64,000 nt of DNA from assembly GCA_900759015.1 (NCBI GenBank), contig CAAEUE010000014.1, positions 22,904-86,903 on the forward strand, in the 5' to 3' direction. The notes below the pieces were generated by a model. That model searched no databases and was not told where the DNA came from. It saw nothing but the letters and a program-made list of their open reading frames with translations. Source of the DNA: Clostridia bacterium. GTDB taxonomy: Bacteria; Bacillota; Clostridia; TANB77; CAG-508. The position numbers were made by a program, and so were the translations under genes. The first letter of the stretch is position 1. The number at the start of each line of letters is the position of its first letter. Below, piece after piece: positions 1 through 64,000 of this stretch.

Positions 1-8
1 GAACACCA

Positions 9-1076
9 ATGGAAGATACTGAAAAAATAATAGATATAGTATTAAATTCTATAAAATTATTAGATGGAGTAAAAGGTGAAACTGCAATTTCAAAACAAGA
101 AAGTGAAATAAATAGTGAATCGGAAATAGAAAAGAATATAAAATTAGCTAAAAGTCAATATGAAAAAGGAAACATAAAAGAATGTATACACATATTAAAT
201 GAGGATATAAAAAAAGTATTAGAAAAAGATCAAAAACTTAAAGATGATGTTTTTTGGAGAGAAATGCCAATTAAACTTTATACAGCTATAATTTTAAATA
301 AGTTTTATAAAAATAAAGACATTTCGTCATATGAATTAAAGAAAATACTTTTAGATAAAAATACAGTAGTTGAAGAAATTAGAGAATACATAAATAATTT
401 TAAGGGAAAGGCCGAATATGATAAGAGCTTAGAAGGAATAGAAGATAAAAAAATGTTAGATGAGTTTATAAAAATTTTATTAGACAATATTTCTGAAAGC
501 CATATGCAAAATAATAAAAAAAAGGAGCCAAGTACACAGCAACTTATGTATGAATACACAAAAATGGCAAATTATAAATTACATGCACAACAAATAAGTT
601 GGCCATTATTAAAAGAATTTCAAGTACAAAATTTAGATAATCAACCACCTGATATTATTATGTTTGCAAGCAGAGCACCATTCTTTATACAAGTAAAGTC
701 TATGGGACCAATGTTGGAAAAAAATTTAGAACAAATGATAGCAAATGAAAATAAAGCATCAATGAATTATTTAAAACAAAGTAATTGTAAAAGAGCAGAG
801 GATAGTATATTCTATTACAAAGATTATAATAATGGTACATTTAATTTTAAAATTTATGTAGTAGATATGATAGAGGAACAATCTTTTAAGAGATTTTTAT
901 CTGCTTATTTTGTGGAACCAAAATTTAAAGATGTATATCAGGTATCTGTTTTATTTAGTTTTGCAGGAAAGCCAGAAACCTTTAAACCGTGGGTTGTTGA
1001 CTTAGAAAATGACGAACTAACAAAATATTTGAATGATATGTTAACACTTATAATGGATAATATAAAATACAAATAA
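9..1076 (+). CDS. hypothetical protein (355 aa); 5' end may lie outside the window
   Basis: Long ORF in AT-rich DNA with no recognisable motif. It ends 14 nt before lemA. Confidence 0.5.
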   Translation: MEDTEKIIDIVLNSIKLLDGVKGETAISKQESEINSESEIEKNIKLAKSQYEKGNIKECIHILNEDIKKVLEKDQKLKDDVFWREMPIKLYTAIILNKFYKNKDISSYELKKILLDKNTVVEEIREYINNFKGKAEYDKSLEGIEDKKMLDEFIKILLDNISESHMQNNKKKEPSTQQLMYEYTKMANYKLHAQQISWPLLKEFQVQNLDNQPPDIIMFASRAPFFIQVKSMGPMLEKNLEQMIANENKASMNYLKQSNCKRAEDSIFYYKDYNNGTFNFKIYVVDMIEEQSFKRFLSAYFVEPKFKDVYQVSVLFSFAGKPETFKPWVVDLENDELTKYLNDMLTLIMDNIKYK

Positions 1077-1089
1077 AAGGAGAAGTAAA

Positions 1090-1641
1090 ATGAGTAATAA
1101 TATATGGATAATTGCAATAGTTGTAGTTGTACTATTAATTTTTATAATAATGTATAATATGATGTTAAAAAGAAGAAATAAAGTAAAAACAGCTTTTTCT
1201 AGTTTGGATGTTATGTTAAAAAAGAGATATGATATAATGCCAAACTTAGTTAGTATGGTACAAAAATATATGCAACATGAAAGTGATGTATTAGTAAAAT
1301 TAACCGAATTAAGAGAAAAAGCAGAAAAAACTAATAACATTAATGAAAGTATAGAATTAAATAAACAAATAGATGGAGCAATGAAACAATTAAATGTAGA
1401 AGTAGAAGGATATCCAAACTTAAGAGCAAGTGAAAACTTCCTACATATGCAAGCAGTTTTAAACGATATTGAAGAACAAATATCAGCTGCAAGAAGAACA
1501 TACAATGCTCATGTAGAAGTATATAATACTTTTATTGGGATGATACCAATGAATATTTTTGCTGCATTATTTAGATTTAAACAATATGAGCAATTTGAAA
1601 TAAGTAATGAAGAAAGAGAAAATCAAATATGGATGAAATAA
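1090..1641 (+). CDS. lemA: LemA family membrane protein
   Basis: N-terminal TM helix followed by the conserved LemA core (KRRNKV..DVMLKKRYDIMPNLV...TELR). RBS GGAGAAG lies 7 nt upstream. Confidence 0.8.
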   Translation: MSNNIWIIAIVVVVLLIFIIMYNMMLKRRNKVKTAFSSLDVMLKKRYDIMPNLVSMVQKYMQHESDVLVKLTELREKAEKTNNINESIELNKQIDGAMKQLNVEVEGYPNLRASENFLHMQAVLNDIEEQISAARRTYNAHVEVYNTFIGMIPMNIFAALFRFKQYEQFEISNEERENQIWMK

Positions 1642-2798
1642 AAAAATTAAAAACAGAAAATGATTTTAAAGATTTTTATGAAAGTAAATATTATGAGGTT
1701 ATAGACAATTATTATGATGAAATAAAAAAAGAACACTTTAAAGAAATCTTAAAGAATATAGGAATTCTTTTTATAGCTATAGTACTATTTTTTGTACTTT
1801 CTGAAGTTTTTAGCTTACCTGAAAAAATAGGATATTATAATTTAATAACTGTAATTTACTTAGTTTTAGCTGTTTATATAACTATAACTTCGATTATAGA
1901 AGATAAGAAAAATTTAGTAAGTGAAGTACGAAAAAAAGTAATGAAAGATATGCTAGCATTTATTGTTAGCGATGATGCTAATAATGTGGTATATGATCAA
2001 AAAATGCAAGTAAGTAAGGAATCTTTTAATAAGGCAGAATTATTTAATTTAGAATTAAAAGATATACGATACAAGGGAGCAAATTATGCAAGATTCAAAT
2101 ACAATAAAAACACTATAGTTTTTTCTGATATAGATATATATTTACGTATTAGGAAAAATGAAGATAAAATGTTTCGTAAGAAGAAAAAAACAATATTTAA
2201 TGGAATTTATGTAGGGGCATCATTTAATAAGAAGAACACAAATCAATTATACTTAATACCAAACAATTTTAAAGATACTTTTTTACAGTCAAAAATAATG
2301 CATTATATAAAATTTAAAGGATATAATGTAAAATTAGAAAATTTGGAATTTAGTAAGAAATATAAAGTATTTTGTGATGATGAGGTACAAGCAAGGTACA
2401 TTTTATCTTTAAGTTTAATGGAAAAAATTAATAATTTAGATAAAGTTTTTCCTACAAAAAAATATATTGTATTTAAACAAGGAAGAAGATTTTGTATATG
2501 TATAGAAAATTCTACTATCGAAAAAGCTATGGACAATTTATTTGGATTATTTAGACATAAAAGAAATGAATATAAAAAGTTGGATAAACTTTATAAATAT
2601 CTATATGATTTAATAAATATTTATAATATTCTAGATTTGGGTAATGATTTGTATGTAAAGCATATGCAAAAAGAGAAGGCTTTACCAAATACAAATAAAG
2701 CTACAGTTACAAAGACGACTAATAATATTCAACAAAAAGTAAAAAAAGAAAAGCCTATAGAAAGAAAACTTAGTAAAGAAGAATTTTTAGATAATTAA
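1629..2798 (+). CDS. LemA-associated membrane protein (DUF3137-like), 389 aa
   Basis: Its start overlaps the lemA stop (ATGGATGAAATAA coupling). Two central TM helices. This architecture is typically found next to lemA. Confidence 0.5.
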   Translation: MDEIKKLKTENDFKDFYESKYYEVIDNYYDEIKKEHFKEILKNIGILFIAIVLFFVLSEVFSLPEKIGYYNLITVIYLVLAVYITITSIIEDKKNLVSEVRKKVMKDMLAFIVSDDANNVVYDQKMQVSKESFNKAELFNLELKDIRYKGANYARFKYNKNTIVFSDIDIYLRIRKNEDKMFRKKKKTIFNGIYVGASFNKKNTNQLYLIPNNFKDTFLQSKIMHYIKFKGYNVKLENLEFSKKYKVFCDDEVQARYILSLSLMEKINNLDKVFPTKKYIVFKQGRRFCICIENSTIEKAMDNLFGLFRHKRNEYKKLDKLYKYLYDLINIYNILDLGNDLYVKHMQKEKALPNTNKATVTKTTNNIQQKVKKEKPIERKLSKEEFLDN

Positions 2799-2832
2799 GC
2801 TGTGATATAAATCTATGTGATGATTAAGATTC

Positions 2833-2871
2833 AAAAAACAAGAAGTTTTTTATAAACTTCTTGTTTTTTTG
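2833..2871. terminator. bidirectional rho-independent terminator between the lemA operon and serS
   Basis: aacaagaagtt/aacttcttgtt stem with T-run on + and A-run upstream. Confidence 0.7.
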
Positions 2872-2899
2872 AATGCTATTAAGAATGTAAATTAAAATA

Positions 2900-2952
2900 G
2901 GGATTTAAGGAACGTCCCCAAATCCCTCCTAGAAACATGCCAAAATCCCTAT
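2900..2952. repeat. GGGACG-loop palindromic intergenic repeat (one full copy plus a half copy)
   Basis: gggatttaaggaacgtccccaaatccc, then ccaaaatccctattttt. Same family as at 4885, 14450, 21196, 26307, 33862 and 45079. Confidence 0.7.
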
Positions 2953-2956
2953 TTTT

Positions 2957-4240
2957 CTATTTTACTGTAATTTTTTCTAATCCACCCATATATGGTCTTA
3001 ATACTTCTGGAATAATTACACTTCCATCTGGTTGATAGTTATTTTCCATAATAGAAATTAGCATACGTGGTGGAGCAACAACAGTGTTGTTTAATGTATG
3101 TGCAAAATAGTTTCCTTTTTCGCCTTTTATTCTAATACCTAATCTACGAGCTTGTGCATCTGTTAAGTTAGAACAACTTCCAACTTCAAAATATTTCTTT
3201 TGTCTTGGGCTCCAAGCTTCTACATCACAAGATTTAGCTTTTAAGTCTGCTAAATCACCACTACAACATTCAAGTGTTCTTACAGGTATGTTCATACTTC
3301 TAAAGAATTCTACTGTGTATGACCACATTTTATTATACCAATCCCAAGAATCTTCTGGTTCACATACAACAATCATTTCTTGTTTTTCAAATTGGTGAAT
3401 TCTATATACACCACGTTCTTCTAGTCCATGTGCACCTTTTTCTTTTCTAAAACAAGGAGAATAAGATGTCATTGTATATGGCATATCTTCTTTTTTTAGA
3501 ATTTGACCTTTAAATTTTCCAATCATAGAATGTTCACTTGTACCAATTAAGTATAAATCTTCTCCTTCGATTTTATACATCATTGCATCCATTTCTTCAA
3601 AACTCATAACACCTGTTACTACATCACTTCTAATCATATAAGGTGGTATACAATAAGTAAAACCTTTATTAATCATGAAGTCTCTTGCATATGTTAAAAC
3701 AGCAGAATGTAATCTTGCAACATCTCCCATTAAGTAATAGAAACCTTGACCTGCAACACGTCTTGCGCTGTCTAAGTCTAATCCGCCTAAAGCTTCTAAA
3801 ATTTCACCATGGAATGGAATTTCATAATCTGGAACTACAGGTTCTCCAAATCTTTCAATTTCTACATTTTCGCTATCATCTTTTCCTATTGGAACAGACT
3901 CATGCATGATATTTGGAATTTTCATCATCCTTGTCTTAATTTCTTCTGCATATTTATTTTCTAGTGCTTCATTTTCTTCTAGTTTGCTGTTAATTTCTTG
4001 AACTTCAGCTTTTATTTTTTCTGCTTCATCTTTTTGTCCATTTCTCATTAAATTACCAATTTCAGCACTTAGTGTTTTTCTTTTATTTCTTAATTCGTCA
4101 CCAGCAAGTGTAGCTTCTCTAGATTTTTTGTCTAAATCTATAACTTCATCAACTAAAACTAGTTTTTCATCTTGAAATTTTTTCTTTATATTTTCCTTTA
4201 CAATGTCAGGATTTTCTCTTAAAAATTTAATATCTATCAT
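2957..4240 (-). CDS. serS: seryl-tRNA synthetase
   Basis: 427 aa. N-terminal coiled-coil arm and class II core motifs (FRKEKGAHG...GLxRVHQFEK-like). Standard SerRS length. Confidence 0.95.
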   Translation of the reverse strand: MIDIKFLRENPDIVKENIKKKFQDEKLVLVDEVIDLDKKSREATLAGDELRNKRKTLSAEIGNLMRNGQKDEAEKIKAEVQEINSKLEENEALENKYAEEIKTRMMKIPNIMHESVPIGKDDSENVEIERFGEPVVPDYEIPFHGEILEALGGLDLDSARRVAGQGFYYLMGDVARLHSAVLTYARDFMINKGFTYCIPPYMIRSDVVTGVMSFEEMDAMMYKIEGEDLYLIGTSEHSMIGKFKGQILKKEDMPYTMTSYSPCFRKEKGAHGLEERGVYRIHQFEKQEMIVVCEPEDSWDWYNKMWSYTVEFFRSMNIPVRTLECCSGDLADLKAKSCDVEAWSPRQKKYFEVGSCSNLTDAQARRLGIRIKGEKGNYFAHTLNNTVVAPPRMLISIMENNYQPDGSVIIPEVLRPYMGGLEKITVK

Positions 4241-4278
4241 ATTAATTCCCCCTAAATATTATTTTTATAATTAAAAAT

Positions 4279-4506
4279 TTAATTTTGAACTATTTCGAAT
4301 CTATGTTTTTGTCCTGTGATATTATCTGGTCTTTCTGGAATTTCTGCTAAAAAATCTTTTTCTGGTCTTACCCAAATCTTTCCATCTTCTTTATGATTAT
4401 ATACAACCATTCTTTCTTGAGTTTCCGAATCTAAAGCTACATTTAATACTTGATGATAAGTTCCTTTGAAATGTCTGTAAGTTTTTCCAATTTCTACATG
4501 GCTCAT
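4279..4506 (-). CDS. small DUF1653-like protein (75 aa), first gene of the serS operon
   Basis: MSHVEIGKTYRHFKGTYHQVLNVA...WVRPEKDF pattern. RBS GGAGG lies 8 nt upstream of the ATG at 4506. The ORF-track start further upstream lacks an RBS. Confidence 0.6.
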   Translation of the reverse strand: MSHVEIGKTYRHFKGTYHQVLNVALDSETQERMVVYNHKEDGKIWVRPEKDFLAEIPERPDNITGQKHRFEIVQN

Positions 4507-4574
4507 AAAAATACCTCCATTATATAAAATATATTCTAACAAATTGGACTAAAACAAGTACAATTTAATTTAGA

Positions 4575-4800
4575 CAAACAAAAATCGTCCTTATATAAAA
4601 ATATAAGGACGAATATAATCCGCGGTGCCACCTTAAGTTATTATAAAAATAATACACTCAATTAGTAGGGTAACCGCCTAACTTACGGTTTAGTTTTCAC
4701 TAAAAACATCTAAGAGTAGATTCGCATATAAATTTTATTTACTTACACCACCCGTAAACTCTCTTAAAAAATTAAATATGTTACTATTCTCTTATCAAAC
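4575..4800 (-). promoter_or_regulatory. T-box leader (probable Ser specifier) controlling the DUF1653-serS operon
   Basis: On the minus strand there is an AGAGAG stem I motif, a candidate specifier AAUCUAC (UCU=Ser), the T-box core AACUUAAGGUGGCACCGCGG (plus strand 4621-4640) and then a terminator hairpin CGUCCUUAUAU/AUAUAAGGACG with a U-run (4578-4612). Confidence 0.75.
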
Positions 4801-4884
4801 GTTTATATTAATATGTAACACATTTTAACATAATATGTATGAATATTCAATAAAAATTGTAAAAAATTATTATATGAATTTGAT

Positions 4885-4912
4885 GGGGATTTAGGGACGT
4901 TGTTTAAATCCC
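4885..4912. repeat. GGGACG-loop palindromic repeat
   Basis: ggggatttagggacgttgtttaaatccc, immediately upstream of the promoter of the 4986 ORF. Confidence 0.7.
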
Positions 4913-4921
4913 TATTGGATA

Positions 4922-4957
4922 CTTGGAAAATTATGTTAAGTATGGTATAATAAAATG
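4922..4957 (+). promoter_or_regulatory. sigma-A-like promoter of the GC-rich islet
   Basis: TTGGAA, 17-nt spacer, TGgTATAAT (extended -10). Confidence 0.5.
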
Positions 4958-4985
4958 CAGAAAAATTGAAGGAGGACTTTAAACA

Positions 4986-5336
4986 ATGAGAGAGTCAAGG
5001 AAAAATAGCGAGAAGCTATTCTTACTGAAGGTATGCTTACCTACAGTGTATGAGGAAATAGGAGATGATGGAGTCCAAGCAATAGAACAGGGCTGGGCTA
5101 AAGAACAGGATTATAGATTTATAAATGATCTTGTTCAAAAGTATGTAGCAAAAGCTACAAAAGAAGTAATTTCGTATGAGGGCAGTATGAAGGAGAAGAT
5201 AGCATTAATCAAAACCTTTAACTACTTCTTATATGCGTATATTGAGAGAAAAAGCCCAAAAACGCTGGAAGAACTTGAGGAGTTTGTTAAAGAATACTAT
5301 AGCAATGTTGGAAAAGCAGTCAAATTAGGAGGTTAA
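4986..5336 (+). CDS. hypothetical protein, 116 aa, on a higher-GC islet
   Basis: RBS GAAGGAGG. GC is visibly higher than in flanking DNA. No recognisable motif. Confidence 0.55.
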   Translation: MRESRKNSEKLFLLKVCLPTVYEEIGDDGVQAIEQGWAKEQDYRFINDLVQKYVAKATKEVISYEGSMKEKIALIKTFNYFLYAYIERKSPKTLEELEEFVKEYYSNVGKAVKLGG

Positions 5337-5340
5337 GGTT

Positions 5341-5916
5341 ATGTTCAACAAAATCGACAAGATGTCACGCAAAGATTTGGAGGAAGCAATACGTGAGTAT
5401 AAGGATTTCTCCAAGTATAGTCGGAAAGATCTGGAGAAGGAATTAAGAGTTCTTCTTCCAGATATTAATTTGAACGAATTTTCTGACCAGGAGTTGGAAG
5501 ATTTGCTAAGAAGCAATTATACATTCGAGGACTATAGCACCGAAGAGCTTCGGGAAGAAGCAAGGAGACATGAACGCTTCGAAGAGTGGACCAGAGAGGA
5601 GCTCGAAGAAGATTATGAACAGTTAGAGCAGCCACAATCAAAGGTTGAACGATATAAGACTATAAGATGGATTCTTATAGCAGTGCTCTGTGCTTTTTTA
5701 GGATACTACTATGGAAGCATGAATACAAAGCTTGAATATCTCGAACAGAGGACCGAGCAACTGCAGCAGGAGCTTACTGTGATGGAACAGGAAAATAATC
5801 TGTTAGAAGACAGAGTTGATACTCTGTCAGATATTATAGATTTGATAATAATCTATGTAACGTCTGACGAGCTTCCGGGAGCAGAAAATCCGGGTACATC
5901 AGCACAAATCATCTAA
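5341..5916 (+). CDS. hypothetical acidic coiled-coil protein with one TM helix, 191 aa, on the higher-GC islet
   Basis: RBS GGAGG 6 nt upstream. Glu/Arg-rich N-terminal half, a TM segment IRWILIAVLCAFLGYYYG and a C-terminal leucine-heptad region. Confidence 0.55.
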   Translation: MFNKIDKMSRKDLEEAIREYKDFSKYSRKDLEKELRVLLPDINLNEFSDQELEDLLRSNYTFEDYSTEELREEARRHERFEEWTREELEEDYEQLEQPQSKVERYKTIRWILIAVLCAFLGYYYGSMNTKLEYLEQRTEQLQQELTVMEQENNLLEDRVDTLSDIIDLIIIYVTSDELPGAENPGTSAQII

Positions 5917-5940
5917 AGAACCAAAACTTCACATCTTTTT

Positions 5941-5960
5941 CCCCTGGCGAAAGCCAGGGG
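5941..5960 (+). terminator. GC-rich GNRA-tetraloop hairpin (CCCCTGGC-GAAA-GCCAGGGG) ending the islet
   Basis: Perfect 8-bp G/C stem with a GAAA loop, atypical for this AT-rich genome. A weak T-tract follows. Confidence 0.5.
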
Positions 5961-5995
5961 CATTTCCATTTTAGAGAATAAAATTTAAGAAAAAA

Positions 5996-6035
5996 CGAAA
6001 TTTTGTTTGACAAACAAAAAATCATATGATAGTAT
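5996..6035 (+). promoter_or_regulatory. lexA promoter with an overlapping degenerate Cheo/LexA box
   Basis: CGAAATTTTGTTTG (12/14 to CGAACnnnnGTTCG) overlaps TTGACA (6007-6012). A 17-nt spacer then TAGTAT (6030-6035). Confidence 0.5.
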
Positions 6036-6064
6036 GTAAAAAAATAAAGTGGAGGCGTGAACAA

Positions 6065-6706
6065 GTGAAAAAAGATAAAAGTGATTTAAATAAAAGAGAG
6101 GTAGCAATCTTAAACTTTATATCAAAACAAATAAAAGCAAACCAATATCCACCATCAGTAAGAGAAATTTGTAAAGCTGTAGGACTAAATTCAACAGCAA
6201 CAGTACATGGATATTTAGAGAAATTAGAGCAAAAAGGTTATATAAGAAAAGAATCTCAAAAAGGAAGAGCATTAAGAGTTGTTAATGAAGATGATGTTAT
6301 AAGAAAACCAAAAGATTTATATTCTGGTAAAGAATTAGTAGATGTACCAGTTGTAGGAAAAATAACTGCAGGTGCACCAATTTTAGCAGTAGAAAATATA
6401 ACAGATACTTTCCCAATTCCTTTAGACTTCGTAGGAAATTCAGAAAGCTTTATGCTAACTGTTAGAGGAGAAAGTATGATAGAAGCAGGTATTTTAGATG
6501 GTGACTATATATTAGTAAAACAACAAAATACTGCAGAAAATGGTGAAATTGTTGTAGCTTTAATAGATGACGAAGCAACAGTAAAAACATTCTATAAAGA
6601 AAAAGATTATATAAGATTACAACCAGAGAATCATACAATGGCTCCAATAATTGTTCCAGATTGTAAAATACTTGGTAAAGTAGCCGGCGTATTTAGAAAA
6701 ATGTAG
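6065..6706 (+). CDS. lexA: LexA repressor
   Basis: Winged-helix N-terminus, S24 peptidase C-terminus with Ala-Gly cleavage site (GKITAGAP), Ser (RGESM) and Lys ([12 protein letters not shown]). GTG start sits 9 nt after GGAGG. The ORF-track ATG at 6026 precedes the promoter -10. Confidence 0.9.
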
Positions 6707-6755
6707 TATAAAATAAAACAACTTAAGACATAATATATTTTAGGTGAATATATTA

Positions 6756-6920
6756 TGAAAAAAGAAAAAGAGATTAACGAAATAGAAGTTGGGGAAGATG
6801 TAAGTAGAAATGGTGAATTCATACCAACAAAATTTGCGTGGATAAGCTTAGGCTTTCAAAAAGAGAATGCAAAGCGCTTACAAAATATAACCAAAAAAGA
6901 TGATAAACATAGTAAGTAAA
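6756..6920 (+). CDS. small basic protein (54 aa) downstream of lexA
   Basis: RBS AGGTGA 7 nt upstream. MKKEKEINEIEVGEDVSRNGEFIPTKFAWISLGFQKENAKRLQNITKKDDKHSK. Not in the ORF track (under 60 aa). Confidence 0.35.
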
Positions 6921-7060
6921 TATAATAGGAATTAAATGTGGTTTTATTAGTAGAAAGGAATTTAAATTTCATTTCTGCAATTTAATAAATCCACATTTTT
7001 TACTTGAAAGACAACCTAAAAAATGATAAAATGAAAACGTTAGAAAAGGAGGAAGTAAGT

Positions 7061-7402
7061 ATGGATAGTAAAAGCAAAGAAATCTATTCTGAACTTAGTG
7101 CTTTTTTGGATAGTATAGATGAAGAAAGAAGAAACAAAATACCAGAAGACTTAAGGGAATTAATTAATAGTAAAAAAGACGATAATTATACACCTAAATA
7201 TCCAAAAGGAACTCCTTTAGAAAAATTAAAAATGAAAAAAGAAACAAAGGATATGGTTAATTTACTAAACTTTAATTATTGGTGTGAAAACGAACAACAA
7301 CGAAAAGAATTAATGGAACGAATAGCAAATGGCAAGAAAAATGAAGGGGCAAAAGTAAATGCATTCGATAAAATAAAAAATATATTTAAAAAGAAAAGCT
7401 AA
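7061..7402 (+). CDS. hypothetical protein (113 aa)
   Basis: RBS AAAGGAGG 8 nt before the ATG at 7061. The ORF-track start at 7004 lacks an RBS. Confidence 0.5.
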   Translation: MDSKSKEIYSELSAFLDSIDEERRNKIPEDLRELINSKKDDNYTPKYPKGTPLEKLKMKKETKDMVNLLNFNYWCENEQQRKELMERIANGKKNEGAKVNAFDKIKNIFKKKS

Positions 7403-7420
7403 AAGCTTTTCTTTTTTGTA

Positions 7421-9121
7421 TTAAATAATATTAAATTGGCTCTTATACATATTATAATATGCTCCTTTTTTATTAATTAATTCATCATGAGTTCCAACTT
7501 CTACAATATTACCATTTTCTATAAAAACAATAAAATCGCAGTTCTTTATTGTAGATAATCTGTGTGCAATAATTATTGATGTAGAATTTTCTGTTAATTT
7601 TAAAATAGCTTTTTTTATCATATCCTCAGTTAGTAAATCAATATTACTTGTAGCTTCATCCAAAATTAAGATGGGCGGTTTTATTAGCATAATTCTGGCA
7701 ATGTTTAATAACTGTACTTCTCCTTCAGAAAGCATATCAGAATTTGATATATACGTATCATAGCCATCAGGTAATTTTTCTATAAAAGAATCAGCAAAAG
7801 CTAATTTAGCTGCTTGTTTAATTTCTTCTATACTTGCACTAGGTTTTCCATATGCAATATTTTCACTTATAGTACCTTGAAAAATCTTAGTATCTTGAAG
7901 AACCATACCGATATTTTTTCTTAAATTATCAATATTAATCTCTTTTATATTTGTATTATCAATTAATATTTCACCACTAGATATTTCATAAAATCTATTT
8001 AATAAATTAATTATTGTAGTTTTACCAGAACCTGTTTTGCCAACTATAGCAATACTTTTTCCATTAGGAATATATAAATTAAAATCCTGTATAAAAGGTT
8101 TATCAGTATACGAAAAATATACATTTTTAAATTCTATAGAATAATTAGGTTTTTCTGGCAGTTTAATACTATTACTAGAAGGTAGATTTTCTATACTAGG
8201 AGTAGTTATAAATTTTAAAATCCTTTTGTAAGAAGCAATAGCAGTTTGGATTTCACTAAACACAGCTGTTATCTCGTTAAATGGTCTAGTAAACAAATTT
8301 GTATATATTAAAAAAGTAGAGATATTACCAATTGTTAAATTTCCATTTTTACAAAATATAATTCCAAGCATAGCAATTATTATATAAGAAAGGTTTGAAA
8401 CAAACCTAGTACTTGGATTTGTAAGTGAAGAATAAAACTGCGTTTTATACCCATAGTTATATAATTCAGAATTTTTTTCTTTAAAATTTTTGCTAGATAT
8501 TTCATTATAATTAAAATTATCGAAAGTCTTTTTACCACTTATTAATTCATCAGTATATGCATTTAACTTTGCTAATAAATTGGCTCGTTTAACAAACATA
8601 TTATTTGTATGTGAAACAATATATTTAGATATAGCAAACATTAGTAAAGATAAGGCTATAAGTAAAACTGTTAAAGGTATATTTAAATTTATCATTATAT
8701 AAGTAGCTAATATAATTGTAAATATTCCACTTATAATTTTAGAAACACTTTGTATGGTTCCATTAGAAATATTCTCTATATCTGTAGAAAACATGTTTAT
8801 AATTTCGCCTTTTTCAAAGTTTTCTAAAATAGATAGAGGTAAATTATTTATTTTATTAAAAAGAAGAGTCCTAATATTTCGAGAAAGTTTTGTTGCATAA
8901 CTAGTTAAAAAATAATTTAATAAAAAATTACTAATAAATAGAAAAATAAATATTAGAGCAAGACTAATAAAATAATTTATTAAAGTTGTATTTGTCCCTA
9001 GTTTATCTATTAAATTACCTATTATAACAGGATAAGTAATACTTAAGCCTGCAGAAAGGATAGAAAATATAATTATTAATAAAATATAAAATTTAGAAAA
9101 CTTAAATTTAAATAATTTCAT
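7421..9121 (-). CDS. ABC transporter, fused permease/ATP-binding subunit (exporter type)
   Basis: Six TM helices N-terminally. Walker A GKTGSGKTT, ABC signature LSEGEVQLL and Walker B ILILDEATS. Confidence 0.85.
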   Translation of the reverse strand: MKLFKFKFSKFYILLIIIFSILSAGLSITYPVIIGNLIDKLGTNTTLINYFISLALIFIFLFISNFLLNYFLTSYATKLSRNIRTLLFNKINNLPLSILENFEKGEIINMFSTDIENISNGTIQSVSKIISGIFTIILATYIMINLNIPLTVLLIALSLLMFAISKYIVSHTNNMFVKRANLLAKLNAYTDELISGKKTFDNFNYNEISSKNFKEKNSELYNYGYKTQFYSSLTNPSTRFVSNLSYIIIAMLGIIFCKNGNLTIGNISTFLIYTNLFTRPFNEITAVFSEIQTAIASYKRILKFITTPSIENLPSSNSIKLPEKPNYSIEFKNVYFSYTDKPFIQDFNLYIPNGKSIAIVGKTGSGKTTIINLLNRFYEISSGEILIDNTNIKEINIDNLRKNIGMVLQDTKIFQGTISENIAYGKPSASIEEIKQAAKLAFADSFIEKLPDGYDTYISNSDMLSEGEVQLLNIARIMLIKPPILILDEATSNIDLLTEDMIKKAILKLTENSTSIIIAHRLSTIKNCDFIVFIENGNIVEVGTHDELINKKGAYYNMYKSQFNII

Positions 9122-9124
9122 AAA

Positions 9125-10843
9125 TTATGCTCCTTTGCTTACGCTGTTTTGAAGTTCATATATTTTTTTATATAATTTAGAATTGTTTAATAACTCGGTA
9201 TGTGTACCAATATTTTCAATTTTTCCATTATTAAAAACTAAAATTCTAGAACAGTTTTTGATTGTAGATGTTTTTTGTGAGGCTATAAATGTTGTAATAT
9301 TATGTTCTTTAGAATACTTAAAAATATTTTGTAATACTTGTGATTCTGTATATAAATCTAATGCACTTGTAACATCATCAAAAATTAATACTTTAGGATT
9401 ACCAATAAAGCCTCTTGCAATATTTATACGTTGCTTTTGACCACCGGATAAATTAGATGCATTATTTTGTAAAACAAAGTTTAAGGTGTTTTCTTTTTGA
9501 TTAACAAATTCACTTGCATTAGAAAGCTCCAGACTTTTTTGTATTTCTTCTTTAGAAGTAACTCTACCTAAAGCAATGTTTTCAAAAATTGTAGCTGTAA
9601 TAAAATCTGGCTTTTGACCAATATATGTTATGTTAGATTTTAAAAAGTTTGAATCATATTTTCTTATATCTTCACCATATAATTTTAAGCTACCAGAAGA
9701 AATATTTAAAGAATTATTTAGTAGTCTTAAAAAAGTACTTTTCCCTGAACCTGTAAGACCGATAATACCAATAGTTTCGCCAGGTTTTATTTTTAATGAT
9801 ATATCTCTTAAATTGTTAGTAGTAAAATATGAAAAATTTACATTAGATATATCAAAAATATAGTTGTTAGGTTTAAATTCTTTAATGTTACCAGTTTGTT
9901 TATTCTCTTTTAGGTTAAATAATTCTATTATACGTTTTGAAGAAGCGAAAGCTTTTGTGTAAATTGCAACTAAGTTTGAAAGTACAACAACAGCTAATAG
10001 CATCTCAGAAATGTAATTTATTATTGCAATAATTTCACCTTTAGATAAATTTTCAAATCCAAACTCGACATTGCTTATATTCAAAACTATTAGTGTAGTA
10101 AAGTTTAAAATAAATATAGAAACAGGATTTAGTAAAAAAGATAAAATAGTTGCAAGTTTATTATAGATATATGTTAGATTATTTACTTTATCAAATTTTG
10201 TTTTTTCTGTATTTTGTGTTACAAAACTACGAATTAATTTAATATTAGTTAAGTTTTCTTTTATTCTTAAGGTTAGCTTGTCTAACTGTAAATTAGCTTT
10301 TTGATAAATTTTACTCGCAGATTTTGCAATTATCAAAATTACTAGAAATAGTATAATACTTGCTACAAGAACATTTATTGCAATTTGTATGTTTATTAAT
10401 GAAATCATAATAATTGAGCCAATAAAAATAAATGGAACTCTTATTACTAATCTTATAAACATAGCAATTCCTGTTTCTAAATTAGTAACATCATTAATAA
10501 TTCGATTTACTATGGCAGAACTACCAATGCTATTTAATTTATTAGAAGGAACTTTTTGAATATGAGCAAATAATTTTTCGCGTAAAGTTTTGCTATATCC
10601 TTGCGAAGTAATTGCAGCTATGTATTGCGCACTACAAGCGAAAATAAGTCCTAATAATACAAGTATAATTAATCCAATAGAGTAATATATAAGCTCTGTA
10701 GAAGAAAATCTATTATAATTATCAATAAAAAAGGCAATAATGATTGGCAATAGTACTTCTATTATTGCTTCTAATAATTTTAATATTGGTCCAACTATTA
10801 AATTTACTTTATATTTTTTTAAATATTTTAATAATGTCTTCAT
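9125..10843 (-). CDS. ABC transporter, fused permease/ATP-binding subunit; partner of the previous gene (heterodimeric exporter)
   Basis: TM domain followed by Walker A GLTGSGKST, signature LSGGQKQR and Walker B LIFDDVTSALD. Only 3 nt from the downstream gene. Confidence 0.85.
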   Translation of the reverse strand: MKTLLKYLKKYKVNLIVGPILKLLEAIIEVLLPIIIAFFIDNYNRFSSTELIYYSIGLIILVLLGLIFACSAQYIAAITSQGYSKTLREKLFAHIQKVPSNKLNSIGSSAIVNRIINDVTNLETGIAMFIRLVIRVPFIFIGSIIMISLINIQIAINVLVASIILFLVILIIAKSASKIYQKANLQLDKLTLRIKENLTNIKLIRSFVTQNTEKTKFDKVNNLTYIYNKLATILSFLLNPVSIFILNFTTLIVLNISNVEFGFENLSKGEIIAIINYISEMLLAVVVLSNLVAIYTKAFASSKRIIELFNLKENKQTGNIKEFKPNNYIFDISNVNFSYFTTNNLRDISLKIKPGETIGIIGLTGSGKSTFLRLLNNSLNISSGSLKLYGEDIRKYDSNFLKSNITYIGQKPDFITATIFENIALGRVTSKEEIQKSLELSNASEFVNQKENTLNFVLQNNASNLSGGQKQRINIARGFIGNPKVLIFDDVTSALDLYTESQVLQNIFKYSKEHNITTFIASQKTSTIKNCSRILVFNNGKIENIGTHTELLNNSKLYKKIYELQNSVSKGA

Positions 10844-10994
10844 AAACTAAATCCTTTCGTAACTTGTAAAGTCAAAATTATTATATCATTAAAACAATAA
10901 AAATATGTAGTTATTTCATATAAAAAAATACATATATAAGTGGACATTTTGTAGTATATAATATAAAATGTACTATAGATTTAGGAGGAAAAAG

Positions 10995-11747
10995 ATGAAA
11001 GCTTTAGTTACAGGTGCATCATCAGGAATAGGTGAAGAAATAGCTAAAGAATTAAGTAAAAAAGGATATGATATAATTCTTGTAGCTAGAAACGAAGAAA
11101 AATTAAAAGAAGTTGCCTCAAAGATAAAAACCAATACCAGAATAATAACTATGGATTTATCTAATAAAGAAAATTGTGAAAAGCTATATGAAGAAACAAA
11201 AAATGAAGACATAGATATCTTAATAAATAATGCAGGTTTTGGTGTTCACGGAAAATTTTGTGATACAGATTTAGATAAAGAAGTGCAAATGATAGAAACA
11301 AATATAACTGCAGTTCATATTTTAATGAAATTATTTTTAAAAGATATGATAAAGAAAAATAGTGGATATATTTTGAATGTTGCTTCTATGGCAGCTTTTG
11401 GACCAGGTCCATTAATGAGTGCATATTATGCTTCAAAAGCATATGTTTATAGATTATCACAAGGAGTAAAAACAGAACTTAAAAAGAATAATTCAAAGGT
11501 TAAAATTTCGGTATTATGTCCAGGACCTGTAAGGACAAATTTTAATAAAGTAGCGGGAGTAGATTTTGCAGCACCATCATTAAGTAGTGAATATGTTGCA
11601 AAATATGCAGTAAAGAAAATGCTAAAAAATAAATTTACAATAGTTCCTGGTACTTTTATGAAAATAACTAGATTTTTCGAGAAAATAACTCCACATAATT
11701 TAGTAAGCAATGTTTCATATTTTGTAAATTACCGTAAAGATAAATGA
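10995..11747 (+). CDS. short-chain dehydrogenase/reductase (SDR)
   Basis: TGASSGIG Rossmann motif, NNAG and the YxxxK catalytic pair (YYASKAY). RBS AGGAGG before the ATG at 10995. Confidence 0.85.
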   Translation: MKALVTGASSGIGEEIAKELSKKGYDIILVARNEEKLKEVASKIKTNTRIITMDLSNKENCEKLYEETKNEDIDILINNAGFGVHGKFCDTDLDKEVQMIETNITAVHILMKLFLKDMIKKNSGYILNVASMAAFGPGPLMSAYYASKAYVYRLSQGVKTELKKNNSKVKISVLCPGPVRTNFNKVAGVDFAAPSLSSEYVAKYAVKKMLKNKFTIVPGTFMKITRFFEKITPHNLVSNVSYFVNYRKDK

Positions 11748-11773
11748 ACTTTAGGGACGGGGTTAAAAGTTCA
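11747..11773. repeat. GGGACG-loop palindromic repeat (GAACTTT/AAAGTTC stem variant)
   Basis: gaactttagggacggggttaaaagttc. Near-identical copies at 33925 and 57750. Confidence 0.7.
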
Positions 11774-11822
11774 AAAATAGCGATTTTATTTGCAATACTA
11801 AGTAAAATAAAGGAGAAAAATT

Positions 11823-12377
11823 ATGAAATTAATGTTTGCATCAGATATACATGGAAATGCATATTTTTGTAATAAACTTAAAGAGGCATATAATAAAGAA
11901 CAACCAGAAAAACTAATTTTATTAGGAGATTTACTATATAATAAATCGCTTCTATCATTTGGAAGAAATAACGAAAGACAGAAAACAGCTGGAATTCTGA
12001 ATGACTTAATGGATTATATAATTGCAGTAAGAGGAAACTGTGATACAGATTTAGACCAAGCATTATTATATTTTCCAATAATGAGTGATTATAAAAAATT
12101 AAATGTTGATGGATATGAAATTTTCATAACACATGGCCATTTATATAATAAATATCATTTACCACCTTCAGATAAAAAGGTGATTTTAATACATGGACAT
12201 ACACATGTACCATGTATAGAAAATACAAAAGAATATATGTACCTAAATCCAGGTTCTATATCTGATCCAAGAGAAGGAAATCCTAATACTTATATGATAT
12301 ACGAAAATAAAGAATTTATAATTAAAGATTTAGAAGGGCACGAGTTTAAAAGCATAAATTTAGATGAATGCTATTAA
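11823..12377 (+). CDS. metallophosphoesterase (YfcE/MJ0936-like)
   Basis: SDIHGN, GDLL, GNCD and HGH motifs of calcineurin-like phosphoesterases. Confidence 0.8.
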   Translation: MKLMFASDIHGNAYFCNKLKEAYNKEQPEKLILLGDLLYNKSLLSFGRNNERQKTAGILNDLMDYIIAVRGNCDTDLDQALLYFPIMSDYKKLNVDGYEIFITHGHLYNKYHLPPSDKKVILIHGHTHVPCIENTKEYMYLNPGSISDPREGNPNTYMIYENKEFIIKDLEGHEFKSINLDECY

Positions 12378-12888
12378 TTATGATAAGATAAAATATCATA
12401 TAGTATATGGAAAAGTAAAAAATTTATATATTCATATAAAAAATGGTGAAGTAATAGTAAAAGCACCTAGGTTTATTACTAAAAAATACATAGATGAGAT
12501 TGTAGAACAAAAAAGAAATTGGATATTAAAAAAGCTAGAAGAAAGTAAAAATGAAACCAAAGAAAGAGAATATACTAAAAAAGATATAGATAATTTAAAA
12601 ACTAAATTAGAATATATTTTTCCGGAATTAATAAAACAAACAAATTTAGTTCCAAACAAGATAAGAATTAGAAACATAAAATACGCTTGGGGAAGTTGCT
12701 CAAGTAATAAGAATATAACAATAAATTTGAAGCTGGTTGATAAATCAGAAGAGGAAATAAAATATGTCGTATTACATGAATTATGTCATTTAAAATATAT
12801 GAATCATTCAGATAAATTTTGGAACTTAGTAGAAAAATATATGCCTAATTATAAAGAGATTAGAAAACAATTAAAAAACAATAGATAA
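12364..12888 (+). CDS. YgjP-like metal-dependent hydrolase (DUF45 / M48-related)
   Basis: HELCHLKYMNHSDKFW zinc-binding motif. Overlaps the upstream gene by 14 nt. Confidence 0.75.
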   Translation: MNAINYDKIKYHIVYGKVKNLYIHIKNGEVIVKAPRFITKKYIDEIVEQKRNWILKKLEESKNETKEREYTKKDIDNLKTKLEYIFPELIKQTNLVPNKIRIRNIKYAWGSCSSNKNITINLKLVDKSEEEIKYVVLHELCHLKYMNHSDKFWNLVEKYMPNYKEIRKQLKNNR

Positions 12889-12904
12889 GACAGGAGATAC
12901 AAAA

Positions 12905-14404
12905 ATGATAAGTTCAAAAGATGGAATAATAGGTTTTGCAATAGGGGATGCAATGGGAGTTCCAGTAGAATTTACCAACAGGGAAAAACTAATGAGAAAT
13001 CCTATAACTTCAATGGAAGGCTTTATGAGCCATAATGTTCCAAAGGGGACTTGGTCAGATGATACATCTATGACAATCGCCACAATGGATTCAATAATTA
13101 ACTCTAATGGAGATATTATAGCAAATGATATGGCAAATAGATTTTTAGAGTGGATGGAAAAGGGAGAATATACACCTGGTGGAAAAATTGTTGATATAGA
13201 TAGGACAACTTTAAGGGCACTAGGTAAATATAAAACAACAAGAAGAAGTGCTGTAAATTGTGGATGTACAAGTAATACAGATAATGGTAATGGTTCATTA
13301 ATGAGAATGTTACCAATAGTGTATTATTCATATTTAAATTGGCTAGAGCAAGATAAAATTTTAAAATTAGTTGCTGGTATATCATCAATTACACATGCAA
13401 ATGAGCTAGTAATTATGGGTTGTTATATGTATGTTAATTATGCCATTGAATTATTAAATACTAATAACAGAAAGGCAGCATATTCTAAAATTCAAAATTT
13501 AGATTATTCGATGTTTTCTATGCCAACAATAAGAGCGTATACTAGAATTTTAGATCATGAAATTTACCATTATGGTATAGACGAAATAAAGTCATCAAGT
13601 TATATAGTAGATACTTTAGAAGCTATTTTATGGGTACTTATAAATACAGATACATATAATCAAGCAATAATTGGAGCTATCAATTTGGGTAGTGATACAG
13701 ATACAATTGCAGCATGTACAGGAGGTTTAGCTGGAATTATTTATGGTATAAAAAGTATTAATTCAGATTGGAAAATTGATTTGCGTAAATATGCTGAGCT
13801 TATAGAACTTTGTGAAAAGTTTGATGAAATATTATATAAATTAAATGGAAAAGAAATTAATAGTAACTCTATAAATAAAAATGATGTATTAAGAAGAATA
13901 GAAATTGTAAATGAAGATATAACTGTAGTTCCAGCAGATGCGTTAGTTTGTGCCAATACATCTGGTAATTTAGGTAGAGGTGGAGAAGGCACTATATTTT
14001 CTAGAGCTGGTATAGAGTTAGAAAACAAATGTAAAGAATTTGATGAATTAAGTAGAGGACAAGCTAAAGTAACAAGAGCATATAAAATAGATACAAAGTA
14101 TATTATTCATACAGTAGTACCAAAGTGGTATGATGAGAGTGAAACAAATCAGAATGAGATACTTGAAGAATGCTATAAAAATATTTTTAAAATTTCAGCA
14201 GATTATGATATTAAAAGTATAGCAATTCCTACTTTAGGAATTGGTGCTTGTAGTGCGCCAGTAGATGTTGCAGTTAAAATTGCAATTGATGGTATAATAA
14301 ATAACTTCTTTAGAAATCCTGATATAGATAAAATTTACATAGTTTGCAATGATTCTAGAATACAAAGAACATATATAGAATATTTAAACAGTTTATTAGA
14401 TTAA
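12905..14404 (+). CDS. fusion protein: ADP-ribosylglycohydrolase domain (N-terminal) with macro domain (C-terminal)
   Basis: N-terminus IGFAIGDAMGVPVEF...GTWSDDTSM...GSDTDTIAACTGGLAG matches the ARH/DraG family. The C-terminus VVPADALVCANTSGNLGRGGEGTIFSRAG...IAIPTLGIGACSAP is macro-domain-like. Confidence 0.8.
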   Translation: MISSKDGIIGFAIGDAMGVPVEFTNREKLMRNPITSMEGFMSHNVPKGTWSDDTSMTIATMDSIINSNGDIIANDMANRFLEWMEKGEYTPGGKIVDIDRTTLRALGKYKTTRRSAVNCGCTSNTDNGNGSLMRMLPIVYYSYLNWLEQDKILKLVAGISSITHANELVIMGCYMYVNYAIELLNTNNRKAAYSKIQNLDYSMFSMPTIRAYTRILDHEIYHYGIDEIKSSSYIVDTLEAILWVLINTDTYNQAIIGAINLGSDTDTIAACTGGLAGIIYGIKSINSDWKIDLRKYAELIELCEKFDEILYKLNGKEINSNSINKNDVLRRIEIVNEDITVVPADALVCANTSGNLGRGGEGTIFSRAGIELENKCKEFDELSRGQAKVTRAYKIDTKYIIHTVVPKWYDESETNQNEILEECYKNIFKISADYDIKSIAIPTLGIGACSAPVDVAVKIAIDGIINNFFRNPDIDKIYIVCNDSRIQRTYIEYLNSLLD

Positions 14405-14446
14405 AAAACTTGGTAGTAGATGTTTTTTCTACTGCCAAGTTTTTTG
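14403..14446 (+). terminator. rho-independent terminator
   Basis: acttggtagtaga / tctactgccaagt stem then TTTTTT. Confidence 0.75.
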
Positions 14447-14449
14447 TGC

Positions 14450-14570
14450 ATCGGGAACAAGGGACGTTGCTAAAATCCCTATTTCTATAAAATAGGGATT
14501 TTAGCGGTTTATATGAAAACAAAAAAAGCAAATAGGGAAAAAAGGAACGTCCCAAAATCCCTACAAAAAT
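14450..14570. repeat. cluster of three GGGACG-loop palindromic repeats
   Basis: gggaacaagggacgttgctaaaatccc, tagggattttagc and agggaaaaaaggaacgtcccaaaatccc, in a convergent intergenic region. Confidence 0.7.
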
Positions 14571-14571
14571 C

Positions 14572-15777
14572 CTAATATTTTACAATATCATTATATGTTT
14601 CTATTGCATAACTATCTGTCATACCAGAAATATATGTAATAATAGCTGTTTGATAGTCTTTAATATTATTCATATCATATAAAATTTTATTTTTTAAATG
14701 AGTTCTATCAGTTTCTATATTCCAATAACAAGAAATCCATTTTATAAAAGTATCTATTACTTTAGTATAAAAAGGTTTAATACTGTTTAATTTTTCTAAA
14801 GTATTCATACCATCATAACATTCATTTAAAGTATTAAATATTTCGTTTAATACAAGACTAAAATATCTTTCTGAAGGTTTCATACATTTGTGCTTATAGA
14901 TATATTTGTAATTAAATTGTTTTAATCTTTTTATTTTTTCAAATGTAGTTTCAGAAAATTTTAAACCTTCTTCTATAGAGGAATTTATACATAAATCAGC
15001 GATTAAATCACCTATAATGTTAGTATTGTTTAGATTTGCAGATTTAGGAAGAGCTAACAAATTATATAATTCGTCTAAATTACTATTTAATATTCCCATA
15101 GATATTGCATCTTCTATATCTCTACCCAAATATGAAATTTTATCAGAAATTTTTACAACACAGGCTTCCCAAGTATATGGAGCATATTGGTTAAGATTTA
15201 TATAATCTTTTTCTAAATTGATAAATTCACTTCTAGGTTTTAAAGAAATTTCATCAATTTCACCACAGTGAGATATAATACCATCTCTTACTGCATATGT
15301 TAAGTTTAGATTTTTTTCTTCATTATTAACATTTGTTAGTAATTCTATATTATCAACAAAATTTAAACCATTTCTTTCATGCCAAAAAGATTCTAAACCA
15401 TTTTCCATACAGATTTTATTTAAAATTTGTTCACCTTTATGTCCAAAAGGGCTATGACCAATATCGTGTGATATAGAAATAGCTCTTGTTAAAGTGGTAT
15501 TTAAACCTAATGCTTTTGCAATGGTATAACTTGTTGCATCAACATTATTTACATGTTCAATACGAGTACAAATATGATCATTTTTTGGTAAAAAGAATAC
15601 CTGTGTTTTATGCTTTAATCTTCTATAAGCATTACAATATATAATTCTGTCATAATCTCTCTCGAAATCAGAGCGTACATCATTTTCTTTTTTATATAAT
15701 TCATCTTCTCGTGAAATTAAATTACTCCAATTTGGATTAGATGGAGTAGCAGAAACACTACTAAATTTAAAATCCAT
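14572..15777 (-). CDS. dGTP triphosphohydrolase-like HD-domain protein
   Basis: Dgt-family N-terminus (RDYDRIIYCNAYRRLKHKTQVF), HD motif HDIGHSPFGH and conserved C-terminal helices. Confidence 0.8.
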   Translation of the reverse strand: MDFKFSSVSATPSNPNWSNLISREDELYKKENDVRSDFERDYDRIIYCNAYRRLKHKTQVFFLPKNDHICTRIEHVNNVDATSYTIAKALGLNTTLTRAISISHDIGHSPFGHKGEQILNKICMENGLESFWHERNGLNFVDNIELLTNVNNEEKNLNLTYAVRDGIISHCGEIDEISLKPRSEFINLEKDYINLNQYAPYTWEACVVKISDKISYLGRDIEDAISMGILNSNLDELYNLLALPKSANLNNTNIIGDLIADLCINSSIEEGLKFSETTFEKIKRLKQFNYKYIYKHKCMKPSERYFSLVLNEIFNTLNECYDGMNTLEKLNSIKPFYTKVIDTFIKWISCYWNIETDRTHLKNKILYDMNNIKDYQTAIITYISGMTDSYAIETYNDIVKY

Positions 15778-15907
15778 TTAAATACCTCCTATAATTTATA
15801 TGATAATAGTTTATCAAATATCAAAAGAAAAGTATATGAAAAATATCAAGTTATATGTTAAAATATAGATAACTTAATATTAGTACATAAGAAAAGGGGG
15901 ATATGTT

Positions 15908-16270
15908 GTGAATAAAAAGAATATTAGAAAAAAAATAATTATAACACTTATTGGATTTATTGCTGTTGTTATATTGGTAACAATGTATATAAATACTTTT
16001 GGAATACCTTATCCAAAAGTAATAAAACAAGTAGTAGCAAATCAATTATTTGGAGATAATTCGTGTCAATGTCCTCCAGCTATTATAGCCGGTCAAGCTT
16101 TAACAGAGTGGAGATGTATTATATGTAAGAGAGCAGACATACATCCTAACACAGCTGTTCCAGTTTTGTGTAAGAATTGTGCTAATGCGACTAATAGATG
16201 TGAACAATGTGGGGGTATTAAAGATTTAGATGTCCAAAATGGAAAAGAATATATTAAAGGAGATATATGA
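15908..16270 (+). CDS. small Cys-rich membrane-anchored protein (120 aa)
   Basis: GTG start after AAGGGGGA. N-terminal TM helix. Eight Cys in CxC/CxxC arrangements, so a likely Zn-ribbon ectodomain. Confidence 0.5.
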   Translation: MNKKNIRKKIIITLIGFIAVVILVTMYINTFGIPYPKVIKQVVANQLFGDNSCQCPPAIIAGQALTEWRCIICKRADIHPNTAVPVLCKNCANATNRCEQCGGIKDLDVQNGKEYIKGDI

Positions 16271-16281
16271 TACACTATGTA

Positions 16282-16330
16282 GTGAGTGTGCTAATGCAAC
16301 TAATAGATGTGATATATGTAGGGGATAAAA
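16282..16330 (+). repeat. partial tandem duplication of the 3' coding end of the 15908 gene
   Basis: CSECANATNRCDICRG* is encoded just after the stop and is near-identical to the CKNCANATNRCEQCGG block at the gene's C-terminus. At DNA level tgtgctaatgc[ga]actaatagatgtga is repeated. Confidence 0.6.
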
Positions 16331-16459
16331 ATGTTTGATGATAAAACAAGATATGATTATGAACATCATATTTGTGATATTGTATTTAGTTATTATGATT
16401 AAAAAGTATGTGTTTTTTACGCATACTTTTGTTATTATTAAAAAAATTTAAAAAAGTAC

Positions 16460-16523
16460 TTGATTTTTTAAAAAAAGAGAGTATAATATAATTTGTAAAG
16501 GTCAAAGAAAGTCAAAGTCAAAG
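16460..16523 (+). promoter_or_regulatory. ctsR promoter with a perfect CtsR operator
   Basis: TTGATT, 16-nt spacer, TATAAT (16482-16487). The operator is GGTCAAAgaaAGTCAAA (16500-16516), i.e. the A/GGTCAAAnanA/GGTCAAA consensus. An extra GGTCAAA heptad lies at 16561. Confidence 0.75.
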
Positions 16524-16585
16524 TTAAAAACAAAAATATAACTTTGGTTTTAATATTAGAGGTCAAAGCAAAAGGAAGTGAAAAA

Positions 16586-17035
16586 ATGAGAATATCAGAT
16601 TTAATAGAAGATTTTATAAAAGATATGTTAAAAACAGAAGATGAATTAGAAATACAAAGAAATGAACTTGCGGAACATTTTAATTGTGTGCCTTCACAAA
16701 TAAATTACGTAATATCCACACGATTTAAACCATCACAAGGTTATTATGTAGAAAGTAGAAGAGGAGGTGGCGGTCACATAACAATTAAAAAGATACATGT
16801 AACACAAAGTAATTATCTAATGCATATAATAACAAGCATTGGAGATACATTAACATCAAAAGAAGTAGATATTTTCATAAGTAACTTATTATCAGACGAA
16901 ATTGTGACTAAAAAAGAAGCTAAACTTTTAAAAGTAGCGACAAGTGATAATGTACTTAATGTACCTATCGATATAAAAGATAATTTACGAGCAAGAATAT
17001 TTAAGAACATGTTAATAAATTTAGTAGAAGATTAA
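16586..17035 (+). CDS. ctsR: transcriptional repressor CtsR
   Basis: MRISDLIEDFIKDML...ESRRGGGGHI glycine loop. RBS GGAAGTG before the ATG at 16586. Confidence 0.9.
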   Translation: MRISDLIEDFIKDMLKTEDELEIQRNELAEHFNCVPSQINYVISTRFKPSQGYYVESRRGGGGHITIKKIHVTQSNYLMHIITSIGDTLTSKEVDIFISNLLSDEIVTKKEAKLLKVATSDNVLNVPIDIKDNLRARIFKNMLINLVED

Positions 17036-17097
17036 TTGGCAGACGTAATTAGTCACCAACTAAAATTAGAGATTTTAAATTTAAGGAGGTTTTTATT

Positions 17098-17670
17098 ATG
17101 AAATGTCAAAATTGTGGTAGAAAAGAAGCAAATGTAAAATATACACAAATTATTAATGGTGTAAAAAAAGAAATGAATTTATGCGAGGATTGTGCAAGAG
17201 AATTAGGAATAGGAAGAGAACTTAATTTTAATATGTCTATGAATTTGCCAAGCTTTTTAGGAGGATTCTTTGATGAATACAATATGGATTCTTTTATTCC
17301 AACAATCGGAGCTTTAAGAGAAGAAGGATGCAATACTTGTGGTACAACATATAATGAATTTGCAAATACAGGATTATTTGGTTGCATGGATTGCTATGAT
17401 ATATTTGCTGATAGATTAGATCCAATATTAAGAAATATACAAGGCTCTAACAGACATGTTGGCAGAAAAGCAAAAAGTTTGGATAAATCTATCGTAAAAA
17501 ATATGGAAGCTAAAAAGAAAGAGTTAGAAAAGGATAAAGAATCAAAGAAAGAAAATAAGAAGACTAAAGAATCATTAGAAGAAGAATTAAAACAAGCTAT
17601 TAAAGAAGAAAGATATGAAGATGCAGCCAAAATAAGAGATGAAATTAAAAAAATGAATGGTGATAAATAA
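17098..17670 (+). CDS. mcsA: McsA (zinc-finger activator of McsB) with UVR motif
   Basis: CxxC x4 N-terminal zinc fingers and a C-terminal UVR-like LKQAIKEERYEDAAKIRDEI. Confidence 0.85.
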   Translation: MKCQNCGRKEANVKYTQIINGVKKEMNLCEDCARELGIGRELNFNMSMNLPSFLGGFFDEYNMDSFIPTIGALREEGCNTCGTTYNEFANTGLFGCMDCYDIFADRLDPILRNIQGSNRHVGRKAKSLDKSIVKNMEAKKKELEKDKESKKENKKTKESLEEELKQAIKEERYEDAAKIRDEIKKMNGDK

Positions 17671-17705
17671 TAAAATCAGTAATTAATTCTTTAGGAGGGA
17701 AAAAT

Positions 17706-18722
17706 ATGCTAAATTGGTATTTACAAAGTGGAAAAGATTCAGATGTAATAATAAGTTCTAGAATAAGATTAGCAAGAAATATATCAAATTATCCATTTGA
17801 AACAAAATGTAATGGAGCAAAAAAAGAAGAAATAACTAAATTAATAGAAGAAGCAGTAGCTGGTAACAAATATGGAATTAAGCTTTTAAGGTTAAAAGAC
17901 ATGGATGATGTTACCATTAATAGTTTGATAGAAAAAAGGTTAATAAGTCCAGACTTTGTAAAAGGCAAAGATGCTGCAAAAGCTATACTAATAAATGATG
18001 ATGAAAATGTATGTGCAATGATACATACAGATGATCACATTAGTTTACAAGTATTTGGAGCAGGTCTAGAGTTAGACAATTTATTAAATCTAATTATTGA
18101 GTTAGATGAATATTTAGATGAAAAGTTAAAATTTGCATTTAACGAAAAATATGGATTTTTAACAGCATGCCCATTAGAGGCAGGAACAGCGATGAAGGCA
18201 TCTGTAATGGTACATTTACCAGCATTGCAAATTACAGGTAATATGGGAAAAGTTTTAGAAATAATAAATAATTTTGGTATGAATGTAACAGGAATTCATG
18301 GGGAAGGTAGCAAATCCGAAGGCGCATTATATCAAATATCTAATAAACAAACTCTAGGAATTTCTGAAAAAGAAATTATAAAGAAATTAAAATTAATAAC
18401 AGATAAAATAATAGAGCAAGAGAGAATTGCAAGAAAATACTTAGGAAAAAATAGGTTAAATTTAGAAGACAGATTATATAGAGATTATGGTATTTTAACA
18501 AACTGCAGAAAAATTTCAGAAAGTGAATGTAAGGATTTATTATCAACATTAAAATTAGGAACAGATTTAGGAATTGTTAATGAACTAACAGACTTAAAAA
18601 TAAATAAATTATTATTATATACACAAGACGCAAACTTACAAAAATATTTAGGAACAAAATTAGAGGGAATAGATTTAGATGCTAAAAGAGCAGAAATTAT
18701 TAAAACAATTATAAAAGAGTAA
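17706..18722 (+). CDS. mcsB: protein-arginine kinase McsB
   Basis: Phosphagen-kinase fold motifs (SSRIRLARN, CPLEAGTAM). Position between mcsA and clpC. Confidence 0.9.
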   Translation: MLNWYLQSGKDSDVIISSRIRLARNISNYPFETKCNGAKKEEITKLIEEAVAGNKYGIKLLRLKDMDDVTINSLIEKRLISPDFVKGKDAAKAILINDDENVCAMIHTDDHISLQVFGAGLELDNLLNLIIELDEYLDEKLKFAFNEKYGFLTACPLEAGTAMKASVMVHLPALQITGNMGKVLEIINNFGMNVTGIHGEGSKSEGALYQISNKQTLGISEKEIIKKLKLITDKIIEQERIARKYLGKNRLNLEDRLYRDYGILTNCRKISESECKDLLSTLKLGTDLGIVNELTDLKINKLLLYTQDANLQKYLGTKLEGIDLDAKRAEIIKTIIKE

Positions 18723-18736
18723 GGAGGTAGATATTT

Positions 18737-21190
18737 ATGACATATAAATTTACAAATAGTGCTCAAAATGTTTTAGAGATTGCAAAAGAAATTGCAATAG
18801 AATTAGGACATAATTATATAGGAACAGAACATATATTGTATGGTTTAACAGAAGAGGAAAATGGTGTTGCAAGTAAAGTTTTAGAAAACCAAAATATAAA
18901 TTCTGAAAACGTATTAGAAGAAATAGAAAATTTAATAGGTAGAGATGAAGGAAGAACTATAACAAGTTTAGGTTTTACGCCAAGAACTAAAAGAGTGTTA
19001 GAAAATGCATTTTTAGAGGCAAGAAAACTAGACTCAGATTATATAGGAACAGAACATATTTTAATAGGAATAATGAGAGAAGCAGATAGTATTGCTGTGA
19101 GAATCTTATTAGATTTAGGAATTAATCCACAAAAATTATATAATGAAATAGTAAAAGTATTAGAAGAAGATGAAGATATAAACAGCAGTGATGGTTCTCA
19201 AAGTAGAAAAACAGGAAGTTTTAATTCTACACCAACATTAAATCAATATGGAACAGATCTAACTAAAAGTGCAAGTCTAGGAAAATTAGATCCTGTAATT
19301 GGAAGAAAGAATGAAATAGAAAGAGTTATCCAAATTCTTTCTAGAAGAACAAAAAATAATCCTTGTTTAATTGGTGAACCAGGTGTTGGTAAAACAGCTG
19401 TAGTAGAAGGATTAGCAGAAAAAATTGTTCAAGGCGATGTTCCAGAAATTTTAAAGGATAAAAGAGTTGTAACAATCGATTTGTCTAGTATGATTGCTGG
19501 TGCAAAATATAGAGGAGACTTCGAAGAAAGAATAAAGAAAGCTTTAAATGAAGTAAAAAAAGCCGGAGATGTAATTCTATTTATAGATGAGATTCATACA
19601 ATAGTAGGTGCAGGTTCAGCAGAAGGTGCTATAGATGCGGCAAATATTCTAAAACCTTTATTAGCAAGAGGTGAAATTCAATTAATTGGTGCTACAACTT
19701 TAAATGAATATAGAAAATATATAGAAAAAGACAGTGCTTTGGAAAGAAGATTTAGTCCTGTAACTGTTAATGAACCAACTCATGAAGAAACTGTAGAAAT
19801 CTTAAAGGGTATAAGAGATAAATACGAAGCTCATCATAATATAAAAATTACAGATGAAGCTATAAATGCAGCAGTAGAATTATCTAGCAGATATATTAAT
19901 GATAGATTTTTACCAGATAAAGCAATAGACTTAATAGATGAAGCTTCTTCAAAAATTAGATTATCTTCTTTAGAAGAGCCAGATAGTCTAAAAGAGATGG
20001 AAGAAAAAATAGAAAAGATGAATCAAGAAAAAGAAGCTGCTGTAAAAGTACAAAAATTTGAGAAGGCTGCTAAAATAAGAGATGAAGTAAATAAATTAAA
20101 AGAAGAGTTAGAAACAGAGAAAAATAAATGGAAAAGTAAAAAGACAAAAGCAATTCCAAAATTAACAGAAGAGGATATTGCTAAGACAATTGCAAGTTGG
20201 ACAGGAATTCCAGCAGCTAAAATAACTCAAGATGAAAATAAGAAATTAAAGAATTTAGATAAAGAATTGCATAAAAGAGTAATTGGTCAAAACGAAGCAG
20301 TAGAGGCAGTTGCAAAAGCGATAAGAAGAAGCAGAGTAGGACTTAAAAATCCTAATAGACCAATAGGTTCATTCTTATTCTTAGGACCAACAGGTGTTGG
20401 TAAAACAGAATTATCTAAAGCATTGGCAGAAAGCTTATTTGGTACAGAAGATGCCATGATAAGAATTGATATGTCAGAATTTATGGAACCACATTCTGTT
20501 GCTAAATTAATTGGTGCACCTCCAGGATATGTTGGCTTTGATGATGGTGGTCAATTAACAGAAAAAATAAGAAGAAAACCATATTCTGTAATATTGTTTG
20601 ATGAAATAGAAAAAGCACATCCAGATGTTATGAATATGTTATTACAAATTCTAGAAGATGGTAGATTAACAGACAGCCAAGGTAGAACAGTTAACTTTAA
20701 GAATACAGTAATAATTATGACATCAAATATTGGTGCAAGATTAATTACAGAGAAAAAATCTCTAGGATTTACAAATTCATCAGAAGAGGATGAAAATAAG
20801 GAATATGAAGAAATCAAGAAAAACGTAATGGCAGAATTAAAGAAACAATTAAGACCAGAATTTATAAATCGTATTGATGATATTATAGTATTCCATAAAT
20901 TAAATGATGATGAAATTAACAGTATTATAGACTTATTATTAAAGAATGTAGAACAAAGATTAGTAGAACAAGGTTTAAATATTAAAATTGATAAAACTGT
21001 TAAAGAGTTAATTGCAAAGAAAGGTGTAGATAAAGAATTCGGTGCTAGACCACTTCGTAGAGCAATACAAAATATTGTAGAAGACAAATTAGCAGAAGAA
21101 ATATTAGATGGAAATATTAAACCTGGGCTAGAGGCAAAATTAGTAGCAAAAGACGATAAAGTAGAGTTAAAAGTAAAAGCTACAAAATAA
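18737..21190 (+). CDS. clpC: ATP-dependent Clp protease ATP-binding subunit ClpC
   Basis: Two Clp N-repeats, AAA+ module 1 (GEPGVGKT), UVR linker, AAA+ module 2 (GPTGVGKT) and the ClpP-interaction region. Confidence 0.95.
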
Positions 21191-21195
21191 TAAAA

Positions 21196-21318
21196 TAGGG
21201 ATTTTAGGGCGTCCTGAGAAAAAAGAAATTTCGGGATTTGGGAACGTTCCTCAAATCCCTTTTTTGGGGCGCATCAAAAAAATATGAGGACGTTCTTCAA
21301 ATCCAGATTTTTTGAATG
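21196..21318. repeat. cluster of GGGACG-loop palindromic repeats (3-4 units)
   Basis: tagggattttagggcgtcctg, cgggatttgggaacgttcctcaaatccc, ggggcgcatc...gaggacgttcttcaaatcc. Confidence 0.7.
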
Positions 21319-21377
21319 TATAAAGTGGAATTAAATTAATACATTAGGTATACATAAGTTTGCAAAGAAAAATAAAA

Positions 21378-21410
21378 TATGCTAAAATTTATCTGTAGCA
21401 AAGTTGAAGT
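21378..21410 (+). promoter_or_regulatory. promoter of the 21456 gene (TTGCAA-17-TAAAAT with TGC extension)
   Basis: ttgcaaagaaaaataaaatatgctaaaat. Near-identical architecture upstream of the 22822 gene. Confidence 0.45.
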
Positions 21411-21455
21411 TAGTGTAAGACTCATCAAATGTAATGAGCATCAGAAAGGAACAGT

Positions 21456-21971
21456 ATGGAGAAAAAAGGAGAATTAAAAAATTGCAAAATATTCAACAAG
21501 AAAGGACGGGTTTTAGGTAGGCTACAAACTGAAGAAATAATGCCTATTATAGTTGTAGGCAAGAATGAGTCGGAAGATATAATTTATAGGGAAGGATTAT
21601 ATTTTCCAAAAACTAGAATCTTTCAAACACGATTTTCAGATGAAGACGAGTTCTTAAAAGAAGAGTATACAATCTCATCATTAGCTAAAATTGAACCATT
21701 AAATTTTGGTATTACGAGTCTGAAAAAATTTACTTTTTATTCTGCAGTTGGTGAAGAAATTGAAGAAGCATTTGTTGATTGGGCAAGACTAGTTTACTAT
21801 GTAATGAAGCATCCAGAAGAAAAAGAAAAGATTATTAGAATAGCTGGAGTATTATTAGAACCATGTTCACCAATTTTTAAAATCCATGTGAAGCTGGAAA
21901 ATGTAAAAGACAAAGGTTTTATATATCGAGAGCATGAATTTTATGAATTATCATCAAAGTATGATGAGTAA
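21456..21971 (+). CDS. hypothetical protein, 171 aa; N-terminal LKNCKIF..GR motif shared with the 22822 gene; higher-GC islet
   Basis: ORF with elevated GC and its own promoter. Paralogous N-terminal ~50 aa block. Confidence 0.55.
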   Translation: MEKKGELKNCKIFNKKGRVLGRLQTEEIMPIIVVGKNESEDIIYREGLYFPKTRIFQTRFSDEDEFLKEEYTISSLAKIEPLNFGITSLKKFTFYSAVGEEIEEAFVDWARLVYYVMKHPEEKEKIIRIAGVLLEPCSPIFKIHVKLENVKDKGFIYREHEFYELSSKYDE

Positions 21972-22009
21972 TAGTAACGTAAAAACCAATTTTAAATTGT
22001 GGAGGTATT

Positions 22010-22597
22010 ATGAGGCTATTTATTAATAAAGGAATATGCAAGCGGAAATGGAATGGTAATGTAAGTGTTCGTCAAAAAGATGGAATAGTTACATTACGTA
22101 TTCCAGATTATAACAAAGAGACCAACAGAGAACCATATGTGGAATTTGTAATTCCAAATGTAAAAAGAAAAATGCTAAAAACAAATCGATGGATTTATAA
22201 TTTGGTCTTGAAAGAAATTACAGAAAACCGTATAGTTTTTGAGGAGGAATATGATCCATGTACTGGTGAGATTTATGCCATTGTAAGGTCAACAGAAGCT
22301 GTACCGGATGATGTTTTTATTCCAAAAGCCAAAAAGAATAAGGTAAAGGTAATAAGGCGACTTCGATTTGTAGATGGAGAATGTGACCTTGGTGACTTTT
22401 TGTCCAATGTTTATTTTATAAGAATAAAATTGGACAGAAAAGAGAAGTTACCATTATACTTAACTTATGAGGATTCAAAGAACCTTCGGAAAGCAATAGT
22501 ATTTGCAAGAAATGCAGAAGGAATGTGGAATGCCAATATAGAGCTAAAAAAAGTCAGCAATACAGAAGGCAAATATATATCGCTTTCTAAAATTTAA
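22010..22597 (+). CDS. hypothetical basic protein, 195 aa, higher-GC islet
   Basis: RBS GGAGG 7 nt upstream. No recognisable motif. Confidence 0.55.
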   Translation: MRLFINKGICKRKWNGNVSVRQKDGIVTLRIPDYNKETNREPYVEFVIPNVKRKMLKTNRWIYNLVLKEITENRIVFEEEYDPCTGEIYAIVRSTEAVPDDVFIPKAKKNKVKVIRRLRFVDGECDLGDFLSNVYFIRIKLDRKEKLPLYLTYEDSKNLRKAIVFARNAEGMWNANIELKKVSNTEGKYISLSKI

Positions 22598-22739
22598 TAT
22601 TGTTTCAAAAAGAGTAGGAGGACATTTTTATTATGATGTTCTTCTATTCTTTTTAGTTGAAATAAAGCATAAAATATATTTAATTAATATGATATTACAA
22701 TTCATGAATTATTCAATATTTGAAATTAAAGTAAATATG

Positions 22740-22770
22740 TGCTAAAATTGTACTGCAAAAAATGTACAAA
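22740..22770 (+). promoter_or_regulatory. promoter of the 22822 gene (TTGAAA-17-TAAAAT with TGTGC extension)
   Basis: ttgaaattaaagtaaatatgtgctaaaat. Confidence 0.45.
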
Positions 22771-22821
22771 GAAGATGTAAACTTGCTAAATGTAGCGAGG
22801 AACTAAGAAAGGAGAAACAAC

Positions 22822-23271
22822 ATGAGAAAACTTAAAAATTGTAAGATTTTTGATCTGTATGGACGGAGGATGCAAGAGGAGGAAAATCCACATTTTGTAG
22901 TAGTTGTTGCAGATGTGGAAGATGACAAGACAATATGTGAGTATGGAATTCTGAATAAGGACAAGTTTGAGCAATCTGATGAGGTAGTATATGACATTGA
23001 ATCTTTTGCAGAAATGCCGGCGACGGATTCAACCATAAAAGAAAGGGGTTGTATTTTTTGTGCAGCAATGCCAAAGAGTTCAAAAACTACTATTCCGACA
23101 TGGCCTATGTTTGTGAAATATAAATCAGATAGCACAAATGTAGATGACGAAGAGGTTTCAATTGTCTGCGTATCCGAAGAGAGGGTTCAAGTGTTGAAAA
23201 CAAAACTTTCGGAGACCAACGATGCTGGCTTTAAAGTTGGAGACAGTTTCTACAGAGTTGGTGTAATGTAA
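22822..23271 (+). CDS. hypothetical protein, 149 aa, paralogous N-terminus (MRKLKNCKIFDLYGRR), higher-GC islet
   Basis: RBS AAAGGAG. N-terminal block aligns with the 21456 product. Confidence 0.55.
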   Translation: MRKLKNCKIFDLYGRRMQEEENPHFVVVVADVEDDKTICEYGILNKDKFEQSDEVVYDIESFAEMPATDSTIKERGCIFCAAMPKSSKTTIPTWPMFVKYKSDSTNVDDEEVSIVCVSEERVQVLKTKLSETNDAGFKVGDSFYRVGVM

Positions 23272-23310
23272 GCAAAATTTAAAATCTGAGATTTTTTTGC
23301 AGTAATAAAA

Positions 23311-23352
23311 AAACAGCCCGCGCTTTTATCACAAAGCACGAGCTGTTTTTTA
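23311..23352. terminator. bidirectional terminator (islet / dapB)
   Basis: cagcccgcgc...gcacgagctg stem with T-run. Unusually GC-rich. Confidence 0.6.
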
Positions 23353-24102
23353 TTTATTATTAATTAAATCATTCATATTATACATTCCATTATCTTTATT
23401 AACTATGTATTTAGCAGCCATAACAGCACCATTTGCAAAAACAGTTCTAGAATAACATTTATGTGTTATTTCTAAAGTCTCATGTTCACCAAAGAATTGT
23501 ACTGTATGTTCACCTACGATATTTCCACCTCTAATAGAAGAAAATCCGATTTCTAATTTATTTCTTTTTTCATGTTTATTGTGTCTGTCAAATTCATAAA
23601 CCATCTTGTTATCTTTAGCTTCATTAATGCTATCTGCTAAGAATAAAGCTGTTCCACTTGGGCTATCTATTTTTCTATTATGATGAGTTTCTATAATTTC
23701 TATATCAGTATCTGGCAATTCTTTAGCTAAAGATGCTACAATTTTTGCCATTAAATTTATATCATATGACATATTAGCAGATTTAAAAACAGGAATATCT
23801 TTTGAATAATTTTCTATTTCATTTAATTGTTCTTCTGTAAATCCAGTTGTTGCAATAACTATAGGAACATGATTTTCCTTAGCATATTTTAGGATATTTA
23901 AAGTAGCAACTGGAACAGAAAAATCAATTATAACATCTGGCTTTTCTTCTATGTCTGAAGTATTTGTATAAACTGGATATGTATAAATTCCAGTATTTTC
24001 TTTATCAACACCACCAAGAAGTAAAATATCTTTATCATTATCTATTACATTTGCAACTTCTTGTCCCATTTTACCATTTATTCCATTTATTAATACTTTC
24101 AT
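23350..24102 (-). CDS. dapB: 4-hydroxy-tetrahydrodipicolinate reductase
   Basis: N-terminal Rossmann GxxGxMG and the EIIETHHNRKIDSPSGTA motif. Confidence 0.9.
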   Translation of the reverse strand: MKVLINGINGKMGQEVANVIDNDKDILLLGGVDKENTGIYTYPVYTNTSDIEEKPDVIIDFSVPVATLNILKYAKENHVPIVIATTGFTEEQLNEIENYSKDIPVFKSANMSYDINLMAKIVASLAKELPDTDIEIIETHHNRKIDSPSGTALFLADSINEAKDNKMVYEFDRHNKHEKRNKLEIGFSSIRGGNIVGEHTVQFFGEHETLEITHKCYSRTVFANGAVMAAKYIVNKDNGMYNMNDLINNK

Positions 24103-24145
24103 TTAATTTGATCCTTTCTATATCGCCAAAGGTAAATAAAACTAA

Positions 24146-24688
24146 TTAAAATCTTACAAACAAAATTGTTAAAAAGATATAAGCATATCTATAAACCATT
24201 TTTAGCTTGTATTTCTTATTTAAATATTTAAAAAATTCAACTGTAGCACAATATTTGTCTACAAATGTAACTATGTAACTTTCTTTATATTTAGGCAATT
24301 TTATAGTTAAAGGCCACATATGTTTTACTATTACATCTTTTTCTAAATCATTTAAAGTGAAATTTTTTAAAGAATTTTCTAAAGCGATTTTAGGATGAGA
24401 AAAAGCATGTAGTTCTTTAAATGAATTAACCTTTCTATGTTCATGCCAATCATATAAAAAGAAATCATGAAGCATAGCAGCACGAGCTGCTGAAAAATAA
24501 TCTAATTTAAATTTTTTACATATTAAATAAGTATAATATGCAACATGCAAGCAGTGGTTATAACATGACGTGCTAGAATGTTGCATATAATTGTTCATTT
24601 CTTTTACCTTTTCATTTAAGCGAATATCATTTATTATATTTTTAAATTCTAAATAATTTTCTTCATTTTTTAATTTTTTAAAAAACAT
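24146..24688 (-). CDS. HD-domain phosphohydrolase-like protein (180 aa)
   Basis: H...HCLHVAY...AMLHDF pattern. Lies between dapA and dapB. Confidence 0.55.
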   Translation of the reverse strand: MFFKKLKNEENYLEFKNIINDIRLNEKVKEMNNYMQHSSTSCYNHCLHVAYYTYLICKKFKLDYFSAARAAMLHDFFLYDWHEHRKVNSFKELHAFSHPKIALENSLKNFTLNDLEKDVIVKHMWPLTIKLPKYKESYIVTFVDKYCATVEFFKYLNKKYKLKMVYRYAYIFLTILFVRF

Positions 24689-24780
24689 TTATTCACATCC
24701 CATATTATTTTTTTTACTTCTATATATATTATATCATGTGAGATATATTATGTGAATAAAGTTAATTAAATCTTAACAAT

Positions 24781-25665
24781 TTAAATTAATCCAAAATTTT
24801 TTAAAGAAGTTCTTAATTTTTCTTGATTTTTTTCAGATAATCTAACTAGTGGAAGTCTAGGAACTCCGAAATTGTATCCCATCATATTTAAAGCTTCTTT
24901 TACAGGGATAGGATTAACTTCACAGAATAAGCTGCCTACCAAATCTATTGCATCTAATTGCATTTGTGTGGCTTCTGTAATATTTCCATCAAAGAAATTT
25001 TGAACCATCTCATGTGTGTATTTTGGTGCAACATTTGAAAGAACAGATATAACACCAAGTCCGCCTAAAGATAGAATTGGAACGATTTGGTCATCATTTC
25101 CAGAATAAATATGTAAATTATCTTTACATAGTGCTGCAATTTTAGCAACTTGTGAGATATTACCACTAGCTTCTTTTACAGCTACAATATTTGGTATTTT
25201 AGAAAGTTCTAAACAAGTTTCTGGAGTGATGTTTACACCAGTTCTACTAGATACACTGTATACAATTATAGGTAAAGATGTAGAATTAGCTATTGCTTTG
25301 TAATGTTCTACTAAACCTGCCTGTGTTGTTTTATTATAATATGGTGTTACAACTAACAAAGCATCTGCACCAACAGATTCTGCGTATTTTGACATTTCTA
25401 TTGCAGAAGCAGTATTATTAGAACCTGTTCCAGCAATTACAGGAATTCTACCATTAACTTTATCTATAGCATATTTAATGGTATCTTTTTTTTCTTTTTC
25501 TGTCATTGTAGAAGATTCGCCAGTAGTACCACATACTATAATACTATCAACACCTTCTGAAATTTGGAATTCTATTAATTTTCCAAACTCTTCAAAATTT
25601 ACGCCATCATTTGTAAATGGTGTGGAGATGGCAGTACCACAACCTTTAAAAATAATTTTTTTCAT
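24781..25665 (-). CDS. dapA: 4-hydroxy-tetrahydrodipicolinate synthase
   Basis: TPF...GTTGES...Schiff-base Lys region and a TIM-barrel DapA signature. Confidence 0.9.
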   Translation of the reverse strand: MKKIIFKGCGTAISTPFTNDGVNFEEFGKLIEFQISEGVDSIIVCGTTGESSTMTEKEKKDTIKYAIDKVNGRIPVIAGTGSNNTASAIEMSKYAESVGADALLVVTPYYNKTTQAGLVEHYKAIANSTSLPIIVYSVSSRTGVNITPETCLELSKIPNIVAVKEASGNISQVAKIAALCKDNLHIYSGNDDQIVPILSLGGLGVISVLSNVAPKYTHEMVQNFFDGNITEATQMQLDAIDLVGSLFCEVNPIPVKEALNMMGYNFGVPRLPLVRLSEKNQEKLRTSLKNFGLI

Positions 25666-25817
25666 AATAACATCTCCTATAGAGATTTTTTAGCATATAT
25701 AATTATATGTAGCTATTTTCTATGTTATTATATGATATAATTTATAAAAAATAAATAATTTCTGGAAAATATCTAAAAAATACTATATAATTATTACTAG
25801 ATAAAAGGAGGAGAATA

Positions 25818-26261
25818 ATGACTGCATCTCAAGAAGATTATTTAAAATCAATATATATATTAATATTACATAAAAATGAAGCAAGAGTTACAGATATTGC
25901 TGACTACTTACAAGTTAGTAAAGCAAGTGTAAATAGAGCGTTAAAATCTTTAAAAGAGCTAGGACTTGTGGATTATGAAACATATGGAGAGATAAAATTA
26001 ACAGAAAAGGGAAAAGAAGAAGCTACTAACATTATTAAAAAACATAATGTTTTAAAAGCGTTTTTAATTCAAATTTTAAATGTTAATAACGAAACAGCAG
26101 AAGAAGAAGCAAAAAAAATGAAACATGCTATTTCTGAAGATACTGTAAATAAATTTTCTGATTATATTAAAAGCATTATAAAAGTTGATGAATTAAAATG
26201 TAACTATAGTCCAGAAAATGAAAGATGTCAAAATTGTATAAAATTAAAAAAGAAAAAATAA
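25818..26261 (+). CDS. DtxR/MntR-family metal-dependent transcriptional regulator
   Basis: SQEDYLKSIYIL...VTDIADYLQVSKASVNRALKSL winged helix plus a metal-binding helix. Confidence 0.8.
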   Translation: MTASQEDYLKSIYILILHKNEARVTDIADYLQVSKASVNRALKSLKELGLVDYETYGEIKLTEKGKEEATNIIKKHNVLKAFLIQILNVNNETAEEEAKKMKHAISEDTVNKFSDYIKSIIKVDELKCNYSPENERCQNCIKLKKKK

Positions 26262-26306
26262 TCGCAAATGTGTTTTGCGATTATTTTTAGCACTAAAAAA
26301 TTTAGA

Positions 26307-26408
26307 AGGGAAAAAAGGACCGTCCCCGAATCCCTGGAAACCTCCCAAATCCCTGGAAACCTCCCAAATCCCTGGAAACGTCCCCAAACCCTTGGAACGT
26401 CCCAAAAA
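26307..26408. repeat. GGGACG-family repeat followed by 4 tandem ~19-bp units (aatccctggaaacctccca)
   Basis: agggaaaaaaggaccgtccccgaatccc then four contiguous units of 19, 19, 20 and 19 bp. There are no spacers, so this is not a CRISPR. Confidence 0.75.
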
Positions 26409-27401
26409 CTATTTTTCTATCATTTTTTCTACTATTTGTATTGCATTTGATGCTGCACCTTTTCGTATATTATCAGCGACTACCCAAAGATTTACACCAT
26501 TTTCTACACTAAAATCTCTTCTAATTCTTCCTACAAAAACTTCATCATGCCCATTTGCATTTGTAGCTAGAGGATAAAGCTCTGAAGAAATATCATCTTG
26601 AACGATTATTCCTTCAAAATTTTTAAGTGTTTCTACTAATTCAGAAAGTTCAAATGGCTTTTCAAATTCAACATTTATAGATTCACTATGTGAATTTTCT
26701 ACTGGAACCCTAACTGTAGTTGCAGTTATTCTTAAATCGGGTTTCTTTAAAATTTTTCTTGTTTCATTTATCATTTTCATTTCTTCTTTGGTATAACCAT
26801 TTTCTGTGAATACATCTATATGTGGCAAACAATTATTATAAATTGGGTATGGGAATTTTTCTAATTTATTAATTCCTTTTCTACCATTTTCTAAATCATT
26901 TAAGCCTTTTTGACCTGCTCCAGAAACAGCTTGGTATGTAGAATATACAATTCTTTTTATTGTATATTTATCATCTAAAGCTTTTAATGGTAAAACCGCT
27001 TGTATAGTAGAGCAATTTGGATTTGCAATTATTCCATGATTATTTTTAATTTCTTCTGGATTAACCTCTGGTACAACTAATGGTACGTCTTTATCCATTC
27101 TAAATGCACTACTATTGTCTACTACAATACAACCTTTTGAGGCTGCAATTGGAGCATATTTTTTAGATGTCTCGCCACCAGCAGAAAATATTGCAAAGTC
27201 AAATCCCTCATCAAAAGAGTGTTCAGTTAATTCTTTTACAACATATTCTTTATTCATAAATGTAACTTTTTTGCCAGCAGATTTATTTGAGGCAAATAAA
27301 ACATATTCACTAATTGGTAGATTTTTTTCTTCTAATACTTTTAGTGCAGTTCTACCTACTACACCTGTAGCACCTACAATTGCTAATTTGTAATTTTTCA
27401 T
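26409..27401 (-). CDS. asd: aspartate-semialdehyde dehydrogenase
   Basis: MKNYKLAIVGATGVVG NAD fold, active-site Cys (NPNCSTI) and His. RBS GAGGTG before the ATG at 27401. Confidence 0.9.
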   Translation of the reverse strand: MKNYKLAIVGATGVVGRTALKVLEEKNLPISEYVLFASNKSAGKKVTFMNKEYVVKELTEHSFDEGFDFAIFSAGGETSKKYAPIAASKGCIVVDNSSAFRMDKDVPLVVPEVNPEEIKNNHGIIANPNCSTIQAVLPLKALDDKYTIKRIVYSTYQAVSGAGQKGLNDLENGRKGINKLEKFPYPIYNNCLPHIDVFTENGYTKEEMKMINETRKILKKPDLRITATTVRVPVENSHSESINVEFEKPFELSELVETLKNFEGIIVQDDISSELYPLATNANGHDEVFVGRIRRDFSVENGVNLWVVADNIRKGAASNAIQIVEKMIEK

Positions 27402-27553
27402 ATTAAGCACCTCGGCTTTAAATAGTAACAAGAATTATATTTATAATTTCTTATAGTACATATTATATTCTAAACAATAAAAAAATGCTAGTTAAAACTA
27501 ACAAATATATGATAGAATATTGTCGAAATACAAAAGACATAGGAGGGGATTAA

Positions 27554-29518
27554 ATGAAAAAGAAATTAGCAGTAATAATAGCTATATTGTTAGTAATGGC
27601 TATTGTTATTGGAATTACAGTATCAAATCTAAGATTTAGAGGAGATTTAACAGAAATTAGTTCGGAAAAACAATTACAAAAAATAGTCGATGGATATAGT
27701 TCATCAGGAGGATCAAGCGTGGCTGCAGCATTTATATGTCCATTAATTGCTTTACCTAGTCGTAGTTTCTCTGGTGGAATTATAGAAGATACAAGTTCGA
27801 CACGATCTTCTAGAGGAGGTATTGTTCCAAATGAAATAACAAGTAGTGCAAATGACACAAAATCTTTTGATTCCATACTTCCAAGTACAAATACAGGAAC
27901 AACTACTTCAGACTATTCAACAACAAATATACAAGTAGAAAATGTGGATGAGGCAGATATTGTAAAAACAGATGGTGAATATGTATATTCAATTTCAGAC
28001 GATACAGTATATATAACATATGCAAAAAATCCAACTGAGATGAATGTGGTAGCAAAGATAGAAGAACCATTAAGTAATATATATCCAGAAGATTTAATAT
28101 TACAAAATAATAAATTAGTAGTTATTTCTGGAAATAATACGAAAACAATTGTTAAGGTTTATGATTTAGCAGATATAGAAAATCCAGACCAAATAAAAGA
28201 ATTTGAAATAAATAAGGAATATTATACATCAAGGTATATAAATGGTAATTTATATGTAATTTCATCTGGAAGAGTATTAAGCGAAGGAAATTTAGAATAT
28301 GTAGAAGATGGTGCTACTGTAAATCCAGATAAACCAAATGCATATAAAATAAATGACTTATATACAAGGATGCAAACAGTTATAGCATCATATAATTTAA
28401 ATACACCAGAAAATAAAATTAAAGTTCAATCATATTTAATGGATGTAGAGAATGCATATATATCAGAAAAAAATATGTATTTAATTGATAATGGATATAG
28501 TGGAAGCAGAGATGTAGAATTTAGCGATATATTTGGACTAAAAGGACTTTTAGGAATTGGAGATGCAATAGAAGAGAGTGACAGCACTTATGGTTCAAAC
28601 ATATATAAATTTAATTTTAAAGAAGATGGAAGTGTGGAATATCAAACTAAAACTCAAGTAGAAGGAACAACAATAGACCAATTTTCTTTAGATGAAAAAG
28701 ATGATAATTTAAGAATTGCATTATATACAACAAAAGGATCAAGAGTTGTAGTCCTAGACAATAATTTAAAACAATTAGGAGAAACTGCATATCTTGCTAA
28801 AGGAGAAAAAATGTATTCAGCAAGATTTGTAGGGGATAGAGCATATCTTGTAACATATAAAAATGTAGATCCATTATATTCTATAGATTTAAGTAACCCA
28901 GCAAATCCAAAAGCTTTAGGAGCTTTAAAGATTCCAGGATATAGTACATATTTACAGCCATATGATGAAAATCATATTATTGGTTTTGGTTTCCAAACAG
29001 AAGAAAATGTTAGAAGAAATTCTTTAGGAAGAGTTACTTCAACTTCTTCAAAAGTTACTGGAATGAAAATGGCATTATTTGATGTTACTGATATAAGTAA
29101 TCCAAAAATGATATCAGAGGAAGTAATAGGGGATTCTAGAACAAATTCTACTGTTTTAGAAAATCATAAAGCGCTATTATTAGATAAAGAAAGAAATCTA
29201 TTAGCAATTCCTATAAAAAATTATACGACAGATTTAAGTATTACAGAAGATGATGATATATCTTCTGCTACAAAGTCATACACAAGTTACTTAAAGAGTA
29301 GAACATATAACAAAGTTGGATATGCAGTATATAGTTTAGATATAGCAAATGGATTTAATTTAAGAGGAATAATAACACATGATGTTAATTCTAATGCCTA
29401 CACTTCAGATATTAGAGGCTTATACATAGATGATACATTATATACTGTTTCAAATAAGGAAATTAAAGCAAATAATATAGATACATTAGCAGAAATTAAA
29501 GAAGTTTTATTTGATTAA
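27554..29518 (+). CDS. secreted/anchored beta-propeller-domain protein (654 aa)
   Basis: Signal-anchor N-terminus and a Ser/Thr-rich linker. Repeated beta-strand-rich YxxGxxYV-type blades in the C-terminal two thirds resemble Clostridial beta-propeller proteins. Confidence 0.6.
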   Translation: MKKKLAVIIAILLVMAIVIGITVSNLRFRGDLTEISSEKQLQKIVDGYSSSGGSSVAAAFICPLIALPSRSFSGGIIEDTSSTRSSRGGIVPNEITSSANDTKSFDSILPSTNTGTTTSDYSTTNIQVENVDEADIVKTDGEYVYSISDDTVYITYAKNPTEMNVVAKIEEPLSNIYPEDLILQNNKLVVISGNNTKTIVKVYDLADIENPDQIKEFEINKEYYTSRYINGNLYVISSGRVLSEGNLEYVEDGATVNPDKPNAYKINDLYTRMQTVIASYNLNTPENKIKVQSYLMDVENAYISEKNMYLIDNGYSGSRDVEFSDIFGLKGLLGIGDAIEESDSTYGSNIYKFNFKEDGSVEYQTKTQVEGTTIDQFSLDEKDDNLRIALYTTKGSRVVVLDNNLKQLGETAYLAKGEKMYSARFVGDRAYLVTYKNVDPLYSIDLSNPANPKALGALKIPGYSTYLQPYDENHIIGFGFQTEENVRRNSLGRVTSTSSKVTGMKMALFDVTDISNPKMISEEVIGDSRTNSTVLENHKALLLDKERNLLAIPIKNYTTDLSITEDDDISSATKSYTSYLKSRTYNKVGYAVYSLDIANGFNLRGIITHDVNSNAYTSDIRGLYIDDTLYTVSNKEIKANNIDTLAEIKEVLFD

Positions 29519-29529
29519 GGGGGATAAAT

Positions 29530-29793
29530 ATGGGAAAAATTTATAAAAAAGAAGTTAGCAATTATTCAGGAATGCCAGCAGCATCATTGACATTAGGAAT
29601 TATATCAATACTTACAATTATATTTTGGTATATGTCGTTAATTACAGGAATTTTGGCAATAGTTTTTGGTGTTAAATCTATACATAGAATTAATAGTAAA
29701 TTAGGAAAAGCAGGAATGGTATTAGGAATTATAGGTGTTTCTCTCTGTTGTTTTATATACTTATGGTTTATATTTGCTATTTTAATGCAATAA
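29530..29793 (+). CDS. small DUF4190-like membrane protein
   Basis: Two TM helices flanking a KSIHRINSKLGKAGMVLGIIG region. RBS AGGGGGA. Confidence 0.55.
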   Translation: MGKIYKKEVSNYSGMPAASLTLGIISILTIIFWYMSLITGILAIVFGVKSIHRINSKLGKAGMVLGIIGVSLCCFIYLWFIFAILMQ

Positions 29794-29815
29794 ATGATGA
29801 ATAAAGGAGTAAAAA

Positions 29816-30316
29816 ATGAATGTATATGATATTCAAGATTTACAAAATGTAGAGACTTTATCAGCATATGTAGATCTACAAGCGATTTTTCAGCTAATAA
29901 TACTTATATTAATAGTAATTATTTCCATATGTACTATAATGTATATTCAGAAAAATATAAAATTAAACAAAAATACAAATAAAGTTATAAGATATGGAAC
30001 AAAAAAATTTTTTGTTTTGGGAATAATTAATTTAATAGTTCTTTGTTTCTTAAAATATGTTGATCGACCTTCTTCTTATATAGGATTGGACATAGAAAAA
30101 GCTTCAATACAATACAATATTTTTATAATAATTCTATTTATTATATATATACTTTTATTAACGCCTCAAGTATACACAATTATACAATTAAGAAAAAATA
30201 TAAAAAAAGAAGGTACAAATAAAATTGAAAAAATAAATGGTAAAAGCACAATTTTATTGGTAATAGGAACAATAATAGTATATGCTGGTTCAATTTTTAT
30301 GATTATTTTAAGATAA
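29816..30316 (+). CDS. hypothetical polytopic membrane protein (166 aa)
   Basis: Four predicted TM helices. AT-rich but a long open frame. Confidence 0.45.
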   Translation: MNVYDIQDLQNVETLSAYVDLQAIFQLIILILIVIISICTIMYIQKNIKLNKNTNKVIRYGTKKFFVLGIINLIVLCFLKYVDRPSSYIGLDIEKASIQYNIFIIILFIIYILLLTPQVYTIIQLRKNIKKEGTNKIEKINGKSTILLVIGTIIVYAGSIFMIILR

Positions 30317-30355
30317 GGATATGAAATTTGCATAGAAATTAATATAGCAAAATAC

Positions 30356-30383
30356 TTGCAAAATAAAAATATCATGATATAAT
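30356..30383 (+). promoter_or_regulatory. ileS promoter
   Basis: TTGCAA, 16-nt spacer, TATAAT. Confidence 0.55.
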
Positions 30384-30424
30384 AGATGCACATAAAAAAA
30401 GACAAAATAAGGACAACACAGTTA

Positions 30425-30640
30425 TAAATTAGTCTTTAAGAGAGCTAGATGTATGCTGAAATTCTAGTAAGATAAAATATAATTGTTATCACCTTATATG
30501 TTGCGAAACTGAACTAATAGTAAGTTTTGACGTATATTCTGCGTTAAAGAAATTAGAGAGAATAACGTAAGTTATTAAATTAGGTGGTACCGCGGAATTA
30601 TGCCCTTTTCGTCCTAAACAGGATGAAAAGGGCTTTTTGA
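30425..30640 (+). promoter_or_regulatory. T-box leader (Ile specifier candidate AUU/AUC) of ileS
   Basis: AAGAGAG stem I, a GAAAUUCUAG loop and the T-box core AAAUUAGGUGGUACCGCGG (30577-30595). The terminator is GCCCUUUUCGUCC...GGAUGAAAAGGGC then UUUUU (30602-30638). Confidence 0.8.
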
Positions 30641-30707
30641 TTGTTGATTTTACAATACTTTAGTAAAGTGAAATCCCTAATAAAAAATAAAAGAAGGAGG
30701 AATTACA

Positions 30708-33700
30708 GTGTACAAAAAAGTAGAACTTAAAGACGGTTTTGTAGGCATGGAAAATGATGTAGCAAAACTATGGAAAGAAAAAGACATTGTTAAGAAAAAC
30801 TTTGCAATGAACGAAGGAAAAAGATACTTCACATTTTATGATGGACCTCCAACAGCAAATGGAAGACCACATGTTGGACATATCGAAACAAGGGTAATGA
30901 AAGACATTATACCAAGATACAAAGTAATGAAAGGTTACAAAGTATTAAGAAAAGCTGGTTGGGATACACATGGACTTCCAGTTGAACTAGAAATAGAAAA
31001 AGAATTAGGAATTTCAGGAAAACAACAAATAGAAGAATATGGTGTAGAAAAATTCGTAAAGAAATGTAAAGAAAGTGTTTTCACATATGTTCATCTATGG
31101 GAAGAAATGACAAACAAAGTAGGATTCTGGGTAGATATGGAAAAACCATATGTAACATATCATAATGAATATATAGAATCTGTATGGTGGGCACTTAAAG
31201 AAATGTGGAAAAAGGGATTACTATATGAAGGTCATAAAGTAATGCCATATTGCCCAAGATGTGGAACAGCACTTTCATCACATGAAGTTGCTCAAGGGTA
31301 TAAAGATGTAAAAGATTTAACTTGTATAGCTAAATTTAAAGTAAAAGGTGAAGAAAATAAATATATTTTAGCTTGGACAACAACACCTTGGACATTACCA
31401 TCAAACTTAGCATTATGTGTTAATAAAGCATACACATATGCAGATGTAAAAGTAAATGTTGGAACTGAGGAAGAACCAAAATATGAAGTATATGTTTTAG
31501 CTAAAGATTTGGTAGAAACAGTATTAAAAGACAAAGAATATGAAGTCTTAAAAGAATATAAAGGAACAGAATTATTAGGAACAAAATATGAACAACTAAT
31601 GCCATTTGCAAAAGTAGATGGAAAAGCATTCGAAGTAATCCATGGGGACTATGTAACATTAACAGATGGTACAGGAATAGTACACATTGCACCAGCATAT
31701 GGTGAAGATGATAGTTTAGTTGCAAAACAAAATGGAATAACTTTTGTAAATTTAGTAGATAAAGAAGGAAAATTTGTTCCAGAAGTAGAACCTTGGGCAG
31801 GCAAATTCGTAAGAGATTGTAATGAAGGTATCTGTAAATGGTTAGAAGAAGAAAATAAATTGTTCAGTAAAGAAAAACATCTACACTCTTATCCACATTG
31901 CTGGAGATGTGACACACCACTTTTATATTATCCAAAAGAAAGTTGGTTTGTTGCAATGAGCAAACTAAGAGACAATTTATTAAAAAATAATGACACAATA
32001 AATTGGATGCCAGAAACAATTAAAACAGGAAGATTTGGAAAATTCTTAGAGAATGTTATAGATTGGGGAATCTCAAGAGATAGATATTGGGGAACTCCAC
32101 TTCCAATTTGGACTTGTGAATGTGGTCACCAAGAATGTATTGGAAGTATAGCAGAATTAAAAGAAAAAGGAATAAATGTACCAGACGATATAGAACTTCA
32201 TAAACCATATATTGATGATGTACATCTAAAATGTCCACATTGTGGTAAAGAAATGACAAGAGCAAAAGAAGTTATAGATTGTTGGTTCGATTCTGGTTCA
32301 ATGCCTTTTGCACAATGGCATTATCCATTCGAAAACAAAGAAATATTCGAAGCAAACTTCCCAGCTCAGTTTATTTCAGAAGCTATAGACCAAACAAGAG
32401 GATGGTTCTATACACTACTTGCAGTTTCTACATGTTTATTTGATAGATCATCATATGAAAACTGTATAGTATTAGGACATGTTCTAGATGACAAAGGACA
32501 AAAAATGTCTAAATCTAAAAAGAATGGTGTAGATCCATTTGAATTACTAGATACAGTTGGAGCAGATGCTACTAGATGGCATTTCTATACATGTAGCGCA
32601 CCATGGATTCCAACAAGATTATCTGTAAAAAGTGTACAAGAAACACAAAGAAAATTCTTAAGTACATTATGGAATGTATATTCATTCTATGTTCTATATG
32701 CAGAAATAGATGGGTTTAATCCATTAAACTACAAAGATTTTAAAGTAACAAATGTAATGGATAAATGGATACTTTCTAAAATGTATACATTAATAAAAGA
32801 AGTAGATGCAAAATTAGATAAATATGACATAACAGGAGCTGCTTTATTAATAGAAGACTTTACAGATGAACTTTCTAATTGGTATGTTCGTAGAAACAGA
32901 GAAAGATTCTGGGCAAGTGGAATGGAAGATGACAAAGTTGGAGCATATGTAACTTTATATACAGTATTAGTTAATTTAGTAAAAGTTGCAGCACCTTTTG
33001 TACCATTTATAACAGACGAAATTTACCAAAATTTAGTTGTTAATTTAAATAAAGAAGCACCAGAAAGTGTACATCTATGCTTATGGCCAGAAGTAAATGA
33101 AGCTGAAATAGATAAAGATTTAGAAAAAGAAATGGATTTAGCATACAAGATTGTTAAATTAGGTAGAAGTGCAAGAAATGCAGCTAATATCAAAAATAGA
33201 CAACCACTTTCAGAAATGCTAATTTCTGTAGGAACACTTCCAGAATATTATGGAGACATCGTAAAAGATGAACTAAATGTAAAAGAAGTAGTTCTAGGTG
33301 CAGATATGTCTAAATACGTTGACTTCGAAATAAAACCAAATCTACCAGTTTTAGGAAAAGAATATGGAAAATTAATACCAAAAATTAGAGAAGCAATCTC
33401 TAAACTAAATCAAATGGATTTAGCAAATAAAGTAAAAAACGGTGGAGTAGAATATATCGAAGTAGAAGACGAACAAATACCATTAGACGAATCTAATTTA
33501 TTAGTAACAATGCAAGGTAAAGAAGGATATGCCTTTGCAGGTGAAGGTGAACTTGGAGTTGTATTAGAAACAACAATAACACTAGAACTAAAAGAAGAAG
33601 GATATTTAAGAGAAATTTTATCTAAAGTACAAAACATGAGAAAAGATAGAGACTTCGAAGTATTAGATAGAATAAATTTATACTTTGCCAATAATGATAC

Positions 33701-33848
33701 ATTAAAAGAAGTTATAGAAAAATATAAAGAACAAATAATGAAAGACACTTTAGCAGACAATATCTTCTACAATGAAAAAAGAGACAACTATGTAGAAACA
33801 AAAATAAACGATGAAAAAATAGATATAGATGTTGAAGTAGTAAAATAA
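30708..33848 (+). CDS. ileS: isoleucyl-tRNA synthetase (long form, 1046 aa)
   Basis: HVGH (HIGH) motif, KMSKS, CP1 editing domain and a C-terminal Zn-binding cluster. Confidence 0.95.
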
Positions 33849-33861
33849 AAATAAAAAAGAA

Positions 33862-33947
33862 ATTTGGGGACGGTCCTCGCAGGGATTTGGGGACGTTCCT
33901 TAAATCCCTTTTTTGGACTTTAGGGACGGAGCTTAAAGTTCACTGGG
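33862..33947. repeat. cluster of GGGACG-loop palindromic repeats (3 units including a GAACTTT-stem variant)
   Basis: tttggggacggtcctcgcaggg, gggatttggggacgttccttaaatccc and gactttagggacggagcttaaagttcac. Confidence 0.7.
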
Positions 33948-34114
33948 TAGACATAAATAAAAAAGTAAGAGAAAAGTCTTAAAAACTTTATTAAAAAATC
34001 ATAATAGAAATATATAAAGAAGTAGAAAATTAAGAAGATACTTAAAATTTCTACTTCTTTATTAAGTTTGTTGAAACTAAAAATATAATAAAAAAATTTT
34101 TAGTAGTTAAAAAA

Positions 34115-34573
34115 TTATCGATTAAGTAAATAAACTCCGAAATTTAAATATGTTGCAAATAATGTCCATAATAAGTATGGAACCTGTAACCATGCAGCAG
34201 TTTTATGCTTTTCATAAAATCTAGCTATCATAATAATAATTAAAATTGCAAGAATTATAATCCAGATAAAAGCAAATAATCTCCATTTTAATAAGAAGAA
34301 AGCAATAGGCCAAAGAGCATTAAAAAACAATTGTAAATAGTATATAGAATTTATTTTTGAATCTACCAATGAATTACTTGCTAATATTCCGTATGAAATC
34401 CCCATTAAGATATAAAGAATTGTCCATACAATAGGAAAAGTCATACTAGGTGGTGATAAAAAAGGTTTTTCTAAAGAATTATAATCAATACTACCAGAAA
34501 TAAGGAAACCAACAATACCACCAACAAGAACCGGAATAAGAATAGCCTTAAAATAAATTTTAAATTTTGACAT
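34115..34573 (-). CDS. tspO: TspO/MBR (tryptophan-rich sensory protein) family membrane protein
   Basis: Five TM helices with PPxxxFPIVWTILYILMG and Trp-rich segments. Confidence 0.75.
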   Translation of the reverse strand: MSKFKIYFKAILIPVLVGGIVGFLISGSIDYNSLEKPFLSPPSMTFPIVWTILYILMGISYGILASNSLVDSKINSIYYLQLFFNALWPIAFFLLKWRLFAFIWIIILAILIIIMIARFYEKHKTAAWLQVPYLLWTLFATYLNFGVYLLNR

Positions 34574-34647
34574 TTCTCAAAACCTCCATATTAATAGTTT
34601 ATTAAAAAGTAGGTAAAATATACTAAAATGTCAAAATAATAATTAAA

Positions 34648-35271
34648 TTAATATAATTGACTTAAATTTAGTAGGGAATCTTTATTAAATTCAAGTTTTA
34701 TAACACTAGGGGAATCAATATTTAAAACTTTATTTTGATAAACCAATTCGAAGTTTTCATTTAGAGAACACCAATTCATTAATAAAAATTTGATTGCAGC
34801 ACCATGACTTACAATTGCTATTCTAGAACCTTCATTTGAATTTAATAGGGTATTAATAAAACTTGTCATTCGATTATTAACTTCAAATCTATTCTCGCCA
34901 TCTTCGTTTTTAAGTTTTTCATCTAACAACTGTTCTGTAGTAAAAGGGTGAGTAAATTTATCTTTAAGTTTAGATAGAGAATCCAAATTCCCTAATTTTC
35001 TTTCGTTTAAATCCATACTAATTTGTATTTCTAAATTATTACGTTCAGCTATGTATTTAGCAGTAGCTAACGCACGTACATAATCACTACACCATACTGA
35101 GTCCAGATTGGATAGTTCTGCTATATTACTCAGTTCTTCTGCCTTTTTTTCGCCTGAAACTGATAAAATTATTTTCTCATTAGCAATTTGATTATTTTCA
35201 GAGCTATTTAATAAACTTTTAATCTTTAGTTGTTCAGAATGTCTAATTAAAAAGATTGTTGTTTTACTCAT
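34648..35271 (-). CDS. histidine phosphatase family protein (phosphoglycerate-mutase-like)
   Basis: TIFLIRHSEQ N-terminal RH motif and an SHGAAIK C-terminal His. RBS GGTGAT before the ATG at 35271. Confidence 0.7.
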   Translation of the reverse strand: MSKTTIFLIRHSEQLKIKSLLNSSENNQIANEKIILSVSGEKKAEELSNIAELSNLDSVWCSDYVRALATAKYIAERNNLEIQISMDLNERKLGNLDSLSKLKDKFTHPFTTEQLLDEKLKNEDGENRFEVNNRMTSFINTLLNSNEGSRIAIVSHGAAIKFLLMNWCSLNENFELVYQNKVLNIDSPSVIKLEFNKDSLLNLSQLY

Positions 35272-35320
35272 ATTAATCACCAAAAATATTGTATCAAAAA
35301 TAGATATAAAAATCATATAA

Positions 35321-35600
35321 ATTTATTGTAAAAAAATGCTATTTTTATATAATATTCTTAGTTTGTAATAGAAGGAATAAAAAATAGCAAATTCAAAATT
35401 AATACAAAAGACACAGTAAAACAACGATTACGGATTATTTAAGATATACTATTCCGTATACAAATTTATATAGATTATGTGGAACTGCAGATAGCACGCC
35501 TACAGGCAAGAAAAAAGCAGAAACAATGTATAGGGATTTAGTAGAGTATTAAAAAAATGGGTAATCAAAATATAAATTTATATGGAAAATTGTCATAATA
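35321..35600 (+). pseudogene. decayed duplicate of the promoter and 5' ~230 bp of the 36222 P-loop kinase gene
   Basis: Aligns base-for-base with 36160-36455 (about 85% identity by eye). The ATG is ATA here, there is a ~15-nt deletion and an early TAA. Confidence 0.65.
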
Positions 35601-35668
35601 CGTAGTATAATTATAAAAGATTGTAAAATGCAATTAGCCACGTTTTATAGCTATAAGAGGAAAAAAGA

Positions 35669-36031
35669 ATGAGAAAAACGGAAGTAACCAATCTAATGTT
35701 ACTCTCTTTAGACCTAAAGAGAGTAGATGAGTTTAAAGTTGCAGAAGAGGCAGAAAACTTGAAGAATGCGATAACTATTCAAGGAATAGAAAACACAATA
35801 GTTTACTTCTGCAGAAATTCCGAAGTGTCAGAATGCCTTGTTTCTGAACTTACAATGCTTGAAGTCTGTAGCATAATTATTCTATCTATAATGGGATATG
35901 ATTATGCTGGGTTATTAAAAATATTTGATATGCCAATTGACTTTAAGAAAGAATTGTCTAAACAGGGAAAGACTCAAATTCAAAGATGTAAAACTGTGAA
36001 ACAGTTCATTGAAGAATATATTAAAAAGTAA
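35669..36031 (+). CDS. hypothetical protein (120 aa) lying between the duplicated segments
   Basis: RBS AGAGGAAAAAAG. A terminator hairpin ccagctttattgctgg plus T-run follows (36064-36090). Confidence 0.5.
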   Translation: MRKTEVTNLMLLSLDLKRVDEFKVAEEAENLKNAITIQGIENTIVYFCRNSEVSECLVSELTMLEVCSIIILSIMGYDYAGLLKIFDMPIDFKKELSKQGKTQIQRCKTVKQFIEEYIKK

Positions 36032-36221
36032 AGTAACTGTTAACCACGTGGCCGAAAAATATACCAGCTTTATTGCTGGTTTTTTTCGTTATATTCAACC
36101 AAAATTAGACTATTAAAAATTTATAAATATTGATTAATAAGTCTATAAAATTTATTAAATTTATTGTAAAAAAAATAACGTTTTTATATAATAAACGAAG
36201 ATAAATAAGGAGGAATAAAAA

Positions 36222-36797
36222 ATGGCAAATTCAAAATTAATAGTAGTAGAAGGGCCACAAGGTGCAGGAAAAACAACAATTACAGATTATTTAAGATATA
36301 CAATTCCATATACAAATTTGTATAGATTATGTGGGACTGCAGATAGTTCGCCAGCAGGCAAGAAAAAAGCAGAAACAATGTATAGGGATTTAGTGGAATA
36401 TTTAAAAAAATTAGGAAATCAAAGTATAAATTTAGTATTTGATAGAACATTTTTTACAGAAGAAAATTATTGTAGATTAAAATATAAAGAGTACTCATTT
36501 ACAGATGTTTATGAAGAATTACTAGCTGATTTTGCTAAATTAGACTTTGAAATTTACTATGTTACACTATATTTAGAAGATGAAAGTTTATATGCTCAAA
36601 GACTAAAAAGGGAGAATAAAGCAGTGCCCAAATACGCTAAATTTGAAGCAGAGAAAAGCATAAACCAACAAAAAGTATATTTAGAAATGTCTGATGAAAT
36701 AGAAAAGAAATATCCTAATATACACTGTTTAAAAATAGAAAATAGTAAGGATTTAGAATTAACCAAGAAAGAATTAAAAGAAAAAATAGGCTTTTAA
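36222..36797 (+). CDS. P-loop NTPase / nucleoside(-monophosphate) kinase-like protein (191 aa)
   Basis: Walker A GPQGAGKTT at residues 11-19 and an aspartate in FDRTF. Size and layout resemble dNK/dNMP kinase-like proteins. Confidence 0.65.
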   Translation: MANSKLIVVEGPQGAGKTTITDYLRYTIPYTNLYRLCGTADSSPAGKKKAETMYRDLVEYLKKLGNQSINLVFDRTFFTEENYCRLKYKEYSFTDVYEELLADFAKLDFEIYYVTLYLEDESLYAQRLKRENKAVPKYAKFEAEKSINQQKVYLEMSDEIEKKYPNIHCLKIENSKDLELTKKELKEKIGF

Positions 36798-36905
36798 ACC
36801 TTGAGTATACATAAAAAATATAGTATAATAAATTTGGAATTTTGTTGAATTTTCTATTATACAGAAAACTCAATTTACAATATATATAGATAGGAGATTT
36901 TTAAA

Positions 36906-37928
36906 GTGAACGTTTCAGATTTTTATTATGACTTACCAGAAGAATTAATAGCACAAACACCTATAGAAAAAAGAGATGAATCTAGATTAATGGTTTTAAA
37001 TAGAGCAAGCCAAACTATAGAACATAAAACATTTAAAGACATAATAGAATACTTAGAGCCAGGAGATTGTTTAGTAAGAAATAATACAAAAGTTATACCA
37101 GCAAGATTATATGGTAAAAAAGCAACAGGAGCAAAAATAGAATTTCTTCTATTAAATAGAATAGAAGGAGATATATGGGAATGTATTGTAAGACCAGGAC
37201 ATAAATTAAAACCTGGTACAGAAGTAGAATTTGGAGATGGAATATTAAAGGCAAAAGTACTAGAGGTAATGGAAGGTGGAACAAGAAAAGTAGAATTTAA
37301 ATATGAAGGAATATTTAACGAAATTCTAGATAAAATTGGTTTAATGCCACTTCCACCATATATTCATGAATCTTTAAAAGATAATGATAGATATCAAACT
37401 GTTTATGCCAAATATGAAGGTTCAGCAGCAGCACCAACAGCAGGGCTACATTTTACTCCAGAACTTTTTGAAAAAATAAAGGCAAAAGGAATTGATGTTG
37501 CAAATGTAACATTACATGTAGGAATTGGAACTTTTAGACCAGTAAAAGTAGAAAATGTAGAAGAACACCACATGCATTCAGAACATTTTTATATAAAACA
37601 AGAAGACGCAGATAAAATAAATAATGCTAAGAAAAATGGAAAAAGAGTTATAGCCGTAGGAACTACTTCTTGTAGAGTATTAGAAACAATAGCAGATGAA
37701 AATGGAATGGTAAAACCTACAGAAGGCGATACACAAATATTTATTTATCCTGGTTATAAATATAAATGTTTAGATGGTTTAGTAACAAATTTCCATTTAC
37801 CAGAATCAACACTAATAATGCTTGTATCTGCATTAGCAGGTAGAGATTATATTATGAAAGCATATAATGAAGCTGTAAAAGAAAGATATAGATTTTTCAG
37901 TTTTGGAGATGCAATGCTTATTTTGTAA
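36906..37928 (+). CDS. queA: S-adenosylmethionine:tRNA ribosyltransferase-isomerase
   Basis: [15 protein letters not shown]-terminus and the conserved QueA core. GTG start. Confidence 0.95.
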
Positions 37929-37942
37929 GATAGGAGAAAATT

Positions 37943-38704
37943 ATGGTTATACATACAAAAAAGCAAGTTAAAACAAAAACTATTCATAAAAGAATGAATT
38001 TGCCACAAAGTTTGCGAGATAAAATAGATATATTTTGGAATGAACAAATAAAAGAAAATCCAAACTTATTTAATGGGGAAGTTTGGAATGTAACAAAAAT
38101 GGAAGAAAATAAAGAGGATATACTTCTAACAATAGAAAAAACAGATTATGCACATTACTTATATGATGAAAGGCATGGTATAGAAGAAAAATATGCTTGC
38201 CACAATCTTGCAGGAGGAACATATATTGTTACTAAAGATGGATATGCTGTTGTAGGTGAACTAGATAACACAACTTCTTATCCTAGGATGATGCAAGTTT
38301 CTGGTGGAGGTATAGACGAAAAATTTGATATAGTAAATGGTGAATTTGATTTAATAAAAACAGCAAAAAGAGAATTAAAAGAAGAATTAAATTTAGATTT
38401 AGACAATAAAGAACAAATAGAAAATTACAATTTCGAATATATAGAAAAGCCAGAAGGAAAAAGGCATTCATACTGTGTAATATTAAAAGCATATTCAATG
38501 TATACAAAAAATCAATTAGAAGAGCATTTTGATAAGTATTATCAATTTTTAGAAGAAACAGAAGGAGAAAAGGAATTTAAAAAATTACATTTTTTAAAAC
38601 TAGGTAGAGCAGTAGAAGAATTGGACAAGCTAGATAATCCAAAAAGATTATATGTAAGACAACTTCTAGAAATAGAAGATAAAGGGGTGTTGAATAATGA
38701 ATAA
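37943..38704 (+). CDS. NUDIX hydrolase
   Basis: Nudix box GGGIDEK...AKRELKEELNL. Confidence 0.75.
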   Translation: MVIHTKKQVKTKTIHKRMNLPQSLRDKIDIFWNEQIKENPNLFNGEVWNVTKMEENKEDILLTIEKTDYAHYLYDERHGIEEKYACHNLAGGTYIVTKDGYAVVGELDNTTSYPRMMQVSGGGIDEKFDIVNGEFDLIKTAKRELKEELNLDLDNKEQIENYNFEYIEKPEGKRHSYCVILKAYSMYTKNQLEEHFDKYYQFLEETEGEKEFKKLHFLKLGRAVEELDKLDNPKRLYVRQLLEIEDKGVLNNE

Positions 38705-39149
38705 AAAAGAATTTGAAAAATATTTAGACAGCCTAGAGCTAGATAAAAAAGAATACTGTATAATAAGTGGCGGAAGTTTATTAATGCATAATTTAAAAGA
38801 AGAAACAGATGATGTAGATTTATATGTAACACAAAATTCGTTTGATAAGTTAAGTAAAAGATTTAATGTACATATAAGTGGAAAGCCATTTCCAAACCAT
38901 TATACTGTAAACGAAAAAACTGAGGCTGTTCTAGTTAAAGATTTACAAAACGAAAAAATATATAATATCGATGGATATCCTTGTCGTTCTATAATAGATG
39001 ATTATAATTGGTATAGGCAAAATGGTAGACCAAAGGATTTAGCTAGTGCAGATAAGATAGATACAATGTTTGAAAATATAGCCAAAGAGTTTAATTGTAA
39101 AAAAGAAGAGGTCACTGAAAGCGAAATTTGTAAATATGTAAATAAGTAG
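38697..39149 (+). CDS. hypothetical protein (150 aa), possible nucleotidyltransferase-fold
   Basis: GGSLLMHNL...DDVDLYV resembles a minimal NTase GS...D.D motif. Overlaps the upstream gene by 8 nt. Confidence 0.4.
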   Translation: MNKKEFEKYLDSLELDKKEYCIISGGSLLMHNLKEETDDVDLYVTQNSFDKLSKRFNVHISGKPFPNHYTVNEKTEAVLVKDLQNEKIYNIDGYPCRSIIDDYNWYRQNGRPKDLASADKIDTMFENIAKEFNCKKEEVTESEICKYVNK

Positions 39150-39157
39150 GTGATTAT

Positions 39158-40766
<1,609 letters not shown>

Positions 40767-40783
40767 TTGATAGGGGGAAAGTT

Positions 40784-42235
40784 ATGGACTTATTTGATAA
40801 TGAAGAATTATTTAAAGAAGAAAAAAAGAAAGTAAAGAAAAAAGGTATAATAATTATTTCATGTATAGTTGTAGTAATTATATTAATAATAGGAATAGTT
40901 ATGGCAATGATGTATTTTCAAAGTTTAAAATGGGGAATTACAGCCAATGGAGTAAATGTACCATTAAAGGATACTACAATTATAACAGATGAGCAAACAG
41001 GTAAAATATTTGTATCTATTGCAGATGTTGCACCATATATAACAGGATATACATATCTACATGGAGAATATGGAGAAAACACAGAAGATAACAATTCAGG
41101 AGTAGTTCAATGTGCAGACGAAGCAGTAGAATTTCATGCAAATGAAAATAAAATTAGTAAAATCTTATTAAAAGAAGATACAAATGATAATGAATATGGT
41201 TATATGTATTTATCAGAAAAAATTAAATATGCTAATAGTCAATTATATGCATATGTAGAAGACTTAAATCCAATACTTAATGCTAAAGTTACATATAATG
41301 CAGAAACAAATAAAATAACATTATTTGGAACAGAATTTTTATATGAACAATATCAAACTGGAATAGCAAGTTTAGGATATAATTCTTTAGATAATAATTT
41401 TGTAAACAAAAAAGCCTTAGCTTCAGATATGATAGTTGCTAAAAACGAAAATGGACTAGTTGGAATAATAACACCAGAAGGAAAAGAAATTGCAGGACCT
41501 CGTTATACTAACGTACAATGGTTAGAAACTACAGAAGAATTTTTAGTAGAAAATAACGACAAATATGGTATTATAAGTGAGTTAGGTCAAAGTAAAATTT
41601 CAATGAATTATGATTCTATAAAATTATTAGACAAAGATAGTGGTTTATATATTGTAAAAAGCAATGATAAATATGGAGTTATTAATAAGAGTGAAAGACA
41701 AATACTATATGCTGAATTTGATGAAATTGGAGTAGATAAAAATCAATATCCAAGTTTAAGAGATGAGAATCAATATCTATTTTTCGATTCAATAATACCT
41801 GTAGAAAGAGATGAAAAGTGGGGATTATATAACATAAATGGTGAGGTCATATTACCAGTAGAATATGATAGTATTGGTTGTGTTGTATCTTCACAACAAA
41901 CAAAATCATCAAACAACGCAATATTACTTGATGACTATGAAGGAATCATCGTTGGAAAAAGAAAAAGTGAAAATGACAATAATAAAAAATATGCAGTGTA
42001 TAATCCATTAGGAGAACAATTAGTAGGATTTTTATTAGATAATATATTCTATAGAACAGAAAATGGAGAAGATATTTATTATTTGGAAATGGATGGTCAA
42101 CAAGGAAATCTAGATGAAGTATTTAAAGCAAATGGTATAAAAAAGGTAAATACTGGTGTTGATGATTCAAACTTAACAAATAATATGAATATTAATAATG
42201 GAACATCAGATGCAAATGCAATAGTAAGAAATTAA
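40784..42235 (+). CDS. membrane-anchored WG/KWG-repeat protein (483 aa)
   Basis: N-terminal TM helix. Multiple KYGVINK / KWGLYNINGEVILPVEYDSIG type WG repeats. Confidence 0.55.
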   Translation: MDLFDNEELFKEEKKKVKKKGIIIISCIVVVIILIIGIVMAMMYFQSLKWGITANGVNVPLKDTTIITDEQTGKIFVSIADVAPYITGYTYLHGEYGENTEDNNSGVVQCADEAVEFHANENKISKILLKEDTNDNEYGYMYLSEKIKYANSQLYAYVEDLNPILNAKVTYNAETNKITLFGTEFLYEQYQTGIASLGYNSLDNNFVNKKALASDMIVAKNENGLVGIITPEGKEIAGPRYTNVQWLETTEEFLVENNDKYGIISELGQSKISMNYDSIKLLDKDSGLYIVKSNDKYGVINKSERQILYAEFDEIGVDKNQYPSLRDENQYLFFDSIIPVERDEKWGLYNINGEVILPVEYDSIGCVVSSQQTKSSNNAILLDDYEGIIVGKRKSENDNNKKYAVYNPLGEQLVGFLLDNIFYRTENGEDIYYLEMDGQQGNLDEVFKANGIKKVNTGVDDSNLTNNMNINNGTSDANAIVRN

Positions 42236-42285
42236 TGAATAATTATTAGCCTTCCTAAATAGAATTTATTAGGGAGGCTAAAATT

Positions 42286-42675
42286 ATGGAAGAGGGAATA
42301 ATAAGAAAAAATGGTGTTGCTATATTAAAAGGAGAAATTATAGCTTTTATAATAAATATTTTGGGTTTAATAATATTATCATTATTAATGACATACTCTA
42401 ATATATCAGATACAAAAATACCAACATTAGTAATAGCAGTAAATACTATTGCAATTTTAATAGGAAGTTCAATTTCGACTATTAAACTAGAAAAAAAGGG
42501 AATAGTAAATGGATTAATTATTGGATGCTTATATATCGCAATTTATTTATTAATTTCATTAATATTTGCTGGAAGTGTTAATTTTTCCGTTAAAACTATT
42601 TTAATAATTATATTAGGAATTATTGCAGGAGGAATAGGTGGAATAATAGGAGTTAATTTAAATAGAAAAAAATAA
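42286..42675 (+). CDS. small 4-TM membrane protein (TIGR04086/YrzE-like)
   Basis: Gly-rich TM helices (IAGGIGGIIGVNL). Confidence 0.45.
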   Translation: MEEGIIRKNGVAILKGEIIAFIINILGLIILSLLMTYSNISDTKIPTLVIAVNTIAILIGSSISTIKLEKKGIVNGLIIGCLYIAIYLLISLIFAGSVNFSVKTILIIILGIIAGGIGGIIGVNLNRKK

Positions 42676-42796
42676 TATATGCAATTTGAAATTTATAAAA
42701 TTCAACTATTTAGGAAAAAATAGTTGAATTTTTTTATGTTTTAATATAGAATTTAACAAGACTATATTCAATGTTTTTAACTAAGGAGGAGAAAAA

Positions 42797-44365
42797 GTGA
42801 ACAAAGAGGAAAAACTAAAAAAAGAGCAAAAAGCTAGGGAAACGAACAAATTAAGAGGATTAAGAATAACATTAATAGTATTTATTATAATTTTGTTATC
42901 TTTAATATCTTTTGTAGGCATATATGTAAAAGATAAAAATGAAATGTCAGATATTATTCCAGACTTCATATTAGGTTCAGATATAGAAGGAAATAGAATA
43001 ATTCAATTAAGTGTTGAAAAAGATGATACAATAACATTAACAGATTCAACGGGAAATAAAATTGCATCAGGAACACAAGAAGAACTTTCAAGCCAAGGCT
43101 ATACAGAAGATGTTATTACACAAAATAATTATACAAAAACAACAGAGGAAACAAATAAAGAAGAAGTATTAACAACAGAAAATTATGAAAAATCAAAACA
43201 AATATTAATAAATAGATTAAAAACATCTGGAGTTACAGATTATAAAGTAAGACAAGATAAAGACAATGGAAATATAGTTGTAGAATTAAAAGAAAACACT
43301 TCAACAGATGATATAATATCAACATTATCAGAAGTTGGAAAATTTGAATTAAAAGATTCAGAAACAGAAGAAATTTTATTAAATAATGATGATGTAAAAG
43401 ATGCTAAAGTTTTATACAATAACACACAATCAGGTGTTAATGTGTATTTGGAAATAGTTTTTAATAAAAAAGGAAAAGAAAAATTACAGGAAATATCAAA
43501 AACATATAACAGCAATGCAGAAGCAGATGATACAACAAATACTGTAGCGAATAATACTGTTACTAATGAAATTACAGAAGCAGATCTAAATACTGCAGAA
43601 ACAGTAAATGAAGCTACAAATACAACAACTAACGAAACAACAGATAAAGAATCAACATCAAAGAAAATAGATATGGTTATTGATGGAACTAAAATTTCAC
43701 AAGGTCAACAATTTTCAGAAGAAAATGCTACAGGAACATTAGACTTATTAATTGGAAGTGGAAGTGCTTTATCTACAGATGATGAAAATAATAATTTAGA
43801 TAAATATATAACACAAGCACAATCAATGGCTTCATTAATTAAAAATGGTGTAATGCCAATTACATATTCATTAGAAAGCAATAAATATATAGAATCTCCA
43901 ATAACAATTGATTTATTAAAAAATGTAATCATAGTATTAGGAGCTATAACAGTAGTATTATTTATCTTCTTAATAATTAAATTTAGAGTAAATGGAATAC
44001 TTGCAACAATTTCTAATATTGGATTTATTGCAGTTATATTATTAATTTTAAGATTAACAAATGTAGAAGTAGGAATTGGTGGAATTATAGGTTTAGCATT
44101 AATACAATTATTGAATTTTATATTACTTTATATGTTGTTAAAAGCTGTAAAAGGTAAAAAAGATAATGATAAAGTTATGAAAAATGTAATAGTAAAATTC
44201 TGTATGATGTCTGTACCAGCATATATAATTGCTATCGTATTTGCATTTAATTCATTTATTCCAATATATAGTTTTGGAATGGTTGTTTTCTGGGGAATTA
44301 CAGCATCAGTTATATATAATTTACTTGTAACTAAAAATTTAATTATAAAAGCAGAAGAAAAATAA
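42797..44365 (+). CDS. SecD-like membrane protein (divergent; periplasmic domain plus C-terminal TM bundle)
   Basis: GTG start after AAGGAGGAG. N-terminal TM helix and a large extracytoplasmic domain with an INRLKTSGVTDYKVRQ...IVVEL pattern like the SecD P1 head. Four C-terminal TMs. Confidence 0.4.
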   Translation: MNKEEKLKKEQKARETNKLRGLRITLIVFIIILLSLISFVGIYVKDKNEMSDIIPDFILGSDIEGNRIIQLSVEKDDTITLTDSTGNKIASGTQEELSSQGYTEDVITQNNYTKTTEETNKEEVLTTENYEKSKQILINRLKTSGVTDYKVRQDKDNGNIVVELKENTSTDDIISTLSEVGKFELKDSETEEILLNNDDVKDAKVLYNNTQSGVNVYLEIVFNKKGKEKLQEISKTYNSNAEADDTTNTVANNTVTNEITEADLNTAETVNEATNTTTNETTDKESTSKKIDMVIDGTKISQGQQFSEENATGTLDLLIGSGSALSTDDENNNLDKYITQAQSMASLIKNGVMPITYSLESNKYIESPITIDLLKNVIIVLGAITVVLFIFLIIKFRVNGILATISNIGFIAVILLILRLTNVEVGIGGIIGLALIQLLNFILLYMLLKAVKGKKDNDKVMKNVIVKFCMMSVPAYIIAIVFAFNSFIPIYSFGMVVFWGITASVIYNLLVTKNLIIKAEEK

Positions 44366-44382
44366 TATGAGAGGGTGAAAAG

Positions 44383-45069
44383 ATGGAACGCAAAAAAACT
44401 AGTATGAAATTTAAGATACTATATATTTTAATAGCAATTATAATAATTGCAGGTATAGTTGTTGGATGTACAGCAAAGTTTAAATTTAGTTTAGCATATG
44501 ATGATTCTAATAGAATCGAAGTTTATATTGGTAAAGATTATACAAAATCTGATGTAGAATCTATTGCTAAAGAAGTATTTGGAACAAATGATGTCTTAAT
44601 ACAGAAAATAGAATTTTTTAATGATTCAGTTGCTATTACAGTAAGAGAAAGTAATGACGAACAACTAAATAATTTAGTAACAAAAATGAATGAAAAATAT
44701 GAGACATCCTTAACAAAAGATGATTTAACTGTAGTAGAAATCCCTCATTATAGAGGAAGAGACTTGATGGCAAATTATGTATGGCCTATAGCAATTTCAG
44801 CGATACTAATTATTTTATATGAACTAATAAGATTTAGAAAAATAGGAGTATTAAAAGTTGTAGTAAAATTAATAATTTGGCCAATAGTAATAGAAGCATT
44901 ATATTTAAGTGTTTTAGCAATAGCAAGAATACCTATTAGTTATTACACATTACCATTAGGAATTATATTAGCAGTATTAACATTAACAGTTATCACATAT
45001 AAAAATGAAAAGAGATTGGTAGAATATAATAGAAAGAAAAATAAGGGTATTGAAGAAGAAAAAAATTAA
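44383..45069 (+). CDS. SecF-like membrane protein (short)
   Basis: N-terminal TM helix, a small periplasmic domain, then RFRK...TM helices reminiscent of SecF. Confidence 0.4.
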   Translation: MERKKTSMKFKILYILIAIIIIAGIVVGCTAKFKFSLAYDDSNRIEVYIGKDYTKSDVESIAKEVFGTNDVLIQKIEFFNDSVAITVRESNDEQLNNLVTKMNEKYETSLTKDDLTVVEIPHYRGRDLMANYVWPIAISAILIILYELIRFRKIGVLKVVVKLIIWPIVIEALYLSVLAIARIPISYYTLPLGIILAVLTLTVITYKNEKRLVEYNRKKNKGIEEEKN

Positions 45070-45078
45070 AAAATATAA

Positions 45079-45110
45079 CCGGGATTTTGGGGACGTTCCT
45101 TAAATCCCGA
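45079..45110. repeat. GGGACG-loop palindromic repeat
   Basis: ccgggattttggggacgttccttaaatcccg. Confidence 0.75.
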
Positions 45111-45124
45111 TTTTTATTATATCG

Positions 45125-45165
45125 GAAAAATCGACAGATTTTTCCTGAGTAACAAGATTAAGTTA
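45125..45165. repeat. second repeat type: GAAAAATCGA-N-ATTTTTC palindrome plus ACAAGATTAAG
   Basis: gaaaaatcgacagatttttcctgagtaacaagattaagtta. A close copy lies at 63164-63203. Confidence 0.6.
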
Positions 45166-45233
45166 CTTTATTCAGTGCGCTTGCGAAGCAATCTGCACAT
45201 TTGGCGAAGACACTTTTCTTATTAGATATAAGT

Positions 45234-45276
45234 TGCAAAAAGATACAGGATAAAATATGTTATCCTGTATCTTTTT
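45234..45276. terminator. bidirectional terminator downstream of tyrS
   Basis: gatacaggata...atcctgtatc stem flanked by A-run and T-run. Confidence 0.75.
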
Positions 45277-45277
45277 A

Positions 45278-46489
45278 CTATTTTTGTAATTTGTAATAAG
45301 ATTTCTTTCCTTTTTTTAGAATTGCAAATCCTTCTTTAAAATCTGCATCTGAAAGTACATAGTTTGTATCAGCTATTTTTGTATCATTTAAAGATATACC
45401 ACCTTGTGTAATTAATTGACGTGCTTGACCTTTTGATGGTGCAAATCCAACTTGAATTATTGCATCTAATATAGAAATATTTTCTGCAACTGTAGCAGTT
45501 GGCATATTATCTAAACTACCTTGTCCTTCGAACAATGCATTAGATGCTTCTTCAGCTTTTTTAGCTTCTTCTTCACCATGAATTAATTTGGTTATTTCAT
45601 ATGCAGCTACTTTTTTAGCTTCATTTATTTTTTCATCTTTTAAATTAGAAAGTTCTTCAACTTTTTCCATAGGTAAGAAAGTAAGTAAACTTAAAACAGT
45701 TTTTACATCGGCATCATCAATGTTTCTCCAATATTGATAAAAATCATATGGTGATGTTTTAGTAGCATCTAACCATAATGCACCTTTTTCTGTTTTTCCC
45801 ATTTTTTTACCTTCTTTTGTTGTAAGAAGTTTAAATGTAAGACCATATGAATCAGAATGACCAATTCTTCTTATTAAGTCAACACCACCTAGAATGTTTG
45901 ACCATTGGTCGTTTCCACCCATTTGTAATTTACACCCATATTTATCATGTAAATATAAAAAGTCATATGATTGCATTAACATATAGCTAAGTTCGAAGAA
46001 GGTTAAACCTCTTTCCATTCTTTGTTTATAACATTCTGCAGCAAGCATTTTATTAACAGAAAATAATGAACCGATTTCTCTTGCAAAGTTAATAAATTTT
46101 AAATCTAGTAACCAATCTGCATTGTTTACTATTATTGCAGCATTTTCACCTTCGAAAGATAAAAATTTAGCAATTTGCTTTTTAAAACATTCAACATTAT
46201 GATCTATTTCTTCTCTAGACATCATTCTTCTCATATCTGTTTTACCAGAAGGGTCACCTATTGTAGCTGTACCACCACCAATTAAAATAATTGGTCTATG
46301 TCCTGCTTTTTGCATATGTGATGCAACCATTAAAGAAATAAAATGTCCTACATGTAAACTATCTGCAGTTGGATCAAATCCTATATAAAATGATATTGAT
46401 TCATTATCTAATAAATTTTTAATTTCTTCTGGATGTGTTAATTGTTCTGTATAACCTCTTTGTGTTAATTCCTCAAAAATATTAGACAT
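45278..46489 (-). CDS. tyrS: tyrosyl-tRNA synthetase
   Basis: HVGH (HIGH) motif, KMGKT (KMSKS variant) and a C-terminal S4 domain. Confidence 0.95.
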
Positions 46490-46501
46490 AAAACGTCCTC
46501 C

Positions 46502-46771
46502 TTATAAATTAATATCTATATTATTTTTTTCTTTTTTTACAGCTTTAATAAAGTCTTTATTATTCATAAATCTATTTATATTTGATTCAGCAATTCCAGT
46601 ACCTTTACTTATATCTGCAACTGAAGCATCTTCTATTTGATTAGTTAAAAAAGTTTTTAATTTTGACATTTCAAAATTATCTTTTGGTGCGCAATTTGGG
46701 CAAATATCATCTACTGATGAAAAAAAGCATCCACAACGTAAACATTTCTTAAAATTCATAATTAAGTTCAT
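46502..46771 (-). CDS. small zinc-ribbon plus HTH protein (YvyF/TIGR03826-like), co-transcribed with tyrS
   Basis: CLRCG...CPNC ribbon followed by an HTH-like ISKGTGIAESNINRF. A 12-nt gap to tyrS. Confidence 0.5.
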   Translation of the reverse strand: MNLIMNFKKCLRCGCFFSSVDDICPNCAPKDNFEMSKLKTFLTNQIEDASVADISKGTGIAESNINRFMNNKDFIKAVKKEKNNIDINL

Positions 46772-46887
46772 TCCTTTCTAGTTTGATTATAAATTAAATA
46801 AATTTTCTAGCAGTATTCTATCATAAAATACTACAAAAAAAAACTAAATATTACAAAAAAACATATATAAATTTATTAAAAAAAGTG

Positions 46888-46929
46888 TTGACAATTATTT
46901 GTTGTTATGCCATAATGATAATGGTTATC
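46888..46929 (+). promoter_or_regulatory. promoter of the Fur-family gene with an overlapping Fur/PerR box
   Basis: TTGACA, 17-nt spacer, TGcCATAAT. CATAATGATAATGGTTATC matches 16/19 of the classical GATAATGATAATCATTATC box and overlaps the -10. Confidence 0.6.
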
Positions 46930-46944
46930 ACTTAAGGAGATGTT

Positions 46945-47349
46945 ATGGAAAGATATAGTAAGCAAAGAGAGTTAATATTAAACGTTTTAAAAGAAAGAAA
47001 CGACCATCCAACTGCAGAAATGCTATATAATGATATAATAAAAATTATGCCAACTATAGGAATTGCAACAGTATATAGAAATTTAGCAGCATTATATGAA
47101 AGTGGTCAGATATTAAAAATAGAAACTAAACAAGGGGAATCGGATAGGTTTGATGGAAATCTTATGCCTCATCTTCATTTTCAATGTTTAGAATGCAACG
47201 AAATACAAGATATCTTTTTAGACGAATGTGATAATGAAAAACTTAATGAAAAACTTAAAGAATTTGCGAATATTATCAATGCAGAAGTAACAAGTTCCAA
47301 AATTCTTTTAAAAGGAAAATGTGAAAAATGCATAAATAAGGAAAGATAA
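46945..47349 (+). CDS. perR: Fur-family transcriptional regulator, likely PerR
   Basis: Fur fold with HLHFQCLECNE and C-terminal CEKC Zn sites. Adjacent to a rubrerythrin and autoregulatory box. Confidence 0.8.
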   Translation: MERYSKQRELILNVLKERNDHPTAEMLYNDIIKIMPTIGIATVYRNLAALYESGQILKIETKQGESDRFDGNLMPHLHFQCLECNEIQDIFLDECDNEKLNEKLKEFANIINAEVTSSKILLKGKCEKCINKER

Positions 47350-47458
47350 AAATCCATATATGCAAATCTCACAGGTTTAGGTAACCTAACGTGGTTGTTT
47401 CAGAAAAATCTAACGATTTTTCTCACAAATAAAATTTTATATTATAGGAGGAATAAAA

Positions 47459-48010
47459 ATGAAAGCTTATGTATGTAAAGTATGTGGATATGTACACATT
47501 GGAGACGAAGCTCCAGAAAAATGCCCACAATGTGGAGCTAGCAAAGACAAATTTGAATTAAAAGATATGAGTGGAGATAAAGACTATGCAGATGAGCACA
47601 AAATCGGTGTGGCTCAAGGTTTAGACGAAGAAGTTGTTAAAGGATTAAAAGATAACTTTATGGGAGAATGTACAGAAGTAGGTATGTACATTGCTATGAG
47701 TCGTCAAGCTGATAGAGATGGATACCCAGAAATAGCAGAAGCATTTAAAAGATATGCTTTAGAAGAAGCTGAACATGCTGCTAAATTTGCAGAATTATTA
47801 GGAGAAGTTGTTTATGCAGATACTAAGAAAAATTTAGAATTAAGAGCAGCTGCAGAACAAGGTGCTTGCATGGGTAAAAAAGAATTAGCTACAAGAGCTA
47901 AAGAATTAGGATATGATGCTATACATGATACAGTTCATGAAATGGCTAAAGATGAAGCTCGTCATGGAAGAGGATTTGACGGATTATTAAAAAGATATTT
48001 TTCAAAATAA
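47459..48010 (+). CDS. rbr: reverse rubrerythrin (N-terminal rubredoxin domain, C-terminal ferritin-like diiron domain)
   Basis: CKVCGY...CPQCG rubredoxin motifs at the N-terminus followed by ExxH diiron helices ([16 protein letters not shown]). Confidence 0.85.
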
Positions 48011-48036
48011 TATTTGTTAATAATTAGTATGATAAA

Positions 48037-48085
48037 ACGAATATAGGATGTTAGTATTACACATCTTATATTCGCTTTTTATTAT
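48037..48085 (+). terminator. rho-independent terminator of rbr
   Basis: cgaatataggatg...catcttatattcg stem with T-run. Confidence 0.75.
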
Positions 48086-48246
48086 ATAGGAAAATTGAAG
48101 ATTTTCGCGTATATAACAAGCTTAAGTTACCTATATTTGTGAGATTGGACATCATCTGCACGTATAGGGATACGGTTTTTCTTATTTACAAATAAAAAGT
48201 AGTTATGGTATAATTAAATGGACTTAAAATTTAAGAAGGTGTGTTT

Positions 48247-48621
48247 ATGGCAGTATTATTATTTATAATATATATGCTAGTACTAATAATCTTTGGTTTG
48301 GTCGTATTTGCTGTTATGCAAATAAAGATGGCAGGTTTAACTGTAAAAGATTTCTGGTCATTTATAGAGGCAAACCAAGAATTAGATAAATTAGACAAAA
48401 TTGCAAAAAAATATGAAAAAATGACTACTCCTCAACAAATAATGTTCTTAAAAGAAGCTGAAAAGATATTTAGTGCTTTTGATAAAGTACCGGCCTCTAT
48501 CTGGGAAGAAGAAACAAATAAATATCAAAATGTTTTAGAAGCATATAAAGATATAAAAGTTATGAGATGGATAGAGAATGATAAGAGTAATGTAAAAGAA
48601 GAAGTTACAGATACAAAATAA
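48247..48621 (+). CDS. hypothetical small membrane protein
   Basis: RBS AAGAAGGTG. N-terminal TM helix. Confidence 0.5.
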   Translation: MAVLLFIIYMLVLIIFGLVVFAVMQIKMAGLTVKDFWSFIEANQELDKLDKIAKKYEKMTTPQQIMFLKEAEKIFSAFDKVPASIWEEETNKYQNVLEAYKDIKVMRWIENDKSNVKEEVTDTK

Positions 48622-48705
48622 AAAATTAAAAAAAAATGAAAAATTGTATTGACAAATTATATATAAAGGTATTATAATAAGCATTGTCAGTTGCAAGACA
48701 TTCAT

Positions 48706-48794
48706 GCAGATGTGGCGGAACTGGCAGACGCACAGGACTTAAAATCCTGCGAGGGTTAAACCTCGTGCCGGTTCGATTCCGGCCATCTGCACCA
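48706..48794 (+). tRNA. tRNA-Leu (anticodon UAA), type II with long variable arm, CCA encoded
   Basis: Acceptor gcagatg/catctgc, anticodon stem cagga/tcctg with loop cuUAAaa, variable hairpin cgagggttaaacctcg and T-arm ccggttcgattccgg. 89 nt. Confidence 0.9.
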
Positions 48795-48845
48795 AAAAAG
48801 TAATACCAAGAAGTTAAACACTTCTTTTGGTATTACTTTTTTTTT
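48795..48845 (+). terminator. terminator after tRNA-Leu
   Basis: aagtaataccaagaagtt...aacttcttggtattactt then a T9 run. Confidence 0.75.
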
Positions 48846-48876
48846 ATAATTAATATATAAAGGAGAGTGACTTCTT

Positions 48877-49149
48877 ATGATGTATCCATATGTCAAATAT
48901 TCCGATGGTACCGAAGTTACATTTTCAAGTATATATATCGATAATGACAAAGAATGTATTGATGTACATTTCGAAAGACCTACAAAAAATGGCTTTGATT
49001 CTGTTAGAATAAAATTGCCTACTTATGAAGTAACAGTTTGGGAAGGTAAATATAATGCAGAAGAAATAGAATTTTTTAAGCAAGTTGCAAAGAATAATTC
49101 GGATTTGTTTTATAAGTATGCAAAAGAGGGAGGTTTTAAATTTGCCTAG
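48877..49149 (+). CDS. hypothetical protein (90 aa)
   Basis: RBS AAGGAGAG. No motif recognised. Confidence 0.45.
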   Translation: MMYPYVKYSDGTEVTFSSIYIDNDKECIDVHFERPTKNGFDSVRIKLPTYEVTVWEGKYNAEEIEFFKQVAKNNSDLFYKYAKEGGFKFA

Positions 49150-49408
49150 TATTTTTGAAGTCTTCGGATAAAAAATATATTTTGGGTCAAATGAAAATAA
49201 TGAACCTATTCATGTTCATATTTCAAAAGGAAGTCCAACTCAAAATTCTACTAAAGTTTGGTTAACCCAAACAGGTGGATGCATATTAGCTAATAATAAA
49301 AGTAAAATTCCAGATAGTGATTTAAATAAATTATTAAGTATAATTTCTAGACATTACTTTTTAATTATTTCAAAGTGGAAAGAATTTTATAAAATTAATG
49401 ATATATAA
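49142..49408 (+). pseudogene. DUF4160-family gene with an in-frame TAA at codon 10
   Basis: TTG-start MPSIFEVFG*KIYFGSNENNEPIHVHISKG... matches the DUF4160 N-terminal pattern (..YFYSNE.NEPPHIHV..). There is no ATG downstream of the stop in frame. Confidence 0.55.
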
Positions 49409-49648
49409 GGATATTAAATTTTATTGCTAAAATGATTATAAACCTACCATTAAAAGGTAGTTTTTTTTGTGTGTCAAAATCAGGAGGAAAAGACAGACTC
49501 GCTTATTGGATAGTCTTAAAAGTGAAGTTCACTAAACAATAGAGAAAATATTGAAAAAGTAGATAATTAAAAATATATATGATAATATTTTAGTATAGAA
49601 TATTAATAAAAAGAAATTGATCAAACGATGATTGATAATGGAGAAAGT

Positions 49649-51532
49649 ATGGATTTTTTGATTGAAGAAGTAGTAAAAGAACTAAAAAAAATAAATAATG
49701 TAAAATTAACACAAAAAGACAAGAATAAAATTTATAAAAATTTTCCTATTCCAAAAGAACATAAAATTTTATGGGCAGATACTATTGGAAAAAGTATGAA
49801 ATATGGAATGGTCATTACTGATATAGGGCTATTTTTAAGAACAAATCCTACTATTATTAAGAAAAATAATAAAGAAGTAAAAAAAGAAGAAAAGGTAGCC
49901 AATAACTACTATTATTTTAAATGGGAATATTTTAATATAGAAGATTTTAAATTAAAAAGAAACTCTGAAAATGAATATGATGTTATATTTAATAGAAGAA
50001 GAATCCTAGAGATAAATGGTAAATCTAATTTTTTTATATGCTATGAAGATATTTATAATAAATCAATAAAAGAAGCAACAATGTCAGCAGAAAATATTTT
50101 TGCAGATTTAGAAGCGGTTATCCCTGAAAATTTTGCAAGAGTCAATAGCAAGCATGGTCATGGAGAGATGGCAGAAGAAGCACTAACCATATTAGATAAA
50201 TTAAAAGGGAATGAAGCAGAAGTAGTAGGCAGAACAAATCAAAAGAATGGTGCAGATCGTATTGTAAATGGTTTAGAGATTCAAACTAAATATTATAGTT
50301 CTGGAAAAGGATGTATAAATGCGTGTTTTGACAAGACAACAGGACAATTTAGGTATCAAAAATTAAATGGTAAGCCAATGCTAATAGAAGTACCAAAAGA
50401 TAAGTATATAGAGGCTGTTAATGAATTTAGAAAAAAGATTCTAGAGAACAAGGTACCAGGAGTAACAAATCCAGATGATGCCTCAAAATATGTTAAAAAA
50501 GGACAATTAACATATAAACAGGCTCTTAATCTTTGTAAACCAGGAACTATAGAATCCTTAAAATATGATGTTACAACTGGAGCAATAAATTGTTCTTTTG
50601 CTCTAGGAATAAGTTTTTTAACAACTTTCATTTTTGCATATTCAAAAAATAATAATAAAATAGAAGCAATGCAATATGCAATTGCTTCTGGAGTTCAAGT
50701 ATTTGGGTTATCATTTTTTGCACATATACTTACACAACAAGTTGCTAGGACAGAATTAACAAAACAACTTATACCATTAAGTAATTATATTGCACAAAAA
50801 ATGGGATATAAAGCAGTGCAAACTATTGTAAATTCAATTCGTACAATGGCTGGAAAAACAGCAATTTCTGGCTCAGCTGCTATGAAACAATTATCAAAGA
50901 TATTTAGAAATAATGTAGTTTCTTCTATCATTACTTTGGCAGTATTTTCTGTCCCTGATACATATAACTTATTAAAAAAGAGGTTATCAGCTGCACAATA
51001 TACAAAAAATATGCTTTCGTTAGTTGGAACGATTGCAACCGCTGGTTCTGGCACTGTAGCAGCATCTGTTGCTGCCACCAAAATAGGTGCAGTAACAGGA
51101 ACTACAATTGCTCCTGGAATAGGAACTGCTATTGGTATTGCAGGTGGACTTGCTGGAGGAGTAGCTGGTGGTGTAGCTATTAAAGCATTAGGAGATTATA
51201 TTAAGGAAGATGATACAGTAATTTTGTCGAGACTATTTAATGCTGTTGTAGAAAATCTAATATATGAATATATGTTATCAGAAAGTGAAATTAATGAACT
51301 AATAAAAGAATTAAACAATATAACAGCAAAAGAATTCAAAGAATTATTTACTGTAGTTATGGCTATAAGAAAACAAGAAAAAATTATTGAAGATTATTTA
51401 AGACCTTATTTTGAAAAGATAATACGAAAGAGAGCAGTTTTACCAGAACCAAAGCCAGAAGATATTATTGGATTTTTTGAAAAGTTCGAGAATGATAACA
51501 ACCTAAATAATGAAGAAAAGACCCCTAATTGA
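49649..51532 (+). CDS. large uncharacterised protein (627 aa): PH-like N-terminal domain, central globular domain, glycine-zipper multi-TM region, C-terminal helical tail
   Basis: RBS GGAGAAAG before the ATG at 49649. N-terminus KILWADTIGKSMKYGMVITDIGLFLR resembles bacterial PH domains. Residues ~330-530 carry 4-5 TM helices with GxxxG repeats (GIAGGLAGGVAGGVA). Confidence 0.6.
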   Translation: MDFLIEEVVKELKKINNVKLTQKDKNKIYKNFPIPKEHKILWADTIGKSMKYGMVITDIGLFLRTNPTIIKKNNKEVKKEEKVANNYYYFKWEYFNIEDFKLKRNSENEYDVIFNRRRILEINGKSNFFICYEDIYNKSIKEATMSAENIFADLEAVIPENFARVNSKHGHGEMAEEALTILDKLKGNEAEVVGRTNQKNGADRIVNGLEIQTKYYSSGKGCINACFDKTTGQFRYQKLNGKPMLIEVPKDKYIEAVNEFRKKILENKVPGVTNPDDASKYVKKGQLTYKQALNLCKPGTIESLKYDVTTGAINCSFALGISFLTTFIFAYSKNNNKIEAMQYAIASGVQVFGLSFFAHILTQQVARTELTKQLIPLSNYIAQKMGYKAVQTIVNSIRTMAGKTAISGSAAMKQLSKIFRNNVVSSIITLAVFSVPDTYNLLKKRLSAAQYTKNMLSLVGTIATAGSGTVAASVAATKIGAVTGTTIAPGIGTAIGIAGGLAGGVAGGVAIKALGDYIKEDDTVILSRLFNAVVENLIYEYMLSESEINELIKELNNITAKEFKELFTVVMAIRKQEKIIEDYLRPYFEKIIRKRAVLPEPKPEDIIGFFEKFENDNNLNNEEKTPN

Positions 51533-51557
51533 ATCAAATTTCAATTAGGGGTTTAAC

Positions 51558-52007
51558 TTACATTCCTAATTCTTTTAGTATTTGCTTATTCTGTTTTGTA
51601 GCAGGCCAAGAAATTGTAAAAAATAATATAAAAAATATAACAACTAAAACCAAACCAATAATTGTGCTATAACGCATTATAGCTAAAGACTCAAAAAGCG
51701 CTATTACAATAGCATAAATTTTTCTATAATTTTTTACAAGAATTTGTTTTTGTTCATCTGAAGCTTTTTCTTTAACTTTTTTAGCTAATAGAATATCTGG
51801 TTTAGCCAAACTGATTATTAAAATTATTATTAAAAATAAATCTAACACAATATTTCCTCCTTTATTAATTTTATTTAATATATCATAAGAAAATACCATA
51901 GACAATATTAATACAAAATAAGTAAGATTATTTGCTACTTTTTTGCTTTTTCTTAATAAATATGCTATAATAAAGTTTGAGAAACTCGTAGACTTTTTAC
52001 ATTGCAC
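51558..52007 (-). CDS. hypothetical 4-TM membrane protein (start uncertain)
   Basis: Hydrophobic helices. Convergent with the large protein. Confidence 0.4.
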   Translation of the reverse strand: MQCKKSTSFSNFIIAYLLRKSKKVANNLTYFVLILSMVFSYDILNKINKGGNIVLDLFLIIILIISLAKPDILLAKKVKEKASDEQKQILVKNYRKIYAIVIALFESLAIMRYSTIIGLVLVVIFFILFFTISWPATKQNKQILKELGM

Positions 52008-52040
52008 ATTAAGTGCAAATGATTAGCAGGAGGAAGAAAT

Positions 52041-52406
52041 ATGAGAGAAGTATTAGCAGAAGCAAATGTAGTAGAAACAATGCGGAAAGTGATTGTTGAA
52101 TGCATTCGGGACAACGAATGTGAGAACACGCAAATTTGGCTTAATGATGAAGTAGTAAAGAAACTTCAGGATGCCCAGATTTATGGAACGATTAATTATC
52201 CTTATGAAGGATATACTATGTTGGCTTTTGAACTCAGGACGGGAGAAAAAATGGAAATAACATACAACAGGGAAAAAAGTATTGCTCTAAAAAATTGGCA
52301 TAATGCATGGAGTAACCTGAATGTTATTAAATACGTATATTTTCCGGATTCCAAAGAATATTTCTTCTTTGGAGCTACAGAGGAGAAGATTTTAGTAATT
52401 AAATAA
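52041..52406 (+). CDS. hypothetical protein (121 aa) with locally elevated GC
   Basis: RBS AGGAGGAAG. GC clearly above flanks. Followed by a non-canonical hairpin catggctttcctac...gtaggggagccatg (52410-52455). Confidence 0.5.
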   Translation: MREVLAEANVVETMRKVIVECIRDNECENTQIWLNDEVVKKLQDAQIYGTINYPYEGYTMLAFELRTGEKMEITYNREKSIALKNWHNAWSNLNVIKYVYFPDSKEYFFFGATEEKILVIK

Positions 52407-52477
52407 TTAATCTCATGTTTCGTACATGGCTTTCCTACATAAAAGTAGGGGAGCCATGTGTTAGTTTGCATAAAAGA

Positions 52478-54010
52478 TTAAGGCAAATCTATCTTTAAAT
52501 GTTCGTTTTTCAAATCTTTTAATTTATTATTTATACGATTAGCAATATTATCATTATAATTACTATGGTTTTCTATCAAATTAATATAATAATTTAATTT
52601 TTTTAAATAATTTTCTGAATTATTATTTGTTAAATATAAATCATAATAAATATAAATCAATTCCTCTAAAGATTCAATAAGCTCATCAGAAGATTCTTCA
52701 AGCAAAGAAATAGCTTTGGTTAAATCTTTATGAATTCCAATTTCTAAACAACCATCTTTATAAAAATATTTTGCTAAATTATATTTAGACCAATTACACA
52801 AAGTAAATTTTGGTGATTCGCTAGACAAAGTGTAGTAATCAAAAGCTTTTTGTAAATTTATATTTCCTATTTTTCCTAGTCTGTAAAATTCACCAACTCT
52901 ATTTTGACCCCAACTATCACCTAAATTAGCAGATTTCATATAATAATCAAAAGCAAGTTTTAAGTCATTTTGAGCCTCGTAGATTTTGCCAAGATTATTA
53001 AACGCATATACATGTCCCATATCTGCCGCAATTTTAAACATTTCAATTGCTTTTTCTTCGTTCTTAGAAATATGGGGAATAGTACCACAAAGTAGTATAT
53101 TACCAATACTTGTGTAAGCATTAGCACAATTTAGTTTCCTAGCTTTGTTAAAATATTTTAAAGCTAAATACATATCATGTTTAGATTTAGTGCCAATATG
53201 CCCTTCATAATATAAATAACCAATAGCCCAATTAGCTGTTGGATGATTAGCCTTTGCAGCGACTTGATAGTAATCATAAGCTTTTTCATATCTAGCTTTT
53301 CCAGTTATAATTCCATAACATTCCATAGAAGCCATCTCAAAACATGCGAAAGGATTACCATGCCTTGCTAATTCATAAATGCCTCTAATAGACCAAATAC
53401 CAGAAGTTAATTGGATATTAATAAAATCTTCAATATCATTTACAGAAATATTTGTATCATATATTTTCTTTTCAATTATATTATTTAAATTTTCGTCAAT
53501 ATAAATAGGTTGTTTTTTATCTAAAACAGTATAAAATAAGACTTCTGCGATAAAATTATATAAATCGTTATTAGTTAAATTTGAGTATAAACGATTAGAA
53601 AGATTAGTTGTAATATCCGAGTCATTTTTACTAATAGAATATAGTCGCGTACAAATATGACGCATTTTTTCATTTGTATTAAAAATATTAATTGTAATTT
53701 TTGCTGGAACATTAATATCTATTAATTTTAATATTTCCGAAAAAATAGGGAGTAAGGCGTTAGGATTTTGTATATATTTACTTTTTAAATTTTTAATATA
53801 ATTTTTATAAGTAGAATTAATAGCCCTAAAACCTGTACAATAATTATTAACAGTACTATCTGCAATTGAATCTGTATTAAAAATTATAGAGAATAAATCT
53901 GCTTGCCAAAAGCTTGCAGAATTATTACTTTCTTCTTTTAAAATTCTAAAAAAATTACCAAAAGATAAATAATTATCATTTATATTTAAACGAATAAAAT
54001 TCTTTTTCAT
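52478..54010 (-). CDS. Sel1/TPR-like repeat protein (510 aa) with a ~200-aa unknown N-terminal domain
   Basis: At least six Sel1-like repeats (AxxxLGxxYxxG.. A..WY.KAA patterns) in the C-terminal 300 aa. Confidence 0.65.
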   Translation of the reverse strand: MKKNFIRLNINDNYLSFGNFFRILKEESNNSASFWQADLFSIIFNTDSIADSTVNNYCTGFRAINSTYKNYIKNLKSKYIQNPNALLPIFSEILKLIDINVPAKITINIFNTNEKMRHICTRLYSISKNDSDITTNLSNRLYSNLTNNDLYNFIAEVLFYTVLDKKQPIYIDENLNNIIEKKIYDTNISVNDIEDFINIQLTSGIWSIRGIYELARHGNPFACFEMASMECYGIITGKARYEKAYDYYQVAAKANHPTANWAIGYLYYEGHIGTKSKHDMYLALKYFNKARKLNCANAYTSIGNILLCGTIPHISKNEEKAIEMFKIAADMGHVYAFNNLGKIYEAQNDLKLAFDYYMKSANLGDSWGQNRVGEFYRLGKIGNINLQKAFDYYTLSSESPKFTLCNWSKYNLAKYFYKDGCLEIGIHKDLTKAISLLEESSDELIESLEELIYIYYDLYLTNNNSENYLKKLNYYINLIENHSNYNDNIANRINNKLKDLKNEHLKIDLP

Positions 54011-54064
54011 ATATAACCTCCAATAAATATATAAACATTATATTTACATAATATATAAAAGTCA

Positions 54065-54110
54065 ATATAAAAATGTGAAATAAACGTGAAACAAAATAAA
54101 AAACGTGAAA
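54065..54110 (+). promoter_or_regulatory. three direct repeats of ACGTGAAA/TGTGAAA upstream of the hydrolase gene
   Basis: aaaaaTGTGAAAtaaACGTGAAAcaaaataaaaaACGTGAAAaag with 10-11 and 17 nt spacing. Candidate regulator binding site. Confidence 0.3.
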
Positions 54111-54177
54111 AAGTATGAGTTGATATTAGCATACAATAAAATATAGAATAGTAAAAAATAATAAGGAGCTGATTAAT

Positions 54178-54939
54178 ATAAATATTTTAGGATTAAATAT
54201 TAATTACATAGAGCAAGGTGAAGGGGACAACGTCTTAATTTTACCTGGTTGGGGAACAAATTATAATGTATATAAAAATTTAATAGACAATATTTCTAAA
54301 TATGCAAAAGTATATTATTTTGATATGCCAGGTTTTGGAAAATCAGAAGAGCCAAAAGAAGCATGGAATACAGATAATTTTATAGAATTAGTAAAAGAAT
54401 TTATTAAAATAAATAAAATAGATAATATAACATTAATAGGACATTCAAATGGTGGAAGAATTGCAATAAAAATGTTAAGTGAAGGAAATTTAGAATTTAA
54501 AGTACGAAGGTTAATTTTAATAGGAAGTGCAGGAATAGTTCATAAAAAAACAGCAAAACAAAAGGCAAAAATGTCTATAGTAAAATTGGGTAAAAAAGTA
54601 TTAAATACGGGAATTGCAAAAAAAATTGCACCAAATGCGCTAGAAAATTTAAAGAAAAAAATGGGATCAGTGGATTATCGTAATGCAACACCTGTTATGA
54701 GAAATACATTAGTAAAATTAGTAAATGAAGATTTAAAAGATAGACTACCAAAAGTAAATGTTCCAACATTACTATTATGGGGAGAAAATGACACAGAAAC
54801 ACCATTTGATGATGCTAAAATCATGGAAAAAGAAATACCAAATGCAGGGTTAGTACCTTTTAAGGGGTGTTCTCATTATGTGTTTTTAGAAAGACCTGTA
54901 CAAATAAATAATATAATTAAAAATTTTATGGGAAAATAA
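54178..54939 (+). CDS. alpha/beta hydrolase whose expected start codon reads ATA
   Basis: Open frame encodes (M)NILGLNINYIEQGEGDNVLILPGWG...GHSNGG (nucleophile elbow)...catalytic H near the C-terminus. AAGGAG lies 9 nt upstream of ATA at 54178. The first ATG (54325) would delete the oxyanion-hole HG motif. Confidence 0.6.
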   Translation: MNILGLNINYIEQGEGDNVLILPGWGTNYNVYKNLIDNISKYAKVYYFDMPGFGKSEEPKEAWNTDNFIELVKEFIKINKIDNITLIGHSNGGRIAIKMLSEGNLEFKVRRLILIGSAGIVHKKTAKQKAKMSIVKLGKKVLNTGIAKKIAPNALENLKKKMGSVDYRNATPVMRNTLVKLVNEDLKDRLPKVNVPTLLLWGENDTETPFDDAKIMEKEIPNAGLVPFKGCSHYVFLERPVQINNIIKNFMGK

Positions 54940-54954
54940 ATTTGGAGGATATTT

Positions 54955-56499
54955 ATGAAGATAATAATTATAATAGAACTTATTATAAATTATATATTAT
55001 TGCTAATATTTAACACACATATGTTACAACTAAATTCATATTTCTTCTTAAAACATTTTAAATGGATGAGAAAAAATATAAAGAAATTATTATTACAACT
55101 AATTTTAGTAATACCAACAATATTAATATATCTTAATAATACCATATTAAATATAGCTATAATAATTATTTTAGGAATTTCAATAATATATAATATTCCA
55201 AAAAGAAATTCAAAAATATCATTAAAATATACTGGTAGAGTAAAAAGATTAATATTTACAGATATGCTAATATCACTATTAATTTTATTTGTTGGAAGAA
55301 TACAAAATTATATAATAACTAAATTAATAATTATAAATGTATTTGCAAATATGCTAATAATATTATCAAATTTAGTAAATCACCCTATAGAAATGTTAGG
55401 AAGAAAGAGATACATAAACGATGCAAAAAGAATATTAAACGAAATGCCAAATTTACTAGTTATAGGAATAACAGGAAGTTATGGAAAAACTAGTATGAAA
55501 AATTTTTTGTATAGTTTATTATCAGAAAAATATGATGTTTTAAAAACTCCAAAAAACTATAATACAACAATGGGAGTTGTAAAAACTATAAGAGAGGAAT
55601 TAAAGCCAACTCATCAAATATTTTTGTGTGAGATGGGAGCAACAAATGTTGGTGATATTAAAGAAATATGTGATATTGTAAATCCAAAATTAGGAGTAAT
55701 TACATCTATAGGACCACAACACTTAGAAAGTTTTAAAAGCATAGAAAATATAATAAAAACTAAATTTGAATTGGCAGACAGTGTAAAACAAAATAATGGA
55801 ACCATATTTTTAAATTATGATAATGAATATATAAAAAATAAAGAATTAGATATGAACAAGATAACATATGGAGTAAATGATAAATCACTAGATTATAATT
55901 CATATGATTTAGAATCTTCTAATAAAGGATTAAGATTTAAAATTCTAGATAAAGAAACTAATGAGGAAAAAGAATTAAAAACAAAATTAATAGGAAGGCA
56001 TAACATTGTAAACATTACGGGAGCAATAGCTGTGGCAGATTATTTAAAAGTTCCGATGAAAAAAATTGTGGTAAAAGTAAGAGAAATACAAAATGTAAAA
56101 CATAGGTTAGAATTATTGCCAAAAGGTAATATTGCAATAATAGATGATTCGTATAATGCAAACCCTATAAGTTCGAAATCAGCGGTTGATACATTAGGAG
56201 AATTTAAAGGAATAAAGATAATAGTTACTCCAGGTCTTATAGAACTTGGTAAAGAACAAGAAAAATATAACTATGAATTTGGAAAATACATGGCGGATGT
56301 TTGTGATTATATTTTCTTAGTTGGAACAGATAATTACGAAGCCATACTTAAAGGAATAAAAGAAAAAAATTATGATGAACAAAAAGTATTTAAGGTGAAT
56401 TTGCCACAAGAAGCTGTTAGTCAAATTATAAGTTGGAATTTAAAAGAAGAAGTAATAGTCTTATTGGAAAATGATTTACCAGATAATTATAATTTATAA
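54955..56499 (+). CDS. murF: UDP-MurNAc-tripeptide--D-Ala-D-Ala ligase (MurF)-like enzyme with a ~150-aa polytopic membrane N-terminal extension
   Basis: P-loop GITGSYGKTS, central Mur ligase motifs and C-terminal IDDSYNANP...TPGLIELG. The N-terminal 150 aa are 4 hydrophobic helices in place of the usual soluble MurF N-domain. RBS GGAGG. Confidence 0.7.
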   Translation: MKIIIIIELIINYILLLIFNTHMLQLNSYFFLKHFKWMRKNIKKLLLQLILVIPTILIYLNNTILNIAIIIILGISIIYNIPKRNSKISLKYTGRVKRLIFTDMLISLLILFVGRIQNYIITKLIIINVFANMLIILSNLVNHPIEMLGRKRYINDAKRILNEMPNLLVIGITGSYGKTSMKNFLYSLLSEKYDVLKTPKNYNTTMGVVKTIREELKPTHQIFLCEMGATNVGDIKEICDIVNPKLGVITSIGPQHLESFKSIENIIKTKFELADSVKQNNGTIFLNYDNEYIKNKELDMNKITYGVNDKSLDYNSYDLESSNKGLRFKILDKETNEEKELKTKLIGRHNIVNITGAIAVADYLKVPMKKIVVKVREIQNVKHRLELLPKGNIAIIDDSYNANPISSKSAVDTLGEFKGIKIIVTPGLIELGKEQEKYNYEFGKYMADVCDYIFLVGTDNYEAILKGIKEKNYDEQKVFKVNLPQEAVSQIISWNLKEEVIVLLENDLPDNYNL

Positions 56500-56556
56500 A
56501 TATCTTAAGCTAAACGAAATATTCATAAAGAGTTTAAAGGAAGGTAGGTAATTTTT

Positions 56557-57747
56557 ATGAAAATTAAATTAGGTGTTTTCTTTGGTGGAAAGAGTGTTGA
56601 ACATGAAGTGTCTATAATAACTGCACTTCAAGCAATAGAAAATATGAATAAGGAAAAATATGATATTGTACCAATATATATTGCAAAAGATAATAAAATG
56701 TATTGTGGAGACTTTGTTGATGATATAAAACAATACACAAATATAGAGAATTTAAAAAGAATAAGTACACAAGTAACTCTTTCATTAAAGGATAATAAAA
56801 CAGTTTTATTAAGAACAAATAAGAAATTTTACGAAAATGAAGTTTATGACTATATAGATGTTGCATTCCCTATTGTTCATGGTACAAATGTAGAAGATGG
56901 TACACTTCAAGGATATTTAAAAATGTTTAATTTACCATATGTTGGATGCGATGTTACATCATCTGCAGTTGGAATGGATAAATATGTTTCTAAAACAATT
57001 TTAAAAGAAAACAATATTCCTGTTTTAGACTGCAAATGTTATTATAAAAATGAAGAAGTAGAAGATATAGTAAAAAGTGTTGAAGCTAATATAGAATATC
57101 CTGTAATTGTTAAACCAATCAATTTAGGATCAAGTATTGGAATAGTTGTTGCAAAAAATAGAGAAGAATTAGAAGAGGCAATAGAAGATGCATTTACATA
57201 TGCGAGAAAGATTTTAATAGAAAAAGCTATAAAGAATTTAAAAGAAGTAAATTGCTCTGTTCTAGGTGATTACGAAGAATGTAATGCCTCAGAATGTGAA
57301 GAATTAGATAAAACATCAGATATTTTATCATATGAAGATAAATATATATCAGGAGGTAAAAAAACAGGCGGAGCTAAACAATCTATGAATGCAGGAGTAT
57401 TAAAATTACCAGCAGATATAAGTAAAGAATTAAAAGAAAGAATTCAAACTTTAGCAAAAGAAACATTTAAAATATTAGGTTGCACAGGAGTAATACGTAT
57501 AGACTTTTTAATTGATGAAGATACAGATAATGTATATGTAAACGAGGTAAATACTATTCCTGGTTGTTTATCTTTCCATCTATGGAGAGCAGTAGGAATG
57601 GAATATCCAGAGTTATTAGATAAAGAAATCGAATTAGCATTAAAAAGAAATCGTGAAGAAAATAATATGGTATTTTCTTTTGACACAAATGTATTAGAAG
57701 GATATGCAAATGGCGGACTTAAAGGTGGAAAAGGAAAATTGGCCTAA
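56557..57747 (+). CDS. ddl: D-alanine--D-alanine ligase (long form, 396 aa)
   Basis: KIKLGVFFGGKSVEHEVS N-terminus and an ATP-grasp core with a C-terminal extension. Confidence 0.9.
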   Translation: MKIKLGVFFGGKSVEHEVSIITALQAIENMNKEKYDIVPIYIAKDNKMYCGDFVDDIKQYTNIENLKRISTQVTLSLKDNKTVLLRTNKKFYENEVYDYIDVAFPIVHGTNVEDGTLQGYLKMFNLPYVGCDVTSSAVGMDKYVSKTILKENNIPVLDCKCYYKNEEVEDIVKSVEANIEYPVIVKPINLGSSIGIVVAKNREELEEAIEDAFTYARKILIEKAIKNLKEVNCSVLGDYEECNASECEELDKTSDILSYEDKYISGGKKTGGAKQSMNAGVLKLPADISKELKERIQTLAKETFKILGCTGVIRIDFLIDEDTDNVYVNEVNTIPGCLSFHLWRAVGMEYPELLDKEIELALKRNREENNMVFSFDTNVLEGYANGGLKGGKGKLA

Positions 57748-57749
57748 AT

Positions 57750-57776
57750 GAACTTTTAGGACGGAGCTTAAAGTTC
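57750..57776. repeat. GGGACG-loop palindromic repeat (GAACTTT stem variant)
   Basis: gaacttttaggacggagcttaaagttc. Confidence 0.7.
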
Positions 57777-57799
57777 AAAAGTTGCGAGAAAATTAGAAA

Positions 57800-57842
57800 A
57801 ATAAAGCCCCCTGTTACCAGAAAGGTAATGGGGGCTTCATTG
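57800..57842 (-). terminator. GC-rich terminator for the 57891 gene
   Basis: aagcccccat...gggggctt stem with a T-run on the minus strand. Confidence 0.6.
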
Positions 57843-57890
57843 GTTTTGCTAAATTAGCACTCGCCATCGGTGGTGGCTTAACATAAGAGT

Positions 57891-58661
57891 TTAAAATACA
57901 AAATAGACGATACTGTTTTTTTGGTCATAAGTAAGTGAAGTCACTTTAGTACAAGCAGTTTGATTTGCAAGATAATCCATATATTGATAGCTTGTAGCTA
58001 TATTAGACAAATATGAAGGATCTGCTAAAAATGCTTCATGGTCTTTGCTTATCTGAGCTAAGACCTTTAAAGCTTCTTCATCTGTAAACTTTTTTGTGAA
58101 ACATTTACAGATATTTTTAGGAAGCCCAGTAGAAGACATAAATAACTTTAATTTCCTTGTATATTCTGCTTTAGCAGTGGCAATATTTACCATAATATAC
58201 TTTCGGTTTTTCTTGTTATTTCCTTCAATACGAAGTTCCCACGTATCATCGATTTCATAGACCACGAGATGAGAACCATAATATTTTAAGTTAACGGTTT
58301 TATACTCCGTTCCAATTTGACTTACTACAAATTCTGTTGTTTCAACATCGTGAACAATTCGTTCTCTTAGAATTGCCATTTCTTTTGCAGCTTTTTCTTT
58401 AGATATAACCTGCGTTACATCTTCTGTTTTTTGATCCTTTAAATGTAAGCAGTGTCTGTGAAAAGCAATTAACGAACTTGAAGGAGATACTTCCTTTTCT
58501 TTTCTTATCTTGTCGCTTTTGGTAACAATGTAGATATCTTCTGGGTTAAGAATATTTACAAGATAATAGTAAACTTTGCCATTATCTTCTATTATATAAA
58601 TATCACCAGAAATTGAGCCTACATATTCTGACCGTCCTTTACCTAAAAATACTTTCTCCAT
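57891..58661 (-). CDS. hypothetical protein (256 aa), moderately elevated GC
   Basis: Long ORF with no motif recognised. Flanked by the repeat and the GC-rich terminator. Confidence 0.5.
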   Translation of the reverse strand: MEKVFLGKGRSEYVGSISGDIYIIEDNGKVYYYLVNILNPEDIYIVTKSDKIRKEKEVSPSSSLIAFHRHCLHLKDQKTEDVTQVISKEKAAKEMAILRERIVHDVETTEFVVSQIGTEYKTVNLKYYGSHLVVYEIDDTWELRIEGNNKKNRKYIMVNIATAKAEYTRKLKLFMSSTGLPKNICKCFTKKFTDEEALKVLAQISKDHEAFLADPSYLSNIATSYQYMDYLANQTACTKVTSLTYDQKNSIVYFVF

Positions 58662-58766
58662 AAAACCCCTTTCTAATCAATTGATTACCATAAATTAAAC
58701 AGTTGCTAAATTGCTTTATAGGTTGTATTATAATATGAATATATAATTTTAGTAAAGAGGTAGGAA

Positions 58767-59657
58767 ATGATTTTAAATGTAAGTGGAAGAACTGATATAG
58801 TAGCTTTTTACACAGAATGGTTTATGAACAGGTATAAAGAAGGTTTTTTTGACGTAAGAAATCCTTTTTATAACCAGCAAGTTAGTAGAATATATATGGA
58901 AGATGTCGATGCTATCTTATTTTGTACAAAAAATCCAATGCCAATAATTCCATATTTAAAAGAAATAGAAAAGCCAATATTATTTCATGTTACTTTAACT
59001 CCATATAAAAGTGATATTGAACCAGGTGTTCCAGATAAAAGAAAAATAGTAGAAGCAATAAAGGAAATTTCGAAGATAGTAGGAATAGATAATATATACG
59101 TAAGATATGATCCAATATTTATAAGTGATAAATACACTATAGAATATCATATAAAAGCCTTTAATCACTTATGCGAGTTATTAAATGGATGTATAAAGCA
59201 TTTTATTGTATCATTTATTGATGATTATAAAAATGTTAGAAATAATTATAAATTTTTAAGATTAAAAGATTTTAAAGAAAGTGATTATGAAGCAATAGGA
59301 AAGAACTTTAGTAAGAGTGCCAAAGAAAACGGAATGACTGTACAAACTTGTTTTGAAGAGAGAAATTTGGTGGAATATGGTTTTATACAAGCAGATTGTC
59401 TAGGAAAAGAGTTGGCAGAAAGACTAACTGGAAAAACTAAATTCAAAAAATGGAAAGCACGTAGTGGTGGAAAGTGTAATTGCGTAGAAATGGCAGATAT
59501 AGGCGCATATAATACGTGTAAGCATTTTTGCAAATATTGCTATGCAAATTATGATGAAAAAATTGTAGCACAAAATAATAAATTACATGATGTAAATTCA
59601 TCTTTATTAATAGGCAAACTAGCAGAGGACGATATAATTAAAAGAAGAAAAAATTAA
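58767..59657 (+). CDS. DUF1848-family protein (C-terminal Cys cluster)
   Basis: NVSGRTDIVAFYTEWF...VDAILFCTKNP...YDPIF pattern plus C-terminal CNC...C...CKYC. Confidence 0.55.
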   Translation: MILNVSGRTDIVAFYTEWFMNRYKEGFFDVRNPFYNQQVSRIYMEDVDAILFCTKNPMPIIPYLKEIEKPILFHVTLTPYKSDIEPGVPDKRKIVEAIKEISKIVGIDNIYVRYDPIFISDKYTIEYHIKAFNHLCELLNGCIKHFIVSFIDDYKNVRNNYKFLRLKDFKESDYEAIGKNFSKSAKENGMTVQTCFEERNLVEYGFIQADCLGKELAERLTGKTKFKKWKARSGGKCNCVEMADIGAYNTCKHFCKYCYANYDEKIVAQNNKLHDVNSSLLIGKLAEDDIIKRRKN

Positions 59658-59712
59658 AAAATATGTAACAAAAATAAAGTTTTTAACACTAATAAAATGA
59701 AAGGGGGAAATT

Positions 59713-60210
59713 ATGCAGGATATAGAAGAGATTTATAATAATTATGCTCAAATAGTATATAAATACATATTCTGCTTAACCAAAAATAAAGAATTAAGTG
59801 AAGATATAGTACAAGAAACTTTCTTAGTAGCTGTTAAAAACATAAATAAATTTAGAGGAGAAAGTAAGATTTCTACATGGCTGTGTCAAATTGCAAAATT
59901 TATTTTGTATAAAGACATAAGAAAAAAAGAAAAGCAAAAAAATATATCTTTAGAAGATGTAGAAAATGAACTTATAACAGAAAATTCACTGGAAGAAAAT
60001 ATATTTTTACAAGAGGATAAGCTAGATTTATTAAAGAAAATTCAAAAGCTAAATGATGAAACAAAAAGCGTAATGTATTTAAAATTATTAGGTGGGCTAA
60101 AAAATGAAGAAATAGCAGAAGTAATGAATAAAACACCAAACTGGGTAAGAGTTACATATTTTAGAGGAAAGCAAAAAATAAAGGAGGATAAAGATGAAAA
60201 ACGAATGTGA
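59713..60210 (+). CDS. ECF (sigma-70 family) RNA polymerase sigma factor
   Basis: Region 2 (IVQETFLVAVKNINKF) and region 4 HTH (EEIAEVMNKTPNWVRVTYFRGKQKI). Confidence 0.85.
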   Translation: MQDIEEIYNNYAQIVYKYIFCLTKNKELSEDIVQETFLVAVKNINKFRGESKISTWLCQIAKFILYKDIRKKEKQKNISLEDVENELITENSLEENIFLQEDKLDLLKKIQKLNDETKSVMYLKLLGGLKNEEIAEVMNKTPNWVRVTYFRGKQKIKEDKDEKRM

Positions 60211-60859
60211 TATCGTTCAAGATTTACTATTTAGTTATAAAGATGGATGTTTAAAACAAGGTTCAAAAGAATTTGTAGAAAAACATTTAAAAAAATGTGA
60301 GAATTGTGCAAAAGTATATTCAGAAATGAATAATGAAGAAGAGCAATCTGATATTCCAAAAGATGAAATTGATTATTTAAAAAAGATAAAAAAGAAGATG
60401 AAAAAGAAAACAAAAATTATTATAGCGATTTCTGTTATATTAATTATTTTTATTATTTTGAATATTGCTGTATTCATTAATTATGATAAATATATAAGTG
60501 AAATGACAATATTTTTAGAAGATTCAATAACAGATGAAGAGCGAGCAGAGATAGAAAATGTAATAAAAGAAACAGATAAAAATGCTGAAATTACATATAA
60601 ATCAAAAGAAGATGCATTAAATAATATGAAGCAACAGTTTGCAGATAGACAAGATTTATTAACAGGATATGAAGGAGAGAATAATATATTTCCAGCATAT
60701 TATGAAGTAAATTCAAATAAAAAAGCGATTGAAGAGATAGAAGCAAAATTAATTAATAATGAAAAAATTAAAAATATAAGTAGTAGTAAAGGTGTAAATC
60801 CATATGAATTATTTTTTATGCAATATGTATATGTTCCATTAACAGGAAAAAATAAATAA
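60194..60859 (+). CDS. anti-sigma factor (zf-HC2 type) with TM helix and extracytoplasmic domain
   Basis: Overlaps the sigma gene by 17 nt. HLKKCENC zinc motif, one TM and an ~120-aa external domain. Confidence 0.7.
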   Translation: MKNECDIVQDLLFSYKDGCLKQGSKEFVEKHLKKCENCAKVYSEMNNEEEQSDIPKDEIDYLKKIKKKMKKKTKIIIAISVILIIFIILNIAVFINYDKYISEMTIFLEDSITDEERAEIENVIKETDKNAEITYKSKEDALNNMKQQFADRQDLLTGYEGENNIFPAYYEVNSNKKAIEEIEAKLINNEKIKNISSSKGVNPYELFFMQYVYVPLTGKNK

Positions 60860-60862
60860 AGT

Positions 60863-60915
60863 AACGCCCCTCTACACAGAAAGAAATTTATTTCTTGTGT
60901 AGAGGGGCGTTTTAT
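60863..60915. terminator. long GC-rich perfect hairpin, bidirectional terminator and left border of the GC-rich islet
   Basis: aacgcccctctacacagaaag...ctttctgtgtagaggggcgtt, a 20-bp stem. Confidence 0.75.
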
Positions 60916-60921
60916 GAGACC

Positions 60922-61887
60922 TTAAGCAACGTAGAAGTTGTTAAATGGATCTCGTATGGTTTCCTGCAGACCGATTAGGTCCAGAGTTTCCCCATTTTTG
61001 GAGAAGTATGAGTCTAGTTTGACCTTTTCTGGATCAAAGACAACCTTTATAGCAGTTTGCCTTTTTTCTTCGGCTTCCCGCTCTTCTGGGGTGAGTTCTT
61101 TGCTGGTGTCTGCTCCATATCTTTCATCTTTGTGTGAAAGATGTGTTGCAACATATTCTGCGTGGAAGTGGCTAGCAAATGTCCTTAATTGGACTTCGAT
61201 TGTTAAGCCACTCTTTGTTACAAACACCATATGAAGAGCTTGATAGCCCTTCTTTTTAGGAGCAACAAAATAGTCTTTGACATATTTTGCATATTCCGGG
61301 TAAATGAGCCCCTTTTGGGGAACATATACCTTTGGGAAAAGTTCCTGATTAAAGCCAAGGCCATTTTGTGGAGATGGCTTTATCAACTGGTAACCCTTCC
61401 GTATGACGAAGAAGGCGATTACATTGTTAGCTACTTCGTAGAGTTGACTAATTGACTTTTCATCATCATATCGGCTTGTTCCTATTACTATCCTGAAGCC
61501 CAACTCGTCGTTGATAGAGTATGGATCAAGACCATCATAGATGAATGTTCGTACTTTCTCTAAAAATGCGACATAGTTTTTTAGTCGGCCAGAAATGGAA
61601 CAAGGAATCTTTAGACTTGCTAAAAATTTTTTTAATTCAATAATCTCCTGTTCCAATTCCGCTAAGGAACTGTAATTATAATAGCGGTTCAAGTAGTTTT
61701 CGAGCTTCGTGTGATACATGTCCAAATAATTTGGTATGAATTCATTCCCACGAAGCTTGTCTGCTTCGCTCATTACTTCATCTAGATACAGGCGTTGAAC
61801 CTGTATTAGTGAACCAACTCCCCGATAGAGGATTGGGGAAACATCTGGAAACCAGATGTTTTGCACGGTTTGTACTTTGTCGGACAT
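60922..61887 (-). CDS. RelA/SpoT-domain nucleotidyltransferase (small alarmone synthetase / toxSAS-like), 321 aa, on a ~40% GC islet
   Basis: Synthetase motifs SGRLKN (G[RK]xK), ELGFRIV (DxxGxRI), GYQALH...EVQLRT and HAEY. RBS AGGAGG 8 nt before the ATG at 61887. The ORF-track start at 62142 has no RBS. Confidence 0.8.
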   Translation of the reverse strand: MSDKVQTVQNIWFPDVSPILYRGVGSLIQVQRLYLDEVMSEADKLRGNEFIPNYLDMYHTKLENYLNRYYNYSSLAELEQEIIELKKFLASLKIPCSISGRLKNYVAFLEKVRTFIYDGLDPYSINDELGFRIVIGTSRYDDEKSISQLYEVANNVIAFFVIRKGYQLIKPSPQNGLGFNQELFPKVYVPQKGLIYPEYAKYVKDYFVAPKKKGYQALHMVFVTKSGLTIEVQLRTFASHFHAEYVATHLSHKDERYGADTSKELTPEEREAEEKRQTAIKVVFDPEKVKLDSYFSKNGETLDLIGLQETIRDPFNNFYVA

Positions 61888-62095
61888 AAATTGTCCTCCT
61901 TTCTTTAATTCAATAGTTTTTGGTCTATATATTATATCACATTTACATAAAAAAGTAAAAAATAAAAATTTAGCAATATTAAGTAATAACGAAAATATAC
62001 AAATATAATGTATATATTGTTCTAGACTATTATGTAAATTTGTGGTAAAATAGTTAAGATAACATGTAAACCAAGCTATAAAGAGAGGTAAGAGT

Positions 62096-62371
62096 ATGAA
62101 ACAAAAAGAAACAACAAATTGGGAACAAGTTAAAGAAAGCAACGCTAAAAAATTTGCCGAAGATTGGGCAAATGAGATGGAGCGGATGCTAAATGAGGAT
62201 GCGACGTTGACAATAGAAGATGTGGCGTTTGAAGCGTTTGAAAGCTGTCTTCAGAAGAATTCCATTACTGGACAGGAAGAGTATGAAGCAGCGGGCCTCT
62301 TGGGGCAATACTGGTATAAAGGCAATGCCTTGTATCAGTTATGGATTGATGGCGGGATAATTCCCGATTAA
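62096..62371 (+). CDS. hypothetical acidic protein (91 aa), divergent from the RelA/SpoT gene
   Basis: RBS AGAGAGG. About 40% GC. Confidence 0.5.
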   Translation: MKQKETTNWEQVKESNAKKFAEDWANEMERMLNEDATLTIEDVAFEAFESCLQKNSITGQEEYEAAGLLGQYWYKGNALYQLWIDGGIIPD

Positions 62372-62477
62372 GGCATTAAAAATGGGGGATATTTTCTTTT
62401 TGGAGGAGATATCCCCTCTATTTTTATATAAAATATGTTATAATATATAAGATTTTTGTTGAACAAGGAGGTAGCAT

Positions 62478-63140
62478 ATGAAAGTAATTAACATCAGAAA
62501 AAACGATTCATCAAGAGGGGCTCTTATACGGTTAGAGGGACTTCAAGGCGAAATCTGCGTAACATATTCAGACGGTGAATTAGAACTTTTACCACCACTA
62601 GATATGGATTTGCTAGAATTTGCAAAATTGATACAGCATTCTTTTGAGGGTAAAATTGATATTCTTCCGAAAGCAGAAGAATACTTTGAAGCAAAAATTT
62701 CATCTATATCATTCGTTTTTAAGGGCATAGGCATTACTGTAAATGCTGAAAATTCTAACTGGTATAATACGATTAAAGCGTATACAATTGGAAAGGAAAA
62801 AGCCCAATATCCAGACTCATTTATAGTTAAGCTGGATGAAGCAACAGAAATGTTTTATAAAAGCAAAGATGCACGTGAAGTATGGATGAATACTATAGGA
62901 TGTAAAAATTATGAGACCATATTAAATGTTGCTCGTAGATGGGCGAAATTGATGCAATTCTATATGAAAGAGGAGCATCGGAAACTGGAAGACATTGTAG
63001 AAGAGTCATATAAACAGGCAGTGCTCAATGAAGATTCTGAAACTACAAGATTACTTGCTACAGATGCATTAGTTTTGTGCTGGAAGTATGGTACTGAACT
63101 AAAAGAATATCTTTCGACTAAGAAAGATAGAACGGCCTAA
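62478..63140 (+). CDS. hypothetical protein (220 aa), about 40% GC
   Basis: RBS AAGGAGG 6 nt upstream. No recognisable motif. Confidence 0.55.
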   Translation: MKVINIRKNDSSRGALIRLEGLQGEICVTYSDGELELLPPLDMDLLEFAKLIQHSFEGKIDILPKAEEYFEAKISSISFVFKGIGITVNAENSNWYNTIKAYTIGKEKAQYPDSFIVKLDEATEMFYKSKDAREVWMNTIGCKNYETILNVARRWAKLMQFYMKEEHRKLEDIVEESYKQAVLNEDSETTRLLATDALVLCWKYGTELKEYLSTKKDRTA

Positions 63141-63157
63141 TGGCCGTTTTTTTATTG
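63133..63157 (+). terminator. terminator overlapping the stop of the 62478 gene
   Basis: acggcctaatggccgt then T7. Confidence 0.7.
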
Positions 63158-63163
63158 CGGTAG

Positions 63164-63203
63164 AAAAATCGAAAATTTTTCTGGAACAACAAGATTAAGC
63201 TAA
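63164..63203. repeat. copy of the GAAAAATCGA...ACAAGATTAAG element (right border of the islet)
   Basis: gaaaaatcgaaaatttttctggaacaacaagattaagcta, compared with 45125-45165. Confidence 0.6.
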
Positions 63204-63277
63204 TATATTCGTAAAAATTGTAAAGCTACTTTTATTATAAGAATAAAACGCTGATATATAAACGATTAAAATGATAT

Positions 63278-63318
63278 ACCCCTATATTGACTGAATACCT
63301 ATATAGGGTATATTATAT
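63278..63318 (+). promoter_or_regulatory. candidate CsoR operator (GC-rich pseudo-palindromes ATACCCCTATA / ATACCTATATAGGGTAT)
   Basis: CsoR operators are ATACCC...GGGTAT-type palindromes. It lies 17 nt upstream of the csoR RBS. Confidence 0.5.
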
Positions 63319-63334
63319 ATCAAGAGGTGATTAA

Positions 63335-63634
63335 ATGAATAAAGAATGTTGCAATAACAAAAAGACAGTAAGAAGCGAAGACGAAAAGAAAATAATAAAT
63401 AATAGATTAAATAGAATAGAGGGGCAAGTCAAAGGCATAAAAAATATGGTAGCAGAAGACAGATATTGTAATGATATACTAATTCAGCTATCTGCAATAG
63501 AAAGTTCAATAAAAAGTTTATCTATGCATATATTAGAAAATCACTTATATTCATGTATTACAGACAGTATAGAAAAAAAGGATACAGAAGTAATAGATGA
63601 ACTTATGAGTTTATTTAAAAGATTTAATAAATAG
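63335..63634 (+). CDS. csoR: copper-sensing repressor CsoR (CsoR/RcnR family)
   Basis: RLNRIEGQVKGIKNMVAEDRYCNDILIQLSAI...H..C signature (C-H-C Cu site). Confidence 0.85.
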   Translation: MNKECCNNKKTVRSEDEKKIINNRLNRIEGQVKGIKNMVAEDRYCNDILIQLSAIESSIKSLSMHILENHLYSCITDSIEKKDTEVIDELMSLFKRFNK

Positions 63635-63691
63635 TACATTAATAAAAAATGTATATTTATAAATTATAGAAAGATATAAGGAGGAATAAAA

Positions 63692-63895
63692 ATGAATGAA
63701 ATTATTTTAAATGTAGAAGGTATGATGTGTGGAGGATGCGAAAAGAGAATAGAAAATGCATTAGGAGATGTTAAAGCTATAAAAAATGTAAAAGCAAATC
63801 ATGAAGATGGAACAGTAAAAATAGAAAGTAAAAAAGAAATAGATATGGATGTAGTTAAAGAAAAAATAGAAAATTTAGGATTTAAAGTAAAATAG
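63692..63895 (+). CDS. copZ: copper chaperone CopZ (heavy-metal-associated domain)
   Basis: MMCGGCEKRIE (MxCxxC) in a 67-aa ferredoxin-like fold. Confidence 0.85.
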   Translation: MNEIILNVEGMMCGGCEKRIENALGDVKAIKNVKANHEDGTVKIESKKEIDMDVVKEKIENLGFKVK

Positions 63896-64000
63896 GAAAT
63901 AGGGACAAAGAAATATAGAATAGGGAGAAGCAAAATAGAAAAATGGGAAAATAGAGAAAAAGGGAAATAGGGAAATAGGGACGGTGTTAAAATCCCGAAT
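63896..64000. repeat. degenerate AATAGGGA tandem repeats ending in a GGGACG-family unit (tagggacggtgttaaaatccc); truncated by the window end
   Basis: gaaataggga...gaataggga...gggaaatagggaaataggga cggtgttaaaatccc. Confidence 0.6.

Follow-up and report, generated by a model that had tools for sequence, protein, structure and literature searches.

Organization of the ORF1–ORF2 locus

In the 64-kb window (the whole stretch of DNA that was analysed), two small genes, ORF1 and ORF2, were found between the T-box leader of the oppositely oriented DUF1653-serS operon and the lexA gene, with ABC transporter genes as further neighbors. The coordinates given for both reading frames in the original prediction, which had been made from the DNA letters, were confirmed. 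The following features were identified in the region:

4602–4807, minus strand: T-box leader of the DUF1653-serS operon (Rfam RF00230, 108.7 bits)
4886–4912, plus strand: GC-rich copy of a dispersed, native hairpin repeat, GGGATTTRGGGACGTTNNTTAAATCCC, forming the left edge of the cargo
4923–4951, plus strand: promoter P*, with the -35 box TTGGAA at 4923–4928, a 17-nt spacer and the extended -10 TGgTATAAT (TG at 4943–4944, TATAAT at 4946–4951)
4986–5336, plus strand: ORF1, 116 aa, with the RBS AGGAGG at 4970–4975
5341–5916, plus strand: ORF2, 191 aa, with the RBS AGGAGG at 5327–5332 inside ORF1
5941–5973, plus strand: intrinsic terminator of the ORF1–ORF2 pair detected in the terminator scan, CCCCTGGC-GAAA-GCCAGGGG followed by the interrupted T-tract CATTTCCATTTT
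5996–6009, plus strand: LexA operator CGAAATTTTGTTTG, overlapping the -35 box of the lexA promoter (context, not cargo)
6007–6035, plus strand: lexA promoter detected in the promoter scan, with the -35 box TTGACA at 6007–6012 and the -10 TGaTAGTAT ending at 6035
6065–6706, plus strand: lexA, 213 aa when read from the GTG at 6065, with LexA_DNA_bind and Peptidase_S24 domains

The predicted own promoter of the pair with an extended -10 was borne out by the promoter scan, in which P* matched 10 of 12 consensus positions and carried the additional TG. The P* sequence occurred once within the 64-kb window; it was kept in relatives and, across 116 loci, was seen solely ahead of cargo genes. The stop codon of ORF1 (5334–5336) and the start of ORF2 (5341) were separated by 4 nt and the ORF2 RBS lay inside ORF1, in agreement with the tight coupling proposed earlier.

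The terminator hairpin (5941–5960) had a folding energy of -18 kcal/mol (z = -4.4) and its stem pair 5 covaried among relatives, being U-A, U.G or C-G. It had been described as a GC-rich hairpin with a GAAA loop, unlike the AT-rich terminators of the host. The first part of this description was right, but the second was not, as the GGGATTTRGGGACGTTNNTTAAATCCC hairpin family also ends serS and another gene, so that AT-rich terminators are not the only kind in the host. Since the T-tract of the pair's terminator is weak, some read-through into lexA may take place. Similarly, the 'GGGACG repeat' of the original prediction did lie directly upstream of the promoter but was in fact one copy of this dispersed native hairpin family. 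Three copies of GGGATTTRGGGACGTTNNTTAAATCCC were present within the window at up to 3 mismatches, with 0 expected; the other two were located right after the serS stop codon (2900–2926, minus strand) and after a gene encoding a 1033-aa protein (33882–33908, plus strand). The copy at 4886–4912 folded at -15.4 kcal/mol, and the core motif of the repeat had 9 matches in 64 kb versus 0.06 expected.

The lexA product was assigned by its Pfam domains (LexA_DNA_bind, E 1e-19; Peptidase_S24, E 1.5e-36) and, judging from the 213-aa proteins called in relatives, GTG 6065 is most likely the start codon. Both sides of the site were strongly conserved, with 97–100% identity for lexA across the clade and 97–100% for the serS T-box leader, the left neighbor of the variable site, in relatives. 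No integrase or transposase gene was found near the pair and no tRNA or flanking direct repeats marked it as integrated, the sole repeat being a duplication of P* in relatives.

Base composition and codon usage

The GC content of ORF1 and ORF2 (0.356 and 0.399) was markedly above that of the window (0.276), as had been noted before, and almost all of the excess resided at third codon positions. GC3 was 0.34 for ORF1 and 0.42 for ORF2 versus 0.145 for serS and 0.10 for lexA. Over the 61 window ORFs of at least 100 aa, GC3 had a mean of 0.162, a standard deviation of 0.073 and a median of 0.14, and ORF2 ranked at the top, about 3.5 standard deviations above the mean. The pair used codons that are rare or absent in host genes, namely CTG (18% vs 0%), CGC and CGG together (22% vs 0%), ACC (29% vs 1%) and CAG (64% vs 6%). 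High expression as the source of the raised GC3 was rejected, because the extra GC consisted of codons that the host avoids and the remaining high-GC3 ORFs of the window were likewise orphans or accessory genes, not housekeeping genes. Site-bound orphan genes reached a GC3 of 0.4–0.84 in a genome of about 27% GC. In sister species (L014 and L113–L116), the pair was present at a near-host GC3 of 0.17–0.25. Synonymous sites were saturated against the only available outgroups.

Properties of the ORF1 and ORF2 proteins

The ORF1 product was soluble and all-helical (pI 6.4), and AlphaFold modeled it with six helices at a pLDDT of 90 and a pTM of 0.79. A fold search with this model against PDB and BFVD gave no match (best E above 1), and ORF1 belonged to no family in Pfam, NCBIfam, PHROG or PADLOC. 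An exhaustive profile search of 1.84 billion representative proteins returned 6 true relatives, all from the same clade; protein P0096, obtained in the same search, was a leucine-rich-repeat protein and was discarded as spurious.

The ORF2 product (pI 4.4) contained one hydrophobic segment at about residues 107–126 (nt 5659–5718). Residues 1–106 (nt 5341–5658) formed an acidic, predicted cytoplasmic domain with five repeats of 18–21 aa following the pattern [aromatic]-[S/T]-x-x-[D/E]-L, residues from about 127 to 175 a predicted extracytoplasmic coiled coil, and residues 176–191 an acidic tail. AlphaFold placed one helix over residues 99–174 with modest confidence (mean pLDDT 64). The membrane segment was flanked by positive residues (K/R) on its N-terminal side and by acidic ones on its C-terminal side, and ORF2 is predicted to be a single-pass membrane protein with the N-in/C-out topology. 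Modeling of both products, which the original prediction had called for, thus yielded a confident fold for ORF1 and a long helix for ORF2, and the acidic coiled coil with one transmembrane segment foreseen for ORF2 was upheld, its membrane anchoring being itself a prediction.

Database matches of ORF2 to DivIC, PspB and Rz-like proteins in Pfam, NCBIfam and PHROGs were sub-threshold and at the level of architecture only. The match to DivIC/FtsB (PF04977) scored 12.6 bits (E 0.13) with a gathering cut-off of 28.9. The matches from Pfam, NCBIfam, PHROGs and PADLOC (DivIC, PspB, Rz-like spanin, SlyX, LmuB and ZorB) were dismissed as sub-threshold noise of coiled coils and membrane spans. A PDB fold search with the low-confidence ORF2 model gave nothing. 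A PDB sequence search linked ORF2 residues 53–113 to the secreted C. difficile protein CD630_05490 (E 0.003); this match was dropped because the stretch was short and of biased composition and lay on the wrong membrane side. ORF2 had 21 relatives, each at least 53% identical to it.

Across aligned relatives, 30 columns of ORF1 and 41 of ORF2 were invariant, and dN/dS was 0.10–0.29 for ORF1 and 0.19–0.28 for ORF2. The values of 0.1–0.3 confirmed that both are real genes under purifying selection.

Distribution of the pair

Relatives of ORF1 were found at 43 loci. In all of them (43/43) lexA was directly downstream and the ORF1 relative lay between the serS/DUF1653 T-box and lexA; the same gene order recurred in independent metagenome assemblies. 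The species group of the window and sister species (57–59% identity to the window for ORF1 and 30–36% for ORF2) both had the pair at this position. It was never seen elsewhere, and pair-type genes were absent from this site outside the clade. No relatives of the pair beyond coiled-coil noise were found in phage, plasmid and viral-contig collections (INPHARED, IMG/VR, PHROGs), and neither a donor nor a relative from outside turned up in 5.8 billion clustered and 1.84 billion representative proteins. Given the 43/43 loci at lexA, the lack of relatives in those collections and the 6 relatives in 1.84 billion proteins, the pair is, by sequence comparison, a site-bound orphan of a CAG-354-like clade (order TANB77).

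As to the co-occurrence of the two genes, another check proposed earlier, L018 had an ORF2-like gene without ORF1, and L089 had ORF1 without ORF2. In every clade locus with enough upstream sequence, the gene directly before lexA coded for a single-pass coiled-coil membrane protein. There were 30 distinct proteins of this kind, encoded 112–262 nt from lexA, of which two (L015 and L095) were truncated or split copies of ORF2. The incomplete pairs of L018 and L089 bear on the idea of a toxin–antitoxin-like system, in which ORF2 would act as a toxin that damages membranes and ORF1, translated together with it, would supply the antidote. Two small, translationally coupled, strain-variable genes with their own promoter would fit it, but the genes do not always occur together, neither has a toxin or antitoxin domain, the genomic context is a single one and ORF2 is large and mostly hydrophilic, which makes this explanation highly improbable.

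Comparison of the serS–lexA region among relatives revealed the site to be occupied in all sampled clade members. In a more distant genus (L023), the serS T-box was 131 nt from lexA without any cargo, and in L037 the site was filled by other ORFs, which run on the opposite strand. The empty site in L023 implies that the pair joined this intergenic space at some point, whereas its presence at the same site in all sampled clade members including sister species places the acquisition before their divergence. The term 'inserted' used in the original prediction is therefore appropriate relative to L023 but not for this genome or species. 'Independent cargo' likewise stood in part: a promoter and a terminator of its own and an atypical composition set the pair apart, but it is not free-moving, given the 43/43 loci at lexA and the lack of mobile relatives. 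As for the marks of a horizontally acquired islet, atypical composition was found and a mobility or integration signature was not; neither patchy presence nor unrelated contexts were seen for the pair, and only an 85-aa gene cassette of relatives was patchy.

A recent insertion of the pair into the serS–lexA spacer of this genome from a higher-GC donor would account for the GC3 of 0.34/0.42 versus 0.14, the codons unused by the host, the GC-rich terminator, the empty site in L023 and the different cargo in L037. It is quite unlikely, and its 'recent' part is largely refuted, as every sampled clade member has the pair at this position and its GC3 is near that of the host in sister species. The search of 5.8 billion clustered and 1.84 billion representative proteins gave no donor or outside relative, the surroundings lack an integrase, a transposase, a tRNA and flanking direct repeats save for the promoter duplication, and a native repeat borders the pair upstream.

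Allele diversity and cassette exchange at the site

The DNA identity along the locus was mosaic. Flanking genes were 97–100% identical between genomes whose ORF1 was 74–85% and ORF2 76–96% identical. Between the window and L001, dS was 0.76 for ORF1 and 0.02–0.12 for the flanks, and the reverse pattern was observed between L010 and L013 (0.046 for ORF1 and 0.31–0.66 for the flanks). There were 12 allele classes of ORF1 and 9 of ORF2, occurring in shuffled combinations with or without a small gene.

Relatives held one or two further short genes (76–122 aa) of the same design, a membrane span plus a coiled coil. One of these, an extra 85-aa membrane gene carried by the closest relatives behind a duplicate P*, was patchy in its occurrence, and an indel of 481–486 nt in relatives was bounded by two P* copies. 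Contigs with the 85-aa gene were mostly 1–3 kb, as expected where strains differ. The genome of the window carried the ORF1–ORF2 pair only, with no extra cassette. Profile–profile comparison revealed no detectable homology of the 85-aa family to ORF2 (probability 1.4%), and their common design may be convergent. A search of the region and of the leader of the 85-aa gene against Rfam gave no match.

It is highly probable (about 90%) that P*, ORF1, ORF2 and the terminator constitute a two-gene operon at a fixed yet hypervariable T-box/lexA site, which holds a small cassette array with allele exchange. Alleles and cassettes would most likely be swapped among strains and species via homologous recombination through the near-invariant flanks, which are the T-box leader to the left and the lexA promoter and gene to the right.

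The same variability raises the possibility that ORF2 and its small paralogues, with ORF1 as a helper, serve phage exclusion of the superinfection-exclusion type or inter-strain conflict at the membrane, with diversifying selection maintaining the diversity and the position next to lexA being incidental. Like phage 'morons', the units each come with a promoter and terminator of their own, the codon usage is foreign, cassettes are gained and lost, alleles are shuffled and far more diverse than the flanks, other high-GC3 ORFs of the window are also orphan or accessory, and the contigs with the 85-aa gene are mostly as short (1–3 kb) as expected where strains differ. We regard this explanation as the main alternative to our preferred reading, possible but doubtful. 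No relative was found in phage, plasmid and viral-contig collections, PADLOC gave only coiled-coil noise, and the genes were never away from lexA. At least one such gene was present in every clade locus, which is easier to reconcile with a constant need than with a defence that is optional, and dN/dS of 0.1–0.3 gave no sign of gene-wide positive selection.

Relation to LexA control

A LexA-operator weight matrix was built from 94 distinct lexA promoters of the order, in which the lexA operator and promoter were conserved. The operator of lexA scored 22.3 with this matrix, and nothing above 6.7 bits was detected elsewhere in 4543–6064 or ahead of the cargo genes of relatives. Pattern searches likewise returned lexA's own operator only and none at P* or the leader. 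The LexA operator was located downstream of the pair's terminator, so the claim that the pair lies upstream of the LexA box with its own promoter was substantiated, and no operator-like site preceded the pair.

With no operator-like site at P* or at the relatives' cargo genes, SOS control of the pair is unsupported. The original prediction had opposed to its own reading that of a conserved, SOS-induced division inhibitor with normal GC elsewhere in the lineage; of this, conservation in the lineage and near-host GC3 in sister species (0.17–0.25) were found, but SOS induction was without sequence support. A canonical inhibitor of this kind, repressed by LexA and switched on after DNA damage as yneA and sosA are, would be expected to adjoin lexA and to have a single-pass membrane architecture (PMC6851548), as is the case here. 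The absence of any site above 6.7 bits in 4543–6064, apart from the lexA operator (22.3), or in the cargo promoters of relatives, and the location of that operator beyond the terminator of the pair make it very unlikely.

Possible function of the pair

By analogy, our best guess, a tentative one, is that the pair is a lexA-linked modulator of the envelope or of division that is not directly repressed by LexA. ORF2-type proteins would act as coiled-coil binders at the cytoplasmic membrane and tune the division or envelope-synthesis machinery, with ORF1 as the cytoplasmic partner or regulator of the N-terminal domain of ORF2. They would then be analogues of the non-homologous single-pass inhibitors YneA, SosA, ChiZ and DivS, whose genes adjoin lexA in other Gram-positives. 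Transcription would start at the constitutive-looking sigma-A promoter outside LexA operation; since this promoter is not operated by LexA, control would have to be post-transcriptional. Rare GC-ending codons might throttle translation, and read-through into lexA would be the sole possible coupling to SOS.

The N-in/C-out single span and the small size of the protein match lexA-adjacent division inhibitors, which share a common location and a single membrane span but no sequence similarity (PMC6851548). SosA homologues are only 25–60% identical among staphylococci (PMC6851548). Against the modulator reading, the pair is co-directional with lexA and the known inhibitor genes are divergent from it (PMC6851548), a strong promoter of constitutive appearance would be unusual for a division inhibitor, and the matches to DivIC/FtsB stay far under the cut-off (E 0.04–0.13). 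Conflict or accessory genes would more typically show such strong variation within a species, such gain and loss of cassettes and such foreign codons. The position next to lexA might mean no more than that this intergenic region is a permissive hotspot, considering the other ORFs in L037 and the empty site in L023.

The DivIC similarity could also mean that ORF2 and the small genes are the lineage's own DivIC, FtsB or FtsL. The membrane span and coiled coil are of the right size, no locus of the clade lacks such a gene, and ORF2 as well as 4 of 12 small paralogues gave weak DivIC matches (best E of the paralogues 0.042, below the cut-off). Nevertheless, a housekeeping divisome subunit is scarcely credible with scores so far under the Pfam cut-off, extreme variability, foreign codons, cassette gain and loss and the absence of such genes at the site outside the clade. 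The window scan revealed no small DivIC- or FtsL-like host protein.

A more specific form of the modulator reading, which we consider unlikely, would make the space before lexA a dedicated array of fast-evolving, divisome-binding 'decoy' coiled-coil proteins acting as a stress or DNA-damage checkpoint. Their partners would be of the FtsL, DivIC or FtsW type and exchange between strains would keep the alleles diverse. Constitutive transcription, rare-codon-throttled translation and lexA read-through would make a wiring unlike that of every known SOS inhibitor. If true, it would reveal a clostridial type of division inhibitor and a new way to control such an inhibitor.

To our knowledge, no SOS-linked division inhibitor has been named in Clostridia. 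Filamentation was described for a C. difficile lexA mutant in a report that names no inhibitor (PMC4689574). In this clade of abundant, uncultured human-gut bacteria, the coiled-coil membrane gene before lexA is a concrete candidate for one. Whatever the function, the locus offers a clean, small case of a chromosomal hotspot in which orphans with foreign codons are shuffled through ultra-conserved flanks; if the genes prove to be ordinary accessory membrane proteins, it would be of local interest only.

Comparison with known systems

The genes for YneA (Bacillus/Listeria), SosA (Staphylococcus), ChiZ (Mycobacterium) and DivS (Corynebacterium) directly adjoin lexA, as does the pair. Their products resemble those described here in being short and fast-evolving, with one span, an extracytoplasmic C-terminal part and no similarity between lineages. 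Unlike them, the pair is upstream of lexA and co-directional rather than divergent, has neither a LexA operator nor a LysM domain, and includes a soluble partner (ORF1) and a 106-aa cytoplasmic repeat domain in ORF2. The locus also differs in its several paralogous cassettes and strong within-species variation.

ORF2 is predicted to cross the membrane once and to continue into a coiled coil of about 40 residues, as do DivIC, FtsB and FtsL. YneA is reported to act on FtsW (PMC13396833). The small membrane protein gp56 of phage SPO1 blocks division through DivIC/FtsL (bioRxiv 10.1101/2020.02.06.938217), the kind of mechanism proposed here. The pair shows no significant sequence similarity, the DivIC matches (E 0.04–0.13) being below the cut-off, and has no phage relatives.

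Phage morons are self-contained promoter–gene–terminator units of deviant composition. The locus is similar to them and to superinfection-exclusion genes as a self-contained, strain-variable unit with a GC-rich terminator, deviant composition and a small membrane protein, but it lies outside any prophage, has no relatives in phages or viruses and keeps to a single chromosomal site beside a genuine host lexA.

Capsule or O-antigen loci are hypervariable chromosomal loci exchanged through conserved flanking genes. Although the locus spans only 0.5–1.6 kb, encodes non-biosynthetic products and has a GC content above rather than below that of the host, it shares with them conserved flanks, divergent alleles, an atypical composition and a gene history discordant with that of the flanks.

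Organization of the two-gene unit

The ORF scan placed both small genes between serS and lexA with the predicted coordinates and lengths, and no other long ORFs were present in the region.

Features of the serS–lexA region
4602–4807, minus: T-box leader (RF00230) of the DUF1653-serS operon, left of the pair
4923–4951, plus: extended -10 promoter of the pair, P* (TTGGAA, 17 nt, TGgTATAAT)
4986–5336: ORF1, 116 aa
5341–5916: ORF2, 191 aa
5941–5960: terminator hairpin of the pair (-18 kcal/mol, z = -4.4)
5996–6009: presumed LexA operator, CGAAATTTTGTTTG, overlapping the -35 region of the lexA promoter
From 6065: lexA, right of the pair (LexA_DNA_bind and Peptidase_S24 domains)

The separate promoter, the tight coupling of the genes (a 4-nt gap, with the ORF2 ribosome-binding site within the final codons of ORF1) and the GC-rich hairpin were all recovered as predicted. 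P* was seen solely before cargo genes, i.e., the genes at this site (116 loci). One pair of the terminator stem was U-A, U.G or C-G among relatives, indicating selection on the structure. The T-tract after the hairpin was interrupted, which makes partial read-through into lexA possible. The lexA start was most likely GTG 6065, giving a protein of 213 aa, the same length as in relatives.

The GGGACG repeat before P*, noted previously, is present but represents one copy of a native dispersed family of GC-rich hairpins (core TTTGGGGACGTTCC, hairpin form GGGATTTGGGGACGTTCCTTAAATCCC). The core motif had 9 matches in the 64-kb window against 0.06 expected.

Copies of the repeat family
2900–2926, minus
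4886–4912, plus (before P*)
14544
21237
26310–26410
33863–33908, plus
45086

The DNA left of P* is therefore native. Other copies were located directly 3' of the serS stop codon and of another T-box-controlled gene, so the host uses GC-containing terminators too and is not restricted to the AT-rich type. The latter gene, a 1033-aa ORF (30747–33848) presumably encoding an aminoacyl-tRNA synthetase, is preceded by a second T-box leader (30396–30619, plus), and its end carries the repeat hairpin also seen at the end of serS. The repeat at 26310–26410 is a tandem array of ~21-nt units (GC 0.45) inside one intergenic spacer. The family resembles a REP-like element or a shared terminator of this AT-rich genome.

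Conservation of the site

The LexA-based scan, with one genome per species, revealed 80 loci, all from uncultured Clostridia, with UMGS1570 and 'Clostridium sp. CAG:354' being the closest. The GTDB genus CAG-354 belongs to the order TANB77, family CAG-508 (bioRxiv 10.1101/2021.05.11.441322). The serS–lexA adjacency was restricted to the clade of the window (the CAG-354-like group) and a few neighbours; trpS-obg precede lexA in most more distant relatives. In one locus, L023, the T-box was located 131 nt from lexA with nothing between, and in another, L037, the site was occupied by different ORFs on the opposite strand. The gene order around the pair was identical at every place examined, lexA being directly downstream in 43 of 43 loci with an ORF1 relative, and relatives of the pair were absent from the phage, plasmid and viral-contig collections searched. 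The reading of the pair as independent cargo holds in part: it is an autonomous transcription unit of atypical composition, but neither mobile nor recently inserted, and a strict recent foreign insertion is unlikely.

A 54-aa ORF (6755–6919, plus), located 48 nt 3' of lexA and probably co-transcribed with it, hence LexA-controlled, was kept across the clade (76–100% identity). It lacks a membrane span and fits no family; several relatives further away had weak matches (34–51%), which in L055, L059 and L069 directly follow lexA.

Cassette array upstream of lexA

An insertion of 481–486 nt relative to the window was identified in several related loci (L001 5456–5935, L009 8366–8874, L011, L090, L093–L095 and L098; absent at ~4950 of the window). 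It comprises a second P* copy, a ~120-nt leader with no match among Rfam families, an 85-aa gene (GC 0.47, GC3 0.54–0.60) and its own GC-rich terminator. The 85-aa protein has an N-terminal membrane span, a coiled coil and an acidic tail, and 15 relatives were found in the database, mostly on 1–3-kb contigs. The single promoter of the window has the left context of copy 1 and the right context of copy 2, the expected product of recombination between the copies, and L005 kept a remnant of the cassette 3' end.

Loci of other species carried just a small gene of the span and coiled-coil design (L016, 91 aa; L017, 96 aa; L019, 100 aa). L020 had an intermediate form, 122 aa long and with a single N-terminal repeat, and L018 an ORF2-like gene without ORF1. 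In L089, an ORF1-like gene was followed by two tandem small genes of this design (1335–1610 and 1787–2098) before lexA. The first of them has GC 0.55 and GC3 0.84, compared with GC3 0.11–0.19 for DUF1653 and lexA on the same contig. In every clade locus with enough upstream sequence, the last gene before lexA encoded a single-pass coiled-coil protein (30 distinct proteins, 112–262 nt from lexA, including truncated or split ORF2 copies in L015 and L095). Profile–profile comparison detected no homology between ORF2 and the 85-aa family; convergence may therefore account for their common design.

Probable allele exchange between nearly invariant flanks

Protein identity of the window to its nearest relatives was 97–100% for serS, lexA, the ORFs of 54 and 113 aa and the ABC transporter, compared with 74–85% for ORF1 and 76–96% for ORF2. 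DNA identity with L009 was mosaic (100% at 5060–5160, 78–79% at 5160–5360). Both genes were under purifying selection (dN/dS 0.10–0.29), and their synonymous divergence was out of step with the flanks in both directions: ORF1 dS was 0.76 against 0.02–0.12 in the flanks for the window and L001, and 0.046 against 0.31–0.66 for L010 and L013. At 92% identity, 12 allele classes of ORF1 and 9 of ORF2 occurred in shuffled combinations. This pattern is read as a probable swapping of alleles between strains and species via the flanks; the recurrence of the same arrangements in many independent assemblies argues against assembly chimeras. Overall, the data support well a cassette locus of orphan genes that is bound to this site, is shuffled by recombination and encodes coiled-coil proteins anchored in the membrane together with a helical partner.

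The DUF1653 gene (4279–4506, minus), between the T-box and serS, has normal GC3 and two allele classes (~72% protein identity) that split genomes with 97–100% identical serS; the recombination-affected zone therefore reaches left of the conserved T-box leader.

Composition of the cargo genes

The predicted higher GC of the pair is real and lies at third codon positions (GC3 0.34 for ORF1 and 0.42 for ORF2 versus 0.145 for serS and 0.10 for lexA), GC at positions 1 and 2 being ordinary. ORF2 topped all 61 window ORFs of at least 100 aa (median GC3 0.14). The excess lies in codons nearly unused by host genes (CTG, CTC, CGC, CGG, ACC, CAG, GAG and AAG). High expression was ruled out as its cause, since the remaining high-GC3 ORFs of the window are orphan or accessory and not highly expressed housekeeping genes.

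Every cargo gene exceeded host genes (0.06–0.18) in GC3 to a differing extent: the pair had 0.26–0.43 in the species group of the window and 0.17–0.25 in sister species (L014, L015, L113–L116), and the small cargo genes 0.43–0.84. The same pair therefore exists elsewhere with near-host GC, which is part of what the original prediction had named as refuting it. The high GC3 could stem from a donor outside the sampled genomes by an old import, from a recombination hotspot with GC-biased gene conversion, or from rare codons being selected.

In this genome, orphan or accessory genes seem to be the ones marked by high GC3. Small ORFs at 22822–23271, 35669–36031 and 52041–52406 have raised GC3 (0.29–0.33) and no Pfam family. 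Two ORFs of atypical composition at the window end (60922–61887, minus, GC3 0.40; 62478–63140, plus, GC3 0.27) may be part of a segment that is mobile or derived from a phage. One has a RelA_SpoT nucleotidyltransferase region, and the other is weakly similar to Tad4, an anti-Thoeris protein (E 2.5e-7).

LexA operator

The lexA promoter and operator were kept in 94 distinct promoters, from which a weight matrix was built. The presumed operator of the order (lexA promoters of the window and L009–L088) is CAAAC-N4-GTTTG, with CGAAA-TTTT-GTTTG in the clade of the window. Compared with the Firmicute box CGAAC-N4-GTTCG, this variant is shifted towards AT, and many lexA promoters contain a second TTTGTTTG element between -35 and -10. 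The site at lexA scored 22.3; no site above 6.7 was detected elsewhere in 4543–6064 or before cargo genes in relatives, and pattern searches likewise gave no further LexA site. Direct LexA control of the pair is therefore unsupported, and canonical SOS control is unlikely.

Properties and possible function of the two proteins

The ORF1 model was confident (pLDDT 90) with six helices, and a fold search of PDB and BFVD gave no structural neighbour. The ORF2 model, of low confidence, contained a long helix (99–174) besides five short ones, and the sequence five repeats of 18–21 aa ([aromatic]-[S/T]-x-x-[D/E]-L). In agreement with the predicted acidic coiled coil with one TM, a hydrophobic span (107–126) has K/R on its N-side and is followed by a coiled coil and a tail, both acidic, implying an N-in, C-out orientation. 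A large protein collection contained 70 ORF1 relatives (at least 41% identity) and 21 ORF2 relatives (at least 53%), all unannotated. When 1.84 billion representative proteins were searched exhaustively with an ORF1 profile, 6 proved to be true relatives. No fitting family was found in Pfam, NCBIfam, PHROG or PADLOC. A toxin-antitoxin pair is improbable, as is a true DivIC/FtsL.

Position and architecture tentatively point to a modulator, linked to lexA, that would act on division or on envelope synthesis (probability of roughly one in three). Such a reading is favoured by the constant presence of such a gene directly before lexA throughout the clade, but weakened by the lack of an operator, the tandem arrangement with lexA, the strength of the promoter and an evolution like that of conflict genes. 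The main alternative, a phage-exclusion or strain-conflict module, is somewhat less likely.

Among known systems, such a modulator would resemble the non-homologous single-pass inhibitors encoded beside lexA in other Gram-positives (PMC6851548); YneA is linked with FtsW (PMC13396833), and DivIC/FtsL is the target of the phage protein gp56 (bioRxiv 10.1101/2020.02.06.938217). The pair could be assigned either to lexA-adjacent single-pass membrane proteins or to hypervariable, flank-exchanged loci.

Follow-up and report, generated by a model that had tools for sequence, protein, structure and literature searches.

GGGACG hairpin repeats dispersed in a gut Clostridia lineage and associated with a RAYT-like gene in related genomes

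Repeat units downstream of clpC and elsewhere in the window

The region at positions 21196–21318 lies 3' of clpC in a 64,000-nt stretch of Clostridia DNA, which was analyzed as a whole and is referred to here as the window. The original prediction placed 3–4 units of a dispersed repeat at this site. The locus was confirmed, but it holds a single intact unit and three degenerate relics. They are given below, with scores in bits from a covariance model (CM) that was trained on ten window units and used to scan the window and its relatives.

21198–21230, + strand: degenerate half-unit GGGATTTTAGGGCGTCCTGAG..., recognized by sequence inspection
21233–21259, + strand: intact unit GGGATTTGGGAACGTTCCTCAAATCCC, followed by TTTTTT; CM 37.1 bits
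21260–21305, + strand: small hairpin TTTTTTGGGGCGCATCAAAAAA, then a degenerate unit relic ATGAGGACGTTCTTCAAATCC; the two relics cover 21260–21281 and 21282–21305, with a partial CM match at 21282–21302 (14.5 bits)

The intact unit lies 42 nt past the clpC stop codon; it has 10 pairs and a T-run and was classed as terminator-like. Judged from its sequence, it is likely to be the terminator of the ctsR-mcsA-mcsB-clpC operon. An ortholog of this unit was present in all conspecific strains. The half-unit at 21198–21230 is missing in other strains, and the strain alignment breaks at 21204; the segment 21204–22706 is strain-specific, and the hairpin and relic at 21260–21305 mark its start.

The scan of the window returned 12 full units of 27–28 nt scoring 33–40.5 bits, and the next distinct site reached 16 bits. 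All 12 are intergenic, and all lie at the ten loci listed previously; with 10 of 10 loci confirmed by the CM, the claimed dispersed GGGACG family is real. The window contains nine copies of the core RGGGACGKWS, and shuffled sequence gives an expectation of 0.11. The consensus of the unit is GGGATTT-R-GGGACGKTCC-TW-AAATCCC (type A), and a minor stem type has GAACTTT/AAAGTTC (type B). Degenerate half-units and arrays of 19-nt half-units adjoin some of the intact units. The other loci in the window are the following.

2900–2926, − strand: intact unit, CM 40.5 bits; sense, 30 nt past the serS stop codon
2927–2952: degenerate half-unit beside the unit at 2900–2926
4886–4912, + strand: intact unit, CM 39.9 bits; in a divergent region, with the serS T-box leader on one side and the next gene's promoter on the other
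11746–11772, + strand: B-type stem-variant unit GAACTTTAGGGACGGGGTTAAAAGTTC, CM 34.8 bits; overlaps the TGA stop of an SDR gene
14453–14479 (+ strand) and 14535–14561 (− strand): inverted doublet with a 55-nt spacer; CM 34.9 and 34.5 bits
26308–26334, − strand: intact unit, full by CM; part of a cluster (26308–26400) 3' of asd
33862–33881, + strand: half-unit 3' of ileS
33882–33908, + strand: intact unit followed by TTTTTT, CM 40.5 bits; 3' of ileS, called terminator-like
33915–33941, + strand: B-like unit GGACTTT...AAAGTTC, CM 35.8 bits; 3' of ileS
45081–45108, + strand: intact 28-nt unit, CM 33 bits; 11 nt past a stop codon
57750–57776, + strand: B-type unit, CM 34.6 bits; 2 nt past the ddl stop codon
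63970–63996, + strand: intact unit, CM 36.1 bits; between copZ and copA

Two further loci had been credited with 3 units each. Both are genuine, but 14450–14570 contains two intact inverted units and a fragment, and 33862–33947 contains two intact units and one half-unit. The doublet at 14453–14561 lies between convergent genes, as does the unit at 45081–45108, which has tyrS on the opposite side. The unit at 26308–26334 has about four 19-nt half-units in tandem (GGGATTTGGGAGGTTTCCA) ahead of it, as read on its own strand, and GGGAAAT repeats precede the unit at 63970–63996, in a cluster that starts at 63940 and extends beyond the end of the window. By extrapolation, a conspecific contig of 1.94 Mb would carry about 360 copies.

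A scan of the window at the Rfam gathering thresholds gave two T-boxes and one tRNA as its sole matches, and no Rfam family at the unit sites. A literature search on the motif returned unrelated primers and NF-kB sites as sole matches. The earlier remark that the family could not be recognized by name was therefore fair.

Hairpin structure, distribution across species and strain breakpoints

Our results establish the repeat family together with its structure, its placement and orientation, and its distribution across species. The unit is an imperfect palindrome with a 7-bp outer stem and a conserved GGGACG in the upper stem and apex. GGGACG had been described as a conserved loop; the conservation was borne out, but the six positions (G9 G10 G11 A12 C13 G14) belong to the upper stem plus the apical loop rather than to a pure loop. 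The stem was correctly described as variable, and its changes are compensatory (GGGATTT/AAATCCC versus GAACTTT/AAAGTTC). In the unit alignment, 89.8% of the cells are paired and 8 of the 10 pairs have changes on both sides; the covariation score was 0.246, compared with 0.135 after shuffling, and none of 500 shuffles reached 0.246. Pairing at the flanking positions ±1 and ±2 was more frequent than in any of 1000 shuffles. The folding energies of the units range from −9.6 to −15.3 kcal/mol. Pair 10–26 is G·U in 80 of the 85 distinct sequences, and because of this conserved pair the RNA hairpin is more stable in the sense strand (mean −11.2 kcal/mol, versus −8.3 kcal/mol in antisense; sense more stable in 174 of 180 units).

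The family is widespread: an exact-pattern scan found it in more than 116 stretches from at least 45 species-level assemblies. Among the matches listed, all hosts are uncultured Clostridia/Bacillota MAGs of a low-GC gut lineage. The matched loci, 840 kb, hold about 170 units, which corresponds to about 0.2 copies per kb, and in the relatives just 7 of 158 units lie inside long ORFs.

Structural comparison of the window with strains 92–100% identical to it showed that structural-variant breakpoints are associated with units: six of the 12 variant sites abut a unit, and at three of these six the variable DNA begins 0–4 nt past the 3' end of the unit. Other strains have a 445-bp insertion 7 nt from the unit at 4886–4912, and five conspecific strains carry a 778-bp segment with a 211-aa gene in place of the doublet at 14453–14561. 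A 913-bp segment with a 256-aa gene (57891–58661) begins 3 nt past the unit at 57750–57776 and is missing in two strains. The half-unit array at 26308–26400 differs in copy number even from a 99.8% identical strain, two related strains have two additional half-units at the 45081–45108 locus, and at the copZ/copA cluster conspecific strains carry two more units, which are inverted (L139, 18838–18969). Over about 60 kb, the conspecific strains showed no clean insertion or absence of a single unit; the changes were confined to array copy number and unit-adjacent replacements, so that the comparison gives no evidence of recent mobility.

The suggestion that units act as insertion hotspots is supported by these abutting breakpoints better than by the argument from GC content that first accompanied it. 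According to that argument, each GC-richer islet lies next to a unit. One of nine such blocks (5001–6101) does lie 115 nt from a unit and two overlap one, but the other six are 0.7–5.7 kb away, and the correlation is weak. The G+C content of the two overlapping blocks may reflect that of the unit itself.

Inverted units around a RAYT-like gene in related genomes

It had been proposed to look for a cognate REP-associated tyrosine transposase (RAYT). Searches of the window by tblastn with several RAYT homologues revealed no such gene there; in related genomes one was found, and it is flanked by these units. The gene encodes a 256-aa HUH/Y1 protein and has inverted units on its sides in nine related genomic contexts, which do not represent nine independent events, since common ancestry may account for the flanking units at syntenic RAYT loci. 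Seven of the loci (L116, L019, L117, L120, L128, L131, and L132) show the complete arrangement [unit→] gene→ [←unit], and L005 and L074 show part of it. The two units around the gene of a given genome carry the same lineage-specific variants (GTTCTTT, GTACC, GGGGCTCT, or the B-type stem). B-type units flank the gene in L132 alone, and the loci examined from the close relatives of the window yielded no second RAYT with B-type units on its sides. The neighbourhood holB-PSP1-ferredoxin-RAYT is conserved among proteins that are 46–100% identical to each other, and clade P0079 has its RAYT at another locus. The units and the RAYT-like gene are thus physically associated in related genomes, with conserved gene synteny.

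The protein matches the Y1_Tnp family (PF01797, 6e-11). With the NCBIfam model REP_Tyr_transpos it scored 66.7 and 75.5 bits (equivalog cut-off 80), versus 16–18 bits for IS200. Residues H61, H63, Y121, N125, and P126, which comprise the HUH histidines and the Tyr of a YIHxNP motif, are invariant. By profile search, the latter aligns with the first Tyr of DYIYINP in the E. coli TnpA-REP (4ER8), which we take to be the catalytic Tyr of that protein. An AlphaFold model had a mean pLDDT of 83, and its top PDB match in Foldseek was 4ER8_A (E. coli TnpA-REP; E = 4.7e-7, TM 0.67); the transposases of IS608 and ISDra2 ranked lower. A phmmer search of the PDB with the RAYT gave no match; 4ER8 was reached by profile and fold searches only. 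Toward the C-terminus, a conserved stretch of about 65 aa (…NKxIxxILGIGKNRI…) is predicted to be helical (pLDDT 80–92) and has weak profile matches to sigma region 4 and to a Cro-type HTH (E 0.2–0.4); scanning the last ~100 aa against Pfam returned noise only. The flanked gene and the fold match to 4ER8 support the REP-like reading of the units, with a hairpin recognized by a protein, that had been put forward among other possibilities.

Origin and retention of the units

We consider it probable that the units are REP-type elements of uncultured low-GC gut Clostridia. Unit hairpins folded in single-stranded DNA would be recognized by an HUH/Y1 nuclease of the RAYT (TnpA-REP) type, encoded by a single vertically inherited gene and, at 256 aa, extended by a predicted helical, HTH-like domain at the C-terminus; the RAYT gene between two inverted units represents a 'REPtron/TIRtron' arrangement. 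Such a nuclease may cleave or mobilize the units. Cleavage and strand transfer beside the hairpin would slowly spread the units through the genome and would also generate inverted doublets and short half-unit arrays, and the 3' edge of a unit would act as a breakpoint at which neighbouring DNA is lost or replaced. Copies would be kept mainly where they are harmless or useful, that is, behind stop codons and in the orientation with the stabler transcript hairpin, and many retained copies could serve as intrinsic terminators or 3'-end protectors.

Units are densest in convergent spacers (3.6 units/kb), less dense in co-directional spacers (1.5/kb), and sparsest in divergent ones (0.8/kb). In the window, 11 of the 12 units closely follow a stop codon or lie between convergent genes, in agreement with the 'almost all' of the original prediction; the exception is 4886–4912. 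Most units are singletons. The pairs no more than 150 nt apart comprise 19 convergent, 3 tandem, and no divergent ones, and six of the convergent doublets have spacers of 5–8 nt.

A different reading of this placement is that the units are terminator or 3'-UTR stabilizer hairpins kept alike by selection, through an RNA-binding protein or an RNase, and that the RAYT neighbourhood is coincidental. This we regard as unlikely. It is favored by the sense bias, as 100 of the 141 units in intergenic spacers are sense with respect to the gene upstream, at a median of 12 nt past the stop codon, and in convergent spacers about 25 of 29, as read from the table, are sense to the nearer gene. However, about 30% of the units in co-directional spacers are antisense, and inverted doublets with 5–8 nt between the units also occur between co-directional genes; the orientation bias in co-directional spacers is itself not fully separable from replication direction, with four lagging-strand cases only. 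The stabler sense RNA hairpin would suit a terminator, as would the T-tract that follows 51 of 117 sense 3' units (44%, versus a background of 11%) and the two window units called as terminators; yet 56% of the sense units have no T-tract, and a clear one is seen in just 2–3 of the 12 window units. Several genes have an ordinary terminator beside the unit (e.g., 14404–14450, ahead of the unit at 14453), so that units are not required as terminators everywhere. The stability of unit positions among conspecific strains fits selection at the site, but near-identical 27-mers in at least 45 species would be unexpected from independent selection, and the lineage-specific variants common to both units around the RAYT gene would be left unexplained. 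A role at the RNA level, as terminator or mRNA stabilizer, may still apply to units of REP origin; the original suggestion of such a role is backed by sequence statistics, namely, the sense bias, the stabler sense hairpin, and the T-tract frequency.

It is very improbable that the units are MITEs or PATEs of an ordinary IS, mobilized in trans, for instance, by the 154-aa IS200/IS605 TnpA of conspecific strains. A 154-aa Y1_Tnp gene does occur in the strains of L143 (4993–5457) and L141 (20386 onward), and hairpin ends are also found in IS200/IS605, but no unit lies near either copy, the IS200 gene varies between strains, unlike the units, which are conserved between species, and the gene that the units flank is instead the 256-aa RAYT-like one. 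Moreover, a 27-nt unit without an internal segment between terminal repeats is not MITE-like. We give even less credence to double-stranded palindromic operators for a dimeric regulator or nucleoid-associated protein, since the nearly palindromic centre (GGAACGTTCC / GGACNGTCC) and the 19–20 bp period of the half-unit arrays, about two helical turns, are countered by the depletion of units in divergent (promoter) spacers, by the covariation from GGGATTT to GAACTTT, which preserves pairing and not a recognition sequence, and by the strand asymmetry of the conserved G·T wobble.

CRISPR repeats were dropped as candidates, the units being dispersed and irregularly spaced, and so were Noc or parS-type sites, whose half-site differs and which would not fit the avoidance of promoter regions. 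CsrA GGA-loop sites and attC sites were also considered and dropped.

The DUS of Neisseria and the USS of Pasteurellaceae are short family-wide motifs that often form hairpins behind genes; an inverted pair of motifs makes the stem arms, and the motifs serve in DNA uptake. The present units resemble them as short conserved motifs common to related species and as hairpins behind genes, but differ in their variable stem, conserved apex, and link to a transposase gene.

The reading of the units as REP-type elements is in line with the REP/BIME and RAYT systems of Enterobacteria, Pseudomonas, and Stenotrophomonas, with their REPtrons and REPINs (PMC2817692; PMC3116915; PMC3479197; PMC8266576). Both sets of repeats are imperfect extragenic palindromes of 20–40 nt that are enriched at gene 3' ends and in convergent spacers and are found singly, as inverted doublets, and in clusters. 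Both also have a vertically inherited HUH/Y1 gene between inverted copies, with repeat subtypes that pair with RAYT clades. Unlike in those systems, there is no regular 5' GTAG tag here, and the invariant GGGACG lies in the upper stem and apex; the 5' flank of the unit is variable (ATA, AAA, ATC, ACA…), with TA before GGG in a minority and GTAG in a few. The protein described here is also about 100 aa longer because of its C-terminal domain, predicted to be helical and HTH-like, the host is Gram-positive with 27% GC, and the repeats show a strong transcription-sense bias and tandem arrays of 19-nt half-units.

Longer RAYT-like proteins with a C-terminal HTH/DnaA_C-like domain are known as TIRYT, in TIRtrons (Di Nocera 2013, PMC3733652), and as TnpA-REP subclass 2.1 (Quentin 2018, PMC6006769). 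TIRYT genes have flanking inverted repeats with GGGGWSAS, and some families of TIRs have self-complementary members, reach moderate abundance, and form dimers or clusters (PMC3733652; PMC6006769). We class the present system as REP/RAYT-type and TIRYT-like, the likeness being one of protein length, predicted domain, flanking inverted repeats, and, in part, motif. Full units read GGGGACGK, in which position 7 is mostly G (A in GGGGWSAS). The half-units found downstream in relatives read GGGGACAG, GGGACACT, or GGGACAC, the first two of which fit GGGGWSAS. No REP-like sequences were reported near subclass 2.1 genes (Quentin 2018, PMC6006769), in contrast with the compact flanking hairpin repeat found here at about 0.2 copies per kb. 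The TIRYT/subclass 2.1 comparison paper gives no example from Firmicutes or Clostridia ('clostridi' and 'firmicutes' have 0 occurrences in it). We found no account of a REP/RAYT system of this Clostridia lineage in the literature searched, and it is apparently undescribed.

More tentatively, and with more doubt than belief on our part, this could be the first high-copy REP population of the HTH-bearing RAYT clade (TIRYT/subclass 2.1) and the first worked out in Gram-positives. The GGGACG apex would be recognized instead of a 5' tag, sense copies would have been co-opted as general 3'-end hairpins, and nuclease action at the 3' edge would drive the turnover of adjacent strain-specific genes.

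REP/RAYT systems have been studied almost only in Proteobacteria, and the repeats described here offer a compact case, with two stem types, in gut Clostridia. They provide a candidate substrate/enzyme pair for the longer HTH-bearing RAYT-like proteins, a clade for which earlier surveys had no REPs. In MAGs, the units would flag transcript ends and also mark strain-variable breakpoints, which is of use for annotation, assembly, strain typing, and the study of gene-content differences, and the CM from this analysis can locate them. If the more tentative reading above is true, a domesticated element both marks transcript ends and gives rise to differences in gene content within an uncultured gut clade.

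CGTC-tagged REPs (Di Nocera 2013) are likewise short, palindromic, and extragenic, and CGTC is present in the unit when this is read on its antisense strand (CGTCCC). In those REPs, the tag is an unpaired end and no dedicated transposase is known, whereas in the present units CGTC is apical and there is an associated RAYT-like gene.

Anatomy of the hairpin unit

The G+C content of the window is 27%. Its genes include ctsR-mcsA-mcsB-clpC and several for aminoacyl-tRNA synthetases, and two T-box leaders are present. Positions 2364-22888 were 100% identical to GCA_902470255.1 contig CABRFR010000003.1, and identity to the MAG 'uncultured Clostridium sp. UMGS1570' was about 96%. The core motif named in the original prediction, RGGGACGKWS, was indeed enriched (9 in the window vs. 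0.11 expected). A covariance model trained on ten window units gave 33-40.5 bits to 12 full units and 16 bits to the best-scoring distinct site after them. On the GGGACG strand the consensus is GGGATTT-R-GGGACG-KTCC-TW-AAATCCC. Half-units (GGGATTTGGGRASSTTYCC, with the 3' arm missing) adjoin some intact units. The variant forms in the window were:

11746 and 57750, units with the second stem type, GAACTTT/AAAGTTC (type B)
33915, unit with an intermediate stem form, GGACTTT
26335-26400, tandem array of half-units with a 19-nt period
21196-21318, locus predicted to hold 3-4 units: one is intact (21233-21259, followed by TTTTTT) and the other three are relics

The Rfam scan of the window returned no family corresponding to the units, and our literature search found no description of a GGGACG hairpin family.

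In the aligned covariance-model hits, eight of the 10 stem pairs had changes on both sides. Both-side-changed cells numbered 47, against 15.5 in shuffles (0 of 500 reached the observed value), in an alignment that was fitted to the model and therefore leans towards structure. The unit flanks lie outside both the search pattern and the model; there, pairing at positions ±1 and ±2 (a…t, c…g, ata…tat, atc…gat) exceeded that of all 1000 shuffles. Pair 10-26 was G·U in 80 of 85 distinct sequences. Wobble pairs give RNA of the GGGACG strand a better fold than RNA of the complementary strand, with means of -11.2 and -8.3 kcal/mol, and the GGGACG strand was the stabler one in 174 of 180 units.

Occurrence across species and position relative to genes

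The family is not restricted to this region. When one genome per species was searched for exact matches to the type A pattern (stem GGGATTT/AAATCCC), through which the loci were ascertained, more than 116 stretches from at least 45 species-level assemblies matched. Among the matches listed, all belong to MAGs of uncultured Clostridia/Bacillota, obtained from the guts of human, mouse, chicken, rabbit, and other hosts; Clostridium sp. CAG:354 presumably belongs to GTDB order TANB77. The covariance model located about 170 units within 840 kb of retrieved loci, including two forms outside the reach of the search pattern: type B and the variant GGGATTT…TTTTCCC. Extrapolation to a whole genome would give about 360 copies.

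A bipartite form was seen in more distant species (L010, L033, L061, L077, L078, and other retrieved loci), where a half-unit, GGGATTnnGGGGACRGWCCTT, lies 3' of each full hairpin across a spacer of about 8 nt (TnnnnnnA). An alternative hairpin can form when the 5' part of the half-unit pairs with the full hairpin's 3' arm. In the window's species, half-units lie 5' of the hairpin.

With genes in the retrieved loci taken as simple long-ORF calls, only 7 of 158 units fell within long ORFs. Density was 3.6/kb in convergent spacers, 1.5/kb in co-directional and 0.8/kb in divergent ones. Among 141 intergenic units, 100 were in sense orientation relative to the upstream gene, with a median distance of 12 nt past its stop codon; about ten units supply that codon themselves, as TAG or TGA. 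In a convergent spacer one gene is necessarily on the lagging strand; by our reading of the table, about 25 of 29 units there were in sense with whichever gene was nearer. GC skew is positive across the whole window, yet its three minus-strand units each lie 3' of minus-strand genes. These two observations indicate that unit orientation tracks transcription, not replication. Antisense units mostly belonged to inverted doublets, as the second member: pairs at most 150 nt apart comprised 19 convergent, 3 tandem, and 0 divergent, six having spacers of 5-8 nt.

A T-tract followed 44% of sense 3' units vs. a background of 11%, and window units 21233 and 33882 were terminator-like calls. Other units adjoin an ordinary terminator (e.g., 14404-14450). 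The T-box leaders lie at 4602-4807 (minus strand), ahead of DUF1653-serS, and at 30396-30619 (plus strand), ahead of ileS; a hairpin unit ends both operons.

A RAYT-like gene flanked by units

A cognate REP-associated tyrosine transposase (RAYT) had been suggested, and relatives do carry a Y1_Tnp gene of this kind with inverted units on either side; none was present within the window. The arrangement unit, gene, inverted unit was seen in L116, L117, L120, L128, L131, L132, and L019, and partially in L005 and L074, although syntenic loci are non-independent observations. In L019 the two units that enclose the ORF (HAHILI…YIHENPIKAG motifs) are inverted and identical to each other, and their variant is unusual. 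In each genome both flanking units carry common lineage-specific variants, and in the L132 clade, whose protein is 42% identical, the gene lies between perfect type B units. Conservation of the neighbourhood holB-PSP1-ferredoxin-RAYT indicates vertical inheritance. A separate 154-aa IS200-type gene of some strains had no units nearby.

The protein matched Pfam Y1_Tnp at 6e-11, and scored 66.7-75.5 bits against the NCBIfam model 'REP-associated tyrosine transposase' (equivalog cut-off 80 bits) vs. 16-18 bits for IS200. About 570 homologues, each about 256 aa long, were found; an alignment of 36 showed no variation at the HUH histidines or the YIHxNP Tyr. The sole PDB match of the family profile was E. 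coli TnpA-REP (4ER8), which aligns this Tyr with the first Tyr of the DYIYINP motif, the residue we take to be catalytic. For the AlphaFold model (pLDDT 83), the best structural match was again 4ER8_A (E=4.7e-7, TM 0.67), with the IS608 and ISDra2 transposases behind. A conserved helical C-terminal segment (…ILGIGKNRI…) had weak profile matches and looks like an HTH.

REP/RAYT systems are defined by anatomy, placement, doublets, RAYT flanking, subtype-to-clade match, and vertical inheritance (PMC2817692, PMC3116915, PMC5581495, PMC8266576). On these same grounds, the units are best explained as a REP family, its hairpins probably serving as substrates for the RAYT-like nuclease. The nuclease would act on them as single-stranded DNA, copies would be retained mainly behind genes in transcript-sense orientation, and many sense copies may terminate transcripts or protect 3' ends. 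Of the systems described, the TIRYT/TIRtron class comes closest; there, inverted repeats that share a GGGGWSAS motif flank the genes of longer RAYT-like proteins (Di Nocera et al., PMC3733652). Quentin et al. (PMC6006769) equate this class with their subclass 2.1, close to whose genes they saw no REP-like sequences. Group 1 RAYTs occur in Clostridia according to Bertels et al., who do not describe repeats. Among REP/RAYT systems, the present one has as variant features an apical conserved motif, an HTH-like domain on the nuclease, a Gram-positive host, and a strong sense bias. As a rule the units lack the classical GTAG tag, and are therefore not GTAG REPs.

Differences between strains

The window was compared with 20 loci from strains 92-100% identical. 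Six of the 12 structural-variant sites adjoined a unit:

14451-14573, inverted doublet in the window vs. a 778-bp segment with a 211-aa gene in five strains
21204-22706, three different alleles 3' of the clpC unit, one a deletion starting directly after AAATCCCTAT
57779-58693, 256-aa gene starting 3 nt past the ddl unit, present or absent by strain
4919-4953, 445-bp insertion in other strains, 7 nt from a unit
two sites, array copy-number changes, one of them vs. a 99.8%-identical strain

In this same-species comparison, no single unit was seen to be cleanly gained or lost. The argument from GC-rich islets next to units is weak: a single block adjoins a unit without overlapping one.

The 445-bp insert (L122 2102-2548), absent from the window, is G+C-rich, with a short ORF and a duplicated promoter-like sequence (TTGGAAA…TATAAT) at both sides. 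A further strain difference adjoining a unit lies 3' of the RAYT-like gene and a small companion ORF, where convergent PFOR genes (L128-L130, 2826 onward) or a very large SpaA/MucBP surface-protein gene (L117, 3804 onward) occur by strain.

The segment directly 3' of tRNA-Leu(TAA) (48706-48794), at 48796-51940, varies in content and length (3.1 kb in the window, 1.0-1.4 kb or 5.9 kb in other strains); one strain has a 154-aa IS200-type gene and a UPF0236 transposase there. It looks like a tRNA-adjacent integration hotspot unconnected to the units. Strains also differ at 62428-63231 in whether they have a 220-aa gene (62478-63140), which matches Tad4 weakly; it adjoins a 91-aa paralogue, and the nearest unit is 700 nt away. 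A small Cys-rich ORF upstream of ctsR (15908-16330), with 47-nt direct repeats (16169-16215 and 16278-16324), showed strain indels at 16061-16276 and no nearby unit. Rfam gave no match at a 140-nt duplication (35418-35557 and 36270-36409; also 35305-35354 and 36144-36193) of 91% identity, with copies 852 nt apart. This duplication surrounds two small function-unassigned genes upstream of queA-tgt, and its second copy lies within ORF 36222-36797.

What the first reader, a model, noticed from the sequence alone, without database searches (positions are those of the whole stretch)
21320..23352. Three-gene higher-GC islet after clpC with two paralogous genes driven by duplicated promoters
Directly after the repeat cluster that follows clpC, three ORFs (171, 195 and 149 aa) show elevated GC. 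The first and third share an N-terminal block (ELKNCKIFNKKGRVLGRL vs KLKNCKIFDLYGRRMQ, followed by a hydrophobic VV stretch and conserved acidic positions). Each is preceded by an almost identical promoter (TTGcAA or TTGaAA, then 17 nt, then TGCTAAAAT or TGTGCTAAAAT). The middle gene is basic and unrelated. None of the three matches a family I can name. The N-terminal block is vaguely PRC-barrel/YlmC-like (l.g..v.d..G..lG.v), but that is weak. The arrangement of duplicated sensor-like N-domains with divergent C-domains under duplicated promoters looks like a diversifying module, for example paralogous effectors, immunity or regulatory proteins. The islet ends in a GC-rich terminator shared with dapB.
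Basis: seen in the sequence. Interest (0 to 1): 0.68.

Follow-up and report, generated by a model that had tools for sequence, protein, structure and literature searches.

The report
Shrunken paralog gene array after clpC
The three genes after clpC are real but of unknown function: they are what remains of a 7-8 gene array of fast-evolving paralogs, found only in a small group of uncultured gut Clostridia, that gains, loses and fuses genes by recombination between repeated promoter-leader modules.

Summary
ORF1 (21456-21971), ORF2 (22010-22597) and ORF3 (22822-23271) are real genes: dN/dS is 0.1-0.5, ORF2's AF2 model is confident in all five runs and ORF3's in one of five, and all have strong ribosome-binding sites.

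ORF1 and ORF3 are paralogs along their whole length (hhalign E 3e-14, 145 columns), not only in the N-terminal block. ORF2 belongs to an unrelated family. Neither family matches Pfam, NCBIfam, PHROGs, PDB sequences or PDB/BFVD folds.

What is duplicated is a ~110-nt module:
- a TATACATAA box (lost in the ORF3 copy);
- a -35 hexamer, 17-nt spacer and TG-extended -10;
- a leader hairpin whose stem covaries;
- a GAAAGGA ribosome-binding site.

In all relatives found, the clpC-dapB gap holds 1, 3 or 7-8 such genes, in a fixed order in the long arrays. Chimeric promoters, a chimeric gene and identical cassettes in diverged backgrounds show homologous recombination. The "islet" is therefore more likely a deletion remnant than a fresh insertion.

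GC3 is raised (0.21/0.25/0.34 against about 0.12 in the flanks), and the same is true in every relative.

Function is unknown. The conserved residues are structural, so I infer non-enzymatic binding proteins, with low confidence. No toxin or phage link was found; one ORF2 relative lies on a mobilisable element.

The parts
21192..21311 (+). clpC terminator hairpin (21233-21259, followed by a T run) plus a degenerate second copy (21282-21311). In long-array relatives, a copy of this terminator-like hairpin lies just before the ORF1-type cassette. It is therefore a likely endpoint of the deletion that removed the first four array genes.
   Evidence: terminator scan; repeat D2, inverted repeat I5; -43.2 kcal/mol, z -4.2; copies before the ORF1-type cassettes in L001, L016, L021.
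21349..21357 (+). TATACATAA box just upstream of the -35 hexamer of P1. It is conserved before most family-A cassettes in relatives and has degenerated in the ORF3 copy. Candidate UP element or regulator site; this is an inference.
21360..21388 (+). Promoter P1: TTGCAA, 17-nt spacer, TG-extended TAAAAT. It drives ORF1-ORF2.
   Evidence: Conserved in the orthologous cassettes of L001, L009, L016, L020 and L021.
21421..21438 (+). Leader hairpin 1, CTCATcAAATGTAATGAG, ending 5 nt before the ribosome-binding site GAAAGGA (21444-21450).
   Evidence: (covariation). Thermodynamically weak (-3.5 kcal/mol).
21456..21971 (+). ORF1, 171 aa, family A (ORF1 type), pI 5.8.
22010..22597 (+). ORF2, 195 aa, family B, pI 9.6, all-beta. 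Its own ribosome-binding site GGAGG lies at 22001-22005, 38 nt after ORF1, so the two are co-transcribed.
   Evidence: (pLDDT 94 in all five models).
22609..22654 (+). Intrinsic terminator ending the ORF1-ORF2 unit.
   Evidence: -23.8 kcal/mol, z -6.1, followed by a U run.
22720..22748 (+). Promoter P2: TTGAAA, 17-nt spacer, TG-extended TAAAAT. It drives ORF3.
22782..22799 (+). Leader hairpin 2, CTTGCTAAATGTAGCGAG, ending 7 nt before the ribosome-binding site GAAAGGAG (22807-22814).
   Evidence: -7.9 kcal/mol.
22822..23271 (+). ORF3, 149 aa, family A (ORF3 type), pI 4.8. This is the one array member present in every relative whose contig spans the whole clpC-dapB gap.
23303..23356 (.). Bidirectional terminator shared by ORF3 and dapB.
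   Evidence: I1; -26.7 kcal/mol, z -6.0.

Best explanation
The region is a reduced version of a lineage-specific tandem array of paralogous genes. The array fills the clpC-dapB gap in a small group of uncultured, low-GC gut Clostridia (MAGs labelled Clostridium sp. CAG:354 and relatives; GTDB order TANB77).

Shown:
- There are two transcription units. P1 drives ORF1 and ORF2 and ends at a terminator; P2 drives ORF3 and ends at the terminator shared with dapB.
- Each unit is headed by a copy of a ~110-nt module: TATACATAA box, -35, 17-nt spacer, TG-extended -10, an otherwise unstructured leader with one small hairpin whose stem covaries, and a GAAAGGA ribosome-binding site.
- ORF1 and ORF3 are full-length paralogs of family A. 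ORF2 belongs to the unrelated family B.
- Sister species carry 7-8 genes in a fixed order: small gene, four family-A genes (the last being the ORF1 type), the ORF2-type family-B gene, then two more family-A genes, the last being the ORF3 type.
- Close relatives carry 3 genes or only ORF3.
- Recombination leaves three kinds of trace. Some single-gene relatives have a promoter that is P1-like at its 5' end and P2-like at its 3' end. One relative has a gene fused from two neighbouring paralogs at the conserved WPE motif. Two genomes share an identical ORF1-ORF2 cassette although their clpC genes differ at dS 0.17.

Inferred mechanism of variation: unequal and inter-strain homologous recombination between the repeated promoter-leader modules, the terminator copies and the paralogs themselves. 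The highly conserved clpC and dapB flanks act as anchors.

Inferred protein function (about 0.25 confidence):
- The proteins are cytoplasmic; they have no signal peptide or membrane segment.
- They are beta-rich and non-enzymatic. The near-invariant residues are Gly, Pro and aromatics, with no conserved catalytic-type residues.
- I therefore read them as a repertoire of binding, inhibitor-like or immunity-like proteins expressed from strong sigma-A-type promoters.
- Family B is an independently mobile accessory gene that has joined the array.

The overall confidence given (0.6) applies to the structural and evolutionary account, not to the protein function.
For: Real genes:
- dN/dS is 0.11-0.48, against 0.02-0.10 for clpC and dapB.
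- AF2 gives pLDDT 94 for ORF2 (all five models) and 89.9 for ORF3 (best model).
- Both have strong ribosome-binding sites.

Paralogy: hhalign E 3.4e-14 over the full length; family alignments.

Rarity: 29 clusters for family A among 5.8 billion proteins; 49 representative clusters for family B.

Locus variation and fixed order.

Two clades by clpC 3' nucleotide identity to the window:
- 94-96% identity: arrays of 1 or 3 genes.
- 88-90% identity: arrays of 7-8 genes.

Module conservation.

Hairpin covariation:
- 92.8% of cells are paired, against 26-40% in the slid controls.
- 3 of 5 pairs show changes on both sides.
- 0 of 500 shuffles reach the observed score.

Recombination traces:
- Chimeric P1/P2 promoter in L003 and L010, with a different deletion architecture in L008.
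- Chimeric gene L021_A173: 84% identical to A160 in its N-terminal part and 85-94% identical to A171/A170 in its C-terminal part.
- Mosaic dS values: L009 vs L011 give dS 0 for ORF1 and 0.008 (one synonymous difference) for ORF2, with clpC at 0.17 and ORF3 at 0.46.

Terminators.

Family B elsewhere sits alone, at unrelated loci and on a mobilisable element.
Against: - Function is not established. There is no family, PDB-sequence or fold match.
- Only one of the five AF2 models of ORF3 was confident; the others scored 55-70.
- The direction of change (loss from a long ancestral array, or expansion in the sister clade) rests on parsimony and on the chimeric junctions, not on a rooted phylogeny.
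- The leader hairpin has only 5-7 bp, is thermodynamically weak (z near 0 for the ORF1 copy), and its covariation comes from related paralogous sequences.
- Raised GC3 in a long-resident array is not explained by this model.
- Promoter-like hexamers are not rarer than chance in this AT-rich DNA (15 found against 10.9 +/- 3.9 expected). The promoter calls therefore rest on conservation, not on the scan.
Confidence: 0.6

Rival explanations
1. The genes form an orphan immunity-protein array ('polyimmunity locus') against polymorphic toxins, or another inhibitor repertoire. Each paralog would neutralise a different incoming toxin or effector.
For: - Tandem divergent paralogs of small cytoplasmic proteins, each with its own promoter.
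- Copy-number variation, chimeras and cassette exchange.
- Evolution 5-10 times faster than the flanking genes.
- Conserved residues are structural, not catalytic.
- Family B behaves as accessory cargo, including on a mobilisable element.
Against: - No toxin, LXG/WXG/Rhs or secretion gene lies next to any copy in 30 loci.
- No match to any Pfam family, including Pfam's immunity families.
- Gene order is fixed across the long arrays, unlike typical immunity islands.
- Gene-wide dN/dS is below 0.5.
Confidence: 0.15
2. The region is a recently acquired foreign islet: a horizontal insertion from a higher-GC donor downstream of clpC.
For: - GC3 is raised (0.21-0.34 against about 0.12 in the flanks).
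- ORF1+ORF2 are absent from many close relatives.
- The ORF1-ORF2 cassette is identical in two genomes whose clpC genes differ.
- Family B occurs on a mobilisable element elsewhere.
Against: - The same locus carries the same families in the same order in species about 10-12% diverged in clpC nucleotides.
- Every relative whose contig spans the gap keeps at least ORF3.
- No integrase, transposase or tRNA lies in the clpC-dapB gap, and the only direct repeats there belong to the array itself (promoter-leader modules and terminator copies).
- There are no phage, plasmid or IMG/VR matches.
- The junction in the single-gene relatives is a P1/P2 chimera, the signature of deletion rather than of an empty site.
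Confidence: 0.12
3. ORF1 (acidic) and ORF2 (basic) form a two-gene toxin-antitoxin-like or defence pair, and ORF3 is a spare antitoxin paralog.
For: - Acidic/basic pair (pI 5.8 and 9.6), co-transcribed with a 38-nt gap.
- The ORF1 type always lies directly upstream of family B in the arrays.
- The pair is exchanged as a unit.
- Weak PADLOC hit of ORF2 to a Type I specificity subunit (E 0.0046, 14 bits).
Against: - Family B occurs alone, without family A, in all contexts outside this clade.
- In the long-array relatives L016, L020 and L021, about 110-150 nt separate the two genes, with a terminator-like hairpin in L016 and L021.
- No TA or defence family match reaches significance.
- Foldseek did not recover HsdS or any nuclease or toxin fold.
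Confidence: 0.1
4. These are conserved lineage-specific housekeeping, sporulation or ClpC-linked proteins (for example adaptors or substrates of the adjacent CtsR-McsAB-ClpC system).
For: - The position directly after the ctsR-mcsA-mcsB-clpC operon is constant in all relatives found.
- Selection is purifying.
- One family-B homologue lies beside spoIIID-yabG-veg-sipL.
Against: - The genes have their own sigma-A-type promoters after a strong clpC terminator.
- No CtsR operator or sporulation-sigma motif was recognised by eye; none was searched for formally.
- Gene content varies from 1 to 8 between close relatives, which is incompatible with an essential role.
- No hit to Pfam's MecA or any other adaptor family.
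- Family B sits at unrelated loci elsewhere.
Confidence: 0.08

Closest known systems
Polyimmunity loci: tandem arrays of immunity-protein paralogs of polymorphic toxin systems (Zhang, Aravind et al. 2012; cited from my own knowledge, not read here)
   Same: - Tandem, divergent, small cytoplasmic paralogs.
- Variable copy number between strains.
- Recombination and chimeras.
- Unrelated families interleaved in one array.
- Faster evolution than the flanking genes.
   Different: - No toxin or secretion gene nearby in any locus.
- No match to any Pfam family, including immunity families.
- Fixed gene order in the long arrays.
- No gene-wide positive selection.
Variable multigene families headed by repeated promoter/5' cassettes (for example the Mycoplasma vsa/vlp surface lipoprotein loci; from my own knowledge)
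   Same: A repeated promoter-leader-5' coding module precedes divergent gene bodies, and recombination between the repeats changes the repertoire.
   Different: - Those encode secreted lipoproteins and switch by site-specific inversion or slippage at simple repeats.
- Here the proteins are cytoplasmic.
- There is no recombinase or simple repeat, and every copy has a complete promoter.
   Same: A short N-terminal beta-strand region with a G..G-type pattern.
   Different: No Pfam hit even at E <= 1. The similarity between ORF1 and ORF3 covers the whole protein rather than one barrel domain.
Type II toxin-antitoxin pairs
   Same: Small acidic gene followed by a small basic gene in one operon, moved as a unit.
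   Different: - Family B is found alone elsewhere.
- No known TA family match.
- A terminator lies between the two genes in some relatives.
Type I R-M specificity subunit (HsdS) target-recognition domain (weak PADLOC hit of ORF2)
   Same: 14-bit match over residues 58-186 (E 0.0046).
   Different: - No Pfam or NCBIfam HsdS hit.
- Foldseek against the PDB did not recover HsdS structures.
- No hsdM or hsdR nearby.
- The model is all-beta, without the conserved helical spacer regions.

Membership tests
Family A (the uncharacterised ORF1/ORF3 family defined here) | Full-length homology: N-terminal L-x-N-[CV]-K-I-F-x(2,3)-G-R-R, central Y-x-I-x-S, W-P-x-[LI]-[VL], and C-terminal G-F-x(3,5)-F-[YF]-[RK]-[VI] | tested here: met
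   ORF1-type vs ORF3-type profiles: probability 98.2%, E 3.4e-14, 145 columns. Alignments A3 and A4. HMM scores 172.6 and 165.9 bits.
Family B (the uncharacterised ORF2 family defined here) | About 200 aa with M-x-L-F-I-N-x-G at the N-terminus, Y-A-L-x-R-S...P-D-D-V-x-I-P, V-I-R-R-I-R-F-x-D-x-E-x-D-x-G-x-F-L-S-N-V-Y, and Y-I-S-L-S-x-L at the C-terminus | tested here: met
   49 representative homologues at E <= 1e-3; alignment A5; HMM score 227 bits.
PRC-barrel / YlmC (PF05239) | Significant match to the PRC-barrel profile | tested here: not met
   hmmscan against Pfam-A at E <= 1 returned no PRC hit for ORF1 or ORF3.
Polymorphic-toxin immunity array | Membership in a known immunity family (Imm/SUKH/SMI1 and similar) | tested here: not met
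   No Pfam or NCBIfam hit.
Polymorphic-toxin immunity array | Linkage to a toxin gene or toxin-cassette remnants in at least some genomes | tested here: not met
   No large toxin or secretion gene adjacent in loci L001-L032. Only about 5-10 kb of flank was examined.
Polymorphic-toxin immunity array | Tandem paralogs with strain-to-strain variation in repertoire | tested here: met
   1, 3 or 7-8 genes at the same locus; chimeric gene; cassette exchange.
Polymorphic-toxin immunity array | Direct binding and neutralisation of a cognate toxin | not testable with these tools
   Needs experiments.
Horizontally acquired genomic island | Mobility genes, a tRNA or other known attachment site, or an empty site in relatives | tested here: not met
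   - No integrase or tRNA nearby.
- Every relative whose contig spans the gap keeps at least ORF3.
- The single-gene junction is a P1/P2 chimera.
Horizontally acquired genomic island | Atypical base composition | tested here: met
   GC3 is 0.21-0.34 against about 0.12 in the flanks, but the same holds across all relatives.
Type II toxin-antitoxin module (ORF1+ORF2) | Obligate co-occurrence of the two partners | tested here: not met
   Family B occurs without family A in L012, L023, L027-L030 and L032.
Known cis-regulatory RNA (Rfam) for the leader | Match to an Rfam covariance model | tested here: not met
   No leader hit at E <= 10 in 21100-23400; the only hits were terminator-like noise at 23270-23390. 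With gathering thresholds on the whole window, only T-boxes and a tRNA elsewhere.

The most novel reading that the evidence does not exclude
Families A and B are new folds that form a recombining repertoire of cytoplasmic binder or inhibitor proteins, for example against incoming toxins, phage proteins or mobile-element proteins. They would be co-regulated through a shared promoter box and a leader hairpin recognised by an unknown factor. That would make this a previously undescribed kind of variable protection locus in uncultured TANB77 gut bacteria.
Probability: 0.15. Interest if true: 0.65.

Novelty: new member of a known kind. Interest (0 to 1): 0.36.

Why it matters
The window shows, step by step, how a multigene array in a reduced-genome, uncultured gut bacterium is remodelled. 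Repeated promoter-leader modules and terminator copies act as recombination substrates. They delete, fuse and swap cassettes between two highly conserved housekeeping anchors.

It also defines two protein families with no Pfam or NCBIfam annotation. One has a confident AF2 model in all five runs; neither matches anything in the PDB or in viral structure sets. One of the two also rides on mobilisable elements.

If the proteins prove to be a protective or inhibitory repertoire, the locus would mark strain-level conflict in TANB77, a clade linked in the literature to host phenotypes. As it stands, this is a well-described locus of unknown function, not a new mechanism.

Tried and rejected
- Pfam, NCBIfam, PHROGs and PADLOC on the three proteins: nothing significant. 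The 14-bit PADLOC hit of ORF2 to HsdS was rejected for lack of any supporting sequence or fold match.
- Pfam on all 32 family-B members and on the other array genes of relatives: nothing.
- Profile searches of both families against PDB sequences: nothing.
- Foldseek of both AF2 models against the PDB, and of ORF2 against BFVD: best E 0.014-0.09, TM < 0.3.
- Family A against family B by hhalign: unrelated.
- Rfam on the region: no leader family.
- tblastn against phage and plasmid collections and IMG/VR scans: no matches.
- A search for further copies of the module or of either family in the other 62 kb of the window: none. There was one weak AAATGT hairpin before the ORF at 7004, judged to be chance.
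- Gene-wide positive selection: rejected (dN/dS < 0.5).
- Alignment-based genome and viral scans failed for lack of a conserved peptide stretch, so single proteins or narrower alignments were used instead.
Full report
**1. What is in the sequence**

The window has 27.6% GC. The ctsR, mcsA, mcsB and clpC genes (16544-21190, + strand) are followed by three + strand ORFs:
- ORF1, 21456-21971, 171 aa;
- ORF2, 22010-22597, 195 aa;
- ORF3, 22822-23271, 149 aa.

The convergent dapB gene follows at 23350-24102.

Whole-gene GC is 0.300, 0.323 and 0.380, against a mean of 0.277 +/- 0.041 for the 60 longest non-overlapping ORFs of the window. The contrast is clearer at third codon positions: GC3 is 0.205, 0.251 and 0.336, against 0.159 +/- 0.067 overall and 0.10-0.14 for clpC, mcsB and dapB. 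The GC claim therefore holds, strongly for ORF3 and only modestly for ORF1.

**2. Transcription signals**

Two sigma-70-type promoters with a TG-extended -10 and identical geometry are present:
- P1, TTGCAA-17-TAAAAT, at 21360-21388;
- P2, TTGAAA-17-TAAAAT, at 22720-22748.

The scan finds no more promoter-like sites than chance in this AT-rich DNA (15 against 10.9 +/- 3.9). The argument for these two rests on conservation, not on the scan. The same module heads the orthologous and paralogous cassettes in all related loci.

It contains:
- a TATACATAA box upstream of the -35 (21349-21357; degenerate in the ORF3 copy);
- the promoter itself;
- a leader that is otherwise unstructured (z +1.75 for the ORF1 copy);
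- one small hairpin with loop AAATGT(A), at 21421-21438 and 22782-22799;
- a GAAAGGA(G) ribosome-binding site;
- the first ~15 codons.

Across 18 distinct cassettes, the five-pair stem forms standard pairs in 92.8% of cells, against 26-40% when the partner column is slid. Three of the five pairs change on both sides (CUCAU/AUGAG, CUUGC/GCAAG and others). None of 500 shuffles reaches the observed covariation score. The hairpin is short and weak (-3.5 to -8 kcal/mol), and the sequences are related. I therefore treat it as a probable, not proven, RNA element. Rfam has no match for it.

Terminators:
- The clpC terminator lies at 21233-21259, with a degenerate second copy at 21282-21311.
- A strong terminator follows ORF2 (about 22609-22654; -23.8 kcal/mol, z -6.1).
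- A bidirectional terminator is shared by ORF3 and dapB (23303-23356; -26.7 kcal/mol, z -6.0).

ORF2 starts 38 nt after ORF1 and has its own GGAGG. The region therefore holds two transcription units: P1-ORF1-ORF2 and P2-ORF3.

**3. The proteins**

Pairwise BLASTP sees only the N-terminal block shared by ORF1 and ORF3 (13/21 identities, E 2e-4). Profiles built separately from ORF1-type and ORF3-type sequences align over 145 columns with 98.2% probability and E 3.4e-14.

The conserved positions run the whole length:
- L-x-N-C-K-I-F-x-x-G-R-R at the N-terminus;
- Y-x-I-x-S in the centre;
- W-P-x-L-V;
- G-F...F-Y-R-V at the C-terminus.

The two are therefore full-length paralogs (family A). They are not a shared N-domain joined to unrelated C-domains.

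ORF2 (family B) is unrelated to family A (hhalign probability 0.8%). It is basic (pI 9.6, against 5.8 and 4.8).

None of the three matches Pfam, NCBIfam, PHROGs or PADLOC at a meaningful level. In particular there is no PRC-barrel hit.

Structure predictions:
- ORF2: pLDDT 94 in all five models, all-beta.
- ORF3: pLDDT 89.9 in the best model but 55-70 in the other four; beta-rich with one helix.

The near-invariant residues of both families are Gly, Pro, Leu, Ser and aromatics; no acidic, His or Cys position is conserved across the families. There is no signal peptide or membrane segment. From this I infer cytoplasmic, non-enzymatic proteins.

**4. Distribution**

Family A is very rare. A single-sequence search with ORF1 found one cluster among 5.8 billion proteins. 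ORF3 found 12 clusters, and a family profile found 29. All come from gut metagenomes or MAGs.

The four GTDB genomes that carry ORF3 relatives are labelled uncultured Clostridium or Clostridia, including 'Clostridium sp. CAG:354'. GTDB genus CAG-354 is placed in order TANB77, family CAG-508 (bioRxiv 10.1101/2021.05.11.441322). Assigning the window itself to this group is an inference from 97.5-99% ClpC protein identity.

Family B is broader, with 49 representative clusters at 50% identity.

Neither family matches phage records, and ORF2 matches no plasmid record (family A was not searched against plasmids). IMG/VR scans with the ORF3-type and family-B alignments also found nothing.

**5. The locus in relatives**

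Every family-A gene recovered lies between clpC and dapB, or on a short contig showing the same array order.

| Relatives | clpC 3' nt identity to window | Content of the clpC-dapB gap |
|---|---|---|
| L003-L008, L010 | 94-96% | ORF3 only |
| L009, L011 | 94% | ORF1+ORF2+ORF3 (95% protein identity to the window) |
| L001, L016-L022 | 88-90% | 7-8 genes in a fixed order |

In the long arrays the order is:
- a 75-88 aa gene;
- four family-A genes (147-155, 160-162, 170-171, and the ORF1 type of 170-175 aa);
- the family-B gene (192-195 aa);
- two more family-A genes (166 aa, and the ORF3 type of 155 aa).

GC3 is raised in all of these arrays (0.15-0.39, against 0.07-0.17 in their flanks). The atypical composition is thus a stable property of the array, not a sign of recent arrival in this genome. 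I cannot explain it. GC-biased gene conversion at a recombination-prone locus, or repeated exchange with an unsampled donor, are untested possibilities.

**6. Rates and recombination**

| Gene | dN/dS (Nei-Gojobori) |
|---|---|
| ORF3 | 0.11-0.48 |
| ORF1 | 0.16-0.40 |
| ORF2 | 0.11-0.28 |
| clpC | 0.02-0.10 |
| dapB | 0.03-0.10 |

These are real genes under purifying selection that is 5-10 times weaker than on their neighbours. There is no gene-wide positive selection.

Divergence is large compared with the flanks. Against L001, ORF1, ORF2 and ORF3 are 49%, 75% and 43% identical, while the adjacent ClpC and DapB fragments are 96-97% identical.

The histories are mosaic:
- L009 and L011 have an identical ORF1 and an ORF2 with a single synonymous difference (dS 0 and 0.008), although their clpC genes differ at dS 0.17 and their ORF3 genes at dS 0.46.
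- L009 and L010 share a near-identical ORF3 (dS 0.07), with clpC at dS 0.29.

The junctions record the events:
- In L003 and L010, the single promoter matches the window's P1 context from the clpC terminator through the -35. From the leader hairpin onward it matches P2. This is what a deletion by crossover between the two modules would leave.
- L008 has a different, wholly P2-type architecture with other upstream sequence, which implies an independent event.
- In the long arrays, a copy of the clpC terminator-like hairpin lies before the ORF1-type cassette. This gives a plausible endpoint for the loss of the first four genes in the window's lineage.
- In L021, a 173-aa gene is 84% identical to paralog A160 in its N-terminal part and 85-94% identical to A171/A170 in its C-terminal part. 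The switch falls at the conserved WPE motif, and that array has one gene fewer.

**7. Family B elsewhere**

Outside this clade, family B occurs without family A, at unrelated places:
- next to pspA (L012);
- between an SPFH gene and spoIIID-yabG-veg-sipL (L032);
- directly after a Mob_Pre relaxase on an element that also carries a DnaD/HTH gene and a large serine recombinase (L029);
- beside a peptidoglycan-binding protein gene (L027, L028);
- as a tandem pair of 295/297-aa forms beside a sigma-70-family gene and a Phd/ParE pair (L023).

It behaves as a self-contained accessory gene.

**8. Interpretation**

The best-supported account is structural and evolutionary. The 'islet' is a deletion derivative of a lineage-specific paralog array. 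Its repeated promoter-leader modules, terminator copies and paralogous coding sequences act as substrates for unequal and inter-strain homologous recombination between two conserved anchors.

The protein function is unknown. My working guess, at about 0.25 confidence, is a repertoire of non-enzymatic binding or inhibitor-like proteins. It rests on conserved structural residues, the array architecture, the relaxed constraint and the accessory behaviour of family B.

The rival readings are a classical immunity array, a recent foreign insertion, an ORF1-ORF2 toxin-antitoxin-like pair, and ClpC-linked or sporulation housekeeping genes. Each fails at least one test, as listed in the rival and membership sections.

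**9. Verdict**

This is a new example of a known phenomenon: a variable tandem array of lineage-restricted genes. It involves two unannotated families with no detectable structural relatives. It has moderate interest for genome-dynamics work and as a source of candidate new folds. There is not yet evidence of a new mechanism.

Noticed in passing
window 60922-62142 (-) and 62478-63140 (+): A 406-aa protein has a RelA_SpoT nucleotidyltransferase domain (Pfam E 3e-12). A divergent 220-aa protein matches Pfam Tad4, 'Type I Thoeris inhibitor' (31.4 bits, above the cutoff of 25). Both have raised GC3 (0.34 and 0.27). This may be a second islet of atypical composition, related to defence or anti-defence.
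   Followed up: partly
window 52041-52406 (+), 35669-36031 (+), 57891-58661 (-), 5341-5916 (+): Further ORFs with raised GC3 (0.31, 0.29, 0.23, 0.42, against a gene mean of 0.16). The first three have no Pfam hit; the fourth was not searched and may not be a real gene.
   Followed up: partly
window 21192-21311: The 'repeat cluster' after clpC is the clpC terminator hairpin plus a degenerate second copy. Together they fold into a larger structure (-43.2 kcal/mol, z -4.2). Relatives carry another copy of the hairpin inside the long array, before the ORF1-type cassette.
   Followed up: yes
L001 190-250; L016 about 6340-6400; L020 and L021 equivalents: The first gene of the long arrays (75-88 aa, absent from the window) has a different promoter. 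It is overlapped by a near-perfect palindrome, CTTTACAAATTATGTAAAG, which looks like an operator for a dimeric regulator.
   Followed up: no
L029 3642-5621: A family-B (ORF2-type) gene lies directly downstream of a Mob_Pre relaxase, on an element that also carries a DnaD/HTH gene and a large serine recombinase. Family B can therefore travel as cargo of mobilisable elements.
   Followed up: partly
L023 1626-3422: Two tandem family-B paralogs carry an extra ~95-aa C-terminal extension (295 and 297 aa). They are divergent from a sigma-70 r2/r4 gene and lie next to a Phd/ParE pair.
   Followed up: no
L003/L010 about 9944-9955: In the single-gene relatives, the ORF3 homologue has a TTG start and a weakened ribosome-binding site (AATGAG instead of AAGGAG). 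Gene callers therefore report a truncated 133-aa product. This may reflect reduced expression or incipient decay.
   Followed up: partly
window 4602-4807 (-), 30396-30619 (+), 48706-48791 (+): Two T-box leaders (the second precedes the class-I aminoacyl-tRNA synthetase gene, PF00133, at 30708-33848) and one tRNA gene. These were the only Rfam gathering-level hits in the window.
   Followed up: no
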